Positions 1 to 64,000 of a stretch of 64,000 nucleotides of DNA are shown in pieces (positions within the stretch are counted from its first letter, which is position 1; each line of letters opens with the position of its first letter). The translations under genes and the position numbers were made by a program. The DNA comes from a virus. The notes below the pieces were generated by a model, which did no database searches, was not told where the DNA came from, and saw only the letters and a program-made list of their open reading frames with translations. The stretch is from the IMG/VR virus record IMGVR_UViG_3300025018_000111, positions 32,001 to 96,000 of that record. The stretch is one strand, 5' to 3'.

Positions 1-2
1 CT

Positions 3-428
3 GATAATATGTGCAAGTTGTTCGGGGTTCAGTCTCAGGAATGTTTAAAATACAATGAGTGGATGGTAAAAAAAGAGGCTGCTTACAATCTGAACAATGC
101 CTCTCAATTAGAAAGTGGCGAGGCTTACATAGATTATAGTTCGTTCATAATTAGAGAGAGTTCTGATTCCGACTTTTTCTCCATGAAAGCGGAACTAGAA
201 GAGGAGTTGCTAAGAATCTTGAGCCCAAGAGAAAGAACATTCTATCAGCTATTTTTTGTACAAGAGAAAACTTACTCATTTATTGCAGAGAAATTGGGAG
301 TCCAGATAGTTGAAGGTGACGAAACTCCTAAATCGTTAAAACTGATGGAAAAAAAGATCAAAGATGAGGCTGTAAAAATTATGGGGGAAAAAAGTTTCGT
401 ATTCAACAATATCAACGGAAAATCGTGA
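3..428 (+). CDS. C-terminal part of a sigma-70-like (region 4 HTH) phage transcription factor, truncated at the window edge
   Basis: Frame is open to the window start. LSPRERTFYQLFF...KTYSFIAEKLGV resembles a sigma region-4 HTH, and the gene sits directly before the packaging genes. Confidence 0.55.
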   Translation, partial: DNMCKLFGVQSQECLKYNEWMVKKEAAYNLNNASQLESGEAYIDYSSFIIRESSDSDFFSMKAELEEELLRILSPRERTFYQLFFVQEKTYSFIAEKLGVQIVEGDETPKSLKLMEKKIKDEAVKIMGEKSFVFNNINGKS

Positions 429-1687
429 AAAAATTAAACCTAAAACAAACAGAAGGAGATATTCTTAGAGATAAAAGAGTTAAAGAGAAGTCTGACCAAA
501 AATTCAGAGAAAGTGAGAAGAAGAGATTGGAGAAACTGGAAAGAAAAAATATCCAGCACAATCTGGAGTCTCATGACGGAAAGCACATCTTAAATCAAGA
601 ACAAGAAAAGAGGGCTTTAGAACTATGGAGGGAGAATAAGGATAATATTGATCTGAGAACTATTTGCGAGGACATATTTGGATCACCAGATATGAGATCC
701 GCCTATGGTCGAGCTTTAAAGGATTTCTTCTATCAAAAGGCCATTCGCATAAAAAAGGGATCTCCTATTGTTAAAGAGAAAAGAGAATACGAACTATCAG
801 AAGATCAGAAGAAATTCCTTGTCAATAACAAGGATATGTACGAGTCCAGATCTGAATTGTGCAAAAATTGTTTCGACGATCCGTATTTAAATCCATTGTC
901 CAAAGAGGCTAGGGCCGCGTTTAAGTTTCTAGAAGATATCGGGGCTTTTAGTGGGTCTTCTAGTAGGATGGATAGTCTTATTGATAAAAGACATTCTGGC
1001 TCTAAAGACTACAAACCTCCTGTAACATCTCTTCAAGCCATAAAGCTCGTAAATTCGTGTTTAAAGGACGTTTTAGATTCTTCCAATATCTCCATAAGGG
1101 AAAAGAGGAATATGGAGTCCTTGGTGGCATACATGAACAAAAACAGATTCCTCAGACAGATCATGTCATACGAGGAACCTGAAGATAGAACCACGTTTGA
1201 AAATTCCTTCATTTCTTACGTTTATGACAAAGGAGATTTAACTCAAGAAGAGTTGGATCAATATATTATCTTATCAACTTCTGTCGTAGAAGGATTCCAG
1301 ATTCAAAAACTCAGGGGTAAGGCTCTAAAAGCTGCTGAAGATTTGCTAGATGAGGAAGATAACGAATCAAAAGTATTAGGAAAGGGATTGGTGGATCATG
1401 CTGCTCAACTTAACACCGAGTACAATCAATGTGTAAAAAGACAGGGGGATTTGTTTAAGAGTCTTACTGAAAAGAGGTCCGAGAGATTACAGCAATTAAA
1501 AGGAAGGGATTACAACTTTTTCAATCTGGTGGAAGCTTGGAGAGAGCAAGAGAATAGGGATAAAATCATTCGGCAAGCCGAACGCCTCAAGGATGAATCT
1601 AGGCAGAGAATTGAAGAGATTGATGATATGAGTGAGATAGATGCGATGATTCTTGGTATGAGCAAGGAGGAATTCTTATATGGATAG
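425..1687 (+). CDS. Helical/coiled-coil phage protein, candidate terminase small subunit
   Basis: 420-aa charged helical ORF; GTGA overlap with the upstream gene; lies two genes before terL. Function is from position only. Confidence 0.3.
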   Translation: MKKLNLKQTEGDILRDKRVKEKSDQKFRESEKKRLEKLERKNIQHNLESHDGKHILNQEQEKRALELWRENKDNIDLRTICEDIFGSPDMRSAYGRALKDFFYQKAIRIKKGSPIVKEKREYELSEDQKKFLVNNKDMYESRSELCKNCFDDPYLNPLSKEARAAFKFLEDIGAFSGSSSRMDSLIDKRHSGSKDYKPPVTSLQAIKLVNSCLKDVLDSSNISIREKRNMESLVAYMNKNRFLRQIMSYEEPEDRTTFENSFISYVYDKGDLTQEELDQYIILSTSVVEGFQIQKLRGKALKAAEDLLDEEDNESKVLGKGLVDHAAQLNTEYNQCVKRQGDLFKSLTEKRSERLQQLKGRDYNFFNLVEAWREQENRDKIIRQAERLKDESRQRIEEIDDMSEIDAMILGMSKEEFLYG

Positions 1688-2612
1688 TCCTGTAGTTTGT
1701 AAAGAATGTGAGAAAGAGTTTCAAAATGAAAAAGGTCTTCATCTCCATTTAAAGTCTCATAAAATATCTATCCCAGATTATTATTTAAAATTTTTCCCAA
1801 GAAAAGATATTAAAACCGGAGAACCGATAAAATTCATAGATAAGGACCAATACTTTTCCTCAGATTTCAATTCTAGGAAAAATTTCAATATTTGGATAAA
1901 CGAATCCGAATTTGATGAAATTAAATCTTATTTAGAGATGAGGATTGAGAGACTATATTCTAAGAGAGAACCCAGATTTGAAATCTCCTCGTCTGAACTA
2001 GAAAGTTTAGGTGAAGTGGATATTCTTACTTATGATAAATATCTCGGAGGATATTATGACTATGTACAAAAATTGACGAAGACAAATAGGTTTTCTAACG
2101 ACATTAGATTCGATCCAGAACTCTTGGTCAACGAATCGATAATCATAGATAATAGAGAGCAAAATCCTTTCAATATCAAAAATTCAAAATTCGGAACACT
2201 AAAGTTTGGAGATTATTGTTTAGAGGATGAAAATCTTTCGGGAAGATTGAGGATAGAAAGAAAGTCTGCGTTCGATTTTATCCAAACTATGATCTCTGGA
2301 TTCGCAAGATTCCAAAAGGAGGTAAAACTCGCGGAGAAGAAAGATTATTATCTAGTGGTATTAGTTGAGGCTCCGGTTAAAAAATTACTCAGGCCAGAAT
2401 ACCATAAATTCTCGAAAGCCAACCCGCAATACTACTTTCATAATATGAGGAAACTCTGTCAGGAAAACAAAAATCTCCAATTTGTCTTTTGCTCAGGTAG
2501 AACCGAAAGCCAAGCTAGATGCAGAATTATATTAGAACAAGGAAAAGAATTACAGAAAACTGACATACATTACAATTTCAAAAAATATGATCTATTGCCC
2601 GCCGAACTATAA
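1680..2612 (+). CDS. C2H2 zinc finger plus ERCC4/XPF-type nuclease
   Basis: N-terminal CKEC-x12-HLKSH finger. C-terminal IIDNREQ, GDY and ERKSxxDF motifs of the ERCC4 domain. Confidence 0.8.
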   Translation: MDSPVVCKECEKEFQNEKGLHLHLKSHKISIPDYYLKFFPRKDIKTGEPIKFIDKDQYFSSDFNSRKNFNIWINESEFDEIKSYLEMRIERLYSKREPRFEISSSELESLGEVDILTYDKYLGGYYDYVQKLTKTNRFSNDIRFDPELLVNESIIIDNREQNPFNIKNSKFGTLKFGDYCLEDENLSGRLRIERKSAFDFIQTMISGFARFQKEVKLAEKKDYYLVVLVEAPVKKLLRPEYHKFSKANPQYYFHNMRKLCQENKNLQFVFCSGRTESQARCRIILEQGKELQKTDIHYNFKKYDLLPAEL

Positions 2613-4497
2613 AAAAGAATTTGAGGATATAAACAAAAAGCTAAAGTCTATAGAAGGGACTCTGGATATAAGAACTGCCGAGTCTACAATATTCTCATTT
2701 TTCCAGCATAATCTGAGATTCTTTTGTCAGCTAATGCTGAATATTGAGCTAGACCCTTATCAGGAAATGCTTCTCAAAGGAGCGTTAAATAGGAATTTTA
2801 GCTTACTTGTTATGACTCGTGGGGGCGGCAAAAGTTTTTTGATGGGGGTTTTTGTTATACTTCATAGCTTGTTAGAATCTAATAGCCAGATTATTATTTC
2901 TGGTCCGACATTCAGAACTAGCAAGTTTATTTTTGAATATGCTCAAAAGATCATAGAAGATCCTAAAAATGTTCTTCTTCGTCAATGTATGAAGGATACA
3001 AAGGGGAACAATGGTATATCTGGAGGAGGCGGAAGTGTTTTAAAAATGGATTTCATAAATGGAGCATCGGTAAGGGCTGTTCCTTTCTCGGACAAGATTC
3101 GTGGATTTCGAGCCAATGTTCTAATTTGCGACGAGTTTCTTTTAATGAGTGAAGAAATGGTTACAAGTGTTCTCAAGCCGTTCCTTGTCGCTAGATCAGA
3201 TATTAAAGAGTATCAAAAGATAAAAAGAAAAGAGGACATTCTTGTTAAGAAGGGTTTTATTTCTAATTCAGAAAGAACTCCTTTAACCAATAAGACTAAA
3301 ATGATTTCACTCAGTTCTGCATCTTTTACTTTTAATTATCTTTATCAGACATATTGTTCTTATAGAGATTTGATATATGGAATCATAAAAGAAGAGAAAG
3401 AGGAGAACGAAGAAGAAAGAATGCTGCAAGAATCTAGCAAGTATTTCCTAGCTCAAGTTTCTTACAAAGCAATCCCTGAACACATCTTAAATAGGTCCAT
3501 TATCAACGAAGCTAAGGAAACATATCCAAAGAGTTTGTTCGATCAAGAATATGGAGCTAAGTTCACCGACGGAAGTGACGGTTTTTTTAGCGCAAGAAAG
3601 ATGCAGGATGTTACTATTCCTAATGGAGACGAGCCTCATACTCGCATAATTGGGGCTTACGGGAAAGAGTATATTCTTGGTATTGACCCTAGCTTCTCAG
3701 ATTCTCCGTTGAACGATCATTTTGCTATGACTCTGATCGAATTTGATGAAGGAGATTATTCTAGGGGGACAGTTGTTCACTCGTATGCCGGTGTTGAAAC
3801 GACAATGCCTCAGCACATAAAATACCTTCATTATCTTTATACTCATTTTAATATTTCTTTCATTATTATTGATAATGCTGGGAAGCAGTTCATAGAATCC
3901 GCAAACGCTAGCGATTTGTTTGTCAAGGACGGAATAAACTTAAAATTCATTCGAGATTTTGATCCTACATTAACAGACAGAGAATATATTTCAGAACTAT
4001 CTCTACTGAACAGACAATATGATAAGAATAATCACACGATTTGTTATGCCCAATATTTCGGGAAAAATCATTTCATAAATAAGGCCAACCAATGCTTGCA
4101 AGAAGCGATTCATAATAAGAATATATGGTTCGCATCGAAGACAAGGGCTAATAACAGTTTTTACGACAAGGAAAGCAATAGATCTATTCCAAAAGATTTA
4201 ATATCATCCAATTCTAAATTACTTGGAGAGTCTGTTCTTGAGTTCATAGAATTACAGGATGACATGATCGATCTGACTAAAAAGGAATGTTCCCTGATTG
4301 AGGTGAAGATAAATCCTCAAGGTACAAGAACTTTCGATCTTCCATCTAATGTTAAATCAAGTAAAAGTAAAAATAGAGCAAGAAGAGATAATTATACTAC
4401 TCTTATGCTAGCTTGTTGGGCTAGAAAATTTCTTTATGACTCTAAGCAAAGTGGAAATCAGAAAAAATCAAATACGTTCGAGCCATTCTTTATATAA
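2587..4497 (+). CDS. terL: Terminase large subunit
   Basis: LDPYQ Q-motif, Walker A TRGGGKS, IRGFRANVLICDE Walker B, RNase H-like LGIDPS, and a late D (RRDNYT). Confidence 0.9.
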   Translation: MIYCPPNYKKEFEDINKKLKSIEGTLDIRTAESTIFSFFQHNLRFFCQLMLNIELDPYQEMLLKGALNRNFSLLVMTRGGGKSFLMGVFVILHSLLESNSQIIISGPTFRTSKFIFEYAQKIIEDPKNVLLRQCMKDTKGNNGISGGGGSVLKMDFINGASVRAVPFSDKIRGFRANVLICDEFLLMSEEMVTSVLKPFLVARSDIKEYQKIKRKEDILVKKGFISNSERTPLTNKTKMISLSSASFTFNYLYQTYCSYRDLIYGIIKEEKEENEEERMLQESSKYFLAQVSYKAIPEHILNRSIINEAKETYPKSLFDQEYGAKFTDGSDGFFSARKMQDVTIPNGDEPHTRIIGAYGKEYILGIDPSFSDSPLNDHFAMTLIEFDEGDYSRGTVVHSYAGVETTMPQHIKYLHYLYTHFNISFIIIDNAGKQFIESANASDLFVKDGINLKFIRDFDPTLTDREYISELSLLNRQYDKNNHTICYAQYFGKNHFINKANQCLQEAIHNKNIWFASKTRANNSFYDKESNRSIPKDLISSNSKLLGESVLEFIELQDDMIDLTKKECSLIEVKINPQGTRTFDLPSNVKSSKSKNRARRDNYTTLMLACWARKFLYDSKQSGNQKKSNTFEPFFI

Positions 4498-4554
4498 ATA
4501 TTAAGATTTAAAATCAAAATTTAAGATGCTAACTTAAAAATTAACAGATAAAAT

Positions 4555-4560
4555 GTGTAT
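4555..4560 (+). promoter_or_regulatory. Putative late promoter motif GTGTAT (portal)
   Basis: aatGTGTATagt, 8 nt before ATG 4569. The same motif precedes many structural genes. Confidence 0.6.
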
Positions 4561-4568
4561 AGTATTAT

Positions 4569-6542
4569 ATGAGCAGAAGTAAAACTTCAATTCCAAAAGA
4601 TTTAGAGGATTTAGAGAAAAGGAGAGGTAGGGTCCAATCAATATCACCTCTTTCTACAGAATTGTTCTCCAAATCTTCCTATGAATCGGACGCTTCCTCT
4701 AGCTCCTCATTCACCGATACGAATTACAGACGAAATTCCAGCTCTACTATTCGTAGGACCGATGCCTATAGAAATATTGAAGACGGGATGATTCCTCAGA
4801 CCGGATCTTCGTATATGGGTGGAACTTCAAGCGACAGCCCTTATACTATTCACGACGCCATAGAATTATGCCAGAAAAGCTATTATAATATTCCTGTTTG
4901 TAAGAATATCATTGATTTGATGGCGGAATTCAGTTCTACAGATATTTACTTCAAGGGCGGAACTAAAAAATCCAAGACATTTTTTGAAGAGTATTTTAAG
5001 TCAATTAACATTCACAAACTCCAAGACGAATTCTTTTTGGAATATTATAGATCGGGCAATGTTTTTCTCTATATCCATGAAGGATATATTTCGGATGAAA
5101 ACATGAGGAGATTGAAAAAGAATTTTGGACTCATTTTATCTGCCCTCGGATCTAAAATCCCTGTTAAATTTGAAATTCTAGATCCATCGTGCGTCCAGTC
5201 CGATGGCAATATAAGTTTTGCTAACAACTATTACAAAAAAGCCATATCTGGGTACGAGTTATCTCGATTAAAAAATCCAAAAACGGATCAGGACAAAATG
5301 GTCTTAGATTCTATGCCGAAAGACGTGCGGGATCAGATTACGAGACAAAAAGACGATATTCAATCTAATAATCATACGGTTTTCATCGATTTATCTGAAG
5401 ACAAAATTATTGCCATTTTCAATAAAAAAATGCCATACGAACCTTTTGCTGTTCCAATGTGTTGGCCAGTATTAAGAGATATAAATGCGAAAGAGGAGTT
5501 AAAAAAGATTGACATGGCGATAGCAAGAACCTCTCAACAGATGGTATTGCTTCTCACAATGGGCACAGAACTCAAGGATGGGACTGTTACTACCAATATG
5601 GAGTACATGAACAAAATGAGAGATTTGTTCAAAAATCAAAGTGTGAACAAGGTTCTTGTATCTGATTATACTACTAGAGCAGAATTCATAACGCCAAGAA
5701 TCGAAGATTTATTAACAGGTGAAAAGTACAAGATATTGAATGAAGATATTGCCAACGGACTGAATTCTATCCTAGCGGGTGGTGAAAAATTCAGCAATCA
5801 GAGTATCAAAGTTAAAGTATTTCTTGAGAGGTTGAAGCAAGGGAGAGAGGTTTTCAAAAGGGAATTTCTTATTCCTCAAATTAAGAATATTAGTAATAAA
5901 CTCGGTTTCAGAAAGTATCCAGAGCCTTATTTCCAAGAGGTTGATTTTAAGGATGAAATACAAATGAACCGAGTTTATACTCGACTTATAGAACTAGGGG
6001 TATTAACGGCGGATGACGGAATCAAGGCTATTCAAACTGGAGAGCTTCCAACTCCAGAGGAAAATCTAGAATCTCAAAAACTATTCAAAGACCAGAAAGA
6101 TGAAGGATTGTTTGACCCTCTTATCGGAGGAAAGAACAAAAGTGAAGGAGGAAGACCTTCTGGAACTTCTAGTCCTAAAACATCCGCTCCGATGACCGCA
6201 AATGAGGATAAAATATCAATTTCTAGGTTGAAAGAGACATATAAGATAGCATCAGAGGTTTACAAATCAATCGCCGAAGAGATTAGAGAAACTAACAATC
6301 TGACAAGACTCGGAAAAAAACAAAAGCAGATAGTAAGAGAATTGACCGACAATCTTATCATAAACGAAGGATTAGATAGTTGGAGAACAAAAGTTTCTTC
6401 ATATTGTTCGGGAAATTTCTCAGCGAAAACGTCGGCGGAAAGATTGGAATTGCTACACGAAGCGATGAAAGATTATGACGTTGATTATGTGGATGCGGCA
6501 CTGATTCTTGAAGTTAAGAAAGATCTAATGAATCATGAGTAA
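4569..6542 (+). CDS. Portal protein
   Basis: Follows terL; 657 aa; YYNIPVCKNIIDLMAEF and EYYRSGNVF segments typical of portals; C-terminal GGRP motif. Confidence 0.75.
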   Translation: MSRSKTSIPKDLEDLEKRRGRVQSISPLSTELFSKSSYESDASSSSSFTDTNYRRNSSSTIRRTDAYRNIEDGMIPQTGSSYMGGTSSDSPYTIHDAIELCQKSYYNIPVCKNIIDLMAEFSSTDIYFKGGTKKSKTFFEEYFKSINIHKLQDEFFLEYYRSGNVFLYIHEGYISDENMRRLKKNFGLILSALGSKIPVKFEILDPSCVQSDGNISFANNYYKKAISGYELSRLKNPKTDQDKMVLDSMPKDVRDQITRQKDDIQSNNHTVFIDLSEDKIIAIFNKKMPYEPFAVPMCWPVLRDINAKEELKKIDMAIARTSQQMVLLLTMGTELKDGTVTTNMEYMNKMRDLFKNQSVNKVLVSDYTTRAEFITPRIEDLLTGEKYKILNEDIANGLNSILAGGEKFSNQSIKVKVFLERLKQGREVFKREFLIPQIKNISNKLGFRKYPEPYFQEVDFKDEIQMNRVYTRLIELGVLTADDGIKAIQTGELPTPEENLESQKLFKDQKDEGLFDPLIGGKNKSEGGRPSGTSSPKTSAPMTANEDKISISRLKETYKIASEVYKSIAEEIRETNNLTRLGKKQKQIVRELTDNLIINEGLDSWRTKVSSYCSGNFSAKTSAERLELLHEAMKDYDVDYVDAALILEVKKDLMNHE

Positions 6543-7884
6543 CAACCTCTATCCCAATAGACAGAGCATATTCGTTGGTCCGGCTCCTAGTAGCGGATAC
6601 AATTTCTCTCTTTATAGTGATGGAAGCGGGAATGAAAATGATTCTGGAGATTATTTGTATTCTAATCATAATCTCTTGCAACCCATAGAACACGCTAGTT
6701 CTTTCTCTTGGGGGATCAATGATACTCGAACCGAGATCAAGCAATTATCTACCAAAGGAGCGTATGACAGAGTTTTCATTCAAAAACCGGTTGGCACTCT
6801 GGAGTTTTCTTACTTCAACAATGGGTTGAAAAACGATTGCAGAATTGGACTAGAGGCGAATTATGAAAGATGGGATTATCCCAATTCTGGTGTATTGTTA
6901 TATGGAGAATCTGGGATTTCCCCAATATCGGGATTTGATACCAATCTGTCAGAATTAAGAAGTTTCGATCCATTTCTTCCCAATCAGTATCGAGATAAAA
7001 GAAACATATTCTTTGTCAACAATTCTTTGAACAGAGATATTCTAAAATATAATTATACAGGAGACGATCATTCAATAAGAAATCTTATAGATACTAATTA
7101 TGCGAATTACGATGTTATCGGATTCGGTAACTGTTATTTAAACACTTATTCTACCTCCTGTTCCGTTGGGAGTTTAGTTCAATCTAGCGCATCCTTTTTG
7201 TTTGAAAACGTAGTGGGGTATGATAAGGGATCGGGCTACAATGCCCCAAGTTTAGATCCTGAGACTTATTCGTCTAATGGGAAAAGGTTCGCGATACCTC
7301 CAGTTTACAATTATCCAAATATGCTTCCTGTTACTCCAGACGATATTCAATCTACTATCACTTTGAATGATATTGGTGTAAATTTTGAGGATTTAAGTGT
7401 TCAAAGCTACAACATAACGATGGAGTTGAATCGTTTAAATCTTGAATCCATTGGGTATGATTTACCTTTGGATAGAAAATTAAACTATCCAATTTATTGC
7501 GAATTATCAATGGATGCGATTGTCCATGATTTTGCTACGGGGGAATTGAAATCATTTGCTACGGATAATTCTGATTATGATCTGAACATCAGACTCTATA
7601 ACCCAACACCTAGTAACGAGATGGATATTTCAATTCGATACGATTTTAGGAAAGCAAAGTTGTTGAATTACAGATACAGTAATAGTTTTGGAAATTCAAT
7701 GAGTGTTAATTTTTCATTTTCCGTTGAAGTAGATCCGTCTGATCTAACAAAAGGTTTTTTCATTAGCGGACAATTCAATGAACACCAAGACGAAAGACAA
7801 GATTATCTATTGGATGAAAATATTGATTTTTTGGTAGATGAGAATGGAGATAAGTTGATTACAAATTACAAACCGATCTATTAG
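6535..7884 (+). CDS. Tail-tube-like structural protein (paralog 1)
   Basis: Shares FVGPxPSSG, FGNCY..YS...VGS and VQSY....NR....G...DR...YP with 20132-21781 and 24000-25199. Confidence 0.55.
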   Translation: MSNNLYPNRQSIFVGPAPSSGYNFSLYSDGSGNENDSGDYLYSNHNLLQPIEHASSFSWGINDTRTEIKQLSTKGAYDRVFIQKPVGTLEFSYFNNGLKNDCRIGLEANYERWDYPNSGVLLYGESGISPISGFDTNLSELRSFDPFLPNQYRDKRNIFFVNNSLNRDILKYNYTGDDHSIRNLIDTNYANYDVIGFGNCYLNTYSTSCSVGSLVQSSASFLFENVVGYDKGSGYNAPSLDPETYSSNGKRFAIPPVYNYPNMLPVTPDDIQSTITLNDIGVNFEDLSVQSYNITMELNRLNLESIGYDLPLDRKLNYPIYCELSMDAIVHDFATGELKSFATDNSDYDLNIRLYNPTPSNEMDISIRYDFRKAKLLNYRYSNSFGNSMSVNFSFSVEVDPSDLTKGFFISGQFNEHQDERQDYLLDENIDFLVDENGDKLITNYKPIY

Positions 7885-7896
7885 AATTTAAAAAAT

Positions 7897-9003
7897 ATGG
7901 CAAACAAAGTTTTAGGGCAATATACTCTATTATCGGATTTACCTTCCGATAGCTTATTTTACACTGTTGTAAGTGGCGTCACTTATAAGACTACTATAGG
8001 TGCAATCCAAAGCGGATTTAGTCCATCAACATTAATATCTCTCTCTGATACCCCCTCATCATATGCAACGACATCTTCCCGATCCGATCCTAGTAAGTAT
8101 TATTTTTTAAGCGTAAATTCTCCCAATACAGCAACAGAGTTTGCTCAAGTCAGATTCACAGATCTAAATGAAACGCCAAGTTCTCTTTTAGGAAGCTCTT
8201 CTGACAGTTATGGTCAAAAATTCTTCGGGGTATCTCAAGGGGCATCTACGATTACCGCAGAATATGCGAAATTCACTGGACTAAACGATGTCCCTCACTC
8301 TTATTCTGCCTCCTCTTTGTATTTAGTTAGGGTGAATGCAGGTGAAACGGCTCTGGAATTTGTGGACCCAAGTTCTATTATTCCTAATACTACGGGATTT
8401 TTGCAATTAAATGATACTCCAAGCTCTTACATAGGTCAAGCTGGAAATTATCTCAGAGTAGATTCTTCCGAAACGGGCGTGGAATTTACTTCGGTAGCCC
8501 CTTCATCCTCTAGCATCTGCGGAGAGACGATTCCTATAAAAATTCCAGCATCAAGTTCAGCCGTCGAACAAGATTCATTCCCAGAAACTTTGATAAGACT
8601 TCAGTCTAATGATGGAGACCACTTCGTCTATTCGTCATGGATGAAACCTACGGGATTTGACAGTGGGAAGGATATAACCATTGATATATGTTTCTTTGGA
8701 GTAGAACACTCCTCTACAGAACCTCGTTATTATTACAATTTGTTTTGTGTTACGGGAACCACTGGAACGAACCCCTCGTCGTTCGATAAATCACTCGACG
8801 CCCCACTCCTTACCGATTATGTAGATATGACCGATATAGCGACACAAAAGCTAGTGAGGAAAAGGCACACCTTTTCAGCATTACTAAGCGATGATGTCGC
8901 GGCATTATATTTTTGCCTACAGAGAACTAACGGAACAAGTGGCGCCGAAAATTTATCGGGAATATTTTTAAATAGAATTGGATTGACATATCACCAAAAT
9001 TAG
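7897..9003 (+). CDS. Fibre/whisker-like virion protein with repeats
   Basis: Four LxDTPSSY-type repeats, three of them followed by (L)xVxxxxT(A/G)xEF; Ser/Thr-rich. Confidence 0.55.
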   Translation: MANKVLGQYTLLSDLPSDSLFYTVVSGVTYKTTIGAIQSGFSPSTLISLSDTPSSYATTSSRSDPSKYYFLSVNSPNTATEFAQVRFTDLNETPSSLLGSSSDSYGQKFFGVSQGASTITAEYAKFTGLNDVPHSYSASSLYLVRVNAGETALEFVDPSSIIPNTTGFLQLNDTPSSYIGQAGNYLRVDSSETGVEFTSVAPSSSSICGETIPIKIPASSSAVEQDSFPETLIRLQSNDGDHFVYSSWMKPTGFDSGKDITIDICFFGVEHSSTEPRYYYNLFCVTGTTGTNPSSFDKSLDAPLLTDYVDMTDIATQKLVRKRHTFSALLSDDVAALYFCLQRTNGTSGAENLSGIFLNRIGLTYHQN

Positions 9004-9049
9004 TCAAAATAATAAAGATCGAGAAAAATCGAAGAATGGGAGAATTTGT

Positions 9050-9079
9050 TTGACAATTCTTCCATTTTTGATGTATAAT
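9050..9079 (+). promoter_or_regulatory. Sigma70-consensus promoter of the RNR operon
   Basis: TTGACA (9050-9055), 18-bp spacer, TATAAT (9074-9079), 31 nt before the nrdB ATG. Confidence 0.75.
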
Positions 9080-9110
9080 ATAGGCAGCCATTGAGGTTTT
9101 AAAGAAATAT

Positions 9111-11057
9111 ATGAGCATATTTGACGAACAAGTTAGTAGGAAACCGGATTTATATCCTTGGACAGAACAATTTTTAGAAGCAGCGCAAAGCAATTTATGG
9201 ACTCATAGGGAATTTACATTTCAATCCGATGTTCAGGATTTTAAAGTGAATATGACCAAGGATGAGCGGGATATGATCATAAGATCGTTATCTTGCATTG
9301 GTCAACTAGAAATCAGTGTTAAAAAATTCTGGGCTAAACTTGGGGACAATCTTCCTCACCCGTCTCTCTATGACCTTGGGTATATGTTTGCATATCAGGA
9401 ATGTTATTCAGCTGATACCGAAGTTTTAACCCCAAATGGATGGAGATATTTATCATCAATGAAGAAAGGGGACGAGGTCTATCAATTCAACCCAGAAACT
9501 TGTGGATTATCTGAGACTATAGTTAAAGACACTATTTCTAAAAAATATAATGGCAAAATGTATGAATTTGGAGAAAAAAGCAATAACTGTTTTGTGACTC
9601 CGAATCATGATATGGTAATTCAGAGGCAGAAATCCGATGGATGGAAGGTTAGTAAGGTTGCGGCCAAAGATTTGAAATTCCATTCAGCTATAAAAATACC
9701 GAAGACGACGTTTATCGAGAACAACAAGGATAACAGTCTTACAAATGAAGAAAGAATTTATATAGCCATTCAAGCGGATGGCACAATATCTTATAGATAT
9801 GGGAAGGATGGAGAAAAAATCTTGCGAGGAGTTTCTGAAAACTCTGAATATTCTTATGTAATAGATTTGTACGAAGATCGCAAAAAAAATAGAATGGATT
9901 ATTTGCTTGAAAATTCCAGTATAAAATATACCACCGGATATTCAAAGTGTGGAAAACGCAAGATATATTACCTACATATCAGTGGAGATGAAAATTATAA
10001 GGAATTTGATTGGATAGATTTGAAATCAAAATCAAAAAGATGGTGCAAAGAATTCGTAGAAGAGCTATGGAATTGGGATGGATCTCTTGAGAGAAAATCT
10101 TATTACAGTAAACATAAAAAAAATGCAGATTTTTGTCAGCATGTGGGAATACTGGCGGGATATCGTACAATTGTAAGTCCCTTTGCTGATAATAGGGGCA
10201 CGAGGGACAAAACAAAATTCGTAACATCTTTTTCAGAACTCGATCATAGATGGAGATATATTATTCAAATGAAAAAGAAGGAAATAGATTACAACTCTAC
10301 GGTTCATTGCATCACTGTTGAAAGTGGAGCCATCGTAACCAGAAGGAAGGGGAGGCCATTCATCGCTGGAAATTGCGTTCATGGGTCTGCTTACGAACGC
10401 CTTTTAGAGGTATTAGGTATTGAAGAGGCGTTTGATCGGGCTTTGGAAATGCCAATCCTGAAGGGAAGAGTAAATTATTTGAAAAAATATTTACACAAAT
10501 TCCATTCTGACAATAGAAAGCAGTTTGTTTACTCTATTATCCTTTTTACAATTTTCGTAGAGAATATTGCTCTGTTTTCTCAGTTTTATACTTGCATGTG
10601 GTTTAGAAAATACAAGAATTTCTTAAAAGATACTGAGAAGCAAACTAATTACACGTCGAATGAGGAGAATATTCATCACGAAGCGGGATGTAAAATAATA
10701 TCTGAAATTAGAAAAGAACTTCCTGAACTATTTGATTCTGAATTGGAGGATAGAATAATTGAAGAATCTAAGAACGCAGTTGAATATGAGATGAAAATTA
10801 TCGAATGGATTCTTGGAGATTTTCAGCATGAGTATTTAAACAAAGAGCTTCTTTGTAATTTTATCAAAAATCGCCTTAACAGATCTTTAATCATGATTGG
10901 CTATAAACCTGTTTTTGATATAGATGTAGAATTGTTAAAAAAAACAAATTGGTTTGACGAACAACTTAACGGAAACAATCAGCAAGACTTCTTTGATAAT
11001 CGAAGCATTGAATATGTTAAAAATGCACAATCATTTGACGAAGAATCATTATTTTAA
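9111..11057 (+). CDS. nrdB: Class I ribonucleotide reductase beta subunit with intein
   Basis: WTHREF, di-iron E|CVH and EENIH, ENIALFSQF, C-terminal DFF...EY. Removing the intein leaves 324 aa. Confidence 0.92.
   Translation: MSIFDEQVSRKPDLYPWTEQFLEAAQSNLWTHREFTFQSDVQDFKVNMTKDERDMIIRSLSCIGQLEISVKKFWAKLGDNLPHPSLYDLGYMFAYQECYSADTEVLTPNGWRYLSSMKKGDEVYQFNPETCGLSETIVKDTISKKYNGKMYEFGEKSNNCFVTPNHDMVIQRQKSDGWKVSKVAAKDLKFHSAIKIPKTTFIENNKDNSLTNEERIYIAIQADGTISYRYGKDGEKILRGVSENSEYSYVIDLYEDRKKNRMDYLLENSSIKYTTGYSKCGKRKIYYLHISGDENYKEFDWIDLKSKSKRWCKEFVEELWNWDGSLERKSYYSKHKKNADFCQHVGILAGYRTIVSPFADNRGTRDKTKFVTSFSELDHRWRYIIQMKKKEIDYNSTVHCITVESGAIVTRRKGRPFIAGNCVHGSAYERLLEVLGIEEAFDRALEMPILKGRVNYLKKYLHKFHSDNRKQFVYSIILFTIFVENIALFSQFYTCMWFRKYKNFLKDTEKQTNYTSNEENIHHEAGCKIISEIRKELPELFDSELEDRIIEESKNAVEYEMKIIEWILGDFQHEYLNKELLCNFIKNRLNRSLIMIGYKPVFDIDVELLKKTNWFDEQLNGNNQQDFFDNRSIEYVKNAQSFDEESLF
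9402..10373 (+). mobile_element. 324-aa intein with LAGLIDADG homing endonuclease in nrdB
   Basis: Starts CYSADTEVLT; block B VTPNH; LAGLIDADG-like IYIAIQADG and LWNWDGS; ends VHCITV...IAGN|C. Confidence 0.9.
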
Positions 11058-11064
11058 AAAAGAA

Positions 11065-13128
11065 ATGAAATACGATAATTTTTACTGGCTAAACGAAGAC
11101 TCTAGAACATTTTTATCTAGGGGTTATTTGAAAGAGGGGGAATTGGCGGAAGATCGTCTTCGTGAAATAAGCGAAGCGTCTGAATCTATTTTAAAAGAAA
11201 AAGGATTCGCGGATAAATTTTACGATTACGTATCTCGCGGTTTTTACTCATTATCAACTCCTGTTCTCTGTAATTTTGGAAAACCTAATAATACAGGAGT
11301 TTCTTGTTTTTCTAGCTATATTCCAGACTCTACGGATGAAATTCTGAGAAAAGTAGGAGAGGTCGGGATCATGTCCAAGTGGGGAGGTGGAACATCTGGA
11401 TATTTTGGAGATGTTAGACCGAGAGGATCTAAAATCGTGAGAGGAGGAGGGGAAACGGACGGTCCAGTAAGGTTTATGGAATTGTTTGACAAAGTTGCGG
11501 ATGTAGTTAGCCAATCAAGTAGCCGGAGAGGATCTTTTGCAGCATATCTCCCTGTTGAGCATCCTGATATTTTGGAATTTTTACAGATCAGAAGTGATGG
11601 TCATATTATTCAAAACATGAGTATCGGAGTAACTATTTCTGACGACTGGATGGAAAAGATGTTGAGTGGGGATAAGGATAAGAGAAAAATATGGGGACTT
11701 ATTATTCGGAAAAGGTTTGAGACTGGATATCCTTATATCGTATATACTGATACAACTAATAAAAACGCCCCACAGTGGTACAAAGATCAGGGGATGAAGA
11801 TCCTGAACTCAAACCTGTGCGTTGCTCCAGAAACTATGGTGACTACATCTGACGGTTCGTTTGAAATCCAAGAACTAAAGGATAGAGAAGTTAAAGTTTG
11901 GAACGGAGAAGAATGGTCGACGGTTATTATTAGAAAAACGGGATCTAATCAGAGGCTGATAAAATTAACCTTTCGAGATGAAAATGGAGCTGAAAATTCT
12001 ATTTGGACGACAGAGCATCATAAGTTTTATATTGAAGATGGGAGCGAAATAAGAGCAAAAGATTTAGTTGTTGGAGATAAATTAGAGAAATTCGATAACC
12101 ATAGCTCTATTAATAAGCAATATATTCTTTTAAATATATCGGATTTACAGAGGGTTGATGATACTTACTGCGCGACCGAACCGAAAAGGAATAGGATTCA
12201 ATTTAATGGAATTTTGACTGGGAACTGTTCTGAAATATTTCTCCCAACTAACGAAAAAGAATCTTTCGTTTGTGTCCTTTCTTGTTTGAACCTTCTTCAT
12301 TGGGATGAAATAAAAAAAACAGATGCTCCAGAAACTTTGCTTAAATTCCTATGGACGGTTAACGAAGAGTTCGTAAGAAAGACAGACGGGGTTCCTTTTA
12401 TGGAAGATGCGAATAGGTTTGCAAAAAGACATCGGGCTATCGGATTAGGAGTTTTAGGCTGGCACTCTCTTCTTCAGAGCAAAATGATCCCGTTTGAATC
12501 TATGGAAGCGAAGTTTTTGAATAATGAGATTTTCAAAGAGATCAGATTGAGAATGGATTCTACTAACAAGGAATTGGTCAAAACAATCGGAGAATCTGAA
12601 GTAACTAAGGGATATGGAGTTGCACTGTCAACGACTATGAGTTTGCCTCCTACAACGAGCAGTTCCTTTATATTAGGTCAAGTATCTCAAAGTATTGAAC
12701 CTTTGAATAGTAATTATTTCGTGAAAAGATTGGCAAAAGGGAATTTTACATATAAAAATCCAGAATTCTTAGAGTTACTAGAAAAGAAGGGGAAGAACAA
12801 TGAGGGGACTTGGAACTCGATATTAGTCAAAGGAGGATCTGTCCAGCATTTAGATTTTTTATCTGAACATGAAAAAAATGTCTTTAAAACTTTTGGAGAA
12901 ATATCTCAGAAGGAAATTATTATTCAGGCAGCACAGCGTCAACCGTACATAGACCAAGGACAAAGTTTGAATATAACAGTTGGTCCAAAGATTCCTGCCA
13001 AAGAGGTTAGTGATCTTATGATTGAGGCATGGAAGCTCGGTGTCAAATCCTTATATTATCAAAGAGGTGCAAATCCATCTCAAGAGTTAGCGAGAAGTTT
13101 AAACCAATGCGTTTCCTGCGAAGGGTAG
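11065..13128 (+). CDS. nrdA: Class I ribonucleotide reductase alpha subunit (no ATP cone) with mini-intein
   Basis: STPV, SCF, GGGTS, RRG, NL|CSE, LGVLG, PTTSSS, KSLYY and C-terminal CVSCEG. ATG 11065 follows the nrdB stop. Confidence 0.92.
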   Translation: MKYDNFYWLNEDSRTFLSRGYLKEGELAEDRLREISEASESILKEKGFADKFYDYVSRGFYSLSTPVLCNFGKPNNTGVSCFSSYIPDSTDEILRKVGEVGIMSKWGGGTSGYFGDVRPRGSKIVRGGGETDGPVRFMELFDKVADVVSQSSSRRGSFAAYLPVEHPDILEFLQIRSDGHIIQNMSIGVTISDDWMEKMLSGDKDKRKIWGLIIRKRFETGYPYIVYTDTTNKNAPQWYKDQGMKILNSNLCVAPETMVTTSDGSFEIQELKDREVKVWNGEEWSTVIIRKTGSNQRLIKLTFRDENGAENSIWTTEHHKFYIEDGSEIRAKDLVVGDKLEKFDNHSSINKQYILLNISDLQRVDDTYCATEPKRNRIQFNGILTGNCSEIFLPTNEKESFVCVLSCLNLLHWDEIKKTDAPETLLKFLWTVNEEFVRKTDGVPFMEDANRFAKRHRAIGLGVLGWHSLLQSKMIPFESMEAKFLNNEIFKEIRLRMDSTNKELVKTIGESEVTKGYGVALSTTMSLPPTTSSSFILGQVSQSIEPLNSNYFVKRLAKGNFTYKNPEFLELLEKKGKNNEGTWNSILVKGGSVQHLDFLSEHEKNVFKTFGEISQKEIIIQAAQRQPYIDQGQSLNITVGPKIPAKEVSDLMIEAWKLGVKSLYYQRGANPSQELARSLNQCVSCEG
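11818..12225 (+). mobile_element. 136-aa mini-intein in nrdA
   Basis: CVAPETMV...TTEHHKF...TYC...GILTGN|CSE; no endonuclease domain. Confidence 0.9.
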
Positions 13129-13164
13129 TTGATAGAACTTTAATCTAAATCCGACTTCTTAAAT

Positions 13165-13195
13165 GAGGCACCTTTTGCGAGGTGTCTCTTTTTTT
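13165..13195 (+). terminator. Intrinsic terminator after nrdA
   Basis: GAGGCACCT-tttgcg-AGGTGTCTC followed by T7. Confidence 0.8.
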
Positions 13196-13196
13196 A

Positions 13197-13202
13197 GTGT
13201 AT
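13197..13202 (+). promoter_or_regulatory. Putative late promoter motif GTGTAT
   Basis: taGTGTATt right after the terminator, 11 nt before ATG 13214. Confidence 0.6.
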
Positions 13203-13213
13203 TTCATTTTAAC

Positions 13214-13585
13214 ATGAAAAGTTTAAAAAAAGTTGAGAATGATTTAGATACTTTATTGAATCATAAGATGATTTCAACATCGTCTTATGACGAAACAGGA
13301 AAAGAGGATAATGATGATTCTGAAGAAATAAAATATAGACTAGAAGATTTGAAGTACTCCTTAAAGTACGTTAATGAAGAAGTTCAATATCTCAGAAATT
13401 ATATTATGGAATTAAGAGACGAGTTGTCAAAACATGAATACGAAGGGCATCTTCCTAAAATCACCTCTCCATCTCAAATGAACAAGATTCTACAAATCCT
13501 AGAATTGGATGGAGATTATGAGGCCTCCAAAAAGAAGATTTATTCCCACTCTAGCTCCGCAGGAGTGGATTGCATGATTTTTTAA
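13214..13585 (+). CDS. Hypothetical coiled-coil protein (head module)
   Basis: ATG 13214 chosen because the longer ORF start lies at the terminator. Confidence 0.55.
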   Translation: MKSLKKVENDLDTLLNHKMISTSSYDETGKEDNDDSEEIKYRLEDLKYSLKYVNEEVQYLRNYIMELRDELSKHEYEGHLPKITSPSQMNKILQILELDGDYEASKKKIYSHSSSAGVDCMIF

Positions 13586-13599
13586 AAAAAAACATTACG

Positions 13600-15102
13600 A
13601 TGAAATTAAAATTCAAATCTCAAGTAATAGCAAAATCGTTTGATAAGAAAGAAGATCTAATTAGTTCCGCATCCCTTTCTGAACTCAAGAGATACATTCC
13701 AGAAATCGACGAAGCTAAAAATCCAGACTTACTGCCAGTAAGTTTCAACGCTTTCGTAGCCAATAAAGGAAACAAGAATATGGACATTCTTGATTCTAAG
13801 GGAACTATGGAAGTTGTCGATAGTTTCATTTATAAACCGATCAATATTGAACACGATGGAGAAAAAACCATCGGGGTCATTACCGGATACGCATTCTCAG
13901 AATATGGGACTAATAAAGATATAACAAAAGAGGAAGCGTCTAAAATGACATCTCCCTACAATGTTACTCTCAGTGGACTTATTTGGAGAACCGTAAATGA
14001 AAGAATGGCCGAAGTAATTGAGGAAAGTTCTAAACCCGAATCAGATGACTATGGATTAGTCTCGGCATCTTGGGAGTTATCCTTTGAAGATTATAATGTG
14101 GTGGCAATGGAAAATGGTAAGGATGAAATCGAAGGGTCGACGATTCTTTCGGGTTCCGAAAAAGAAGAATACAAACCCTTCATGGTTCACCGAGGAGGAA
14201 AGGGTAAATCAAAAAAAGAAAGTTGGGCATTGTACAGACTTCCAAGTGAGGGATTGGTCGGTTTGGGAATTGGTTTTGTAGAAAACCCTGCTGCCGATGT
14301 TTCTGGAATTTGTACTAAGGAAACGAAAGAATCCAAGTCGAAAGCATCAAGTTCGGAAGAAATTATTAGCAAATTTAACGAAATGAATCAAAAAATAGAT
14401 AAAATTCAAGAAAATTTTACTAATATTCAAAAAAATGGTGTAATTATTAAAGAGAAAGCTATGATTAAACGAATTAAAGATATCAATGCTGATTCTATTA
14501 AAGCGTCTTTAGGTGAAGACAAGATCGATACTACTGTAGCTTCGGCTCTTTCTGATATCATCAAGACTGCTTGGAATAGCGAATCAGAAGAGTTTGAAAC
14601 AAAACTCCAAACGGAACAATTGGCTAAAGAGAAATCTGAAGCTGATAATCAAGAACTCAGGGAGCAACTTGAGATATCAACATCGAAATTGTCAACTATC
14701 GAAGCTGAACTTAATTCATTGAAAGAAAAAGAAATTAGTCGTGAAAAAGAAGAAAAGTTTCAATCACGCATGGAATTCTTTGATTCTAAATATGATGTTT
14801 CTGAGAAGCATCGTCCTTTGATTGCTAAGAAGTTGAATATGATTCAAACAGACGAGGATTTTGAAGATGTAAAGAACGAATTGGACGTGTTTCTTCCTTT
14901 GAAGAAAGATTCTGCCTCTTCCCAAGCATCGGACAAATCTAAAGGAGATGAAAATCAAGATGCTGACGAAAACTCAGTAGATGATTCTATCAGTCAAGCA
15001 TCCAAGGATACTCTATCCACAGTTCCTAATACAAATTCAAAAGACAATATCGATGATTTCAGTGACGCTTTTGAAATCGGGAAAAATGTAACTTTGAGAT
15101 AA
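13600..15102 (+). CDS. Prohead maturation protease with C-terminal scaffold domain
   Basis: NKNMD, PINIEH (His), SASWE (Ser) and GIGFVENPAA of phage prohead proteases; acidic coiled-coil C-half. Confidence 0.75.
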   Translation: MKLKFKSQVIAKSFDKKEDLISSASLSELKRYIPEIDEAKNPDLLPVSFNAFVANKGNKNMDILDSKGTMEVVDSFIYKPINIEHDGEKTIGVITGYAFSEYGTNKDITKEEASKMTSPYNVTLSGLIWRTVNERMAEVIEESSKPESDDYGLVSASWELSFEDYNVVAMENGKDEIEGSTILSGSEKEEYKPFMVHRGGKGKSKKESWALYRLPSEGLVGLGIGFVENPAADVSGICTKETKESKSKASSSEEIISKFNEMNQKIDKIQENFTNIQKNGVIIKEKAMIKRIKDINADSIKASLGEDKIDTTVASALSDIIKTAWNSESEEFETKLQTEQLAKEKSEADNQELREQLEISTSKLSTIEAELNSLKEKEISREKEEKFQSRMEFFDSKYDVSEKHRPLIAKKLNMIQTDEDFEDVKNELDVFLPLKKDSASSQASDKSKGDENQDADENSVDDSISQASKDTLSTVPNTNSKDNIDDFSDAFEIGKNVTLR

Positions 15103-15144
15103 AACTTTAGTCAATTTAACAAACTGAAAATTAAATAGAAGAAA

Positions 15145-15678
15145 ATGCCTACTACAAAACCATTCGCCGCAATTGACCAAAACGATGTTGTCAATTTGTT
15201 CGGCTATAACGGAACAGCCAATCGTGGAACATTCGTAAAGATTGCAACCGGTTGGACAACCGAAGACGACAAGGTTGCCTTTTTAGGAAACCTTGGAGAC
15301 GACTTCACGAACGTAGTTTCTGAAGATTACGGAGTTACTGCGCGAGTAACCGCTGCTGGAACTGGAGATAGTGTAATCGGTATGCTTTACTACGATGTAA
15401 AGGAAACTGATGAAAACGGAATGCCGTTGAAATTCAGCCAACGCAAACAGTTCGCTATGAACGCAGTCCGAAGTGGACAAGCCGTACCAATTATCAAAAG
15501 AGGCATGGTCCTTTATAGCGGAATTAACGGAACTCCTACCGCTGGAGCTGCTGCCTATGTTAGTGGAGCTGGTGAAGTTACCACTGAAACTCATACTGGA
15601 GCGGTTCAAGTTGGAACATTTTATGGAGCTAAGAACACCGAGGGTTTTGCTTTGTTGAATGTTAATATTCAATATTAA
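15145..15678 (+). CDS. Head decoration/cement protein
   Basis: 177-aa Gly/Ala/Thr-rich beta protein between protease and capsid. Confidence 0.55.
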   Translation: MPTTKPFAAIDQNDVVNLFGYNGTANRGTFVKIATGWTTEDDKVAFLGNLGDDFTNVVSEDYGVTARVTAAGTGDSVIGMLYYDVKETDENGMPLKFSQRKQFAMNAVRSGQAVPIIKRGMVLYSGINGTPTAGAAAYVSGAGEVTTETHTGAVQVGTFYGAKNTEGFALLNVNIQY

Positions 15679-15714
15679 TCGTCAGGTTTAACACATTTTA
15701 AAAAAGATATATAA

Positions 15715-16815
15715 ATGAAAATTAGATTAGAAGGAACAGATAAGCAACTCCAAATCATCCGAAATTTGGGGTCTCGCGATGAGCAAGTTTCCAAGGCTGC
15801 CGCTCGTTCACTGGCTGGATTTATTTCCAACGTAGCACAAGAGTATATTCGTCAGGCGAGTTTGGCGCAATTGCTCTTTGAAGATCTCCCTTATAGCGAT
15901 GAAGAGTATCCAACGATCCCATTGGATCTGTGGCACTCCGAAGGGGAAGATCAAATCGAAGTTTGGTCTCAAACTATGGCTGGTGGTCTTCCGTCCAGCG
16001 AAGTTCGTGGATTCCAAGAAATTCCAGTCATTACTTACAACCTGAGTTCCGCCGCTGATTGTCAAAAAAGCTATCTTCGACGTGGATTGCAAGGATTGAT
16101 GGTCGTTGCTAAAATGATCGAAAGAATGACCCAAACGGTTCTCGTCAAACAAGAAAAGAATGCTTGGGCAGTTGTGACCAAGACTTTGGCTGAAGCACGA
16201 ACAAATGGAGCCGATCATATCATCGCTTCTGAAGCCGAATCCGTTTTCGGAATGAGCGATATTAGCGCCCTTATCACCCTTGGTCAACGAGTGAATAGTT
16301 CGTTTGCCAATGGAACTCCAGCTAACGGGTCCACAGGTCCAACTCACATCTTTGCTTCCCCTGAGATTCAACAACAAATCCGAGGATTCGTTTTCAATCC
16401 AGCCAATAGCACAGGAAATCAAAGCACAGGACCAGTTGCTCTCCCAGAACAATTGAGACAAGGAATCTACAATGCAGCCGGAGCAGTTGACCTGTTCGGT
16501 ATCAAAGTCGTTACCATGAACGAATTGGGAACATCTCGCAAGTACAACACCTTGTTTGATGGATTCGCAGGATCTGCAACTATCGCTCACGGTTCCAGCA
16601 CATTCACCGACGCTGATGACGAAATCGTTATCGGATATGATGCGAATCGCGGTGGTGGTTATCGCCCGATCTTGACAGAAACGGGTGGTGGCAATCTGAT
16701 TGTCCGACCAGACAACCAATACTTCGAGAGAACGGATAAAGTTGGTTACTACACTTCTCAAGACGAAGGACGTGTGTGGGTTGATGGACGCTCCCTGTTT
16801 GGTATCGTTGTGTAA
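15715..16815 (+). CDS. Major capsid protein
   Basis: 366 aa; position after protease and decoration genes; highly expressed-type codon usage; followed by a strong terminator. Confidence 0.7.
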   Translation: MKIRLEGTDKQLQIIRNLGSRDEQVSKAAARSLAGFISNVAQEYIRQASLAQLLFEDLPYSDEEYPTIPLDLWHSEGEDQIEVWSQTMAGGLPSSEVRGFQEIPVITYNLSSAADCQKSYLRRGLQGLMVVAKMIERMTQTVLVKQEKNAWAVVTKTLAEARTNGADHIIASEAESVFGMSDISALITLGQRVNSSFANGTPANGSTGPTHIFASPEIQQQIRGFVFNPANSTGNQSTGPVALPEQLRQGIYNAAGAVDLFGIKVVTMNELGTSRKYNTLFDGFAGSATIAHGSSTFTDADDEIVIGYDANRGGGYRPILTETGGGNLIVRPDNQYFERTDKVGYYTSQDEGRVWVDGRSLFGIVV

Positions 16816-16855
16816 GTTGATTTTTCAACAATCCTAAAAGTTAATATCATCACAG

Positions 16856-16886
16856 AAGACGCTCTTAATTGGGCGTCTTTTTTTTT
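16856..16886 (+). terminator. Intrinsic terminator after capsid gene
   Basis: AAGACGCTC-ttaatt-GGGCGTCTT followed by a T run. Confidence 0.85.
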
Positions 16887-16938
16887 GTATTTTTATAAAA
16901 ATATCAGTATCATTTCGTGTATGTAACTTTGAATTCTT

Positions 16939-17292
16939 ATGAAAAAAACAAAGTTAAAAGCAAACGGAAAAGGTTCTTCGGACAGGGTTTTTACAACATT
17001 GGACCAAATTTGGGGAGAAAACACGAATGGAAAATATAAAACCTCAGATCCCGTTGAATACGAAAAAACATTGGATGGTATGAACAAGATGGAACTTTGG
17101 GAACATGCAGTGTCAGTTGGTGAATCCCCAGTAGATAATAAAGACCTTCTCAAAAAAAAATTAACAACTAAATTTCAACGTCACAACAGTCTTAACAAAC
17201 CGTTGAATGTAAATAAAGAGGATCTTGCTAAAAAGAATAATGTAAAGTCTTATAGTCCAGAGTTTCTTAAAATTTTGAAAGAAGGTAAATAA
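16939..17292 (+). CDS. Hypothetical basic protein
   Basis: 117-aa ORF preceded by GTGTAT (16917-16922). Confidence 0.6.
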   Translation: MKKTKLKANGKGSSDRVFTTLDQIWGENTNGKYKTSDPVEYEKTLDGMNKMELWEHAVSVGESPVDNKDLLKKKLTTKFQRHNSLNKPLNVNKEDLAKKNNVKSYSPEFLKILKEGK

Positions 17293-17657
17293 TGCCAATT
17301 GAAGATTATGATATATCCTCTCCTTTGAGAAGCGGTGATTTCGCCGTCATTCAAGGATCGACTACTTCTGGATATTTTATTAGCTCGGTGGATGGAAATG
17401 TTTTGAATCTCAGCGGCTATTCTGCAAGAGGAAAGATTAAATTTAAGTTCTCAGACACAGGATCTCTTTTAGATTTGCAGGTAGCTGTAGATAGCGGGGA
17501 TTCAAGTTTGGGGAAGGTTGATTTGTTGATAGATCATGAGGAATCGGCAATTCTTCCTATTGGGATTTTCCCTTATGATATAGAGGTATATAATAATAGT
17601 TTCGTCCACAGAATATCGTCGGGCAAAGTAACAGTGGTTCCAGAGGTGACCGCCTAA
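17292..17657 (+). CDS. Small beta-sandwich virion protein (BppU-N-like)
   Basis: IQGST...NLSGYSARG...YDIEV...GKVTVVPEVT pattern, common in phage structural proteins. Confidence 0.5.
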   Translation: MPIEDYDISSPLRSGDFAVIQGSTTSGYFISSVDGNVLNLSGYSARGKIKFKFSDTGSLLDLQVAVDSGDSSLGKVDLLIDHEESAILPIGIFPYDIEVYNNSFVHRISSGKVTVVPEVTA

Positions 17658-17676
17658 TATAGTGTATTTAACAGAG

Positions 17677-18180
17677 ATGACATTCTCCTTTTCTGACATA
17701 GCAGACGAAATTTTACAAGAACTAGGAAGTCCTTCCGATATTTCATTAAGCGTCATTGCTTATTGGCTTAGGAATAATGTCGGCAAACTGAATAACCTAT
17801 TGAACTGTGAATTTGAGGTTAGCGAAACAACTTTAGAACTTACTGCATCTTTGGATATCCAACAAAAGGATATATTTAAGAAGATGTATATGGTTTATTA
17901 TTATCAAAGAAAAATCTCATCCAATTCTACGGCAATGGGTTATGACAGTATTATTCAATTAGATAGAAACGGGAACAAGGTGAGATTCGCTAACGCGAAC
18001 GAGGTGTCCAAATTGTATCGAGATTTAAAAAGAGATGAAGAAAGCGGTTTGAAAAGTTTGATAAATGATTACAAAAGGAATCGAACCAAACCTATTCAAG
18101 TTTCTGGAGATGATGTATTTGAATACAACGGGACAATTTCAAACGATACTATAAGATCAATATACGGAGGTTCAGATTGA
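17677..18180 (+). CDS. Putative head-tail adaptor
   Basis: Helical ~167 aa, post-capsid position. The track's GTG start coincides with the GTGTAT motif, so ATG 17677 is preferred. Confidence 0.45.
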   Translation: MTFSFSDIADEILQELGSPSDISLSVIAYWLRNNVGKLNNLLNCEFEVSETTLELTASLDIQQKDIFKKMYMVYYYQRKISSNSTAMGYDSIIQLDRNGNKVRFANANEVSKLYRDLKRDEESGLKSLINDYKRNRTKPIQVSGDDVFEYNGTISNDTIRSIYGGSD

Positions 18181-18638
18181 GTGCTTTAGTATCCAGTTCA
18201 TTGAAAACTCGAATCCAAACTAAGATGGACGAATTGTTTGATACATTCGTTGATCCAGAACAAGGTGGTGAGGAAATTACTGTCAACAAACAACCTAAAA
18301 GGATCTCGTCTTTAATTTCATCTAAAAATTATGCTGGATATGGTCCGTCTTCAAACCTACAGAATTATACATTTCTGCCAGTTTCAGAAACATTTCCCGC
18401 TATTGTAACTTATCAGCAAGATCAAAAATTTGAAACCTTAGATGAAGTTGGATTGAAACTAGAAGACGGAGAATGTTTGATCGAGGTGAAATCAGACTGT
18501 AGAGACTATATTGAAAATGGAGTATTGACAGAGAATATCGTTATAGATTCTAGGACTTTCAATATTATTTCAGAGGCAGTAGAGGATAAGTTTTTTGGGT
18601 CTCTTAGATATATTTACAGGCTCAAGGAGGTTAAGTAA
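18177..18638 (+). CDS. Putative head closure (stopper) protein
   Basis: 153-aa beta-rich protein; synteny in the neck cluster. Confidence 0.4.
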   Translation: MSALVSSSLKTRIQTKMDELFDTFVDPEQGGEEITVNKQPKRISSLISSKNYAGYGPSSNLQNYTFLPVSETFPAIVTYQQDQKFETLDEVGLKLEDGECLIEVKSDCRDYIENGVLTENIVIDSRTFNIISEAVEDKFFGSLRYIYRLKEVK

Positions 18639-19267
18639 TGAGCAAGGTGACCGTAGGATTAAATGCCGACATATTCAGGAAGAGTATGATGACAACTCTT
18701 CCTCAGTTGAGAGCCTTAGGAGCTGCGAATATCCAAAGAAAATTTGATGCAGGAGTAAATGATTCTATCAAAACATTAGATTCCCACTCTGTTACTCAAG
18801 AATTGATAGAATCAGCCTCAAATCCTCAAGGAGCAAACTCCAGACTCATAGAGGGGTCCAGCATCTATGCGAACCTTTTTAACGTATTGGGATTTAATCG
18901 CAGAGAAGATCCAGTGTCTAGCTTGAGGGAATTTTTAAGATTAGAGGCTTTCTATTTTGATAAAACCAAAGTCTCTGCTGCATCATTAGGAAACTCGAAG
19001 GTCATATTAGACTATTTTATTTCATTCTCAGATTTAAAAGATACGGACAATTATGAGCAATTCTTATTAGAATGGAATGGTAAGTCGTGGTTGAGATTGA
19101 TAGAGGAGGGAGTGAATAACGTAGAATTTTTCCTCCAAAAAGATAATTACGGGAGAAGCCAAGGAGGGATTCAACTTCCTCATAAGGTAAACGAAATGGC
19201 TAAATTCATTCCTGAGAAATATTACTCTCTAATGATTGAAGCGTTTTTGAGAAGGTTTAAGTTATGA
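18638..19267 (+). CDS. Putative neck/tail completion protein
   Basis: Synteny between stopper and terminator candidates. Confidence 0.35.
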   Translation: MSKVTVGLNADIFRKSMMTTLPQLRALGAANIQRKFDAGVNDSIKTLDSHSVTQELIESASNPQGANSRLIEGSSIYANLFNVLGFNRREDPVSSLREFLRLEAFYFDKTKVSAASLGNSKVILDYFISFSDLKDTDNYEQFLLEWNGKSWLRLIEEGVNNVEFFLQKDNYGRSQGGIQLPHKVNEMAKFIPEKYYSLMIEAFLRRFKL

Positions 19268-20130
19268 TGCAACCGCAATTCAGTAATAAATTAAACAGCA
19301 GTCTTTATCTTTTCATAGACCACGAGTTATTGAACAGTGGAGAAGCATATTCCACGATATCTTCTCTATTCTATGATCAAACAAGTTCTCAAGATAGAAA
19401 CTTTGGACTTTTCACTTATTCTTCTCCATACCAAGGATTTGTTTACGACTCAAGCATCACTGGAGCCTCTGTTCCAACAGGATTGTATGTAGGAGGCGTT
19501 TTCACGCCCATAGGGGGCGGAGGACTAGAGGCAATCAACTATGAACGTGGAGAGTGTTATTTCTCATCGGCTCCGGCGGGAGAAGTTAGCGGGGATTTCT
19601 CTACTAAAGATTTTAATCTTGAATTGACATCTCTTCCTGAAATGACCTTATTGTTTGAGACCAAATACGAAATAACCCCAAGAACAACTCAAACACTATC
19701 TTACAATGATCCAGATTCTAGGACGATGCCTATTATTTTCATTAAACCTAGAAAAAGCTATAATGAAGAAGTGGCTATGGGAGGATTTGAGGAAAGTATG
19801 GATGTTTATAGGCTTTTCGTTTTTACAGACAATCAATTCCATTTAGATGCAACTTGTTCGATTTTGAGAGACAGTGTAAGGAAGCATTTCGGTCACTTTG
19901 AATTATCAGAAATGCCTTTCAATAGCTTAGGAGGACTAAACGATAACTCTTTCAACTACGACTCAGTTGTTGCGACAAAAAATGGGCAGGATATAAGCAG
20001 AATTGAAAAAGTAGAGGTGATCCACAATTCTCAAGAATTGTTTAGGAGAAATTCGGATAAAATCAATTACCAAATTTTCACAGCGATAGTTGATCTAACT
20101 GTTTCATCGTTCAGACACCCACGTTTATAA
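19264..20130 (+). CDS. Putative tail terminator protein
   Basis: Synteny; PIIFI...MGG...YRLFVFTDN...LD pattern resembles terminator folds. Confidence 0.4.
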   Translation: MMQPQFSNKLNSSLYLFIDHELLNSGEAYSTISSLFYDQTSSQDRNFGLFTYSSPYQGFVYDSSITGASVPTGLYVGGVFTPIGGGGLEAINYERGECYFSSAPAGEVSGDFSTKDFNLELTSLPEMTLLFETKYEITPRTTQTLSYNDPDSRTMPIIFIKPRKSYNEEVAMGGFEESMDVYRLFVFTDNQFHLDATCSILRDSVRKHFGHFELSEMPFNSLGGLNDNSFNYDSVVATKNGQDISRIEKVEVIHNSQELFRRNSDKINYQIFTAIVDLTVSSFRHPRL

Positions 20131-20131
20131 A

Positions 20132-21781
20132 ATGAGAAGGAGAATCCATTATCCAAATGATAGCGTTTACATTGGTCCAAGTCCTGCCAGTGGATATCAT
20201 TTTAGTGTTAATGGGACAGGTGTTTCTACAGAAGATTTAGCCACGGTCCAGTCTGAGCTAAACAATTCGTCCTTAGATAAATCTGATATTACTAATCTTG
20301 TATCGCAAGTCTTTGGAGTACAATCTTATTATTATCAGATCAGAGAGAATGTTATTCCGGTCGGTGGATATGGAACAATGGGTCCACTTGGATATTTAAA
20401 AGCGGCTCCATCTCAGATTGAGTTCGGATTTGATTATATAATAAACAGCTTCCAAAATGAATATAACTTCGGGTTCAAATGTTCTGGAGAGAACAATATC
20501 TTGTCAAGCCTGATAGATTATTCCGAAGATTCTCACAACTTTTTTATCAAAACAGTAAAAGAAGGATATGACTCTATAGATTATACCGATAATGAAGATA
20601 CATCTATCATATCTTTCAGTAATTGTCAGATAAACTCGTATTCATTTGCCTATAATGTTAATTCCCTTCCCGTTGCTAGAGCATCATTCGTTTCGGACAA
20701 TATACAAGTAAACATTGACTCCTTGACTGGGATACAATCCCCATATATCGATAAAACCACTAATCAAAAATCTGATTATTACTTTTCTATTCCAACGGGG
20801 AGAAGTTTTCCAGATGAAACTGGGAACGATAAAGTATCTGTTCTGAGGAATGGGGATGTATCTATAGATGTTTATGAAAAATTATACCAAGGAAGGAGAA
20901 TAGGTCTTTTAAATATAAACGACACCCCATCTTTTCTTGGTCAAAAAATCCAAAGTGCGACAATCCAATCTTTCGACTGTAATCTCAATATTTTCAGAGA
21001 CGAAACTCCTGCTTTAGGATCTAAGATACTCAAGAGCAGATCAATTGTTAGTCCATTATATGCCGAATTATCCGTTTCGGCAATATGTAATGATTACAAT
21101 ACAGGATCTTTCATAGATTCATTAGAGGAAAATCGTGTTTACAAAATAGACCTATCTGTTAAGAAGCCGTCCTGTTATCCAGAGTCTAGGGAAGATTTCG
21201 TAAGATACTATTTCAATGATTGTTATTTGCAGGAAAAGTCTTATTCTCTCGGTATCGGATCTAACAAAACCGTAGATTATAAATTCGTCGCTCCCATTTA
21301 CTCCGAAGATAATGATAATTACGGGATGAAGATTAGCGGGTATTATAATCCTACTAAACAAACACTATCTTCAACGGGAATTCAAGAAGAAATTCAAAAT
21401 ACTTCTTTTACAGGGTTGGCGTCAGACGATTTCGAGACTTATTCACTTGGATATTTTAGTACGGGAGATGTTTATTCCTCCTTGAATGACGGACAAGGGT
21501 TTTATAGAGGCTGGAATATTTACAAGCATTTGTCGGGAGAACAAGTTTGGTTTGATGCGTCTGAATACGACGTTCAAGAAATTGCCGCTGAAACAATCTC
21601 TATATCAAGAGGATATGATACAAGTTTAACATTTTTACCATCTCAATTTGGGATGCAAGGGAACGAGACTTTCTCTAGTTACTCTCCTTTCAGTGGATAC
21701 GGGGTGACTGGAAATCTTGTCGCAGGAACATTGTGGACAGGGACTTGGGGATTTTTAGATACTCCTAGCGGGAGTTATTGA
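20132..21781 (+). CDS. Tail-tube-like protein (paralog 2) with C-terminal extension
   Basis: VYIGPSPASGY, VQSY, FSNCQINSYS and IQSFDCNL...LGSK motifs shared with 24000-25199. Confidence 0.55.
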   Translation: MRRRIHYPNDSVYIGPSPASGYHFSVNGTGVSTEDLATVQSELNNSSLDKSDITNLVSQVFGVQSYYYQIRENVIPVGGYGTMGPLGYLKAAPSQIEFGFDYIINSFQNEYNFGFKCSGENNILSSLIDYSEDSHNFFIKTVKEGYDSIDYTDNEDTSIISFSNCQINSYSFAYNVNSLPVARASFVSDNIQVNIDSLTGIQSPYIDKTTNQKSDYYFSIPTGRSFPDETGNDKVSVLRNGDVSIDVYEKLYQGRRIGLLNINDTPSFLGQKIQSATIQSFDCNLNIFRDETPALGSKILKSRSIVSPLYAELSVSAICNDYNTGSFIDSLEENRVYKIDLSVKKPSCYPESREDFVRYYFNDCYLQEKSYSLGIGSNKTVDYKFVAPIYSEDNDNYGMKISGYYNPTKQTLSSTGIQEEIQNTSFTGLASDDFETYSLGYFSTGDVYSSLNDGQGFYRGWNIYKHLSGEQVWFDASEYDVQEIAAETISISRGYDTSLTFLPSQFGMQGNETFSSYSPFSGYGVTGNLVAGTLWTGTWGFLDTPSGSY

Positions 21782-21783
21782 TC

Positions 21784-22485
21784 ATGAGCGTATCTATACA
21801 AGAAATAATAATCGGTTCAGAATCTGACTGGAGTTTATGTTTAGAGAACTCTTCCGCAGTCATAGGAATGCCCCTAGAAGATACGTCGTGGACTAAGATG
21901 AGGATAGGAATGTCTTTATCTATATATAGTCCATCTCATGCCACGATAAGTTCATCTCCAAAATTAGCGGTTGGTCTTGGAAACAACATGGAAATGAGTA
22001 TGTACGGAGCAGATACGGTTCAAAACTGGATAGGACTTGTTTGCACTCCAGTCTCATTCGTGTGGAACGCTACTTATAATCATTACGATGCTTCTTCGAC
22101 TAATGGTAATTTAAAAAAGGTGGTGAACTCTGTAGAATCTAGCGCAAGCAGTATATTAAACAACTGGGACATTGGATCTACTACCAATCCAGCAGATGCA
22201 AATGACATAAGGACGGGGATATTTATAGATATAGAAAAATCTGGAACTACATACACTTTCAGAGTTTTTACTAAAACGTCTTCAGTGAGCACCGATCTTT
22301 CTAATTCCGACTTTAATGACCTGATGGAATTTCCATATCAGTTATGCGTTAAATCTGGATATTCTTATTATACTGCCAGAAGTACTACTCTGGACGAAAG
22401 TGTATATCCATTAAATAGTTTGTCTATATATTGGAATAAACAGGAAACCTTAGCCATTCATAGATTGGCGTATTCGTTTTTGTAA
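21784..22485 (+). CDS. Hypothetical virion protein, triplicate family copy 1
   Basis: Motifs WxxMRIG, RTGIFIDIEK...FRVF and LN.L...WNK shared with the next two genes. Confidence 0.6.
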   Translation: MSVSIQEIIIGSESDWSLCLENSSAVIGMPLEDTSWTKMRIGMSLSIYSPSHATISSSPKLAVGLGNNMEMSMYGADTVQNWIGLVCTPVSFVWNATYNHYDASSTNGNLKKVVNSVESSASSILNNWDIGSTTNPADANDIRTGIFIDIEKSGTTYTFRVFTKTSSVSTDLSNSDFNDLMEFPYQLCVKSGYSYYTARSTTLDESVYPLNSLSIYWNKQETLAIHRLAYSFL

Positions 22486-22489
22486 CATC

Positions 22490-23176
22490 ATGGAAATCGA
22501 ACAACGATCAATTGTATCCCCTAGTGTCTCTGACATTGTAATGAGCTTGGACAATGAGCAAGCTACTAGAGAGATGGATATTGATACGAATTGGAATACC
22601 ATCAGAATAGGAGCAAGAGTCCACATTTATTATAAGTTTGGATCTAATTTAAATATTCTTCATGATCCCAAATTTTTCATGGGAGTAAGTTCTAGTTCGG
22701 GAGTTTGGGATAATAGCGCACATTTTGTAGGATTATCTTATATTGCAGCAGATTTGCCATATGACTCTGGTTCAAATTCTTACAAAGACAAAACATCTGG
22801 AAGCGAAATGTATTTTAATGTTGTAGAATCTGGGCAGCAAGTATCTAGCGAAACAGCAGGTCAGGGATATTATTTTGGAGCCGGTCTAGAAAAAAGATTA
22901 GGATTGTTCCTTGAGATACAAAAAAATTTGCCATATGATTTTAGATTTTTTCGAGCATCATCTGGATCTGCTACTGATATTTCGGATTCAGAATTCAATT
23001 CAGTTATGGAGGCGGAATTTGAGTCGGCATCATTGTCTAATTATAGTTACGGGGATTCCAGATCCTACAATGTAAATGAAGCGACGCATGGAGATTTAGA
23101 TCATTTGTGCTTTGCTTGGAATAAAAGTTTTATGAGCGTTGAATTTTCCAAAATAGCATATTACAAAATAGATTGA
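22490..23176 (+). CDS. Hypothetical virion protein, triplicate family copy 2
   Basis: WNTIRIG, HFVG, RLGLFLEIQK...FRFFR, YSYGDS, WNKS. Confidence 0.6.
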   Translation: MEIEQRSIVSPSVSDIVMSLDNEQATREMDIDTNWNTIRIGARVHIYYKFGSNLNILHDPKFFMGVSSSSGVWDNSAHFVGLSYIAADLPYDSGSNSYKDKTSGSEMYFNVVESGQQVSSETAGQGYYFGAGLEKRLGLFLEIQKNLPYDFRFFRASSGSATDISDSEFNSVMEAEFESASLSNYSYGDSRSYNVNEATHGDLDHLCFAWNKSFMSVEFSKIAYYKID

Positions 23177-23225
23177 TCATCGGTTGCCCGATATCAATGA
23201 CGAGGTTTCCTTTCACAAAAAAAAT

Positions 23226-23951
23226 ATGACAAAAGAGATCGTACAAAGAACCATACTGTCTGTGGATACTAAACTATTGTCTATAGCTTCTGGAGCCATT
23301 TCTATACCAATAGAGGGGGAGTGGAATAGTATAACGTTGGGGATATTGGGAGGATTATACTCTGATTCTCCTCAAAATTTAGCTTATGTTGGATCTTTAT
23401 TTAAAATGGGATTATTTGATTCTGAGGATAGTATAAATTCCGACAATTCGTTATCGTCCCATTTTGTAGGCATGGAATTAGAAGGAGCTATTGATTACGA
23501 TGCAACATACGATTATTACAAAAATTCAGCATCTGGTTCGCAAGAAATGAAAATGAGGATTCTCCAAAGCGGATCATCTGTTTACTATCAAGATTTTGGG
23601 TTGGGCAACTATTTTGGATCTATCCCAAACAAAAAATTAGCTCTTTTCTTGCAGATTAAAAAAGGTGCCAGCTTCTACAGTTTTAGATTCTTCAGATCCA
23701 ATCTTTCTTCAACTCCATCCACTAATTTTGAGGATTTTTTAATAAATATGCAGGCTAACTTCCCAGTTAGTATATCGGGCGGGATGTATGATACTCCTTT
23801 GAACGATTCTTATGGATACTCCTATGGAGATTCACTAGGAAGCGCAGTAGACGAAAGTACTTACGGAGCATTAAATACTTTCGGAGTTCTTTGGGCCAAA
23901 AGCGAGCCGAGACTAGAAATAGAAAAAATGTCTTACTGCATTATTGATTAA
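23226..23951 (+). CDS. Hypothetical virion protein, triplicate family copy 3
   Basis: WNSITLG, HFVG, KLALFLQIKK...FRFFR, YSYGDS, WAKS. ATG 23226 aligns the N-terminus (EIVQRTI) with copy 2. Confidence 0.6.
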   Translation: MTKEIVQRTILSVDTKLLSIASGAISIPIEGEWNSITLGILGGLYSDSPQNLAYVGSLFKMGLFDSEDSINSDNSLSSHFVGMELEGAIDYDATYDYYKNSASGSQEMKMRILQSGSSVYYQDFGLGNYFGSIPNKKLALFLQIKKGASFYSFRFFRSNLSSTPSTNFEDFLINMQANFPVSISGGMYDTPLNDSYGYSYGDSLGSAVDESTYGALNTFGVLWAKSEPRLEIEKMSYCIID

Positions 23952-23999
23952 TAGTGTATTAAATTAAGAGAAACCTAATAAAACCTTTCAGAACATATT

Positions 24000-25199
24000 A
24001 TGTCAGTAACAAGAAATAGACGATTTTTCCAAGGTGATAATTTATACGTCGGACCTACTCCTAGCACCGGCAATTTTTTCACCGATATTGATGGAAACAA
24101 AATCAACGATGCTACAGGTAATAACCTGATCGAACAACTTTACAGGGTCCAAAGCTACAGCTACGACTTTAACAGTCCTAAAGAAATGGTCGGCCAGTTC
24201 GGAGAATTGGAAGAAATCGACCAAGTGACACTGACCACGCCAACGGTCAATTTGAATTTCAATTATCTTCTAGCGAATTTTGAGAATGAAAGACGATTGG
24301 GATTCACAATAGATGGATCTACAACATGCGTCAAAAATATTCTTGATAAAACTCAAGACGACAAATGCTATTTCATCCGATCAGCTCCACAAGGAATTGA
24401 TGGAGTAGGTGATACCACGAGTGACAGTACAGTTTCCATCCTTGGATTTGGGAATGGATATATCACATCTTATTCCACAGAAGGAAGCGTTGGGTCTATG
24501 CCGACCGTGAGCGTTTCCGTTGAAGGATTGAACGCTGTTTTCTCAGAGATGGGAACTAGTGGATATTCCCCTTCTATCAACACTGATTCAGGATTGAGAT
24601 TGACTGATACGATCTTTAATCTCCCTACCGCAACAACAAACGCAACCGGAACTGGGGATACGAGAACTATCAGTGTATTGAGACCTCAAGATATTACGGT
24701 CACAATTACTCAGGCGGATTCTCCTTTGAATTCTCTCCCTACTGGAGCCAAATCTACTTATTCCACAATGGGGGCAAATCTGGCTACTGCTAGGGTTCAA
24801 AGCTACTCTCTTGGATTTGATTTGTCCAGAACGGCAATCGAAGGTCTCGGATCTCGTTATGCTTTCGATAGAGAAGTTACTTATCCATCCACAGTCACAT
24901 TTACAATTGATGCGTTGGCCGGAGATTTGAATACAGGATCTTGGAACGATCTTGTTGAATGCACAAAGGTTTATGATGTTCAGGTTGATTTGAAAGATCC
25001 TTCTTGCGATCCTTCTACTCGCGAAGTTGTTGCTCAATACAAATTGAAAAACACAAGAATGATCTCCTACTCTTCCTCTATGGGAATCGGAGACAACCAA
25101 ACTGTTAATATGCAATTCCAATCTAGCTTGGCAGGACATAAAACAAGCGGTTCTACTACTAGCAAGGGATTATACATGAGCGGGATTGTAGAGGCTTAA
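24000..25199 (+). CDS. Major tail tube protein (paralog 3)
   Basis: Own GTGTAT motif (23954-23959); capsid-like codon usage; beta-rich; upstream of chaperones and tape measure. Confidence 0.6.
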   Translation: MSVTRNRRFFQGDNLYVGPTPSTGNFFTDIDGNKINDATGNNLIEQLYRVQSYSYDFNSPKEMVGQFGELEEIDQVTLTTPTVNLNFNYLLANFENERRLGFTIDGSTTCVKNILDKTQDDKCYFIRSAPQGIDGVGDTTSDSTVSILGFGNGYITSYSTEGSVGSMPTVSVSVEGLNAVFSEMGTSGYSPSINTDSGLRLTDTIFNLPTATTNATGTGDTRTISVLRPQDITVTITQADSPLNSLPTGAKSTYSTMGANLATARVQSYSLGFDLSRTAIEGLGSRYAFDREVTYPSTVTFTIDALAGDLNTGSWNDLVECTKVYDVQVDLKDPSCDPSTREVVAQYKLKNTRMISYSSSMGIGDNQTVNMQFQSSLAGHKTSGSTTSKGLYMSGIVEA

Positions 25200-25204
25200 T
25201 CATT

Positions 25205-25618
25205 ATGGCTACTCAAACAATATACGAGAATAATCCGAGTATTCCAATGATCCAAATGGTGACTTGGAATTCTCAGGAACAGAGATATGAAGTATTAGAT
25301 ACTAAAAACCTTGCCGTTGCAAGCGGGGGCGGGGTATCAGTAGATTCTTCAGACTTCTTTTCCGTAACAACTAGCTCTGCTGGAACCGGATGGGAAACTT
25401 TGACCGGAATAAGTTGTGACAGTGTATTGATTGATAATGACACTAGTTATCAAATCGAAATCCGCAAGAACACTGGTAATATGGTAGCAAAAACTATCGA
25501 ACCATCTTCGGTTTTCAGAGTTCAAGCCATCACCAATGCTAACGAGATTGACGTTAGAAGGGTTGACCAAAGCACGACTCAACTGTCGATGGTTTGGGAA
25601 TGGGAGAAGTATCAGTAA
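25205..25618 (+). CDS. Hypothetical virion protein
   Basis: 137-aa ORF co-oriented between the tube and fibre genes. Confidence 0.5.
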   Translation: MATQTIYENNPSIPMIQMVTWNSQEQRYEVLDTKNLAVASGGGVSVDSSDFFSVTTSSAGTGWETLTGISCDSVLIDNDTSYQIEIRKNTGNMVAKTIEPSSVFRVQAITNANEIDVRRVDQSTTQLSMVWEWEKYQ

Positions 25619-25640
25619 TTTAGGAATATAATAAAGGAAT

Positions 25641-28600
25641 ATGGCATACGATTTCTCGAAAGGTTTAAAAAGGTACGGAAAAATAGGTTCTGTAAATAGA
25701 GGCGACGGATTGAGTGGGATCAAAAGTGGTCCCAACTCTCCGTTCGTTCCTCGTAAAAATCCTCATCTGTTAGCGGAATATTTTGAGTCCGAATCGACAG
25801 GTGGAGACAGTTCCAGATTGTTGGATACGTCAAGATTCGGCACGCGCAGGACGGGGCAGGAGGGCAGGGGGTACCTTTATGACGGGGTAGATGATTACTC
25901 GGTTATGGATTCAGAGATTACTCTGAGTGGGGATTTCAGTATTTCATGGCATCAAAAAGCGACTTCGTTTGCTGCTCCGTTTCACGTTTTCTACAAAGCA
26001 AGTACGGATAGAATTTATTTTAATGGGTCTAACAGCTTTAGGTTTGTTGCAAATAATTTGCAGTCTATTATTACTATTTCTCCATCATTAGTCGCCGGAA
26101 CTGATTATCATTTAGTGTTAGTCAGATCGTCTGGGCAGGTTACGTTATACATCGACGGAGTCGCGCAGGCGGACGTTGAGACAAACGCAAATGATTTTGA
26201 CATGCTTCAAGTCAGTAGATCTGATACTGATAAATTAAACGCCAAGGTTTTCGATATCAGAATTTTCGATTTTGCTCTAACTCAAACCGAGATTGATTTT
26301 GTCAGGACGTTCGGCAGATCAGGCACTGACTCTGGATTACCAATCCATTGGTGGAAATGCGACGAGCAAGCAGGGGTCATTGGTTACGACTCCGTGGGTG
26401 GGAACAACCTGACTCATAACAGCATTACGACAGCGACGTTCCACTCCACACAAGACATTTACAGTTTTCAGAATCAGGTGGGTTACAATGAAGGAAGGAA
26501 TTTGGTTCAGAGTTCTTTAACGTTAGGTACAGGATGGGGTAAACTGAATATAACCATCACGTCAGGCATATCTGACCCAGAAGGTGGGACTAACGCGCAT
26601 AAAGTTGAAGCGACAAGCACCTCCTCAACCTCGTTCACCCAAGTAGTCCCATCGCTGGCGAAATTCAGCGGATATTATGTGTATAGCTGTTACATTAAAA
26701 AAGGATCAAGCGCGACAGATTTCGGATATTTAAATTTAAGAATTAATTCAGGCCCGAGAACTGGAAATATAGCAACAGGGGTTATCAACTTTGATACCGG
26801 CGTTTTAAATGTGACAGGGAACGCTAACGCTGGCGGTCAAGCAACTATCGTTGGGGATGGTTGGTATTTGGTCGAAATTTACGACGACACTATTGTAGCT
26901 GGCGATGCTGCAAGAATTTACATTGCTACTGGTGGAGGCTCATCTAACTCAGGGATATTTGCTTATTTTTACGCTCCTCAGCTAGAGGCGGGAACACAAA
27001 GAGGTTTAACGCAGCTAACTGGTGTTTATTATATCACCGAAGACACTATTCTACCCAGCGACGAATCCGACCCAACAAAAGACGTACTCGGAAACCCGTT
27101 GACCTACACAGGACGACGACCAAACGACGCGGCTTTGATTAACTCAAATTGCGTCACGATCAACGGCACTAACCAAATCGTCCTTGTACCTCATTCGTCG
27201 GATTTAGATATTTCTGACAATTTAACGGTTAGCGTTTGGGCGAAAAACAACGACTCAGCTCTCAGTGGGGCTGTTGAGTATTTATTGTCAAGGTATGCAA
27301 CAACGTCCAGCAAAAGGATTTGGGGGCTAGCCGTGATTAGTGCAGGAAACTATTTATCGGCGCAGATAGGCAACTCGGCCGGAACTAGTGCTACCACTCA
27401 AGTTTCTACCAACGCAGTGGTCCCTGATGCGTGGAATCACTATGCTTTTACGTTTTCTGGAGGCGTTGTTAAATTGTACAATAACGGCGCGCTGCTAAGC
27501 TCTGCTGGCGCGGGGCACATGGTAACGCTGTATGATACTGATGTAGATTTGAGTCTTGGAAGTAGTTTTAGCATTGAACCGGCAACTACAAACAGATGGG
27601 ACGGCCAAATCTTTGACGCTAGAATTTACGCAGGGGACTCAACAGTTTTAACCGATGCTCAAATCCTATCAATCTACGAAAATCCGACAGGAAATATAAA
27701 CTTTGACGGCCAGACATTAGCAGCTCATTACAAACTGGCTGAGGGGGCGGGAGTGACTTGCTACGACTCCAGCGGTAACGGAAATCACGGGACTATAACT
27801 AAAGCGGTTAATAACTGGGGAGTGACTCAGGATCTTGTTCATTCAAATTTGCTCAACGGGTTCAGTCTCTACGAACACGCCAGCTCTGATCCTATCCGAG
27901 TTCCGTTTGATTCCACAGGCAATCCGATTTCAATTACGCCGCCAACAGGCTACACATTGACAGGCCATTTCCCATCAGGCTCCTACCACAACAACGCAGA
28001 GGCTGAGATTGATTTTAACCCAGACTCAACGCCAGAGATGACGAATATTTACACCGAGTCAGTATTCAATGGAACGTCGTCCCATGCGTATGTCACTAAC
28101 AATTCTGTATTAAACTTCACGGATAATCTCTCCGTCTCTTGCTGGGCAAAACATGATTCTCAAGATATTTCTACTCAATCTGACACTCTAGTTTCTATGT
28201 ATGAAAATACCGGAAACCTACAAGTCTGGAGAATGGAAATAACAACTGACCAATTATTCAGATTCATGATTGGGAACAGTGCAGGATCTGGAATGACCAA
28301 CGAAACCGCAGATGTTGCACACCCAATTGATTCTTGGAATCATTATTTGGCAACATTCGATGAAGGAGTTGTAAAACTCTATATTAACGGGGAACTTCAA
28401 TCATCTACAACAAGTTCGGCTCACGCGGCTTCTTTGAATGGTCGGTCTGGCCCATTAGTATTAGGGGCATTTAATTGGTCCGCTGGAGGAGGAAGCCAGC
28501 AAGGATGGGATGGTTCTATTAGGAATATCAGGATCTATAAGGGTGACTCCTCACCGCTTTCATCCTCTCAAATTAGTCGAGACATGATGGAAACCGAGTC

Positions 28601-29477
28601 TCAGCCTAGATTTGACGATCAAACTGTTATTGCATCTTATGATCTGGTCAAAGACACCTTAGACAGAAGCGGAAATTCTTTAAATGCCACGAACAATGGT
28701 ATCACATTCACTCAAAAAACCCTCCCGTCCGCTTATTCTTTCGGCACTGATTTAGGATCGGATGGAATCATAAGTAAAACATCAAAGTTTGAAGGCAATG
28801 AATGGGGGGCTGTATTTGACGCAAATTCTTATATTAATATTGGCGATCGAAAAAAACTAAAGATCACTATAGAACCTTTCGAGATTGAAGCTACTATCAG
28901 ACTAACTGGAACTGGAGCTTACGACATATTCTCAAAATATCAAACCGCATCCAATAAGAGATGTTATAGGTTTTACGTGTCGAATGGAGAACTGTTTTTT
29001 ACAACAACCTCAAACGGATCTACGACTGCAACATTGATAGGGTCTGTGAGTGTGAATGATGGTGAGTGGCACAAAGTAAAAGCCGTGAGAGAAACTGCGT
29101 CTTCAACAACTGTAAAATTGTATATAGACTCGGTCGAGGATACCGGAACTGCTGGAGCAATTGATTCGTCAATTTTCGATTCTAATAGCTTCGCAAGTAT
29201 CGGGGCTTACAATTTGGACGCAACTCCTGCTGGAGAGTTCGATGGGAATATTCGGGATTTAAAAGTCACTGTGGGAGGAGTTGTTGTCGGACATTGGGAA
29301 TTAAGTAAAGATACGAGAGATTCTTCTCCAAATGATTATCACGGAGAGAATACGGGCGTTACTTTTTATTCTCCAATCTCAGAATATTCGATGAATATTT
29401 TTAGTCAAGATCCTTTCAGTAAGTATTCTCAATTCGGTAAAAAATATAACAAATCAAGGTTATACGAAAATTTCTAA
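25641..29477 (+). CDS. Tail fibre/receptor-binding protein with multiple LamG (concanavalin A-like) domains
   Basis: FDGxDDY-like starts, WNHYAFTF..GVVKLY.NG, DGEWHKV, WDGQIFDARIY, and a DSSGNGNHGT linker; about four LamG modules. Confidence 0.8.
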   Translation: MAYDFSKGLKRYGKIGSVNRGDGLSGIKSGPNSPFVPRKNPHLLAEYFESESTGGDSSRLLDTSRFGTRRTGQEGRGYLYDGVDDYSVMDSEITLSGDFSISWHQKATSFAAPFHVFYKASTDRIYFNGSNSFRFVANNLQSIITISPSLVAGTDYHLVLVRSSGQVTLYIDGVAQADVETNANDFDMLQVSRSDTDKLNAKVFDIRIFDFALTQTEIDFVRTFGRSGTDSGLPIHWWKCDEQAGVIGYDSVGGNNLTHNSITTATFHSTQDIYSFQNQVGYNEGRNLVQSSLTLGTGWGKLNITITSGISDPEGGTNAHKVEATSTSSTSFTQVVPSLAKFSGYYVYSCYIKKGSSATDFGYLNLRINSGPRTGNIATGVINFDTGVLNVTGNANAGGQATIVGDGWYLVEIYDDTIVAGDAARIYIATGGGSSNSGIFAYFYAPQLEAGTQRGLTQLTGVYYITEDTILPSDESDPTKDVLGNPLTYTGRRPNDAALINSNCVTINGTNQIVLVPHSSDLDISDNLTVSVWAKNNDSALSGAVEYLLSRYATTSSKRIWGLAVISAGNYLSAQIGNSAGTSATTQVSTNAVVPDAWNHYAFTFSGGVVKLYNNGALLSSAGAGHMVTLYDTDVDLSLGSSFSIEPATTNRWDGQIFDARIYAGDSTVLTDAQILSIYENPTGNINFDGQTLAAHYKLAEGAGVTCYDSSGNGNHGTITKAVNNWGVTQDLVHSNLLNGFSLYEHASSDPIRVPFDSTGNPISITPPTGYTLTGHFPSGSYHNNAEAEIDFNPDSTPEMTNIYTESVFNGTSSHAYVTNNSVLNFTDNLSVSCWAKHDSQDISTQSDTLVSMYENTGNLQVWRMEITTDQLFRFMIGNSAGSGMTNETADVAHPIDSWNHYLATFDEGVVKLYINGELQSSTTSSAHAASLNGRSGPLVLGAFNWSAGGGSQQGWDGSIRNIRIYKGDSSPLSSSQISRDMMETESQPRFDDQTVIASYDLVKDTLDRSGNSLNATNNGITFTQKTLPSAYSFGTDLGSDGIISKTSKFEGNEWGAVFDANSYINIGDRKKLKITIEPFEIEATIRLTGTGAYDIFSKYQTASNKRCYRFYVSNGELFFTTTSNGSTTATLIGSVSVNDGEWHKVKAVRETASSTTVKLYIDSVEDTGTAGAIDSSIFDSNSFASIGAYNLDATPAGEFDGNIRDLKVTVGGVVVGHWELSKDTRDSSPNDYHGENTGVTFYSPISEYSMNIFSQDPFSKYSQFGKKYNKSRLYENF

Positions 29478-29480
29478 AAT

Positions 29481-30080
29481 ATGAAAACAATTAAGGTAAC
29501 AGGTCCACACGTTTTATTTTCTAGATCAAGCCCATTTTATGATGACTTAGTAGAACTTTCTACAAGAGATTCCACGAACAGACTTCATCCAAGAGATAGG
29601 CATTTTACTCTGCCCAATGGATCGAAAGTAAAAGTTGAAGTCTATAACAAAGTCTATAAGCACGGAGACTTTTCCGTGGCATATTTAGACGGAGAATCAT
29701 CGTTCTCGATGAATGACATGACAGGATGGAGCAACAGTCACCCAATGGCGAATGTTTACGATGCGCCGGTATTTATCAGCTTGTCACAAGACGAATATAA
29801 TAATTCCTCGGTTCCGAGTGGAGTATATAATTATAATCAAGAACTTCTGGACGACGAATCAAATGTCACAGGTTATGAAACTAAAACTTGGGGACAATGG
29901 ATTTCAGGAATGCCGAATCGTTATCCACAAAATCTTCAAGATGATAAAATCGGATTCGCTCTCAGTACACAAACTGATTATCTCGACGGAAAGCAAATTT
30001 ATACAATCGCAAGCGCGGGATTCACGGTCTTGAAACAAGAAGATTATCAGAACGCTCAGATAATTTCAAATCAAATATAA
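29481..30080 (+). CDS. Hypothetical protein (possible fibre partner or chaperone)
   Basis: 199-aa ORF starting 3 nt after the fibre gene. Confidence 0.5.
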   Translation: MKTIKVTGPHVLFSRSSPFYDDLVELSTRDSTNRLHPRDRHFTLPNGSKVKVEVYNKVYKHGDFSVAYLDGESSFSMNDMTGWSNSHPMANVYDAPVFISLSQDEYNNSSVPSGVYNYNQELLDDESNVTGYETKTWGQWISGMPNRYPQNLQDDKIGFALSTQTDYLDGKQIYTIASAGFTVLKQEDYQNAQIISNQI

Positions 30081-30089
30081 TATAAAATT

Positions 30090-30308
30090 ATGGAAAAAGG
30101 AAACGGGTCAAAAGATTATGTCAAATTCCACATTTTGAGAAGCAATACTCTACTATACAAAAGTTTTTTAGAAATACTGGAGGATATTAGAGATTCCAAA
30201 TCTCCATTATCTGATAATGATTATCAAAGATATAGGAAAAGAATCTTAGACAAAGGAAATGATTGTGCAAGAGATTCAAATTCAGTGATAGAAGATTTTC
30301 TTAATTGA
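30090..30308 (+). CDS. Small hypothetical protein
   Basis: 72-aa helical ORF in the operon. Confidence 0.55.
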   Translation: MEKGNGSKDYVKFHILRSNTLLYKSFLEILEDIRDSKSPLSDNDYQRYRKRILDKGNDCARDSNSVIEDFLN

Positions 30309-30352
30309 TTTTTAAGAAAATGTGTATAATAATTTAAGGAAAAAGGCAAAAA

Positions 30353-31153
30353 ATGAAAAAACTATATTCGTTCACTCACGATCTTGTTAAAGAAGTAAAA
30401 GTCCCTGAAAAAAAGGGAGATCAGGAAATTCTTGTTAAAAAGGAAGAAAAAGTTCCACACAAATTTATTCTTCGTAAACCTTCTCGAACAATGATTGACG
30501 ATTCCGAATTCTTTCAAAAGAAAGAGTTTAACAAATGTGTCAAATCTGGAATCTTGACTTCGGCTCAAGTTACTCGCGATGTTAATAATGACGGAGGAAT
30601 CTTTTCCGAAAATCAAAAGAAAAAAATCGAAGAGGTAACTCAGACTATCAAGTCCCTCTCTGAAAGGAAAGAGGAATTGGATAAGAAAGAGAAAAAGACA
30701 AAGAAAGAAGAGGAGGAACTGAAAGAAATCCTAGAAAAGATGAACAAAAATATTGATGAGATTGAGAATATTCAGTCTTTGTCTTATCGTGTTTTCGATA
30801 ATACCGCAGAAATCTATACTCGAAACAAATTGATTAACTGGTGGTTGGTTCATCTGTTGTACGAAGAAGTGGATGGAAAAATGGTTCCTTTCTTCGGAGA
30901 TGGGAACGAGGATGACAAGTTTAAAAAATATGATGAACTCGAAGAAGAGGAAGAAGAATCTTTTTCCGAATTTTTTGAATCCATGATTAAGAGAGTCGTT
31001 TCTTTAGTTGTGTTCTGGTATATGAGCGAAGAAACCCCAGACCAAAAAACATTCGAGATCATTGATCCGGCGTTAGAAAAAAAGAAGGAAGACGGGAAGG
31101 CAAAGAACAAGAAAAAAGACGAGGAGAATGAACAAAAAAACAGCGAATCTTAA
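30353..31153 (+). CDS. Putative tail assembly chaperone 1
   Basis: Charged helical protein; first of two genes before the tape measure; GTGTAT at 30322-30327. Confidence 0.5.
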   Translation: MKKLYSFTHDLVKEVKVPEKKGDQEILVKKEEKVPHKFILRKPSRTMIDDSEFFQKKEFNKCVKSGILTSAQVTRDVNNDGGIFSENQKKKIEEVTQTIKSLSERKEELDKKEKKTKKEEEELKEILEKMNKNIDEIENIQSLSYRVFDNTAEIYTRNKLINWWLVHLLYEEVDGKMVPFFGDGNEDDKFKKYDELEEEEEESFSEFFESMIKRVVSLVVFWYMSEETPDQKTFEIIDPALEKKKEDGKAKNKKKDEENEQKNSES

Positions 31154-32090
31154 AAAGATTTTCTCTGAGATTTTGTTTGGATATTCCTCGTGTAACTACA
31201 AAGACCGAAAATTTAAAATAAGACATCTAACTCCAAAAGAAGATATGGAGTTAGATTTTTATTATCAGTGTGTAGAGGACGAGGCGGAGGAGAAAGGATA
31301 CCCAACAGAAGAGGAGAAAGTTGAGGAATTGATTTCGGTCGGCTCTTGGTCTAAAGAAAAAGACGAGGAAATTAAAAGGGATCAAGAACATCTAAAAGGA
31401 ATCATCAAAACTAAGGAAAAATTGTTCCAAAAAAGAATGATTGAGGAATTGGAAAAGAGTGAGGAAAAGGTCAAAAAGAAAATCCAAGATCTTCAGCTTG
31501 AAAGATATAATTTATTGTATCCTACAAGAGAGGACTATATTAACAAAAGAATAAACGACTATTATATTTTCTTATCATTAGTAGATTATGATGGGAGCCA
31601 GATTTTTGAGTCATTTTCAGAATTTGACGAAGAAGATGATGATGTAATTATCAATTATAGAGACCTGTTTTTAGACGTTTATAGAAGGATCAGCTATGAT
31701 AATATTAAGAAAATATCCGTATCTCAATTTTTTCTAGAACTTTTCATTTGTTGCGGTGACAATCCGATGACTTTTTACGGAGAAAGCGTGAAAAATCTCA
31801 CTAATTTCCAAGTCTTGTTATTCAACACGGGTAAAAAATACAAAGATTTGATCCAGAATAGCGATTCAGAAATTCCTCAAGAGTATTTTGAAGATCCCGA
31901 CAAGTTAATCGCCTTTGTTAATAAGTCCAAAAATGAACAAGAGGCAGAATCTAAAAACAAATTTGATAACAGAGGAATTATGGACGATGGATTAGACTCT
32001 GAATTTAATAAAAAGATGAGAGAAAAAGCCAAAGCGAACGGGGGTCAACTCGGAATGGAAGAGTTGATGAAAATGCACTCTGGATTCTAG
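31128..32090 (+). CDS. Putative tail assembly chaperone 2
   Basis: Overlaps chaperone 1 and directly precedes the tape measure. Confidence 0.5.
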   Translation: MNKKTANLKKIFSEILFGYSSCNYKDRKFKIRHLTPKEDMELDFYYQCVEDEAEEKGYPTEEEKVEELISVGSWSKEKDEEIKRDQEHLKGIIKTKEKLFQKRMIEELEKSEEKVKKKIQDLQLERYNLLYPTREDYINKRINDYYIFLSLVDYDGSQIFESFSEFDEEDDDVIINYRDLFLDVYRRISYDNIKKISVSQFFLELFICCGDNPMTFYGESVKNLTNFQVLLFNTGKKYKDLIQNSDSEIPQEYFEDPDKLIAFVNKSKNEQEAESKNKFDNRGIMDDGLDSEFNKKMREKAKANGGQLGMEELMKMHSGF

Positions 32091-32144
32091 AATAGTGTAT
32101 TTTAAGGTATAATTCTTTTTTTTAATTTTTAGGCATAGGGTAAT

Positions 32145-35100
32145 ATGAGCCAACAGTCAGAAACTTTCAATATTAAGGCTATCGCCGACTTTTCTCAACC
32201 ATTGAGAGAAGCGGAACGAGTGAGGAGCAAACTGGATAAGGAGATTGGCTCTGCGTTCAGGAATATGGAAAGGGGATTTGCTCAACCATTAGGGCATATT
32301 ACTGGACGTGTTGACCAATTCTCATCTTCTTTAGAAGCGTCTAATGCTCGTGTTTTGGCGTTTGGAGCTTCTGCTGGTATTATTTTTCAAGTATCCAAGG
32401 CTTTCAAGGAATTGTTTAAAAATACAATTCAAGTTGAAAAGTCAATGGCCGATATCCAAGTTGTGATGAACGCCAATGTTAGAGAACTTGAAAATTATAG
32501 ATCCAATATCTTTAAGATAGCCAAACAGACTGGGCAAAGTTTCTTCGAGGTCTCAAAAGCGGCAACAGAGTTGGCTCGCCAAGGTTTAACAACAGAGAAG
32601 ACTCTTGTAAGGCTCAAGGATGCCCTTGTATTGAGCAGATTGAGTGGTATGGACACAATGGATGCCGTGGATGCCTTAACTGCTGCTATCAACGGATTTG
32701 GGGAAGCAGTGGTCAATTCTACGAGATTGGTAGATAAGTTTGCCGAGGTTGATCAAAAATTTGCTGTAAGCTCCAAGGATTTAGCAGAAGCATTTAAACG
32801 AGTAGGAAGTACTGCTGTTGACGCAGGAGTAAATATCGACGAATTGATTGCTCTCGTAACGACTGCCCAACAAGTTACGGCGCGTGGGGGAAGTGTTATT
32901 GGTAACAGTTTAAAAACCATTTTTACCAGATCCCAACGTCCTCAAGTTTTGGACGATTTAGAAAAAGCCGGAATCCAAACTAAAAAATTCTCTGGAGAAT
33001 CTTTAAGCGCAATTGATGTTCTAAAAAATCTCGCCAACACTTATGATAAATTAACATCATCTAATAAAAGTTTTGTCTCTGAAACGGTGGGAGGAGTTTT
33101 CCAAATCAACGTCTTGAAAGCATTGCTGAAAGATATGGGTGGGGAATTTAGTAACTACGAAAGCGCGTTAAAAACTTCCGAGAATGCTGCTGGAGCTGCT
33201 GCTAAAAAGAATGAGCTTCTCAATAAAACCTTATCATCTTTAATCAACGTTTCTGTTGAAAACTTTAGAGAACTTTCAGTAGTGATCGGCGAATTTGCTG
33301 TTAAACCAATAGTAGAAAAAACCCTCGGTTCGATCAACTCTATTGTAGAAACGATTATCAGCAAGAAAAATGAATTTGCTTCAGTATTTGACAGTATAGG
33401 GAAGTTCTTATCTGGACCAGTTTTGGGTTTGGTAATTGGGTCTGTTTCTAAATTATTGTGGACATTCGCCTCTTTTTCTCTAAAAGCTGCTTCAGATATT
33501 ATAGGTCTCACGAAAAGGTCTGGTGATCTTGCTAAGATAACAAGCGTTATATCAGCAACGCTTGAGTCTCAACCCCAGCTTTATCAAAGAATATTGAGTG
33601 GGGTGATCAGTGTCCAACAAGCTGAGAGACAAGTATTAGATATTCTAAGACAACAGACTGCTGAAAAGGCAAAACTAATGGCATTTTCTTCAGGTGCGGC
33701 TTCTTCGGCCTTTGCGTCTGGTGTTAGAGTCGACGCAACCAAAAGGGTACTAACTGGAAAGGGATTCTCAAAAATACCAAGGTTTGCAGACCCTATAAGG
33801 GAGGCGGTTCAGAGAGAAGTTAGATCGGGCGTTCCTGCATCATCGGTTAAGATCGGAGTAGATTCTAGGCTTCAATCTCCAATGAATCCCAGAGGGATCG
33901 GAGTCTATAATACTATAGACGAGCCAATGGGAATTGGTCAGGGGATCAATCGAGCCAAGTCTATGGGAATGAATCCTAAGACTCACGGGATTCCGAATTT
34001 CGCTACAAGCAAAAAAAACATCTATAACTCCAAAACCGGACAAGCTTCTGAAAATGTTTTGTATGGCAAGGGATTAAGAAGAGATCCACTCATGTTGCCT
34101 ATGGCAAATCTAGGTGGTAATATCTTACAAACTAAGGCCGATATAGACAAATATATATCTCAAGAACTAGAAAGAAGACAGGTTTTAACTAAATCCAAGG
34201 GAAAATCTCGAGACTTGCATCAGGAATATGTCCAATCGTTAGATCCTAAATTTAAGTTCCCAGTAAATATTTCTAAAGAAAACGAATCTAATCGTTTAGC
34301 TCAAATAGCCGAAGCAGATAGGCAAAAGATGCTGAGGATCATGTCCGAAGCATTGCCAGAGGGAGCCTTACTAGGGCCTCCACCGTCTAAGCCTTCTATA
34401 AACCCATTGGCCGATTTGGGTCCGGCTATATTTAGGAGCAAAAGAAAGTCCTCCGAATCTGGATATGTTTTAGGAGGATCTCAAGAGGGATCTGGATTAA
34501 TACTAAGACCTAATTCCAATGTGGGTCAGGTTCAAGGTCCAGTTCAGGGACTTTATATTCCAGAAGGAAAACAACAATCTCGTAGATTCTTTGATGAATT
34601 CAGAAAGGTTTTACTAGATCCATCTGTTGCCAAGTCAGAGAAGAAAACAATGATTGATGCGGTCTCTAAGGGAATAGAAAAGGGAAGTGTTTTCTCCATC
34701 AATTCCATAGATGAGAAAAAGCTGGGGGAAAAGTATTCCGTCAAATCGTTTCAAAACTTCTTGAAAGATTTTAAGGGAGAAACTGGCCAATTTAATAAAT
34801 CCCAGAGGGATGAATTAAAAGACATTATCTATAATCAAGGATTGAGTGGGGGGGGAACTTCTCCTCTCTTAAAGGCAGGAGGTTTGAGTTTTAGGGAAAG
34901 AAAAAATAATTTTTCCGTAGCCGAAGATGTTGGAAAGATAAACGAATCTAGAAGCAAAATCCCAGAGTTTGAAACTCCAGAAGAATATAAGAAGAGAGTA
35001 AATAGCAAAGATCAGGGTTTTTATGCTAAAAGCCGAAGAACTGGCAAAACAATACCTATTAGCGAAACGAGAGCGAACCAGTTAAGGGATGCTTTGGCGA

Positions 35101-38100
35101 ATAGAGAGAGAAGGATAAAAAGAGGAGAATCCCCCTTCGTTCCCGTTACTATATCATCCCCATCCGAATTAGCATCTAGAGCAAGAGTAGGGGCAAGAAA
35201 TCCGAATTCTGGATCTGGCTCCACCACTTCGTTTAGGCAAGAACTTATTCGCCAAATCCGATCACTAGATCCAAACATCACGTTTTCCTCTGCCGCAAGA
35301 CTCGCAGATGAACAACTTAGAGCCGGAAGAATGGGAACGGGTGAAGATGTTATTGGCGCCTACAGAGAAGAACTAAACTCCAAAAGAAGTATTAGTCAGA
35401 ATTCGGCTGGAATGCCACTGAGAGCGGATCTATCTTCAAATAAAAGATACAGATATTCTGAACCGACTGGATCAAGGATATTTTCTGAAAGAATGCCAAC
35501 ATTCGGAAGGGCATCGTCTTATATCGGATCTAAAGTCGGGTTGTCTTATACTAAATTGAGGAACATGGACCTAATGAACAAGATGATGTCATTGGGAGGG
35601 ACTGGATCAAGGATATTTTCTGAAAGAATGCCAACATTCGGAAGGGCATCGTCTTATATCGGATCTAAAGTCGGGTTGTCTTATACTAAATTGAGGAACA
35701 TGGACCCAATGAACAAGATGATGTTATTGGGAGGGGTCGGAATGTTGAGTTCAGTAGGGGGAGCAGCATTTGACTCTTCAACTGCATCGAACAATCGGTT
35801 GTCAGAAATGGAAAAATCGAATAGGAATCTCATATCGGGTGGGGTTCAAAATACGATGACTGGCGCGATGATCGGAGCATCATTAACCGCAGGAACGGGA
35901 TTAGGAATGCTGGGAGGGGCTGCAATCGGAGGTCTTACCGCCGCAGCATTTTCCATATCGAAAATATTTAAAGAATGGAATGATATTCTTCCAGAGTTTG
36001 AAAAAAATCTTTCCGCAACTTATGGCAAGATACAAGGATTAAACAATGCGTCTCAAGGGATGAACAAAGTTTTGTTTGATCTAGAAAACCCGCCGGAATT
36101 TAAAACACCAGAAGAAAGAACCCAATACGCCAAAGAAAAAACCAGAGAATTTAAAAATTCCTTAGCCAATACTAGCATATCCCCATCCGCTAAGAAGAAA
36201 ATATTGGATGCTATGGGTGAGTCTAGAAATTCAGCAGAATTGAGACAGACAATATCTGATGTAATAAGCGGAGATATGGCGTCCATCGAACCAAAAAAGA
36301 GTTTGGAAGAAGCCATTACTTCTATAACCAAGTACGGGCGTGGAGAAATGGATACTGTTCCAAATTTGGTTCCAATGTTATCTGGAATTTCCTCTAAATT
36401 TGGCACACTCGGTCAGGCTGGGTCTAAACTAACTCCAGAACAATTAGAAACCGTTCGCATCAAACTTCAAAATTCTTTAGGAAGAATTGGGGATATAAGG
36501 AATAAAACGGCTGCACTTACTCTCCCCCCAGTATTGAGGGAGTTGGGTCGCGACAGGACTGGCAAAGAGGAAAGTCCTGAAAAGAGAGTATCTAATATAA
36601 TAGATACTCAGATTTCAGATGTTCTTCAGATAATGGGAGTAAATAAAACTTCTAACGAGTATCAGAGTCTTATGAAGGCTTTGAGGAATACTCTTAAAAA
36701 TGGAGTTGATGGGGCTGAAGTGATGGTCAAAGATCTAAAATCTATCGCCGAAACGTCCCAGCAAATGGATTCCAAATTTACTGAGTTTCTAGGAGTTGTA
36801 GAAAAGGTAGATATTTACGCTCCAAGAGAGGCATTTATCGAACAACAGAGGGTCGCGAGGGACTTAAGGATCGGTACATCAAGAAATAGATATGAAAATG
36901 AGAGATCTATTCGAGATAAACAATTCGCCGAATCATTCTCTATCGCGGGGCTGTCTGAGAGCGTAATGACTCCGACCGGTAGGCAAATTAGAGAACTTCA
37001 ACTAAAAAGAAACACCGAAAGGGGTATAGCTCCAATTAGAGAAAGAATTTTAAAAGATGATCTTTCTGCTGAAATCCAAAATCAGAAAAAGGGATATATT
37101 GAATCTATCGGACAAGATGATTCTGAATTTTCTAAACCTATTTTAGAAAGATATGACAATTTATTAAATGAAGTAAAAGAAGGAACAGTTAAAAAGGCAG
37201 GAGAGTATATAGATTCAGCGTTGTCTGATATAGAAAAATTATATAAAGAAACAGAAAGAGGTCAATCCAAGGCAGGAATAGAGTCGTTTGGCAAAATTTC
37301 AGAAGCGTTTGAATCATTGCGGCAGCAAGTGGAAAGAACAAATGACGCTATAGCTGAAAACGAGGCATTAAGTAAACAAAGAGAAGATCTTTTAAGAAAA
37401 AGATTAAATCCGTATTTTAGTACTGGGGATATTTTCAGATCAGAATCCGCATCAAGTAATGCTACGAGAAGAACCAGTATGGGGTCTGACCCTCAAACAG
37501 AGATCAAATCTTCCATGAGAGCGTTTCGTGAAGAAATGGGTTATACAACTAATGATTTCTACACAGATTTTGAAAATAGTTCCAGAGACGCGGCTCAAAC
37601 ATTCAAAAGCGAATTCAAATCTGCGTTCCAAGATTTTAGAAGAGGAACTGTTTCGGCGGGTGAAGCGTTGAGGCAGATGGCAATGAACATCCTAGACAGG
37701 ATTGCCACGAATACCTCAAGTATGGCTATTGACGGATTGATGAGCGCCGCTTTCGGAGGTGCCTCTAATATCTTCGCGAGTGTCTCTAAAAATAGGTCCG
37801 GCGGAATGATTAGAAAGAGATATGCCACAGGAGGAATGGTTACTGGAGGCTCAGGGGTCATAGACGACGTTCCAGCATTATTGACGGACGGAGAGATGGT
37901 TATCAATAGAGAAGCGGTTAGAACCTATGGTGCGGACTATTTCAATAAGATCAACCAAAATCGGGGGGTAACTGGATCTCTGGAAAATCGTTATATATAT
38001 TTGGATGCGAATGGAAATCCTAGTGCGAATCCAACTCAAGGACAATCTCGAATAAGCGCAGCACTGTCTAATATTGGAGCAACCAACGATTTGATGAGAG

Positions 38101-38864
38101 CGAATACCACAAGAATGGATCGTGAGCAAAGATTGGTCAATTATATAACTCAGAGAAGAAGCTACGATTACCAAAAGTCCCAAGCGATGAAAAAGTATAA
38201 TCGCGGGATTAGGCAACAAGCGATTGGGGCTGGAATTTCTGCTGGAATCGGAATCGGAGGAGGAATGTTGGGGAGTTATATGAGTTCTTATTCTCCTCCT
38301 CCTTCGTCCGCTGGAACGATGGGCGTGCCTATGGGAACGGGGTCAAATTATTCTAATGTAGCCAATTCTGGAGCAATAGTCCCGAGGTCTGGAGCATCCA
38401 ATAGAGACTCTTATCCCTACACTCTTACAGGAGGAGAGGGGGTCCTCAGAAAAGAAGCGGTGAATATGTACGGTCCCCAAATTGTTAATGACTTAAATAA
38501 TGGTCGAGTCAAAACAATGAGGTTTGGAGGATCTGATTCAGAGTCGTCTATATCGGAAATCAGAGGACTTCCATCGTCTATTGATCGTTTGTCTAGTGCG
38601 ATTACAAGTCTTCAGAACAAATCCAACGGATCTGATTCCGAGGGGAAAGTCAACAATAATTTCAATTTTAATATTGAAGTAAGAACTGATAACGGGCAAG
38701 TGTCGGTGAATGAAAGTAAATCGTCTAATCAATCCCAAGACAGCCAGAGTCAAACTGATAATAATAAAAAGATCGGAGAAGCTGTAAAGATAGTAGCGCA
38801 ACAAGCTATTATTGACGGACTGAGAACCGGAGGATTGATTTACAACGCAATAAGGAGAGGCTAG
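32145..38864 (+). CDS. Tape measure protein (TP901-type core)
   Basis: 2239 aa; ELARQG, DKFAEVD..FAVSSKDLAEA, IGNSLKTIFTR core; C-terminal ATGG.V.G....DDVPALLTDGE.V. Confidence 0.92.
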   Translation: MSQQSETFNIKAIADFSQPLREAERVRSKLDKEIGSAFRNMERGFAQPLGHITGRVDQFSSSLEASNARVLAFGASAGIIFQVSKAFKELFKNTIQVEKSMADIQVVMNANVRELENYRSNIFKIAKQTGQSFFEVSKAATELARQGLTTEKTLVRLKDALVLSRLSGMDTMDAVDALTAAINGFGEAVVNSTRLVDKFAEVDQKFAVSSKDLAEAFKRVGSTAVDAGVNIDELIALVTTAQQVTARGGSVIGNSLKTIFTRSQRPQVLDDLEKAGIQTKKFSGESLSAIDVLKNLANTYDKLTSSNKSFVSETVGGVFQINVLKALLKDMGGEFSNYESALKTSENAAGAAAKKNELLNKTLSSLINVSVENFRELSVVIGEFAVKPIVEKTLGSINSIVETIISKKNEFASVFDSIGKFLSGPVLGLVIGSVSKLLWTFASFSLKAASDIIGLTKRSGDLAKITSVISATLESQPQLYQRILSGVISVQQAERQVLDILRQQTAEKAKLMAFSSGAASSAFASGVRVDATKRVLTGKGFSKIPRFADPIREAVQREVRSGVPASSVKIGVDSRLQSPMNPRGIGVYNTIDEPMGIGQGINRAKSMGMNPKTHGIPNFATSKKNIYNSKTGQASENVLYGKGLRRDPLMLPMANLGGNILQTKADIDKYISQELERRQVLTKSKGKSRDLHQEYVQSLDPKFKFPVNISKENESNRLAQIAEADRQKMLRIMSEALPEGALLGPPPSKPSINPLADLGPAIFRSKRKSSESGYVLGGSQEGSGLILRPNSNVGQVQGPVQGLYIPEGKQQSRRFFDEFRKVLLDPSVAKSEKKTMIDAVSKGIEKGSVFSINSIDEKKLGEKYSVKSFQNFLKDFKGETGQFNKSQRDELKDIIYNQGLSGGGTSPLLKAGGLSFRERKNNFSVAEDVGKINESRSKIPEFETPEEYKKRVNSKDQGFYAKSRRTGKTIPISETRANQLRDALANRERRIKRGESPFVPVTISSPSELASRARVGARNPNSGSGSTTSFRQELIRQIRSLDPNITFSSAARLADEQLRAGRMGTGEDVIGAYREELNSKRSISQNSAGMPLRADLSSNKRYRYSEPTGSRIFSERMPTFGRASSYIGSKVGLSYTKLRNMDLMNKMMSLGGTGSRIFSERMPTFGRASSYIGSKVGLSYTKLRNMDPMNKMMLLGGVGMLSSVGGAAFDSSTASNNRLSEMEKSNRNLISGGVQNTMTGAMIGASLTAGTGLGMLGGAAIGGLTAAAFSISKIFKEWNDILPEFEKNLSATYGKIQGLNNASQGMNKVLFDLENPPEFKTPEERTQYAKEKTREFKNSLANTSISPSAKKKILDAMGESRNSAELRQTISDVISGDMASIEPKKSLEEAITSITKYGRGEMDTVPNLVPMLSGISSKFGTLGQAGSKLTPEQLETVRIKLQNSLGRIGDIRNKTAALTLPPVLRELGRDRTGKEESPEKRVSNIIDTQISDVLQIMGVNKTSNEYQSLMKALRNTLKNGVDGAEVMVKDLKSIAETSQQMDSKFTEFLGVVEKVDIYAPREAFIEQQRVARDLRIGTSRNRYENERSIRDKQFAESFSIAGLSESVMTPTGRQIRELQLKRNTERGIAPIRERILKDDLSAEIQNQKKGYIESIGQDDSEFSKPILERYDNLLNEVKEGTVKKAGEYIDSALSDIEKLYKETERGQSKAGIESFGKISEAFESLRQQVERTNDAIAENEALSKQREDLLRKRLNPYFSTGDIFRSESASSNATRRTSMGSDPQTEIKSSMRAFREEMGYTTNDFYTDFENSSRDAAQTFKSEFKSAFQDFRRGTVSAGEALRQMAMNILDRIATNTSSMAIDGLMSAAFGGASNIFASVSKNRSGGMIRKRYATGGMVTGGSGVIDDVPALLTDGEMVINREAVRTYGADYFNKINQNRGVTGSLENRYIYLDANGNPSANPTQGQSRISAALSNIGATNDLMRANTTRMDREQRLVNYITQRRSYDYQKSQAMKKYNRGIRQQAIGAGISAGIGIGGGMLGSYMSSYSPPPSSAGTMGVPMGTGSNYSNVANSGAIVPRSGASNRDSYPYTLTGGEGVLRKEAVNMYGPQIVNDLNNGRVKTMRFGGSDSESSISEIRGLPSSIDRLSSAITSLQNKSNGSDSEGKVNNNFNFNIEVRTDNGQVSVNESKSSNQSQDSQSQTDNNKKIGEAVKIVAQQAIIDGLRTGGLIYNAIRRG
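35466..35735 (+). repeat. 135-bp tandem duplication (2 copies) inside tape measure
   Basis: 35466-35600 and 35601-35735 differ at two positions. Confidence 0.95.
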
Positions 38865-38865
38865 A

Positions 38866-39744
38866 TTATGGTTTGTTTTCTAATTCTTTTATCCTCTTTT
38901 CTAAAAGATAAAATTGCTTGTCGATAAGACTCACACTCTGATTGAAGACGAACTCCAAGTTCTGAGAGTTCGGAGAGGCAAAAGGGAGTCTATAATTAGG
39001 AGTAAAATCCCTGATTATTTCATGGTTTGCCGAATCATTGGAAACTCCGACATAATCAGTTTCTAAGATTATTTTTTGTTTCGAGATAGTAAGAACTCCT
39101 GACGTTTGATTGTCTGGAATATTAGAATCTAAAATTAAGATAATTCCATTGTCGGATATGATTTTATCTATTATCTCTCTTCTTATTACTGTTCTATCCG
39201 ATTTAGATTTATATTCTATCTTAAACTCAGCTCCCCTTCCTTCTCCATCCATAAAGACGGGATTCGTTTCACTAGGTAAAACAGAATATCTTCCCGAGTT
39301 TTTGAGTCTGATCATTTTAATTTGACCTTTGGACCCAACTCCTGTTACCTCAAAAGATGCTCGATTATCTTCGGTTTCAGAGAAAGACTCTACTGGTTTT
39401 CCTCCATACAGATAAACAACGTCCCCTTTCTTGTATCCAGATCCAGCCTCTACAATATTCTCAACCTCGAAAACCTCGTACTCTTTAAAAACTAGTTCGC
39501 ATTCGTCTCCATCGAGAATATAAGAAGAAACAGATTCGTCTTCTATGACTAAGTTTCTATTGTTTTTGATATAGAACTTTTCTGATATTTTAAAGTCTTC
39601 AATTGATTTTATAGAATAAGAGATTCCATCTTTTTGTATTCGTATATAACACCTATCGGAAACTCCATTCCAATTTGTTCCAGATTGAGCAACTACTTCT
39701 CTTGACCCATTGATTACGGAAACTTTGAAATTGTATGGTTTCAT
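38866..39744 (-). CDS. Hypothetical tail-tip-associated protein
   Basis: Last gene of the M-L-K-I-J block; GSGYKKGD and SGRY..LP structural motifs; C-terminal coiled coil. Confidence 0.45.
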   Translation of the reverse strand: MKPYNFKVSVINGSREVVAQSGTNWNGVSDRCYIRIQKDGISYSIKSIEDFKISEKFYIKNNRNLVIEDESVSSYILDGDECELVFKEYEVFEVENIVEAGSGYKKGDVVYLYGGKPVESFSETEDNRASFEVTGVGSKGQIKMIRLKNSGRYSVLPSETNPVFMDGEGRGAEFKIEYKSKSDRTVIRREIIDKIISDNGIILILDSNIPDNQTSGVLTISKQKIILETDYVGVSNDSANHEIIRDFTPNYRLPFASPNSQNLEFVFNQSVSLIDKQFYLLEKRIKELENKP

Positions 39745-39758
39745 ATTTTTTTATATTA

Positions 39759-42700
39759 TCAGGAATTTAGAATGCTTGCAAGAGTTTTGTACGCTATTCC
39801 ATTTCTCATTAAAACAATATAATCTCCAACTCCAGTCCCACTTCCGGCGTCAAGTTCATCCAAATCATGAGGATTAAAATCTATATAAACATTGGAAGAG
39901 TCTGTTCTTATAGAAACTCCAGACCCTCCCGTCAAAGTGCGACTATTGGGCAAATCTCCGGCTGAGGAAAGTAAAACATATTCATTGCCGGTAGCAGCAC
40001 CGACTCCCCTTCTGGATATTTCGACAGTATTGCTCATTCCGATTCCAGTTCTGTGTCCCTCGTTCCCTGCGCTAATAGCAAAAGAGTCGAATCTATCCAT
40101 TAGGCTGATGCTAATATATTGAGAATTCACAGTGTCGGACAATTTTGCATCTGCGGTATAAACATTTCCAAATCCAAAAGACTCGGCATCTAATGGAACT
40201 TCCACATATCCGATTCCAGTATCCCCAGAATAAGCATTTCCGCTTGTAAAATCCGACGCGCTGTAATAGACAAACGCTCCATACATATCCCTCATATTTT
40301 GCGGAAGCTCTGTCAGTCCAGAAGAACCACTAACGATAGAGAATTTTATGCTTCCATCTGTCGATATCCACTGATCTGTTGCTATTTGAGATCCATAAGC
40401 GTTGATTGATACCTCAGTCGTTTCCCCAGCTGCTCGATCTGTCAATCTGTATCCGGTTATAGGATAATTATTGACTTCTAAAATATCGTATCCGTTACTG
40501 TTTGACCAAGTTTCTGAAGAAACGTGAGGATAACTGATATTTGGGTCTAATTGGTTCCCTGCCGACGTTTTATAGTCTGTCGGGTTATATGACTCTACAA
40601 CAACGTCATAATGCCTGTGTGGACCTCCTATGCTGTTTAAGCTGTTTACAGTCATATTGTAAACGTAACTAGGAGACGTATCCGACAAAAATGGAGACTG
40701 AAATCCAGTTTCCTGATAATAGATAGTAGAACTAGGAGTATTTGAACTGCTTGGTTCTCTGATGGAAATTCTGTATGTATTATTTCTTTGAATCAAAGAA
40801 CTTGTATAACCTACTTGCCAACTAAAAGCTGGGGATTCTGAAACATATTCCTCAAAAAGAGTTGTTCCACTATCGTTGTAAAAATCCGTATTTTTTAAGA
40901 TTGTAGATGGATCAATTTGTAGAGAGCTAATGATCGTGCTTTCGACTGGAGTAATCCCAGATACAGTGATAGAAGAAGAAGTGTAAGAAGAGCTTCTGGC
41001 ACCCTCTATTGATACCGAATAAACCCTAAAATAATAAACACCATTTTCTATCGTACTATAAACTCCAGACGTTGTAGTTTTCGACAATATGATACTCGCC
41101 TCATCGGACGACGGATTAGGTTCCGATCCTATTTTTACGAAAACCTCGTAATGACTCAGTAATGATGATGAAATTGCGTCAAATTCAAAACTAATATCTC
41201 TAGAAACGGGGTCGTAAGATAATGACAGGTTATTCGGTCCATTTAATATTGAATTTTGAACAGTCTCAGAGTATTCGGGGGTGATCTCAGAGGAAATTGT
41301 GTCAAATTTATTTTCCAGATATTCCAATCCCATTATCTCATACTTATGATCCTCAGTTTGTGATATATTCGCACAAGTATAATAAGAGTATTGATTGGTC
41401 TCTAGTCCAATATCTTCCGAACCATAAGATTCCCCAGATGCCAAATTAACTGTCCAGATATTGTTATTCGTAAACAGATCGTAATTGTTAAAGTCAAAAA
41501 CTCCGCTAGAAGGAAATGTTATTCTGGTTCTTCCGTCAGAAAGAGATGAAAAGTACGAATCATTCACATCCGCAGTCTGGATATAGTTCCTTTTTATGTT
41601 AGAATAATCGGATGACGATTCGATATTAACAAGGACTGGATCGTATTTAAATGTTGATCCTAAAACTTTGATTTCATAATTCTTCCCGCTTGCGTAAGAT
41701 AATTGTCTGTCAAGATCGAGAACCAGTCCTGTTCCAGTGGTGAAGCATTGTAAGATCCTTCCAGCCTCATAAAATCCCTTTCTATTAGAATCATGTACTT
41801 GAAACAAATCCCCAATTCTGAGAGTCTGCGCCTCTAGTCCTGCTACAAAACTCACAGTTTCTTTTTGCTTACTAGATTCAAGAGTCCATCTCCCCGCTCT
41901 TATAGCCTGCCCTCTACTTGTTGTTGCAAAACTTGTTAGTTCAACCTCTTGGATTCCGTATCTTTTGATCCCGTCCGTATCCTCGATATATTCAAAGTTT
42001 GGTCGATAATAGTTGTTCTTATCGCTATATCTTACTATCGCGGTGGTATATCTATTCTTTTTGCTAGTAGAAAAGTATTTGAAATTTCCATCCTCAACAT
42101 TAGCATTAGTAAAGGTATAAACAGGATCTCCCTTGTATCTATCTTGAGAAAAGAATATTGATCCACCTTGATAATAGGGAATCCCGTTAAAAACACTTGA
42201 AAGATCGTTGATGACCTTATACGCCTCCTCTTTTGATCCGATATAACTATTACAAGCGAATCTAGGCTCTAATCCTCCCTCTCCATCCGAAACCAAGGTG
42301 TCACAATTTTTAGCTATTTGATATAAGTCCCATTTGCTTGCCGAAAGATCAGATTCGGAAATTCTTCTTCCAAGTCCGTATGTCTTATCGGTCATTATAT
42401 CATAAACGACCCACGCTGGATTATTTGAGTACTCCTTGTCCGTTTTAAACTCTCCGTTCCAATAGTCAGAACCTTGTGTTCCGGTTGTTGTGGACAAGGT
42501 TGAATCTCCATAAGACCTTAATTCTGGATCGTAGTTGTTCGGAACCTTGATCTTTTTGAGTCTCATGTGATAGTATCTACTCGGAATACCGTTAAACTCT
42601 CTTGCGTCAAACTTTGTTCTTGCTACGCTACACTTTGGATATAAAAAGTTATTCTCATAAATTTCAGTAATAGCCTCGACAAAACTCTTATTTTGAAGGT

Positions 42701-43568
42701 ATGTGCTTGTACTATCTTCCGTTTCTCTAATGATCTTAATTTCCCAAGCGACAAAATCCGATTCATTAGTGAAAGAAGAGAAGTCGATTCTAGATCTTCT
42801 TATATAGTCGGTATTAATATTTCCTTCTATCTTTTCCTCTTTAGCAAGAACGAATTCTTTGATTTTGTTTGGATTTGCGTAGATAGCTCTGTAGTAAATA
42901 GAATAGATTATCTCAGTTGCATAAGTGTTAAGTTCTGTTGAAACGACTTGTTTGTAAAGAGCCGGAACCCTTATATCAACATAGCATGAGGAAACGTCCC
43001 TGTTCGTGATCCTATAAGTCTTTGCATAATCATCACTATACGGATTTACTCTGCTAACAATAGGATTTGATGCCGCTCTAAGTCTTTCCCCTATAGGCCG
43101 CGTAATTGTTATTTCATTGTTAGAGCTACTGTCTGTTAGAAGGTATCCATCGTCAGTTCCTCTGCTTACTGAAACGTTAAAACTTGAAAAATTATATTTA
43201 CCATCACTATCTACCAAGGGAATTTCGTTCCAAAAGATAGACCTAAGCCAAGGAACATCTGCTAGTCCGCTTGGAGTAGAATAAGGGGTGAAACTTTTAG
43301 ATGACCAACCAATATTCCCTTCTGTTCCAGAGTAGGAATAGTAACCACTCACAAGTCCATGAACCTCCCCTTCTGATATTAGGTCATAAGTCTCTATAGA
43401 GCTGAATGATAATGCGGATACAGATTCCTCCAAACCTCCTCTGTCAAAAGAATAACGCTGACCCAATGTTGGAATTGCTGGACCGCGCTCAGGTACCGGC
43501 GGAGAAAAAACAAAAGATCCTCCGTCGTAGTCTTGATAAATTCCCTCTGTAGCCGTAAATCCTGCCAT
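39759..43568 (-). CDS. Tail tip/central fibre protein J (lambda gpJ-like)
   Basis: DLISEGEVHGLV, VPNNYDP, WNGEFK, YSNNPAW, YGLG, EPRFACN, FTNANV.DG.F.Y, TSRGQAIR.GRW; FN3-like segment. Confidence 0.92.
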   Translation of the reverse strand: MAGFTATEGIYQDYDGGSFVFSPPVPERGPAIPTLGQRYSFDRGGLEESVSALSFSSIETYDLISEGEVHGLVSGYYSYSGTEGNIGWSSKSFTPYSTPSGLADVPWLRSIFWNEIPLVDSDGKYNFSSFNVSVSRGTDDGYLLTDSSSNNEITITRPIGERLRAASNPIVSRVNPYSDDYAKTYRITNRDVSSCYVDIRVPALYKQVVSTELNTYATEIIYSIYYRAIYANPNKIKEFVLAKEEKIEGNINTDYIRRSRIDFSSFTNESDFVAWEIKIIRETEDSTSTYLQNKSFVEAITEIYENNFLYPKCSVARTKFDAREFNGIPSRYYHMRLKKIKVPNNYDPELRSYGDSTLSTTTGTQGSDYWNGEFKTDKEYSNNPAWVVYDIMTDKTYGLGRRISESDLSASKWDLYQIAKNCDTLVSDGEGGLEPRFACNSYIGSKEEAYKVINDLSSVFNGIPYYQGGSIFFSQDRYKGDPVYTFTNANVEDGNFKYFSTSKKNRYTTAIVRYSDKNNYYRPNFEYIEDTDGIKRYGIQEVELTSFATTSRGQAIRAGRWTLESSKQKETVSFVAGLEAQTLRIGDLFQVHDSNRKGFYEAGRILQCFTTGTGLVLDLDRQLSYASGKNYEIKVLGSTFKYDPVLVNIESSSDYSNIKRNYIQTADVNDSYFSSLSDGRTRITFPSSGVFDFNNYDLFTNNNIWTVNLASGESYGSEDIGLETNQYSYYTCANISQTEDHKYEIMGLEYLENKFDTISSEITPEYSETVQNSILNGPNNLSLSYDPVSRDISFEFDAISSSLLSHYEVFVKIGSEPNPSSDEASIILSKTTTSGVYSTIENGVYYFRVYSVSIEGARSSSYTSSSITVSGITPVESTIISSLQIDPSTILKNTDFYNDSGTTLFEEYVSESPAFSWQVGYTSSLIQRNNTYRISIREPSSSNTPSSTIYYQETGFQSPFLSDTSPSYVYNMTVNSLNSIGGPHRHYDVVVESYNPTDYKTSAGNQLDPNISYPHVSSETWSNSNGYDILEVNNYPITGYRLTDRAAGETTEVSINAYGSQIATDQWISTDGSIKFSIVSGSSGLTELPQNMRDMYGAFVYYSASDFTSGNAYSGDTGIGYVEVPLDAESFGFGNVYTADAKLSDTVNSQYISISLMDRFDSFAISAGNEGHRTGIGMSNTVEISRRGVGAATGNEYVLLSSAGDLPNSRTLTGGSGVSIRTDSSNVYIDFNPHDLDELDAGSGTGVGDYIVLMRNGIAYKTLASILNS

Positions 43569-43571
43569 ATC

Positions 43572-44525
43572 TTAACCTTGCAATGTCGCTGAGTATTGTG
43601 CCGGAGAGTCTGACGCTAAAAATGATGACATCTGCTGTTGAACCTGATACCAATAGATGAAATATTTAGAGAAATATAAGTTGTGATACTGTTGCTTTCT
43701 ATAATTATCTGGATGAACCATCCAATAAGGGATTCTCAAAAACTGATCGTACCAAACTAAATCCGATTGATATTCTTCGGACGCTAAGTAATTGACGGCC
43801 CAATCGTACTGACTCGCCTTATCCACGATTATAATTCCAGAATCGGTTTTGTTAAAATCATTATCATCTCTCAAGATATAGTCTCTTACCTGCAAATTTT
43901 GAGCAATGACATTCGATCCCACGATTAACTCTCCATATCCCAATGGAACCGGCCCCCCCTCTGAAACCGTATTAACCGGACCTCCAAATAGATAACTATC
44001 TCTTTGTGAACTTTCAATATCTCCAAATGGCTCAAACTTTGGAGGCTTGCTCAGAAGTATCATCGCTCCAGCGGCAGCAAGTCCTAATCCCGCTACAATC
44101 AAAGTTCCCGATGTGAGTCCAAATCCCAATGTTATCGCGCCAGCGGCAGCTCCAACTCCCGTTGCAATTAAAGCTACAGCAGCCACAATTAAAACTATCC
44201 CCAATATATTTTTATCTGATCCACTGAGAGATGGAATAATATCTATCGTTTCCAACGATTCGTAACTCATCATCAGTTCAGAATTTTTAATATCCTCAAC
44301 CTCTTTAATATCTCTAGGAGGATTGATATTCTTCTCGTTAACCAGAACCTCATACTCTTTGGATGTGTTCTTTTCGTCACCTAAATATTTAAACAATTTT
44401 CCGCCAGACATGATATCAATAGCCCTAATAGCCTCAGCAGCAGAATTAACTTTCAATTCCCAAACTTTTCTTCCTAAAAATTCCCCGAGAGAATCATGGA
44501 GATTAACTTTTACCAAATTGTTCAT
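43572..44525 (-). CDS. Tail assembly protein I (lambda gpI-like)
   Basis: SAAEAIRAI, hydrophobic Gly/Ala segment, SYLFGGPVNT..EGGPVPLGYGELIVGS. Confidence 0.9.
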   Translation of the reverse strand: MNNLVKVNLHDSLGEFLGRKVWELKVNSAAEAIRAIDIMSGGKLFKYLGDEKNTSKEYEVLVNEKNINPPRDIKEVEDIKNSELMMSYESLETIDIIPSLSGSDKNILGIVLIVAAVALIATGVGAAAGAITLGFGLTSGTLIVAGLGLAAAGAMILLSKPPKFEPFGDIESSQRDSYLFGGPVNTVSEGGPVPLGYGELIVGSNVIAQNLQVRDYILRDDNDFNKTDSGIIIVDKASQYDWAVNYLASEEYQSDLVWYDQFLRIPYWMVHPDNYRKQQYHNLYFSKYFIYWYQVQQQMSSFLASDSPAQYSATLQG

Positions 44526-45222
44526 GCCTTAAAAAAATCTTAGATAATTTCCTGTAATCGTCAGAGTATATCTGAATACACGATTGAGTATTGTTCGGAT
44601 GATGAAGGATCTCGTTATTCCCAAGGTAAATCATCAAGTGGCAAGGAATATTCGTTTTTGGATCTTCAATCACTATTATATCATGTTTTCTCAACTCGTT
44701 TGACGTTATTTCGTAAAATCCCTCTTTTTTAAAATTATCAGTGATTAGATGAGGATCATTCGATTTCCAAAATTTATTTCGAGAATAGTCTTTGATTTTG
44801 ATAGCAAACTCATTGAAAAAATAATCTCTGACTAGAGAAAAGCAGTCATTATATCCAATATTAAAGTTTTTACCGATATAGTCTGATACTATATTTTTCG
44901 GATCATAATAGGAAAAGTCCTTGGATTTAACCGAGTATATTAGAAACTTATAACTACAACTGTCACTTTTCTGTTTGTCCAATTCAGAAGGTGCGCTGTC
45001 AGATACGATATGAGAATGAACAACATACAATATCTTTGATTCTACTTTCACTTTAAGAAAATCCCTAGTTCTTATCTTAAATTGAAAATCGTCTGGACTT
45101 ACATTCTTGCACTTTTTAAACTTTACAGAACCTTCTGATAAAACCACAAATCCGCAAATCTCTCTGTCAGGAGAAGATTCACTATATTCTTTAATTTGGT
45201 CTAGTATGGATTGTTCGAGCAT
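44503..45222 (-). CDS. Tail tip protein K (JAB/MPN plus NlpC/P60)
   Basis: EICG and HSH...PSELD (JAB); DCFSLVRDY and HLMIYLG..ILHH (NlpC/P60). Confidence 0.92.
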   Translation of the reverse strand: MLEQSILDQIKEYSESSPDREICGFVVLSEGSVKFKKCKNVSPDDFQFKIRTRDFLKVKVESKILYVVHSHIVSDSAPSELDKQKSDSCSYKFLIYSVKSKDFSYYDPKNIVSDYIGKNFNIGYNDCFSLVRDYFFNEFAIKIKDYSRNKFWKSNDPHLITDNFKKEGFYEITSNELRKHDIIVIEDPKTNIPCHLMIYLGNNEILHHPNNTQSCIQIYSDDYRKLSKIFLRHEQFGKS

Positions 45223-46289
45223 TATCTGATCCTGTTAACTCCTTTAAAAGATCCGATTGGCAAATTGCCATTTTTGACTTCGGCCCCATCGGCTCCGGCC
45301 CCATACCTTAATTTACAACCAGATATTTTTTGAGAACACAAATCGGCAATCCAGTAAGTAGAGTTTGGCGGGATTTTCCCAGTTGGTACTGTGATCTTGG
45401 CGACGAAATAGTAATTTATACCATTTTTACTAATATAAACTTGATCTCCTTTGGAATACCCAAGAGTTGACGACCATTTTCCTCTGTCGGTGATCCCAAC
45501 ATAAGACGGATCAGAGGGGAGAATATCATCGTTTAATAGAAGTAAGATAGACTCGTCGTTCCTATTGGCTACCGAGATGGCCCTAGACGGAAGAGTCGCT
45601 GTTCCATGTTCATCAGTGTTTTTTCTAGAACTATACTCATAAACACACCCACATCCTCTATATTGAAATCGGCAATAATCATTAGTAATGATACTATTGG
45701 GAAGATAAACATGTTCAAAATCTAAAGGAGAACTCAACTCAAATCCAAGAGTATATTTGTCTTCGCTTGTTTTTCTCTCAACATAAAAAACCTCTCTGGA
45801 CAATTCGCAATTTTCATCAGGATCAAAGTCGGGAGGAGTCCCATTTGGAAAATTGACTAAAGGAAGTTTGTTGGCAAAAGTCCTATATCTTGTCACTTTC
45901 GCTCCGGCTAAGTCCCCAATAATGTTTAAGTTAGTTTTAAACGAAGAAAAAGCTGCCAACCCAGACTCAGAAACAGTCATTGTTAGTTGAGGCTTGGGGA
46001 GAGTCCCATCTCCTTTCTGCGCAAAGTCTGTGGCGTTTATAGGAAGAGGATAATAGACTTTATTTCTCCAGACGATATTTTGACCAATTAACTTTGGATT
46101 ATTGTGGAACCTAAAAAAACTAGACCCATCTATGGAAGTGTCTATGGATTCAATTATATTCAAGTCGAAAAGAATATCGGAAATGTCAATCTCAAACAAA
46201 TCTACAATGCTCTGTACTTCTAAAGATTGGCTAATTTTAGATGCTGATTTTAAGGAAGATTCTGATTGGGACTTGGATATAGTGGACAT
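45222..46289 (-). CDS. Minor tail protein L (lambda gpL-like)
   Basis: LFEID, GTLPKPQL, GAKVTRYRT, FELSSPLD, and Fe-S cysteines CRFQYRG..C and CSQKISGC. Confidence 0.92.
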   Translation of the reverse strand: MSTISKSQSESSLKSASKISQSLEVQSIVDLFEIDISDILFDLNIIESIDTSIDGSSFFRFHNNPKLIGQNIVWRNKVYYPLPINATDFAQKGDGTLPKPQLTMTVSESGLAAFSSFKTNLNIIGDLAGAKVTRYRTFANKLPLVNFPNGTPPDFDPDENCELSREVFYVERKTSEDKYTLGFELSSPLDFEHVYLPNSIITNDYCRFQYRGCGCVYEYSSRKNTDEHGTATLPSRAISVANRNDESILLLLNDDILPSDPSYVGITDRGKWSSTLGYSKGDQVYISKNGINYYFVAKITVPTGKIPPNSTYWIADLCSQKISGCKLRYGAGADGAEVKNGNLPIGSFKGVNRIR

Positions 46290-46292
46290 ATT

Positions 46293-46805
46293 TTAGATTA
46301 CAACCTCTTCAAATGTCGCAGATACGTTAAAATTATCATAAAAAACAGGAGACGATGTATAATTTCTACAAACAAAGAGTTTTTCCGAATCGTAAGGAGC
46401 ATTTCCTATGAAGATAAAACTTATATAGCCTTTCATTCTAAACAAAAAGTTGAGAATTGCCTCGGTTTCATACAAATCTCTCGAATTAAATGACAAATCT
46501 ATATTTAACAATTCATTATTTATTCCATCCTGAGTTCTTTGCTCATATCCATCTCCAAATTTAATGGCCTTGCTCTTAGGAGAATGATTTACGCTCTTAT
46601 TATAACTAGGAATCCAAATAAATTTAGGTTTTTCTTGACCAGTTTTTGAAAAAGTTGCGTATCCTCCCCATTTGTCAGTCTCGAAAGAGGATGTGGAAGT
46701 GTGAGATACTAGAGAATAGTAACTCTTAGAATTGTAGATGACTCTACCGTTCTTTTGATAATATGTTGATTGCGCCCAACTAGACGGAGTTGAATCGTAG
46801 CTCAT
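46293..46805 (-). CDS. Minor tail protein M (lambda gpM-like, distal tail)
   Basis: KFGDGYEQR..DGINN, FL...GY.SF, SATFEEV. ATG at 46805. Confidence 0.88.
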   Translation of the reverse strand: MSYDSTPSSWAQSTYYQKNGRVIYNSKSYYSLVSHTSTSSFETDKWGGYATFSKTGQEKPKFIWIPSYNKSVNHSPKSKAIKFGDGYEQRTQDGINNELLNIDLSFNSRDLYETEAILNFLFRMKGYISFIFIGNAPYDSEKLFVCRNYTSSPVFYDNFNVSATFEEVVI

Positions 46806-46823
46806 TTCCTTGTTCCTACAAAT

Positions 46824-46849
46824 AAAATACACTAAGAATAGTGTATTTT
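46824..46849. promoter_or_regulatory. Back-to-back divergent GTGTAT promoters forming a perfect 11-bp inverted repeat
   Basis: AAAATACACTA-agaa-TAGTGTATTTT between divergent genes. Confidence 0.7.
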
Positions 46850-46858
46850 CAAGGAGAG

Positions 46859-47704
46859 ATGAGCAAGGTTACTGAAAAATATAAGATAGAAAAAGACAAT
46901 CAGTATGTATTTTTGAACTCTTTAAAATTAAAAGGGGTTCAAAATGTCTCAGCCTCTTATCAAAAAAATTTATCTTTGGCGGACTATTTTGGTAACAATG
47001 AGATCATCCAGCTTCCAAACGAAGAGCCGAATGGCCAATGTTCAATCAACAGCCTCTATATAACTTCAGATCCGTACATTCAATATACTGGGGATATTGG
47101 GACTAGCTTTTCGATATTAAGATCAGTTGGGAGTTATGAAAATAATTTTTCATTTACTTCTGGTTTTATGGTATCGTATTCTCAGCAATGTGGAATAGGA
47201 GAGATTCCGTCAATTTCTACCACTTGGAATTCTTACGGAGATATAGGAGGGTTAAGTACAGGAGAAAATATAAATCTATCCACAATCACATCTGGAGATT
47301 ATTTAGAATTGTCTCAAAATATAGTTGGATACAATGGAATTGGGATCTCTATAGATGATTTTACAACCAACAGAGTGATGCAGTATTCCCTGTCTATTCA
47401 GTGTCCGAGAAACCCTAAATATGTAGTAGGTCAAATTAGGCCGAGATATGTTTTACAAACTACTCCGATTCAGATCGACATATCTTTCGAGTACGAAATC
47501 GACAATTACGAATTAGATTCTCTGAGACAAGATCCATGCAATCCCACTTCTAAGAATATAACTATAACCGCTAAGAATTACCAAACTAAGAATACCATAT
47601 TGTCATATTCATTTTCGGATATGAAATTGATTTCGGAAGATTATTCTTCCAACACTGAATCCTACGTGACCGTTTCTGCTAACTACAGAACTTTTTTAAA
47701 CTAA
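46859..47704 (+). CDS. Tail-tube-like protein (paralog 4)
   Basis: GVQNV, FTSGFMVSYS...IGEIP and VMQYSLSI...R.P...VG resemble the tube paralogs; AAGGAG before ATG 46859. Confidence 0.5.
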   Translation: MSKVTEKYKIEKDNQYVFLNSLKLKGVQNVSASYQKNLSLADYFGNNEIIQLPNEEPNGQCSINSLYITSDPYIQYTGDIGTSFSILRSVGSYENNFSFTSGFMVSYSQQCGIGEIPSISTTWNSYGDIGGLSTGENINLSTITSGDYLELSQNIVGYNGIGISIDDFTTNRVMQYSLSIQCPRNPKYVVGQIRPRYVLQTTPIQIDISFEYEIDNYELDSLRQDPCNPTSKNITITAKNYQTKNTILSYSFSDMKLISEDYSSNTESYVTVSANYRTFLN

Positions 47705-48558
47705 TGCTAGAAGCGAAGAATTGCAATATATCTATCAATAATACAGGAATTATGGCACAATCGGTGTCTATAAACTCCTCTAATTCCACTTTTCCGGTTC
47801 AGAGCATCGGAAAAAAAGGGTTTTCTAGATATATAGCAAATGGCCCGATAACTCATTCCGTTTCAATTGACTATATTTTGAAAACGGATGACGAGCCGAA
47901 TTACAATATTTTTAACTCAATAAAGTCCCACATTAACTCAAGCTCATTTCAAAAATGCGATATAGTTATGGGAGGAATATCCGGCTCATTTTATTTGGAC
48001 TCATATTCTGTAAGTTCCTCCCCTAATAATCTGACGACTGCTAAAGCAACTTATATTTCATTTGAAGAATCTCTTAGTGGATACTTAAACGATTCTAAAA
48101 TAACAGACGGAAGTTTGAATTATGTTGGATCTACAACCGGATTTTCAAACGGATGGAGTACATACTTTTACGAAAACGAAGAGTTGTCACAAAGCTCGGT
48201 TTATGATTTCTCCTATTCATTTAGAGCGTCTTGGGAGCCTTCTTATGTCATGGGATCTAGGGTTCCGTCTCAGGTTGATTTAATGGAATACTCAGAGTCT
48301 ATTTCGGTAGTCAGAGACATATATACCAAACCCGTTTTCTCTGGAGATCCATTATACTTCTCTCAAGATATTAGTGGGAATTTTAATGGAACTAATAGAA
48401 ATTCCGAACTCAGAGTGTATGGATTGTGGAAGCTTTGTGGTGGAGATGGTAGTTTCTTAAATTTTTCCCTATCTGGATCAAGCATCACATCTTCCACGGT
48501 TAGTTATTCTCTTGGCGATACAATTCTAACAGAAACGACTGCCTTTAATATCGGATAA
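47704..48558 (+). CDS. Tail-tube-like protein (paralog 5)
   Basis: YLDSYSV..SPN and DFSYSF.A.WEP.Y..G match the N-half of the next gene. Confidence 0.4.
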   Translation: MLEAKNCNISINNTGIMAQSVSINSSNSTFPVQSIGKKGFSRYIANGPITHSVSIDYILKTDDEPNYNIFNSIKSHINSSSFQKCDIVMGGISGSFYLDSYSVSSSPNNLTTAKATYISFEESLSGYLNDSKITDGSLNYVGSTTGFSNGWSTYFYENEELSQSSVYDFSYSFRASWEPSYVMGSRVPSQVDLMEYSESISVVRDIYTKPVFSGDPLYFSQDISGNFNGTNRNSELRVYGLWKLCGGDGSFLNFSLSGSSITSSTVSYSLGDTILTETTAFNIG

Positions 48559-48560
48559 TT

Positions 48561-50660
48561 ATGTTCTATACTTTCAAGAATGCAAAAATATCCTTAAACG
48601 GAAGAGATTTAATAGCAGAGTCGGCGACTTTATCTCATTCCGCTTCTGTAGAATCATTTTATCAAGAAGACGAAAGAAATAGCTCTAGATATACCAGTAA
48701 TAACGGAATAAACGGATCGTTTAGAGTCAGTTACTTTTTAACCGGAGAAGACTTTTTAAAGGATTATATAAGTAACGAACTCTCCTTATCTGGAAATTTT
48801 GGAGGAATGTATTTTACATCTGGATACCTGCAGTCTTATAGTATCCAAGGATCTCCCAACTCTCCTTTAAAGGTGGATATAGATGGAGTATTTTTCGATG
48901 ATATCGAAGGATCTTTTTCTCCTACTTACGAGGACATATCCAAAACAATTGATTTTTACAATAATTCAGACACCTCTATATCTTTGACTGTAAACGGAAT
49001 AGGATCTATATCTGAGATAACTTCTTATTCTTATTCAGTAAACAATGATATTTCTCCAGTATTTTACGAAAACTCCACCGTTCCAGATAGAATATATTTT
49101 GGGAGAAGGTCAGTAGAAGCCTCATTCTCCTCATCTAATTTGTCCACATTATTGGGATTAACTGGAAATGGATGCGAAGCGAGTCTCACATTCTCTAATC
49201 AAAACGGAAATTTAGAGTCGTATTCTATAAACGGGATCATGTCGTCTAAGGATTATTCCTCCTCAGTAGGAGGGAAGCTATCTTCCAATATAACTATATT
49301 GTCTGAAAACTATCAAGATTCCCCTTTTATAACCTCGTTCTCGCCAGATCCATCTGCTCTATCAGCAGGAGATTCTGTCATTATAAACGGAACGAACCTC
49401 TTGAACACAAGAAGACTGGTTTTAGAGGATAGAGAATTTTCCAGCTACTCTATAACAAATGATTCTGAGATTGTTGCGAGTATTCCATCGGATGCGGTTA
49501 GCGGGAATTTTACATTATATACTTACGGTGGATCTTTTACCACCGGATTCGCTATGCCAGATGCGTCTATAACTATTTCATCGGTTTATCCGTCTAGCGG
49601 AGTGGAAGGAGGGAGTTTCTCGATAAGTGGCGATAATCTCTATAGAATTTCGAGGGTTAAATTATCGGCGGATTCTTATTCAACAGAATGTGATTTTGAA
49701 ATTCTAAACGCATCTACTATCAACGCTATTGTTCCAGCAGACTTTGGAGGGTACGGACTGTCTGTAGATCTTTATAGTTCTGGATTAGGAAGGGGAGATA
49801 TATCTGGAAGTTTGGCAAATTCTTTCAATATTCTTCCAGAGATTGTGGACTTCACCTCTTCGGGATATCCGAATTCTTTGATAGTTATAGTTACCAATGG
49901 TCATCAGGGATTCAACAAGATCGTTTTCAACGATGGTCCATATTATGAAAATGCTGGAAACATAACTTACGACGAGTTGAGCGGAATTATACCAGAAGGA
50001 GATACTTACGGGAAGATCAAGCTATATAATACCGGAGAGAATGCGTTTGTTGAATCTCTTGCTAATTTTTATCCAATTGTAAATCCAAGTGGAATCAACC
50101 CTACTAGCGGTCAAGTTGGAACTGCGTTTTCAATCACTGGCCAAAATTTTAATACGGGATTGATGTACAATACCAGTCCCAGTAATTATCTCGTGGACTT
50201 TAACGGTGTCACTGGCGAAATGGGATGGGTATCTAATTCAGGACTAAGTGGGAACATGGTAGATATGCAAACGAGTGGGCCGATTAGGATTTTCTCGAAT
50301 GACGGAGTAACACTTTATCCAAATAGTGTATCATTTGATTTTATTCCGCCCGATATAAATCTGACAGGTATAGACAGTTTAACTCTGAGCGGTGACGCAT
50401 CATCTAACAATAAAATCAGAGTTTTGGGAGAAAATCTCAGATATGTCGATTCAGTGTATTTAACTAAAACTAACAATCCGTCGATTGGAGCTAATTATAA
50501 TATTTTATCAGGAAACGGGACTGGAATAGGAGTCGGATTACTTGGAAATACTGTTAGCTTTTATATAAGTGGAGCCGATTTGATGCCAACTGGAACTTAT
50601 TCTATCTCAGCTTCTGATCCATACTCCTCGGACTCGATCTCCACATATATACTATATTAA
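48561..50660 (+). CDS. Tube-like N-terminal domain plus IPT/TIG (Ig-like) repeats
   Basis: YLQSYSI..SPN N-half; repeats ITSFSP...G..VIINGTNL, SSVYPSSG..G...ISGDNL, INPTSG.VGT..SITGQNF. Confidence 0.65.
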   Translation: MFYTFKNAKISLNGRDLIAESATLSHSASVESFYQEDERNSSRYTSNNGINGSFRVSYFLTGEDFLKDYISNELSLSGNFGGMYFTSGYLQSYSIQGSPNSPLKVDIDGVFFDDIEGSFSPTYEDISKTIDFYNNSDTSISLTVNGIGSISEITSYSYSVNNDISPVFYENSTVPDRIYFGRRSVEASFSSSNLSTLLGLTGNGCEASLTFSNQNGNLESYSINGIMSSKDYSSSVGGKLSSNITILSENYQDSPFITSFSPDPSALSAGDSVIINGTNLLNTRRLVLEDREFSSYSITNDSEIVASIPSDAVSGNFTLYTYGGSFTTGFAMPDASITISSVYPSSGVEGGSFSISGDNLYRISRVKLSADSYSTECDFEILNASTINAIVPADFGGYGLSVDLYSSGLGRGDISGSLANSFNILPEIVDFTSSGYPNSLIVIVTNGHQGFNKIVFNDGPYYENAGNITYDELSGIIPEGDTYGKIKLYNTGENAFVESLANFYPIVNPSGINPTSGQVGTAFSITGQNFNTGLMYNTSPSNYLVDFNGVTGEMGWVSNSGLSGNMVDMQTSGPIRIFSNDGVTLYPNSVSFDFIPPDINLTGIDSLTLSGDASSNNKIRVLGENLRYVDSVYLTKTNNPSIGANYNILSGNGTGIGVGLLGNTVSFYISGADLMPTGTYSISASDPYSSDSISTYILY

Positions 50661-50686
50661 AAACCCATCTTTTGGAAGAGGGATTT
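50661..50686. terminator. Possible bidirectional terminator at convergent junction
   Basis: aaaCCCaTCTT-ttgg-AAGAGGGattt between converging genes; weak stem. Confidence 0.35.
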
Positions 50687-50693
50687 AGCGAAG

Positions 50694-51425
50694 CTACTTG
50701 TTGATCTTTTTCTTGAGCCTTCCCAAGAGTTTAACCCCCAAGGTGGGCTTCTGAGAATGAAGTTCGTTTAAGTTTTCGGGGTCTTTTTCAAAAACCTCCC
50801 CTTCTTTTTTCAATGTCTCAAGGATAAAGGAAAAACTATATCCAAGCTTATTCATACAATCTTCAATCATTTGAACAATATTAGAAGAACCGTATTCTTT
50901 CTTTACGTGCTTCTTTGCTTTCAGCTTATTGGAGCTATTCTCTGGAGCGATTTCATCCTTACCACAAACATTGATTTCCAAGAATGTCCTAACGGCACGA
51001 GAAAACGCTCGATTCTCCGCACAAGTAGCAAGATACTGGCCCATAAAGTCATCAGTATTATCGAGATTCGCATCAGCAGTACTTGTATGAACGATTGGTC
51101 TTCCTTCCGTTTCAAAGTTTCCAATCCAAGAAATTTCACAGCTCATAGAAGAGAAGTCTTCTCCTGTGTTGATAATTGGATATTTGATACTATCGTATCC
51201 GCGAATCTTCGCTAACCACTTGAAACCAGCAAGATAGATCAACAACTTATTATCAGGAAGATTGTCGATATCCTCTCCTTGCAAATCAGTATCTTTCACA
51301 TAGAAAAATTTCTTGGGAAGAGTTTTCCTCCAGTCAATCTTCCCATATTCATCGAAAACATATTCGATTCCTTTTACAAGTCCGTTTTCGTCCCTTTCTA
51401 CTTTCTTAATCTTTAATTCTTTCAT
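50694..51425 (-). CDS. Putative Rad52/Sak-like single-strand annealing protein
   Basis: ADA...N......LAT.AENRAFSRAVR..L.I...G.DEI motif. Confidence 0.4.
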   Translation of the reverse strand: MKELKIKKVERDENGLVKGIEYVFDEYGKIDWRKTLPKKFFYVKDTDLQGEDIDNLPDNKLLIYLAGFKWLAKIRGYDSIKYPIINTGEDFSSMSCEISWIGNFETEGRPIVHTSTADANLDNTDDFMGQYLATCAENRAFSRAVRTFLEINVCGKDEIAPENSSNKLKAKKHVKKEYGSSNIVQMIEDCMNKLGYSFSFILETLKKEGEVFEKDPENLNELHSQKPTLGVKLLGRLKKKINK

Positions 51426-52554
51426 ACAAGGTATAATGTTCTATATCTTTCCAAAACTCTTTTGTTTTTTTAATTGGCTTGATTTCTTTTGCAAGACCAC
51501 TCGGCTCAGAATCCAAGTAATGCTGTTCTGATAAGTATAATTTTCCTGCGGAAAAAGTCAACTTTTTAGTTTTGAAAAATAGGTCTTTCTTGGTTGGAAT
51601 TTTTTCTGGAACACCTTTCCATTCAATAATCGGACCATAATCAATATACTTCAACTTAGTTTTCTTTAGATCATCCCCAGAAGAAGAGGAGATAAGAAAA
51701 ACAGTTAGTCCTAATTCAAAACAACTTTTCGCAAATTCCATATCGCAGAAATCAACGTGAATTGCCATCTCTCTAATTCTAATCCTGTTTCTCTCAAGCA
51801 TATCAAGATTGATAGCTTTTTTCGTTACAATACAACAGTTTCCAACCGCCAGTTGTTTCTCAAGAACGATTTCGTCATGTTCAAGATCCATCCTAACAAC
51901 AATTGCGTCAATTCTGAGTTTATCAATATCGACGGTCATATTGGGAACCATCTCTACAGATTTATTAACGTACCTTTTGCCAACTTGGACTTCTTTAAAT
52001 GGAAATGTGTTCTCAATATTGAGAAGTTCTAAAACATTGTCGCTAATCTGAGTAGGAAGTATTTTATTGATAGTCATTTCTTGGTCGGACATTCCGAAAG
52101 AACATTTTTTTCCAACCTTGATTTTCCTATAGTTCTTTTGACTGCCAAAATACTTTCCAGAATAGCAAGCGTCACTATCCGAAAACAATTGGACAAAATT
52201 CTTATCATATCGACCGACAATTTGACACATAAATTCGGAAGTAGATATCACGAGCATACTGTTTTTTACAAGATATGAAATCTGTCCTATTGACAAATTG
52301 CCAAGCAGAATAATCGTATTATCCAATCTTTCGCATCTTTCATCCCCCATTTGAACAACCTTAATATTGTATTTTTCCAAAGTGGGAACAATTATATCAA
52401 TAACATCCTGATAGTATGAATAAGATCTGATAGGATCACTCTCCATGTGAAGAATAATATATTTATCGAAAGGTAACGGAAACAACTCTTCCAAAAGGAA
52501 GGGATCTCCAACGGCTATATTGCAGTTGTCTGAAATTTTATCTATTAAGTGCAT
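51406..52554 (-). CDS. Glycosyltransferase-like protein (GT9/heptosyltransferase-like, possibly degenerate)
   Basis: KYIILH...Y.YYQDVI...VVQMG...LLG.LSI.Q..YLVKNS.L pattern of a GT-B GT9 C-domain. Confidence 0.55.
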   Translation of the reverse strand: MHLIDKISDNCNIAVGDPFLLEELFPLPFDKYIILHMESDPIRSYSYYQDVIDIIVPTLEKYNIKVVQMGDERCERLDNTIILLGNLSIGQISYLVKNSMLVISTSEFMCQIVGRYDKNFVQLFSDSDACYSGKYFGSQKNYRKIKVGKKCSFGMSDQEMTINKILPTQISDNVLELLNIENTFPFKEVQVGKRYVNKSVEMVPNMTVDIDKLRIDAIVVRMDLEHDEIVLEKQLAVGNCCIVTKKAINLDMLERNRIRIREMAIHVDFCDMEFAKSCFELGLTVFLISSSSGDDLKKTKLKYIDYGPIIEWKGVPEKIPTKKDLFFKTKKLTFSAGKLYLSEQHYLDSEPSGLAKEIKPIKKTKEFWKDIEHYTLYERIKD

Positions 52555-52556
52555 TT

Positions 52557-54485
52557 TTAAAAATCGTTGTCGTTATGAAGATATGTCTTGTCATCCAATC
52601 CCTCATCAATTTGGAAAGAGATATCGAAAAGTTTATCATCAGTTAGATACCCTTCTAACCAAACATTGTTCCTCATCTCCTCAATAAATGGGATAACTTT
52701 CTTGATATACGGATTTCCGTTAAAAACATTACTATGTTCTTTAGGGCAGCTAACATAAATATCATACCCATCGTATTTTTCAGAACAGTTTTTCAACAGA
52801 GACGTAACCGCAATCACGTTTTCCAATCCGTGAGACACTACTAAAAGAATTCTATAGTCATTTTTAGAATCTTTTAAGAAACTTTTGATATAGTCATCTT
52901 TGGATATATTTTCCTTTTCAGATCCTTTGGACGCTGTTTGTCTAAAGTATGTTTCGATTTCAGCTCTCGGAACTCCCTGATTGATCTTGGTCATCCAGTG
53001 GAGCATTCCATCATCGTTAGGGCTAATAATTTGTCCGAGAATATTCTCATAAAGACTCATTAACCATTTTTGATTATCTTCAATTTCTGGAACGAAACAA
53101 TTAGGATTGTGTTTGTCTAAATCTTTAGTAGTGATTCTTTTTTTAATCAAAGGCATTTTATCAAATTCTGCTAATACCTTTTTCATTACATTATCTGTAG
53201 AATAATTTTCATGAACCCATTTCTTAGACTTTTCAACGAGGGAGTTTTTAAACTCATCACTCATAGAATAAACCTCCATCAATTTTTCAACAATGGATCT
53301 AGGATTTGTCGCGGCTTTTGTAAAATTAGACTTAGGCTCAAACGTGGGAGTCCAGTCTATGCTAATCGTCCCAGAGTCGGGATCTGAACACATTTCCTCG
53401 CCACAACTATAATTGGACACCAGAGTAATCAAGCCAGCGTACTTTGCCTCCTGAATTGGAATTTCCTGCCCTCCGCTAGTGAATGGGTGACAATAAACGT
53501 CCATGACATTGTAAATTTCATTTAGTTGAAATTCGGAAACTCCATTCGCAATATTGATCGTATTCTTACTCCCTTTCGCCCCACAGTAAGAACAATCCTG
53601 ATTTGGCCCATGATAACTTGAGATTTCGTATTTTCTGCAAACTGGGCAATAGTAAGTGCAGAGAACATTTTGAGGATTGATTCCGAACTCTTCCATATAA
53701 AAAAGAATGTCCCAACCATTTCCTCCAAAATTAGAACCCTCCTCAAAACAAGTGTGAAGCAGAAGCTTTGACTTTGGAACAATCTTTTGAAATTCTGCGA
53801 AAGCCATCAATAACTGAGGAACGCTTTTTCTCAATTGATTCCTAAAAACAAAACCAATAACATAATCATCGTCAATATTGAATTTTTTGCGAAGTTCGGT
53901 TCTTTTTTCTTTTTCTATCGGATAGAATTTGGAATGGTCAATCATTCCGTGCATTGTCTTAACATGAGTATGACCAAGACGATGAAGCTCCTTTTCTGCG
54001 AAGTTACTCCAAACCCAAAAGTTTGGGATATCCTTTGCTCTCATTTTGGCGGTTCTGTGAATAGGAAGAGAGTCCAGCGTAGTCCAGATCACGCTATTGA
54101 TTTCCCTGAACCAACTTTTATCAATCGTATAATCGACTCCCCAAATGTCCTCAACGCCAACGTAGATATCGGGTTTGAATTCCTTGATTACTTTATCAAT
54201 AGAGAACCATCCATATCGAATAAGGTCGATAAACCCTTGTCTATTTTTCTGGTTTTGTCTATTCAAAAATTCATCTACCTCTTGTTTGTTGTCCGGCAAT
54301 GTTCCAGCACATTTCCAAGGAAGTCTTTTTAACGATGGATCGCTATATTTTAATCCAGAGGCGAATTCCATGACCTCGTATTCGCCAGTGGATTCAAGAT
54401 ACTTCAAAACCTCTTTAGCATTCCTACTAAATCCAGTTTTCAGCATTGAATAAGCGGAATGATATAAAATTCTTTTCTTTCGCAT
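52557..54485 (-). CDS. Glycosyltransferase (GT4-like) with zinc-ribbon insert and GT9-like C-terminal domain
   Basis: TGFSR, RNQLRKS.P.L, LNEIYNVMDVY.HP.TSGGQEIPIQEA, CPVC...CSYC insert, C-terminal NPYIKKVI. Confidence 0.8.
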   Translation of the reverse strand: MRKKRILYHSAYSMLKTGFSRNAKEVLKYLESTGEYEVMEFASGLKYSDPSLKRLPWKCAGTLPDNKQEVDEFLNRQNQKNRQGFIDLIRYGWFSIDKVIKEFKPDIYVGVEDIWGVDYTIDKSWFREINSVIWTTLDSLPIHRTAKMRAKDIPNFWVWSNFAEKELHRLGHTHVKTMHGMIDHSKFYPIEKEKRTELRKKFNIDDDYVIGFVFRNQLRKSVPQLLMAFAEFQKIVPKSKLLLHTCFEEGSNFGGNGWDILFYMEEFGINPQNVLCTYYCPVCRKYEISSYHGPNQDCSYCGAKGSKNTINIANGVSEFQLNEIYNVMDVYCHPFTSGGQEIPIQEAKYAGLITLVSNYSCGEEMCSDPDSGTISIDWTPTFEPKSNFTKAATNPRSIVEKLMEVYSMSDEFKNSLVEKSKKWVHENYSTDNVMKKVLAEFDKMPLIKKRITTKDLDKHNPNCFVPEIEDNQKWLMSLYENILGQIISPNDDGMLHWMTKINQGVPRAEIETYFRQTASKGSEKENISKDDYIKSFLKDSKNDYRILLVVSHGLENVIAVTSLLKNCSEKYDGYDIYVSCPKEHSNVFNGNPYIKKVIPFIEEMRNNVWLEGYLTDDKLFDISFQIDEGLDDKTYLHNDNDF

Positions 54486-54509
54486 TTGAATTATTATATC
54501 CCAAAATAC

Positions 54510-54543
54510 AAAAAAAAACCGAATTTCTTTCCAGAAAAACGGC
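54510..54543 (-). terminator. Probable intrinsic terminator
   Basis: On the minus strand: GCCGttTTTCT-GGAA-AGAAAttCGGT followed by a T run. Confidence 0.55.
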
Positions 54544-54572
54544 TTTTGATTTTTTATATCTTTTAAGTTGAT

Positions 54573-54743
54573 TTAATCTCCTAGCAACTTGTCTCTCTTG
54601 TTTGCAAACTGCGTATATGCGCGAGACAAAAGATTCAATTGCTTTCGCTGCTCGTCATCCCTCAATTCCTGAGAAACCGATTCAGCTTCCTTAAGGATGT
54701 TAGAGATGATTTTGTTTAATTGCTCAATTTCGTTGGTCTCCAT
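54573..54743 (-). CDS. Small hypothetical protein (56 aa, absent from the ORF track)
   Basis: METNEIEQLNKIISNILKEAES...KRDKLLGD*; fills the gap between the SSB gene and the terminator. Confidence 0.55.
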   Translation of the reverse strand: METNEIEQLNKIISNILKEAESVSQELRDDEQRKQLNLLSRAYTQFANKRDKLLGD

Positions 54744-54766
54744 GTTTTTCTATATTATATTTTGAA

Positions 54767-55543
54767 TCAAAATGGCACATCCTCGTCTTCGTTATCAGAA
54801 GATCCGGTATCAAATTCGTCATCATCGTAAGGAGGATTATTGGTTCCTTCTTCCGCTTTCTCTGGAGCCGGAACAGTATTTCTCTGAGTCTTTTGCGCAG
54901 GTTGATGCTCACCCTTCCTTCGATTACCCTCTTCTCGACCGTTAGAATCACTGAATCTATTTCCATTGGAGTTTTTCACGCTACTTGCCAACGACGCTTG
55001 GATTTGAGAATCAAAATGAGCGTGAAGAACAGCTTCCAGAGCTTTCTCTAAAAGCATTACCTCACTTGCTTCAAGAGTCATCGCTACATAGTTCTTGTCT
55101 CCAATATCTAATAATTGGAGAGTGAATTGTCCGAATTTGCAATTCTCGTGTTTTGGATAAAACTTTAAAGACTTTTGAGAGGATGGCGTTTTGTGATAAA
55201 AGTTAGCATCATAAGATGTTTTCATCACTGAATCCTTATCCGTATAATCAATTTTTATATGCTTGATCGCACGTTTTTCTCGAATGCAAGAAAGAATTTC
55301 TGCTACTTCGTTTTCATTCAGCATCAACGTGATATTCTTAGTTTTATCTTCAAAACTATCTTTAAAATACCCTTTATTGTTTTCTTCGTCCCAAGAAGAT
55401 TGCTTTGTTAATTGAACGAAAACTCCTCCGCTGGCATCAGGAAGAGTAACCCTCCGTCCATCTTTCATGAAGCTTCGATTTACAGGATTTATAGATAGAG
55501 CGGAACCTGAATTATATTTATTTGGTTTGTATAATTTAATCAT
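54767..55543 (-). CDS. Putative single-stranded DNA-binding protein
   Basis: Follows dnaE-C; disordered acidic tail ending DEDVPF, like the SSB C-terminal tip. Confidence 0.6.
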   Translation of the reverse strand: MIKLYKPNKYNSGSALSINPVNRSFMKDGRRVTLPDASGGVFVQLTKQSSWDEENNKGYFKDSFEDKTKNITLMLNENEVAEILSCIREKRAIKHIKIDYTDKDSVMKTSYDANFYHKTPSSQKSLKFYPKHENCKFGQFTLQLLDIGDKNYVAMTLEASEVMLLEKALEAVLHAHFDSQIQASLASSVKNSNGNRFSDSNGREEGNRRKGEHQPAQKTQRNTVPAPEKAEEGTNNPPYDDDEFDTGSSDNEDEDVPF

Positions 55544-55553
55544 CTTTTTTAAT

Positions 55554-56717
55554 TTACTTTACTTGACTTGTTTTTGTCAACACTTTATTTGGAATAATTC
55601 CGATATTCTCACAGAACATCGATGTTCTTTCTTTATTCGGAGATCCTTTGACCACAACTATGTCACCTTTATCTGGAAGTTTCCCATTGTTGGTTTCGCA
55701 ATTGGATATTTCGTCCTCTCCAACCAACATAATAGTGAAAGTTCCAAAATCATCGGCGACCTTATATCGTAGATACTTATTGTCTCTTTTTGAAATTCCT
55801 ATGAATGGCTTCTCAACGATTTCGCATCCGAGTCTGATTTTCTCACCATTCCCGAATTTCGCTTTCTTGATTTCTGGTATATTATAGACAGATTGATATT
55901 TTTTTTCAAGAATTTTCTTCAAAGTATTTGAGAAAGAATATCCGAGATAGTGTCTCTCAAAATACCAATTAGAATATCCCTCGTGCTTAGAATTGATTTC
56001 CATCATCTTCTTATACTTAAAAGTATTCTTCCTGATCGTGTCCATTCTACTGGGAGCAACTAGAGGTTTTCCGTTATCCCCTATCTTTTGGGAAATCTTT
56101 TCTAGGGCAATATCTATCCTTTCGTCAATATTGTATTGAATCAGAAGGTTTTTTTCCTTTGTGAGTTTATTCCAATATTGAATCTCAAAAGAAAATTCAT
56201 TCCTAGATTTGATGAAATCATCAAAAAATCCACATCTGGTTAAACTTATGAGAGTGGTGACATCTAGTTTTGCCTCGTTCGCATTCAGAAGAATCTCATA
56301 TTTGGAGTCAAAGTTTTCTAAAAGTTTATCTAGTTTTTGTTTCTTTTCTTGTTTGATTCCACGAACGCAAGCAATTCCATGACGGATATTTTTGTCCTCA
56401 AGTGAAAAATCAATCTGACTTTTCCCAATGCAAGGAGGAAGCAATTCTATATTTTCCCCGACCATTTCTCTTTGGATGCTTCCAACTTCGGACTGTTGTT
56501 CTCCTTTGTTATTGGTCATTTTTAGATTCCCAAGAAAAAACTGAGTTGGGAACTTGTATTTTAAATAGATGGTGATTGCGGTAAGAGCGGAATAAGCGAT
56601 ACTGTGACTGTTGCTCGCCACCAATCCGTTCGCCAACACAAAATTGTGACAAGGATTATCTACCTCTATATCAATAAGATCCCTCTCTTCGAGTTCTGTG
56701 GATTTAATGATTCTCAT
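55554..56717 (-). CDS. dnaE: DNA polymerase III alpha, C-terminal part with N-terminal split-intein IntC
   Basis: After IntC: SHSIAYS...YLKYKFP..F, LLPP.I.KS...F, I.HGI..VRGI HhH, E..YLGYS and an OB fold. Confidence 0.92.
   Translation of the reverse strand: MRIIKSTELEERDLIDIEVDNPCHNFVLANGLVASNSHSIAYSALTAITIYLKYKFPTQFFLGNLKMTNNKGEQQSEVGSIQREMVGENIELLPPCIGKSQIDFSLEDKNIRHGIACVRGIKQEKKQKLDKLLENFDSKYEILLNANEAKLDVTTLISLTRCGFFDDFIKSRNEFSFEIQYWNKLTKEKNLLIQYNIDERIDIALEKISQKIGDNGKPLVAPSRMDTIRKNTFKYKKMMEINSKHEGYSNWYFERHYLGYSFSNTLKKILEKKYQSVYNIPEIKKAKFGNGEKIRLGCEIVEKPFIGISKRDNKYLRYKVADDFGTFTIMLVGEDEISNCETNNGKLPDKGDIVVVKGSPNKERTSMFCENIGIIPNKVLTKTSQVK
56610..56717 (-). mobile_element. Split intein C-fragment (36 aa)
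   Basis: MRIIKSTELEERDLIDIEVDNPCHNFVLANGLVASN|S, blocks F and G only. Confidence 0.92.
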
Positions 56718-57816
56718 TTTTGACTTTCTTCCATATCCATATTGGTTCACCAAATTTTCCAGCTTTATCAGATTTACTATTTGGCCTTTTCCCCATTTCC
56801 AATCCCCAACAACCTTGATACTCGGAATTTTCCAAAGTGTCAATGAATTTGTTCATCGGATCGCAAATTTTATTTATCCGATGATGACAATAAACATCAC
56901 TAATATTGATAGCGAGAGTTCCATTTTCGTCTAAACTATCCCAACTATTTTTAATACTTCTGAAAAGAAAATTTTCCAACCATTCTTCAAAAACCTTATA
57001 TTTTACCCAACTCTGAGATTCGTCATAACTGTATCTTTCAATATCGTAATAAGGGGGAGACGTAAAAATAAAATCAAAATTTTGACTGTACTTATATTCT
57101 TCAGCCTGACCGACATTCATGTTGACAAACTTTGATCCGTTATCAAAAATCTGAATCTGCTTATTGTAACCGTCAACTAGTTTTTCATTGGGATCTAATC
57201 CAAAATAAGAAACCCCAGTGTTTGAAGCTAAAAATCCACTCAGCCTATCCCCCCAACCAGAGGAAAAGTCAAGAATTTTCTTAGCCTCAAAATGATCGTA
57301 CAAGACTTTCGCCACAGATGGTCTAAATTGGCTCGCAATGTACTTTCTAAGCGATATTAGAGTCCTGATAGTATCAGAGTTAAGGGACATAATTTTAAGA
57401 GTCCACAAACCGTTTAAAAGAGTATTTAAAAACTTCGCATTATTCCAAACTCTTTCGGGACTCGGACTGTTGATAGAATTTGTTTTCCACCGATTATATT
57501 GGTGAAAATAATTGCTTGATTTATTCCCAACGTTGAGAGATTTTAAAAGAATGTCCTTTCTCTCAAATTCATAATCATACCGAGTGTTCCATTTTGATTC
57601 GATTAAAACATCAGATACTTTTACTCTGGTTAATTTGTCAAAATCTTCTTTTGCATCTTGCTCGGTTATTTTGAGATAAGGAAGAGGAGGATCTTTCATC
57701 ATTATCTCCTCTATTATTCTGTGCTTAATATCTCCTTTAGAGAATCTTTCGTTTATTTGTTTCCAGTCTCGTTCTGATACGTTGAACTCTCCGTTTTTTA
57801 TAAATTCCCTAAGCAT
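56704..57816 (-). CDS. DNA amino-methyltransferase (m4C/m6A type)
   Basis: Motif I LDFSSGWG, then motif IV FTSPPYY, and EPIWIW. Confidence 0.85.
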   Translation of the reverse strand: MLREFIKNGEFNVSERDWKQINERFSKGDIKHRIIEEIMMKDPPLPYLKITEQDAKEDFDKLTRVKVSDVLIESKWNTRYDYEFERKDILLKSLNVGNKSSNYFHQYNRWKTNSINSPSPERVWNNAKFLNTLLNGLWTLKIMSLNSDTIRTLISLRKYIASQFRPSVAKVLYDHFEAKKILDFSSGWGDRLSGFLASNTGVSYFGLDPNEKLVDGYNKQIQIFDNGSKFVNMNVGQAEEYKYSQNFDFIFTSPPYYDIERYSYDESQSWVKYKVFEEWLENFLFRSIKNSWDSLDENGTLAINISDVYCHHRINKICDPMNKFIDTLENSEYQGCWGLEMGKRPNSKSDKAGKFGEPIWIWKKVKNENH

Positions 57817-58460
57817 TCGATATAGTCGTTTGATTTATTTAAAGATTCAACAGAATTTATCTCTTTAAAATGTTTTTCTGTCAATTCAAAAGGATTCAGA
57901 TATTTGTACTTCAAATTAGCAGAATTGCATCTTACTTCCATCCTGTTCCATCCATCAGTTTTCCCCTTTTTGAGACATTTTATATTTTCATGAGAAAAAT
58001 ATTCGTCTTTTCCTATCCAGCCAATTAGCCACGCTTTTTTGAAATCCTTATGGACTCTCATAAAAACATATTTGTCGCAATCCATTCCTTTAGAATAAAA
58101 AGGTACGCTGGCATCAAATGCTTCTGATTTTCCCACGATTGGATCAACATCCACCCCTTGAGTCTTAGTTTTAACATCATAATTTACTTTTCCATTTTTA
58201 CTAATAAAATCATAATCATATACAACATTCCCAACATATTTTAGTTTATTCCTGAATATTTGAAAAAATAAATATTCACCTAAGATTCCAGATGAATTCC
58301 TATTTCCCTCCATAAAGGATCTATTATTGAGCTTCCCCATCGATTCGGCAATTTCGCGCAATCGATCAATCGTACTTGGAATATCGAAGTTTAATTCATA
58401 ACATCCTGAATCTAACTTACTTATACATATTTCCCCATCTTGAACTTTTAATCTAAACAT
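57798..58460 (-). CDS. PD-(D/E)xK-type nuclease
   Basis: GILGE (helix Glu), YDYDF (Asp), YDVKTK (D-x-K), AWLIGWI. ATG 58460 overlaps the dnaE-N stop. Confidence 0.6.
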   Translation of the reverse strand: MFRLKVQDGEICISKLDSGCYELNFDIPSTIDRLREIAESMGKLNNRSFMEGNRNSSGILGEYLFFQIFRNKLKYVGNVVYDYDFISKNGKVNYDVKTKTQGVDVDPIVGKSEAFDASVPFYSKGMDCDKYVFMRVHKDFKKAWLIGWIGKDEYFSHENIKCLKKGKTDGWNRMEVRCNSANLKYKYLNPFELTEKHFKEINSVESLNKSNDYIECLGNL

Positions 58461-60708
58461 ATTTAAAGTCACATTGGAAATCATCTAACGATTTAATCGG
58501 AATCATTCTCCCACTCCTTTGCTCCATAAATTTGTGAGATTTGGACGAAACTACTTTCGCTCCAGAGTCAAATTTGTATTCGACTGCCGGTTTGTTAGAA
58601 CGATAAGTTTGAGTAACAGTAGATTCTACAATTTCATCAATCTCGAAATCGTAACTATAAACTTTATCCCCGATATTCAAATCACCGATTCTTTTGCTCC
58701 CATAAGGAGTTTCAACCTCTGTGTCTGGATCTAAGCACTTGTTAAAACTATAGCTCGCGGAATCGTGCAATAATTTCCAGTAAATCTCAAAAACTTCTGG
58801 ATCATAACCCCTCTCCTCCCCAGCTTTTCTAAGAACCGGCTCGAACTTGTCAATAATTTCCTTTTTCTTCTTACCGACTCCTCTTCGGATTTGCTCTCCA
58901 TCTTCTAAAGATAATCCGAAAACTTTACTGGCAATTCTCATCAGTTGCTCCTGATATATAAGCATGTTGCCACTTTCTTTTAAGTAAGGATCAAGGACTG
59001 GGTGAAGAGAGGGCGGAGTTCCTGAAGCTGTGTATTTGCTGTAGGGTTCGATGAATTGCAAAGCGCCCGGTCTCGCGATAGCCAACACCGCACTCAAATC
59101 CTCAATATTCCTCGGTTTAATAGCCCTAGTAGTCTTATACGCAGTATCTTCGCTAATTTGGAACAATCCGTACCTAGAATCCAAATCCTGACAAATCTGA
59201 TAGATATAAGGATCTTCAATATCAATATCGTCAATATCTAATCCCACAATCTTACAAACCTCATCAACAACACTAAGAGTTTTCACCCCTAGTAGGTCTA
59301 GTTTAATGGTTAAAAGTTCTACCACGTTCTTATTATAAGAACTCACAAGATTCCCCTCTTTCGTCAATTCTACTGGAAGAGTTTTATCTAAAGAGTGTTT
59401 GCTTACAATGATTCCGCTCGCATGAACTCCTTTGTTTCTAGGGAGTCCATTCAATTTTTGAGCAACCTTAAATGCCCTCTCATTTTCCTTACACCAGTTA
59501 TCGAACTTTTGACTTTTAGCTCTCGTATCTTCCAGAGAATCAACATTCCCGAATTGAGATTCAATGAAACTCGAAATCTTCGTCATTTCTTGATCACTTT
59601 TAGCAGCAACGATCTTTCCACACTCTTTTATCAGGATTTTACTGGTAAGAGTATTAACATTTAGAATATGACAAACTTTTCCTTTATATTTTTCGGAAAC
59701 ATAATTGATAACCTCTGGTCGTCGATAATAATCAATGTCAATATCAACGTCACACATTAAAGATCCGTCAAGATATGTGATTCCATCTATGACTGTTTTT
59801 TTGGCTCTTGCTCTGCTGACAAATCTCTCGAAGTAAAGTTCATATCGAATAGGATCAATCTTTGTAACATTGATTAGGAATAAGATTAACGATCCGCAAG
59901 CCGAATTGTGAACAGTATAATTTTCAGTCGAATAAGAGGGGGAATCACCGCTCATTGTTAGATCATAAACTTTTTTATATTTATTTTTAACAATTTCGGT
60001 CGATTGGACGATTTGAAAACTAGGATAATATTCTATGCCGTCATATCTGACTAGAACATCCCCAATTTTAATATTCTCAGATTTTACCCATTTCGTTTCT
60101 GGAATACTTGGGTAATCACTATCATAAATATAAGAATCATCAACAATGAGAACCTCGTGGTCTTTTGTTAATGAAACGGATTCATCTTTAACTTCTAAAA
60201 GATTTATCTTAACCAAATCTTCATCGCAATCGTATTCGTGTTTAGCCCTAACATTGCTCCACTTACCGAATCCATTCAGGATAATGTCTCCTTTTTGAAT
60301 GTCTTTGATATATTTTAATCCATCTTTAGTTCTGATTTTAGAATACGGATGAAGACATCCCCTTCCGTGACCAAGCAATATCCCTTTTTCTCTACAAAAA
60401 TTGCAAACATCCCAAATCAAAAGAAAATAATCGGTGAAAGACAATTCTTCAATAAGATCCAATTCGTAATCAAGTCTGTCTTGATATTCTTTCTTTTTTG
60501 ATTCCGGTTTATCTGAGATATATTCTCTAAGAGAATTATCACAAAGAGATTTTAAAAAATCAAAGTTTTTGAAGTTTTTTGGAAGATTATATTTTTCTAC
60601 ATACTTTCGATCAATTTCAATTTCAGGGAGTTCTACCCCTTTACTGGTTTTATCCAAAGAGGAAAACTGTTTTAGAAACTCTTTTTCAGTAAAATTTTTA
60701 ATATCCAT
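58453..60708 (-). CDS. dnaE: DNA polymerase III alpha, catalytic N-part (no PHP) with cis mini-intein and terminal split-intein IntN
   Basis: RLDYEL, DYFL, GRG|SACGS, LYFERF, DVDID, HASG, KLDLLG, GLFQ, RPG, IYQEQ, YSFNK|C. ATG 60708. Confidence 0.95.
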   Translation of the reverse strand: MDIKNFTEKEFLKQFSSLDKTSKGVELPEIEIDRKYVEKYNLPKNFKNFDFLKSLCDNSLREYISDKPESKKKEYQDRLDYELDLIEELSFTDYFLLIWDVCNFCREKGILLGHGRGCLHPYSKIRTKDGLKYIKDIQKGDIILNGFGKWSNVRAKHEYDCDEDLVKINLLEVKDESVSLTKDHEVLIVDDSYIYDSDYPSIPETKWVKSENIKIGDVLVRYDGIEYYPSFQIVQSTEIVKNKYKKVYDLTMSGDSPSYSTENYTVHNSACGSLILFLINVTKIDPIRYELYFERFVSRARAKKTVIDGITYLDGSLMCDVDIDIDYYRRPEVINYVSEKYKGKVCHILNVNTLTSKILIKECGKIVAAKSDQEMTKISSFIESQFGNVDSLEDTRAKSQKFDNWCKENERAFKVAQKLNGLPRNKGVHASGIIVSKHSLDKTLPVELTKEGNLVSSYNKNVVELLTIKLDLLGVKTLSVVDEVCKIVGLDIDDIDIEDPYIYQICQDLDSRYGLFQISEDTAYKTTRAIKPRNIEDLSAVLAIARPGALQFIEPYSKYTASGTPPSLHPVLDPYLKESGNMLIYQEQLMRIASKVFGLSLEDGEQIRRGVGKKKKEIIDKFEPVLRKAGEERGYDPEVFEIYWKLLHDSASYSFNKCLDPDTEVETPYGSKRIGDLNIGDKVYSYDFEIDEIVESTVTQTYRSNKPAVEYKFDSGAKVVSSKSHKFMEQRSGRMIPIKSLDDFQCDFKYV
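58456..58737 (-). mobile_element. Split intein N-fragment (94 aa)
   Basis: CLDPDTEVETPYG...I.DL.IGDKVYS...SSKSHKF, then a stop; blocks A and B only. Confidence 0.92.
59905..60357 (-). mobile_element. 151-aa cis mini-intein in dnaE-N
   Basis: GRG|CLHPYSKI...LTKDHEV...VYDLT...TVHN|SACGS. Confidence 0.92.
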
Positions 60709-61009
60709 TTTTTTTATATTCGTCTTCGTCTTCGTCGTCGTCATCACCTTCATCTACCGTATATCCCAATTCTTCCAGATCAATATCGTTTTCCTCGGCA
60801 ACCTCAAACAACTTTTCACTAATGACTTCTATCGATGCTATGAATGTTTTAAGAGCGTCATTATCACTTCTGTCTATCTTCACAAAAGATTCTATACAAG
60901 CCCTATCATTTTCATCTTCTGTCGCAGTGTTAGTCGGAATCAAGAGAATATAATCTTGTTTGTTCTTATCCAATCCGTCTAATAGGTCATAAATAAAATC
61001 TTTAGTCAT
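60698..61009 (-). CDS. Small very acidic protein
   Basis: 103 aa ending DEGDDDDEDEDEYKKNGY; preceded by GTGTAT at 61018-61023 on the minus strand. Confidence 0.6.
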   Translation of the reverse strand: MTKDFIYDLLDGLDKNKQDYILLIPTNTATEDENDRACIESFVKIDRSDNDALKTFIASIEVISEKLFEVAEENDIDLEELGYTVDEGDDDDEDEDEYKKNGY

Positions 61010-61024
61010 AAAAAAGAATACACT

Positions 61025-61681
61025 TTAGAGCTTTGCCTCATGCTTAAGATGATTCCAGATCTTCCAATTCAATCTAATATCATCCAGTGCGTCGTGAAGC
61101 TTTTCGGAGTCATATTCTATGTTAAAATGTTTTGCCAAATATTCCAAGTTAGACTTCACTCCTCTGACTCTTGTGTTTTTAACTCGATATTGATATTCGA
61201 GGAATGTTTCGTTCTCTGGATTAAACTTCATTCCATAAAAAATTCCTCTAGCAATACAGTTCGTGTCGATTGCTTTGTCGGGAAGGTGTCTCCATTCCTT
61301 CCCATACATCCGATAACACTCTTTTAAGAGAGGTAAGTCAAATCCGAGTATGTTGTGTCCCATGATATAATCACAGTCCTCTATGACAGGATAAATGAGA
61401 TTGAACACCTCTTCGCTAGGTCTTGCGAGTCTCATCACCTCCTCATGATTGTATTTAGTGACATAAGCAGCCCCTTTTCCTATTCTCAGATCAGAGTCCC
61501 ATTTCAGGTAATAATCTTTTTCATCAACGAGTTTGTCTCCAACGAAAGATAGGTAGGCAAATTGCCAGAAACGATTGCAGTGAAAACTCAGATTGAGTGA
61601 AAATGTTTCCTCGTCAAAAACACAAATTTTTGCATTATTATCGAATCTTAGGTTCTGCATAATATTATTTCCCCTCTTCAA
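61025..61681 (-). CDS. DEDDh 3'-5' exonuclease (DnaQ/epsilon-like)
   Basis: ExoI FDEET, ExoII GHNILGFD, ExoIII LHDALDD. Confidence 0.88.
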   Translation of the reverse strand: MKRGNNIMQNLRFDNNAKICVFDEETFSLNLSFHCNRFWQFAYLSFVGDKLVDEKDYYLKWDSDLRIGKGAAYVTKYNHEEVMRLARPSEEVFNLIYPVIEDCDYIMGHNILGFDLPLLKECYRMYGKEWRHLPDKAIDTNCIARGIFYGMKFNPENETFLEYQYRVKNTRVRGVKSNLEYLAKHFNIEYDSEKLHDALDDIRLNWKIWNHLKHEAKL

Positions 61682-61865
61682 GAGATTTTTTTATTTCGGC
61701 CAATTTTTGCAGGATAACGTTCTTATCCAAGAACGCTGAAAACTTAATATCCGAAATCAATGAGTTCAATTTCCGATATGTTTCTCTCGGCTTTGTCCGC
61801 TCGAATTCAGATATTGAACCGATGGAATATGTATCCTGATCTTCTATGTTGTTATTTGTTTCCAT
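61665..61865 (-). CDS. Small hypothetical protein
   Basis: 66 aa, overlapping both neighbours. Confidence 0.5.
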   Translation of the reverse strand: METNNNIEDQDTYSIGSISEFERTKPRETYRKLNSLISDIKFSAFLDKNVILQKLAEIKKSLEEGK

Positions 61866-62595
61866 TTTTTTCTAAAAAACTTTCCCAACAAAAACTATCA
61901 CTAGTCATGTCGTTTAATTCTGGTTTTTCTAACGTAGATCTATTCTGAATACAGCGATTTGTCAAGTAAGAAGTGAAATCACTCCTCTTTTTGTAATAGA
62001 TACTCTTTATTTCAAGAGTCGGGAATCCCGAACTCTCACAATAATCAACGACTCTTTTTCTCAGAATATCATCGAAAAGCAAATCATTATCCTCTAAAAA
62101 GAATACCGGATTCAACCCAGAAAAATCCAGATAAATTTTTGAGTTTTTGAGTCGGTTATTGTGGATGAAACTATCATAAAACGGAACGCATAGAACGAAT
62201 AGATCTTGGTTCTGAATCATAAATTCTTTCAGATCCTCAAAAGAGATTCTAGGATTCTTATAATCTGATGTAAAGATTTTGCTACTTATTTGAATTAGCT
62301 TTTCTTCACTGTCGTTGGATTTCGACAAAAGTACAAATTTGGACTGAGAAGAGGGGTCGTCGTCTCCACAGTCGAACCTCAGTCCGAATGTTAGTTTAAT
62401 GTCGTTTTCCTTACAAGACATTTTGGCCTCTTCATAACAGCCCATCGTATCATCGACAATAAAAATATGGTCAAGGTTGTTTTCCTTACTAATACTTATA
62501 ATAGAGTCTGGACCGTTCTCCTGCGTTTTATCAGGATGTTTCAGAGTCAAAATACTCTTGCCGAAACTGTAAGATGTTTTAAAAATTGGTATCAT
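61852..62595 (-). CDS. Stand-alone PHP domain of DNA polymerase III alpha (degenerate)
   Basis: FKTSYS..KSIL, IVDDTMG, DIKLTFG, VLLSK......LIQISS, PRI, YYKK.SD correspond to the DnaE N-terminal PHP. Confidence 0.75.
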   Translation of the reverse strand: MIPIFKTSYSFGKSILTLKHPDKTQENGPDSIISISKENNLDHIFIVDDTMGCYEEAKMSCKENDIKLTFGLRFDCGDDDPSSQSKFVLLSKSNDSEEKLIQISSKIFTSDYKNPRISFEDLKEFMIQNQDLFVLCVPFYDSFIHNNRLKNSKIYLDFSGLNPVFFLEDNDLLFDDILRKRVVDYCESSGFPTLEIKSIYYKKRSDFTSYLTNRCIQNRSTLEKPELNDMTSDSFCWESFLEKNGNK

Positions 62596-62624
62596 AATTT
62601 TCTCGCAAAAGGAAACCCCGTTTC

Positions 62625-63614
62625 TTAATTGTTAAACTTCGGACAACCTGAATATTTGTGTTTCTTTTGATAAAACTGCTCTTGAATATTTTCAAAAGGA
62701 GTTTTTTGCGTCTTAATTACCTTTCCGTCCTTATTATACAGGCAGTAATAGTCGAATGCAAACTTATAACCACAATAATACATGGGAGATTTGTCTTTTT
62801 TCTTCTGTCCAATGAATCTGGCAAAGCCGCAACATAGGTTTCCCTCAAAAACATCTTTTCTCGGTTTAATATCAGCGGCGAATTTTCTATAAGCGTCTTT
62901 TTCCTCAAAGTTTTCAAACTTTTCCTGATAGTCTGCCAAAACATATTCAAAGCCTTCCATCTCTTCCTCGGAAAGAGTGGTTCCCTTTTCGATAGGACTG
63001 TCTGGATGGTCAAGGTATTGAAATTCTGTTCTTATAGGGCGAGTTTCCCCTTCTTTCTTCAAAGCGAGATCGTAAATTATGCTTTGAATATTGAATAGTT
63101 TTTCTTCTTGACTTGGCTTTCTTTTCCCACATTTGTAATCCCGAATCACAACCTCATCCGCATATCTCATGCAGGCATCAATATATCCTAGAATATTGTA
63201 ACGAGGATTTTCGTTTTTATGCTGGAACTTTTTCTCAGGGGGAAGGATTTCAGCTCCTTCTTTCCCAAAGAATCCCAAAGAAAATGCAGTTAAGACCAGA
63301 TCGTTGATTAGATCCCATTCTATATTCTCCAATCCGTGCAGAGTGGACAACATCCTTACGAATCGAGTCATGGGTTTGTAAGAGTAAATATCCTTGCTCT
63401 TAAGAATAGATTCTACATCGTCTCTTCTTTTGTCACAGAGCATAGATTCCAAAATGCTGTGGACAACATTTCCGATCATAGTCCTTTGATAAGTGACATC
63501 AGGAATCTTTAAATGATATTTGGCCCAATATGCCCAAGAACATTTTTCATACTGGTCAATCCTGCTCTTGCTGAGGTAAACCTCTTTCTTCTCTTTGTTT
63601 TCTTTCTCTTTCAT
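62625..63614 (-). CDS. PD-(D/E)xK RecB/AddB/Cas4-like exonuclease
   Basis: LSKSRI..YEKC, G.VVH..LE, GYID, IRDYK.G, Q..IY, and C-terminal cysteines. Confidence 0.8.
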   Translation of the reverse strand: MKEKENKEKKEVYLSKSRIDQYEKCSWAYWAKYHLKIPDVTYQRTMIGNVVHSILESMLCDKRRDDVESILKSKDIYSYKPMTRFVRMLSTLHGLENIEWDLINDLVLTAFSLGFFGKEGAEILPPEKKFQHKNENPRYNILGYIDACMRYADEVVIRDYKCGKRKPSQEEKLFNIQSIIYDLALKKEGETRPIRTEFQYLDHPDSPIEKGTTLSEEEMEGFEYVLADYQEKFENFEEKDAYRKFAADIKPRKDVFEGNLCCGFARFIGQKKKDKSPMYYCGYKFAFDYYCLYNKDGKVIKTQKTPFENIQEQFYQKKHKYSGCPKFNN

Positions 63615-63618
63615 AATA

Positions 63619-63999
63619 TTAAAATCCTAAAAATTTCATTATACTTTTTTTTCCAGATTCTACCAACATTTCATTATAATCATTTTTCGTTGGACATTTG
63701 ATGATAACATTAGAAAAAAAATTGTCTAACCTTTTCTTAATCTTAACCATTCCATCCTGTCCCCTGTTATTTTCGTCATTGTTTAAAGAAATGATGATCT
63801 GTTTTGGATTTAATCTGATTAGATTGTAAAAAACCATACTGCTCATATCCAGAGAAAAACATGGTACACAATTGTATATCCCACATTCCATTAAACTCAA
63901 CATATCCCCGATACTTTCGACAAGGATGATGGTCCCCTCTTCCATTTCCGAATCATTAAATCGCGGGAAATACCAACTATTTTTCTTGCCAATCTTTTT
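63619..63999 (-). CDS. DNA primase TOPRIM domain, truncated at the window edge
   Basis: ILVESIGDMLSL and ISLNND...GQ...NDYNEM; frame is open to the window end. Confidence 0.8.
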   Translation of the reverse strand, partial: KKIGKKNSWYFPRFNDSEMEEGTIILVESIGDMLSLMECGIYNCVPCFSLDMSSMVFYNLIRLNPKQIIISLNNDENNRGQDGMVKIKKRLDNFFSNVIIKCPTKNDYNEMLVESGKKSIMKFLGF

Positions 64000-64000
64000 C

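Follow-up and report, generated by a model that had tools for sequence, protein, structure and literature searches.

The locus described here raises the question of how a large, uncultured phage could obtain a working replicative polymerase from a dnaE gene that is broken into two reading frames with two further genes lodged between them. It is located in the window, a 64,000-nt stretch corresponding to positions 32,001 to 96,000 of the IMG/VR virus record IMGVR_UViG_3300025018_000111, and its features are given in Table 1. Most likely this is a fractured phage dnaE, the halves of which would be joined by a split intein, and the gap of which is occupied by a predicted nuclease, probably of homing type, and a methylase.

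Table 1. Features of the fractured dnaE locus (window coordinates; a slash marks a splice junction).
Feature	Position	Strand	Remarks
DnaE C-extein	55554..56609	(-)	351 aa + stop; first residue Ser+1 (SHSIAYS...)
IntC	56610..56717	(-)	36 aa (MRIIKSTELEERDLIDIEVDNPCHNFVLANGLVASN); acidic, terminal Asn, penultimate Ser
DNA methyltransferase	56704..57816	(-)	370 aa; motif I FSSGWGD, motif IV SPPY
Predicted PD-(D/E)xK nuclease, free-standing	57798..58484	(-)	228 aa from first ATG
IntN	58456..58737	(-)	94 aa; Cys1, block B S-K-S-H-K-F, distal part basic
DnaE core, N-extein part b	58738..59904	(-)	polymerase NTPase and finger domains; ends ...SYSFNK
Contiguous mini-intein in DnaE fragment	59905..60357	(-)	151 aa; GHGRG/CLHPY...TKDH...TVHN/SACGS; Pfam PT-HINT matches
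DnaE core, N-extein part a	60358..60708	(-)	start probably ATG 60708 (MDIKNF...)
DnaQ-like 3'-5' exonuclease ORF	61025..61681	(-)	Pfam RNase_T 5.3e-8; between PHP ORF and DnaE core
DnaE PHP domain, separate ORF	61852..62595	(-)	247 aa; Pfam PHP 3.8e-5; phrog_405 profile 62-291; no intein joining

The preliminary description placed a natural split intein at 56610-58737, and these coordinates proved to be exact. IntN opens at 58737 with the class 1 HINT nucleophile Cys1 (CLDPDTEV...), immediately behind the N-extein, and its ORF is closed by the stop codon at 58455-58453. IntC, encoded on a separate ORF of the same strand 1.7 kb away, extends from the ATG at 56717 to 56610 and ends with ...HNFVLANGLVASN, after which the C-extein begins. 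As in other class 1 inteins, the terminal Asn is followed by a +1 nucleophile, here Ser (...VASN/SHS), and block B conforms to the Thr/Ser-x-x-His pattern, with S-K-S-H-K-F in place of the T-K-D-H-K-F of Npu and the cyanobacterial inteins. IntN matches solved DnaE inteins (Npu/consensus) and gp41-1 with E values of 6e-5 to 1e-3. The length of IntC, its lack of a penultimate His and the closeness of its end to cyanobacterial DnaE inteins were also described correctly: the penultimate residue is Ser, and the final 13 residues are identical in one cyanobacterial protein (P0009). Both exteins abut at a single position (793) of the phage DnaE profile phrog_405, and intein-less homologs from more than 55 phage contigs read through YSFNK-SHS without a break; hence, the intein-like junction between the exteins is not due to chance. 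Judged from the sequence, a natural split intein with all splicing residues present is supported, and trans-splicing is predicted.

N-extein part b matches Pfam DNA_pol3_alpha (9e-56), DNA_pol3_finger (4.5e-29) and phrog_405 up to position 793, from which the C-extein carries the profile on with an HHH_6 domain (Pfam 2.4e-11) and a C-terminal OB-like part; homologs of this fragment include P0001-P0008. A second open ATG (60753) is present upstream of the probable start of the DnaE core, and the database copy of the N-fragment protein (P0017, 751 aa) starts with MDIKNF. The mini-intein interrupts the PF07733 match exactly at profile positions 65/66 and is missing from a near-identical relative (P0019; 602 aa versus 768 aa). 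The predicted spliced DnaE is 857 aa long, which fits the uninterrupted homologs of ~503 + 352 aa. The layout with a separate PHP ORF is also present in two related loci (L004 and L044). A search of the 114-kb record, from which ~32% of the genome is missing, detected no other DnaE, PolA or PolB, so the split dnaE must give a working enzyme. The pair of DnaE(N) and DnaE(C) fragments was found in at least three lineages with 60-91% identity. Compared at the DNA level with 50,697 phage records, the 7-kb locus gave no match, and a protein search of the phage records revealed only the distant DnaE of Streptomyces and Saccharomonospora phages (26-39% identity, along part of the query), which points to a phage group without a cultured relative in this set. 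Scanning IMG/VR for exact peptides of the C fragment yielded no close relative, and a metagenome scan yielded distant same-site inteins only.

The span occupied by the intein also harbours the nuclease and methyltransferase genes, which had gone unmentioned in the preliminary description. The gap is situated where intein endonuclease domains are usually found. The 228-aa ORF has no match in Pfam, PHROGs, NCBIfam or a sequence search of solved structures, and its fold was recognised only through a profile-free collection of homologs (507 representatives; conserved E70, D92, D/E103-x-K105 and K107) and structure prediction. The AlphaFold2 model (pLDDT 91) shares its fold, with modest scores, with NhoI (Z 8.4), DpnI (7.0), D212 (7.0), I-Ssp6803I (6.9) and Hjc (6.0), and bears extra N-terminal strands and C-terminal helices compared with I-Ssp6803I. 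Its motif E..D..(D/E)xK is unlike the D..FWH..D pattern of Vsr that the gap ORFs in L004 and L044 display, and Vsr is absent among the fold matches listed, though the nuclease may still be Vsr-like. Translation likely starts at Met9 (58460), the ATG of which overlaps the IntN stop (ATGTTTAG) and with which an 85% ortholog (P0025) begins. The family is mostly free-standing (~160-180 aa), and the complete related phage L044 encodes a member (15485-15979) outside any fractured gene; the nuclease therefore need not be a homing enzyme.

The second gap ORF is assigned to DNA methyltransferases by phrog_498, by a Pfam N6_N4_Mtase match that is below the cut-off (1.3e-5), by its structural neighbours in the Atlas (N6_N4/N4-cytosine methylases, TM 0.88-0.93) and by 2302 homologs, most with precomputed PF01555. 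It shares 19 nt with the end of the nuclease ORF and 14 nt with the start of IntC, and a consensus promoter/terminator scan, at background level, showed no terminator-like site inside the cassette; a single transcript for all four ORFs is thus probable. Orthologs of the nuclease and the methylase (85-88%, 72% and 68%) are found on contigs equal in size to those of the dnaE fragments (170847, 157984, 30257, 9138, 5780, 19396 and 5470 nt). The pair hence appears to be conserved across the dnaE clade of the window, gap placement in the relatives being judged from these equal contig sizes, and its co-occurrence is limited to that clade. This gap content, a predicted PD-(D/E)xK nuclease together with an N6/N4 DNA methyltransferase, is a new feature.

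Fractured genes, the halves of which are separated by a free-standing endonuclease gene, have been described by Dassa et al. (2009; PMC2677866), among them dnaE loci split at sites other than the cyanobacterial one. The locus of the window belongs to this kind: the IntN and IntC halves lie close together on one strand and enclose a predicted endonuclease ORF, and the break falls between the N- and C-terminal splicing motifs, where endonuclease domains are inserted. Closest are the metagenomic DnaE-1, -2 and -3, which were compared by description; in these, as here, the break in a phage-like DNA-metabolism gene coincides with an intein, the endonuclease gene has overlapping ends, and the integration point is non-cyanobacterial. 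DnaE-1 even shares a further in-frame intein upstream. The gap genes of that study, however, are GIY-YIG or Vsr-like, whereas the window encodes a different nuclease, predicted to be of PD-(D/E)xK type, and a methyltransferase. A small nuclease of this fold in a mobile element is exemplified by the homing endonuclease I-Ssp6803I (PDB 2OST; Z 6.9 over 110 residues), whose gene lies in a group I intron within a tRNA gene and which has no detectable sequence similarity to the nuclease of the window. With regard to the claim that the intein is new, no near-identical catalogued intein was found (the best solved structures gave E ~1e-4, and intein sequence strings had no match in the literature searched), but its kind has been known since 2009.

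Two groups of split inteins are of particular relevance for comparison. The cyanobacterial DnaE inteins (Ssp, Npu; PDB 4LX3, 4KL5, 2KEQ, 7QIL) reside in the same region of the same host protein, are likewise split at the endonuclease-insertion loop, and have in common with the window intein a 36-aa IntC ending in ASN without a penultimate His, Cys1 and block B xxHKFM. Their allele is nevertheless different, as alignment with cyanobacterial DnaE-C proteins (...ASN/CFNKSHS against ...ASN/SHS) confirmed the earlier assignment of the window site, FNK/SHS with Ser+1, four residues downstream of EY/CFN with Cys+1. Their halves are encoded megabases apart (on one chromosome, L093 at ~3.65 Mb and L162 at ~4.86 Mb), in contrast to the closely spaced halves of the window. 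The second group is represented by gp41-1 (PDB 6QAZ; bioRxiv 10.1101/546465), which is also of phage-type metagenomic origin, has Cys1 and Ser+1, and matches the window IntN over 78 residues (E ~1e-3). In an alignment an acidic IntC start is common to the window (...ELEERDLIDIEV) and gp41-1 (...ELDERELIDIEV); gp41-1 differs in its helicase host gene, its HN end (SN in the window) and its gap gene. Ser+1 and an acidic IntC, put forward at the outset as novelties, were therefore already known.

A recount of charged residues agrees with the acidic IntC reported before (7 D/E versus 3 K/R). The distal part of IntN is indeed basic and contains 6 D/E, yet its last 47 residues hold 9 K/R, the previously given 10 being reached only if Arg46 is counted. 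The reversal of the charge pattern relative to the cyanobacterial DnaE inteins also holds, local polarity being +3/-2 in the window and -1 to -3/0 to +2 in those inteins. Within one allele family the interface charge passes in steps from an Npu-like polarity through neutral to the reversed state of the window, and this stepwise shift is a new feature; P0019/P0182 represent the neutral step, the P0002/P0020 lineages the Npu-like one, and the IntC of P0004-type alleles is basic. The charges of both halves co-vary, which suggests selection on the interaction of IntN and IntC. A polarity opposite to that of Npu, with an acidic IntC, has been reported for gp41-1 (bioRxiv 10.1101/546465). After a swap of its charges, the Npu IntN remained able to splice with the wild-type Npu IntC. 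Charge reversal alone is thus a weak ground for the orthogonality to Npu that had been proposed.

The origin of the split has to be weighed against the forms taken by the same site in related phages. In the majority of these, represented by the contigs with an uninterrupted junction mentioned above, the site is empty. L069, L070, L074 and L075 bear a contiguous mini-intein there; in L004 and L044 the intein is split around a NUMOD3/Vsr-like gene, and in L067 around a LAGLIDADG gene. According to the alignment, the break of the window intein falls in the linker of the contiguous same-site mini-inteins. Since same-site relatives are both contiguous and split, and a nuclease gene is present in the gap, the independent splitting event suggested earlier is plausible, although it does not follow from the intein tree, which gives no firm branching order for the window clade relative to the cyanobacterial inteins and to the remaining phage inteins at this site. 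Alternatively, the window intein could be an offshoot of the already-split cyanobacterial DnaE intein that passed from one to the other between cyanobacteria and phage, its site shifting by four residues. The tree is compatible with such a sister relationship, and the shared last 13 residues of IntC, the similar block B (KSHKFM versus KDHKFM), the MIPI/MLPI motif and the equal length of IntC all point the same way. Identity to the cyanobacterial inteins (31-36%) is also slightly higher than to the other same-site phage inteins (28-31%), but this difference is within noise for 126 aligned positions. Moreover, the window and cyanobacterial inteins differ in insertion site and in +1 nucleophile, the halves in the window are adjacent with a nuclease between them instead of being dispersed, a slide of four residues needs an intermediate without splicing, and contiguous phage inteins exist at exactly the window site, all of which makes such a descent rather improbable. 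Less credible still is that a two-gene cassette inactivated dnaE and left the intein-like ends as non-splicing relics. A few members of the C-fragment cluster are short (160 and 241 aa on one 9538-nt contig), but every catalytic residue is intact, the fragments are conserved in several lineages and recur in many samples, the search of the 114-kb record detected no polymerase that could stand in, and the charges of the two halves change together; the pseudogene reading was rejected on these grounds.

The nature of the gap genes allows another explanation, namely that they form a restriction-modification (R-M)-like selfish cassette, in which the methylase would shield the phage and the nuclease would cut unmodified co-infecting genomes or the host. 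Such a pair would cause the entire intein-plus-cassette allele to spread or to be retained, as opposed to classical homing into an empty dnaE site. A restriction-fold nuclease does adjoin, co-directionally and with overlapping ends, an SPPY-type methyltransferase with predicted AdoMet and catalytic motifs, both genes appear to have been kept with the fractured dnaE in three lineages, and the best structural neighbours of the nuclease are restriction endonucleases. On the other hand, the two genes do not travel as a unit elsewhere: in five complete related phage genomes each occurs without the other (the methylase alone in G008, the nuclease alone in G009), and an obligate R-M pair was rejected for this reason. 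The methylase, in addition, has a very large number of phage relatives at ~50% identity, and its family is as a rule free-standing; the restriction enzymes that match the nuclease best, NhoI, DpnI and Eco15I, are methylation-dependent, opposite to classical R-M, although the matches are too weak to indicate specificity. Taken as a whole, this explanation seems unlikely.

The fractured gene with a split intein remains the preferred reading, and it would operate as follows. The sole detected replicative polymerase would be produced as DnaE(N)-IntN (~751 aa with the mini-intein) and IntC-DnaE(C) (387 aa), the mini-intein being removed by cis splicing after translation. IntN and IntC would associate through complementary charges, those of the basic distal IntN and the acidic IntC start, into one HINT domain, and trans-splicing at FNK/SHS by Cys1, the terminal Asn and Ser+1 would release the 857-aa DnaE core, which presumably acts together with the separately encoded PHP protein and the DnaQ-like exonuclease. 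The four ORFs with their overlapping stop and start codons are probably co-transcribed. The nuclease is presumably active, and it is most likely a homing-type endonuclease whose insertion split a contiguous intein, as in the model of Dassa et al. (2009; PMC2677866). The methyltransferase may be a passenger, or it may guard the phage DNA against the neighbouring nuclease. It is also conceivable, though doubtful, that the electrostatic zipper of the split intein was inverted stepwise to a gp41-1-like state under selection against mis-pairing with co-infecting relatives, and that the split is kept by a new type of gap cargo, a methylase-shielded nuclease that would serve as a self-protected homing cassette.

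Protein ligation, segmental labelling and the delivery of split genes rely mainly on natural split inteins, and few pairs are available that are both fast and mutually orthogonal. The pair of the window combines Cys1 and Ser+1 and retains features related to DnaE-type junction tolerance (the ASN end). While the arrangement itself is of a known kind, its charge pattern and gap cargo are unusual, and the locus represents a complete, full-length fractured dnaE of an arrangement previously known only from short metagenomic reads. The natural series of close relatives, with interface charges ranging from Npu-like to reversed, offers a direct test of the role of electrostatics in partner specificity; a charge inversion that keeps the halves from mis-pairing, if borne out, would amount to natural orthogonality of split-intein halves. 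Likewise, homing elements and R-M systems would be linked if a restriction-fold nuclease and a methyltransferase do move together in the place of an intein endonuclease.

In the IMG/VR virus record holding the window (113,940 bases, estimated to be 68% complete, GC ~35%), a DnaE-type polymerase is encoded in pieces on the minus strand between positions 55554 and 62595. The PHP domain occupies an ORF of its own, separated from the core by the gene of a DnaQ-like exonuclease, and no intein is involved in this break. Since the separate-PHP layout is conserved in related phages (loci L004, 3744-5229, and L044, 3866-5253), the polymerase appears to be assembled from at least three polypeptides. The gene order nuclease-like exonuclease, PHP ORF, DnaQ-like exonuclease and DnaE core is common to the window, L004 and L044, and corresponds to the "fractured gene" of Dassa et al. 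2009 (PMC2677866), who had already described split inteins at sites other than the cyanobacterial one in three dnaE loci from metagenomes; one of these loci also bears a further intein in frame. The small acidic ORF upstream of the core has no family match.

Coordinates of the dnaE pieces, inteins and associated genes of the window
Feature	Position	Strand	Remarks
PHP-domain ORF, 247 aa	61852-62595	-	piece of DnaE
DnaQ-like exonuclease ORF	61025-61681	-	
Extremely acidic ORF, 103 aa	60698-61009	-	run DEGDDDDEDEDE; directly upstream of DnaE core, overlaps core start
DnaE core fragment	60708 or 60753 down to 58453	-	
Contiguous mini-intein, 151 aa	60357-59905	-	inside DnaE core fragment; GHGRG|CLHPY...TVHN|SACGS
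IntN, 94 aa	58737-58456	-	end of DnaE core fragment, directly after ...SYSFNK
228-aa ORF	58484-57798	-	predicted nuclease
370-aa ORF	57816-56704	-	methyltransferase family
Last DnaE fragment	ATG 56717 to 55554	-	
IntC, 36 aa	56717-56610	-	start of last DnaE fragment; ends ...HNFVLANGLVASN, then SHSIAYS
NrdB-like ORF	9111-11057	+	ribonucleotide reductase small subunit
NrdB intein, ~324 aa	9402-10373	+	...FAYQE|CYSADTEV...FIAGN|CVHGS
NrdA-like ORF	10954-13128	+	ribonucleotide reductase large subunit
NrdA mini-intein, 136 aa	11818-12225	+	...NSNL|CVAPETMV...ILTGN|CSEI

The 151-aa mini-intein interrupts the Pfam DNA_pol3_alpha match precisely at profile positions 65/66. With this intein, the split intein and those of NrdB and NrdA, the window's replication and nucleotide genes harbour at least four inteins. 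The NrdB intein came to light by its 35% match to IntN of dnaE and, judging from its size, may contain an endonuclease domain.

The preliminary description had proposed a new natural split intein with a shifted site, Ser+1 and a charge pattern opposite to that of Npu/Ssp DnaE, and all of its items were recovered at the same positions. Alignment with cyanobacterial DnaE-C proteins gives the junctions ASN|CFNKSHS and ASN|SHS, respectively, which places the site of the window four residues downstream and makes the conserved Ser of FNKSHS the +1 nucleophile. On the phage DnaE profile phrog_405 the two exteins join at position 793, and the predicted spliced core (857 aa) equals uninterrupted homologs in length (about 503+352 aa). 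For IntN, the matches to solved DnaE inteins and to gp41-1 have E values of 6e-5 to 1e-3; for IntC, gp41-1 and Npu are the best matches among solved structures. The splicing residues are all present (Cys1, block B S-x-x-H, terminal Asn, Ser+1). No near-identical intein was found among solved structures or published sequences; the intein is thus a new member, albeit of a kind already known.

As proposed, IntC is acidic (7 D/E vs 3 K/R) and distal IntN basic (9 K/R vs 6 D/E in the last 47 residues, or 10 K/R with Arg46). The paper on the gp41-1 structure (bioRxiv 10.1101/546465) describes a charge zipper made up of β3, close to the C-terminus of IntN, and β6, with which IntC begins. The segments compared here cover these regions: 24 residues preceding the block-B His (IntN) and 12 residues preceding the DIEV motif (IntC).

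Net charges of the compared intein segments
Group	IntN segment	IntC segment
Window	+3	-2
Sister lineage (halves paired by equal contig size)	0	0 to -1
Further window-clade members	-1 to -7	+3 to +5
Other same-site phage split inteins	-1 to -5	+3 to +5
Cyanobacterial DnaE inteins	-1 to -3	0 to +2

The reversal with respect to cyanobacterial DnaE inteins is real, and is a recent, derived state inside one allele family, with a neutral form in between. Since the charges of IntN and IntC co-vary, their sequences argue that the interaction of the halves is under selection. The polarity of the window is already documented for gp41-1, and wild-type Npu IntC still spliced with a charge-swapped Npu IntN (bioRxiv 10.1101/546465), so reversed charges alone do not predict orthogonality. 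The suggested use as an orthogonal ligation tool is unsupported so far, the intein being a candidate and a reasonable test case.

A profile scan of IMG/VR gathered 71 related phage loci, most of which have the empty, uninterrupted site ...YSFNK SHS.... Contiguous mini-inteins lie at exactly FNK|SHS in L069, L070, L074 and L075; in two of them the first residue is Ser rather than Cys (L070, 7128-9131, FNK|SITLDT...; L074, 784-2754, FNK|SVCPYT...), which makes them candidates for inteins with a cysteine-free N-terminal nucleophile. Split inteins occupy the same site in L004 and L044, where the gap ORF is NUMOD3 plus Vsr-like, and in L067 and L073, where it is a free-standing LAGLIDADG gene (7100-8008 in L067). 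The DnaE fragment of L067 (5820-7103) contains two IntN-like matches (6306-6506 and 6834-7034), hence a further intein may lie upstream of its split intein. On a GC-rich metagenome contig, L076 (530-3334; likewise L077) encodes a 935-aa ORF with two mini-inteins, the C-terminal parts of which share 67-68% identity with the window IntC over 25-27 residues (...VDIEVDNPDHLFVLANGLIVSN|S).

The clade of the window itself is known from database proteins only: C fragments P0001-P0004 (91, 74, 69 and 67% identity) and N fragments P0018-P0024 with an identical ...KLLHDSASYSFNK|CLDP... junction. Near-identical N fragments occur with the first dnaE mini-intein (P0018/P0190, 768 aa) and without it (P0019, 602 aa; P0189, 617 aa), their IntN being identical, so this mini-intein is polymorphic in the population, which points to recent gain or loss. 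In one relative, the IntC-DnaE(C) fragment is called as two shorter proteins on a single 9538-nt contig (P0178, 160 aa; P0183, 241 aa); a frameshift, faulty assembly or another break could account for this.

The 228-aa ORF has no sequence match in Pfam, PHROG, NCBIfam or solved structures. Its 507 representative homologs, mostly viral and of 160-180 aa, reveal conserved E70, D92, (D/E)103-x-K105 and K107, a PD-(D/E)xK signature. The AlphaFold2 model (pLDDT 91) resembles the restriction endonucleases NhoI (Z 8.4) and DpnI (7.0), viral nuclease D212 (7.0), homing endonuclease I-Ssp6803I (6.9) and also Hjc resolvases; as these Z values are modest, they establish the fold and not the specificity. 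The 370-aa ORF, with motifs FSSGWGD and SPPY, is a member of a phage family of DNA methyltransferases (N6_N4_Mtase) that is very large. The four ORFs from the DnaE core fragment to the last DnaE fragment are tightly packed: the probable nuclease start (Met9, the start of ortholog P0025, 85%) overlaps the IntN stop, the nuclease and methylase genes share 19 nt, the methylase gene and IntC 14 nt, and no terminator-like sites were found inside the cassette. Window-clade orthologs of the nuclease (85%) and methylase (88, 72 and 68%) lie on contigs sized exactly as those with the corresponding dnaE fragments (170847, 157984, 30257, 9138, 5780, 19396 and 5470 nt); judging from these equal sizes, the cassette very probably sits in the gap throughout the clade. 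Outside it the two genes are not paired: in a set of five complete genomes of related phages, the methylase occurs without the nuclease in one and the nuclease without the methylase in another, each free-standing and the nuclease outside any fractured gene.

Common ancestry of the window intein and the cyanobacterial DnaE intein is possible. The concatenated intein shares 31-36% identity with five cyanobacterial DnaE inteins (from loci L078-L162), 28-31% with other same-site phage inteins and 81% with the sister lineage; the maximum-likelihood tree supports the window clade (98/98), the cyanobacterial group (87/89) and the other same-site phage inteins (64/98), with no supported order among the three. 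An independent splitting event, as claimed earlier, is the simplest reading, here by endonuclease invasion, because the halves are adjacent with a nuclease gene in the gap, FNK|SHS is occupied by a mixture of contiguous and split forms, and the site and +1 residue are unlike the cyanobacterial ones. The intein would most likely have been split by the predicted nuclease, acting as a homing-type enzyme; the methylase would be a passenger or would protect against that nuclease.

We found no paper describing a PD-(D/E)xK nuclease plus methyltransferase as gap cargo; this cargo and the stepwise charge inversion within an allele family are what is new here. As no other DnaE, PolA or PolB was found in the 113,940-base record, the phage seems to depend on its dnaE pieces, and trans-splicing is very likely active. 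All four ORFs would be co-transcribed, the 151-aa mini-intein would splice in cis, and charge-assisted capture would bring IntN and IntC together for trans-splicing at FNK|SHS, yielding an 857-aa DnaE core whose partners would be the exonuclease and the separately encoded PHP protein.
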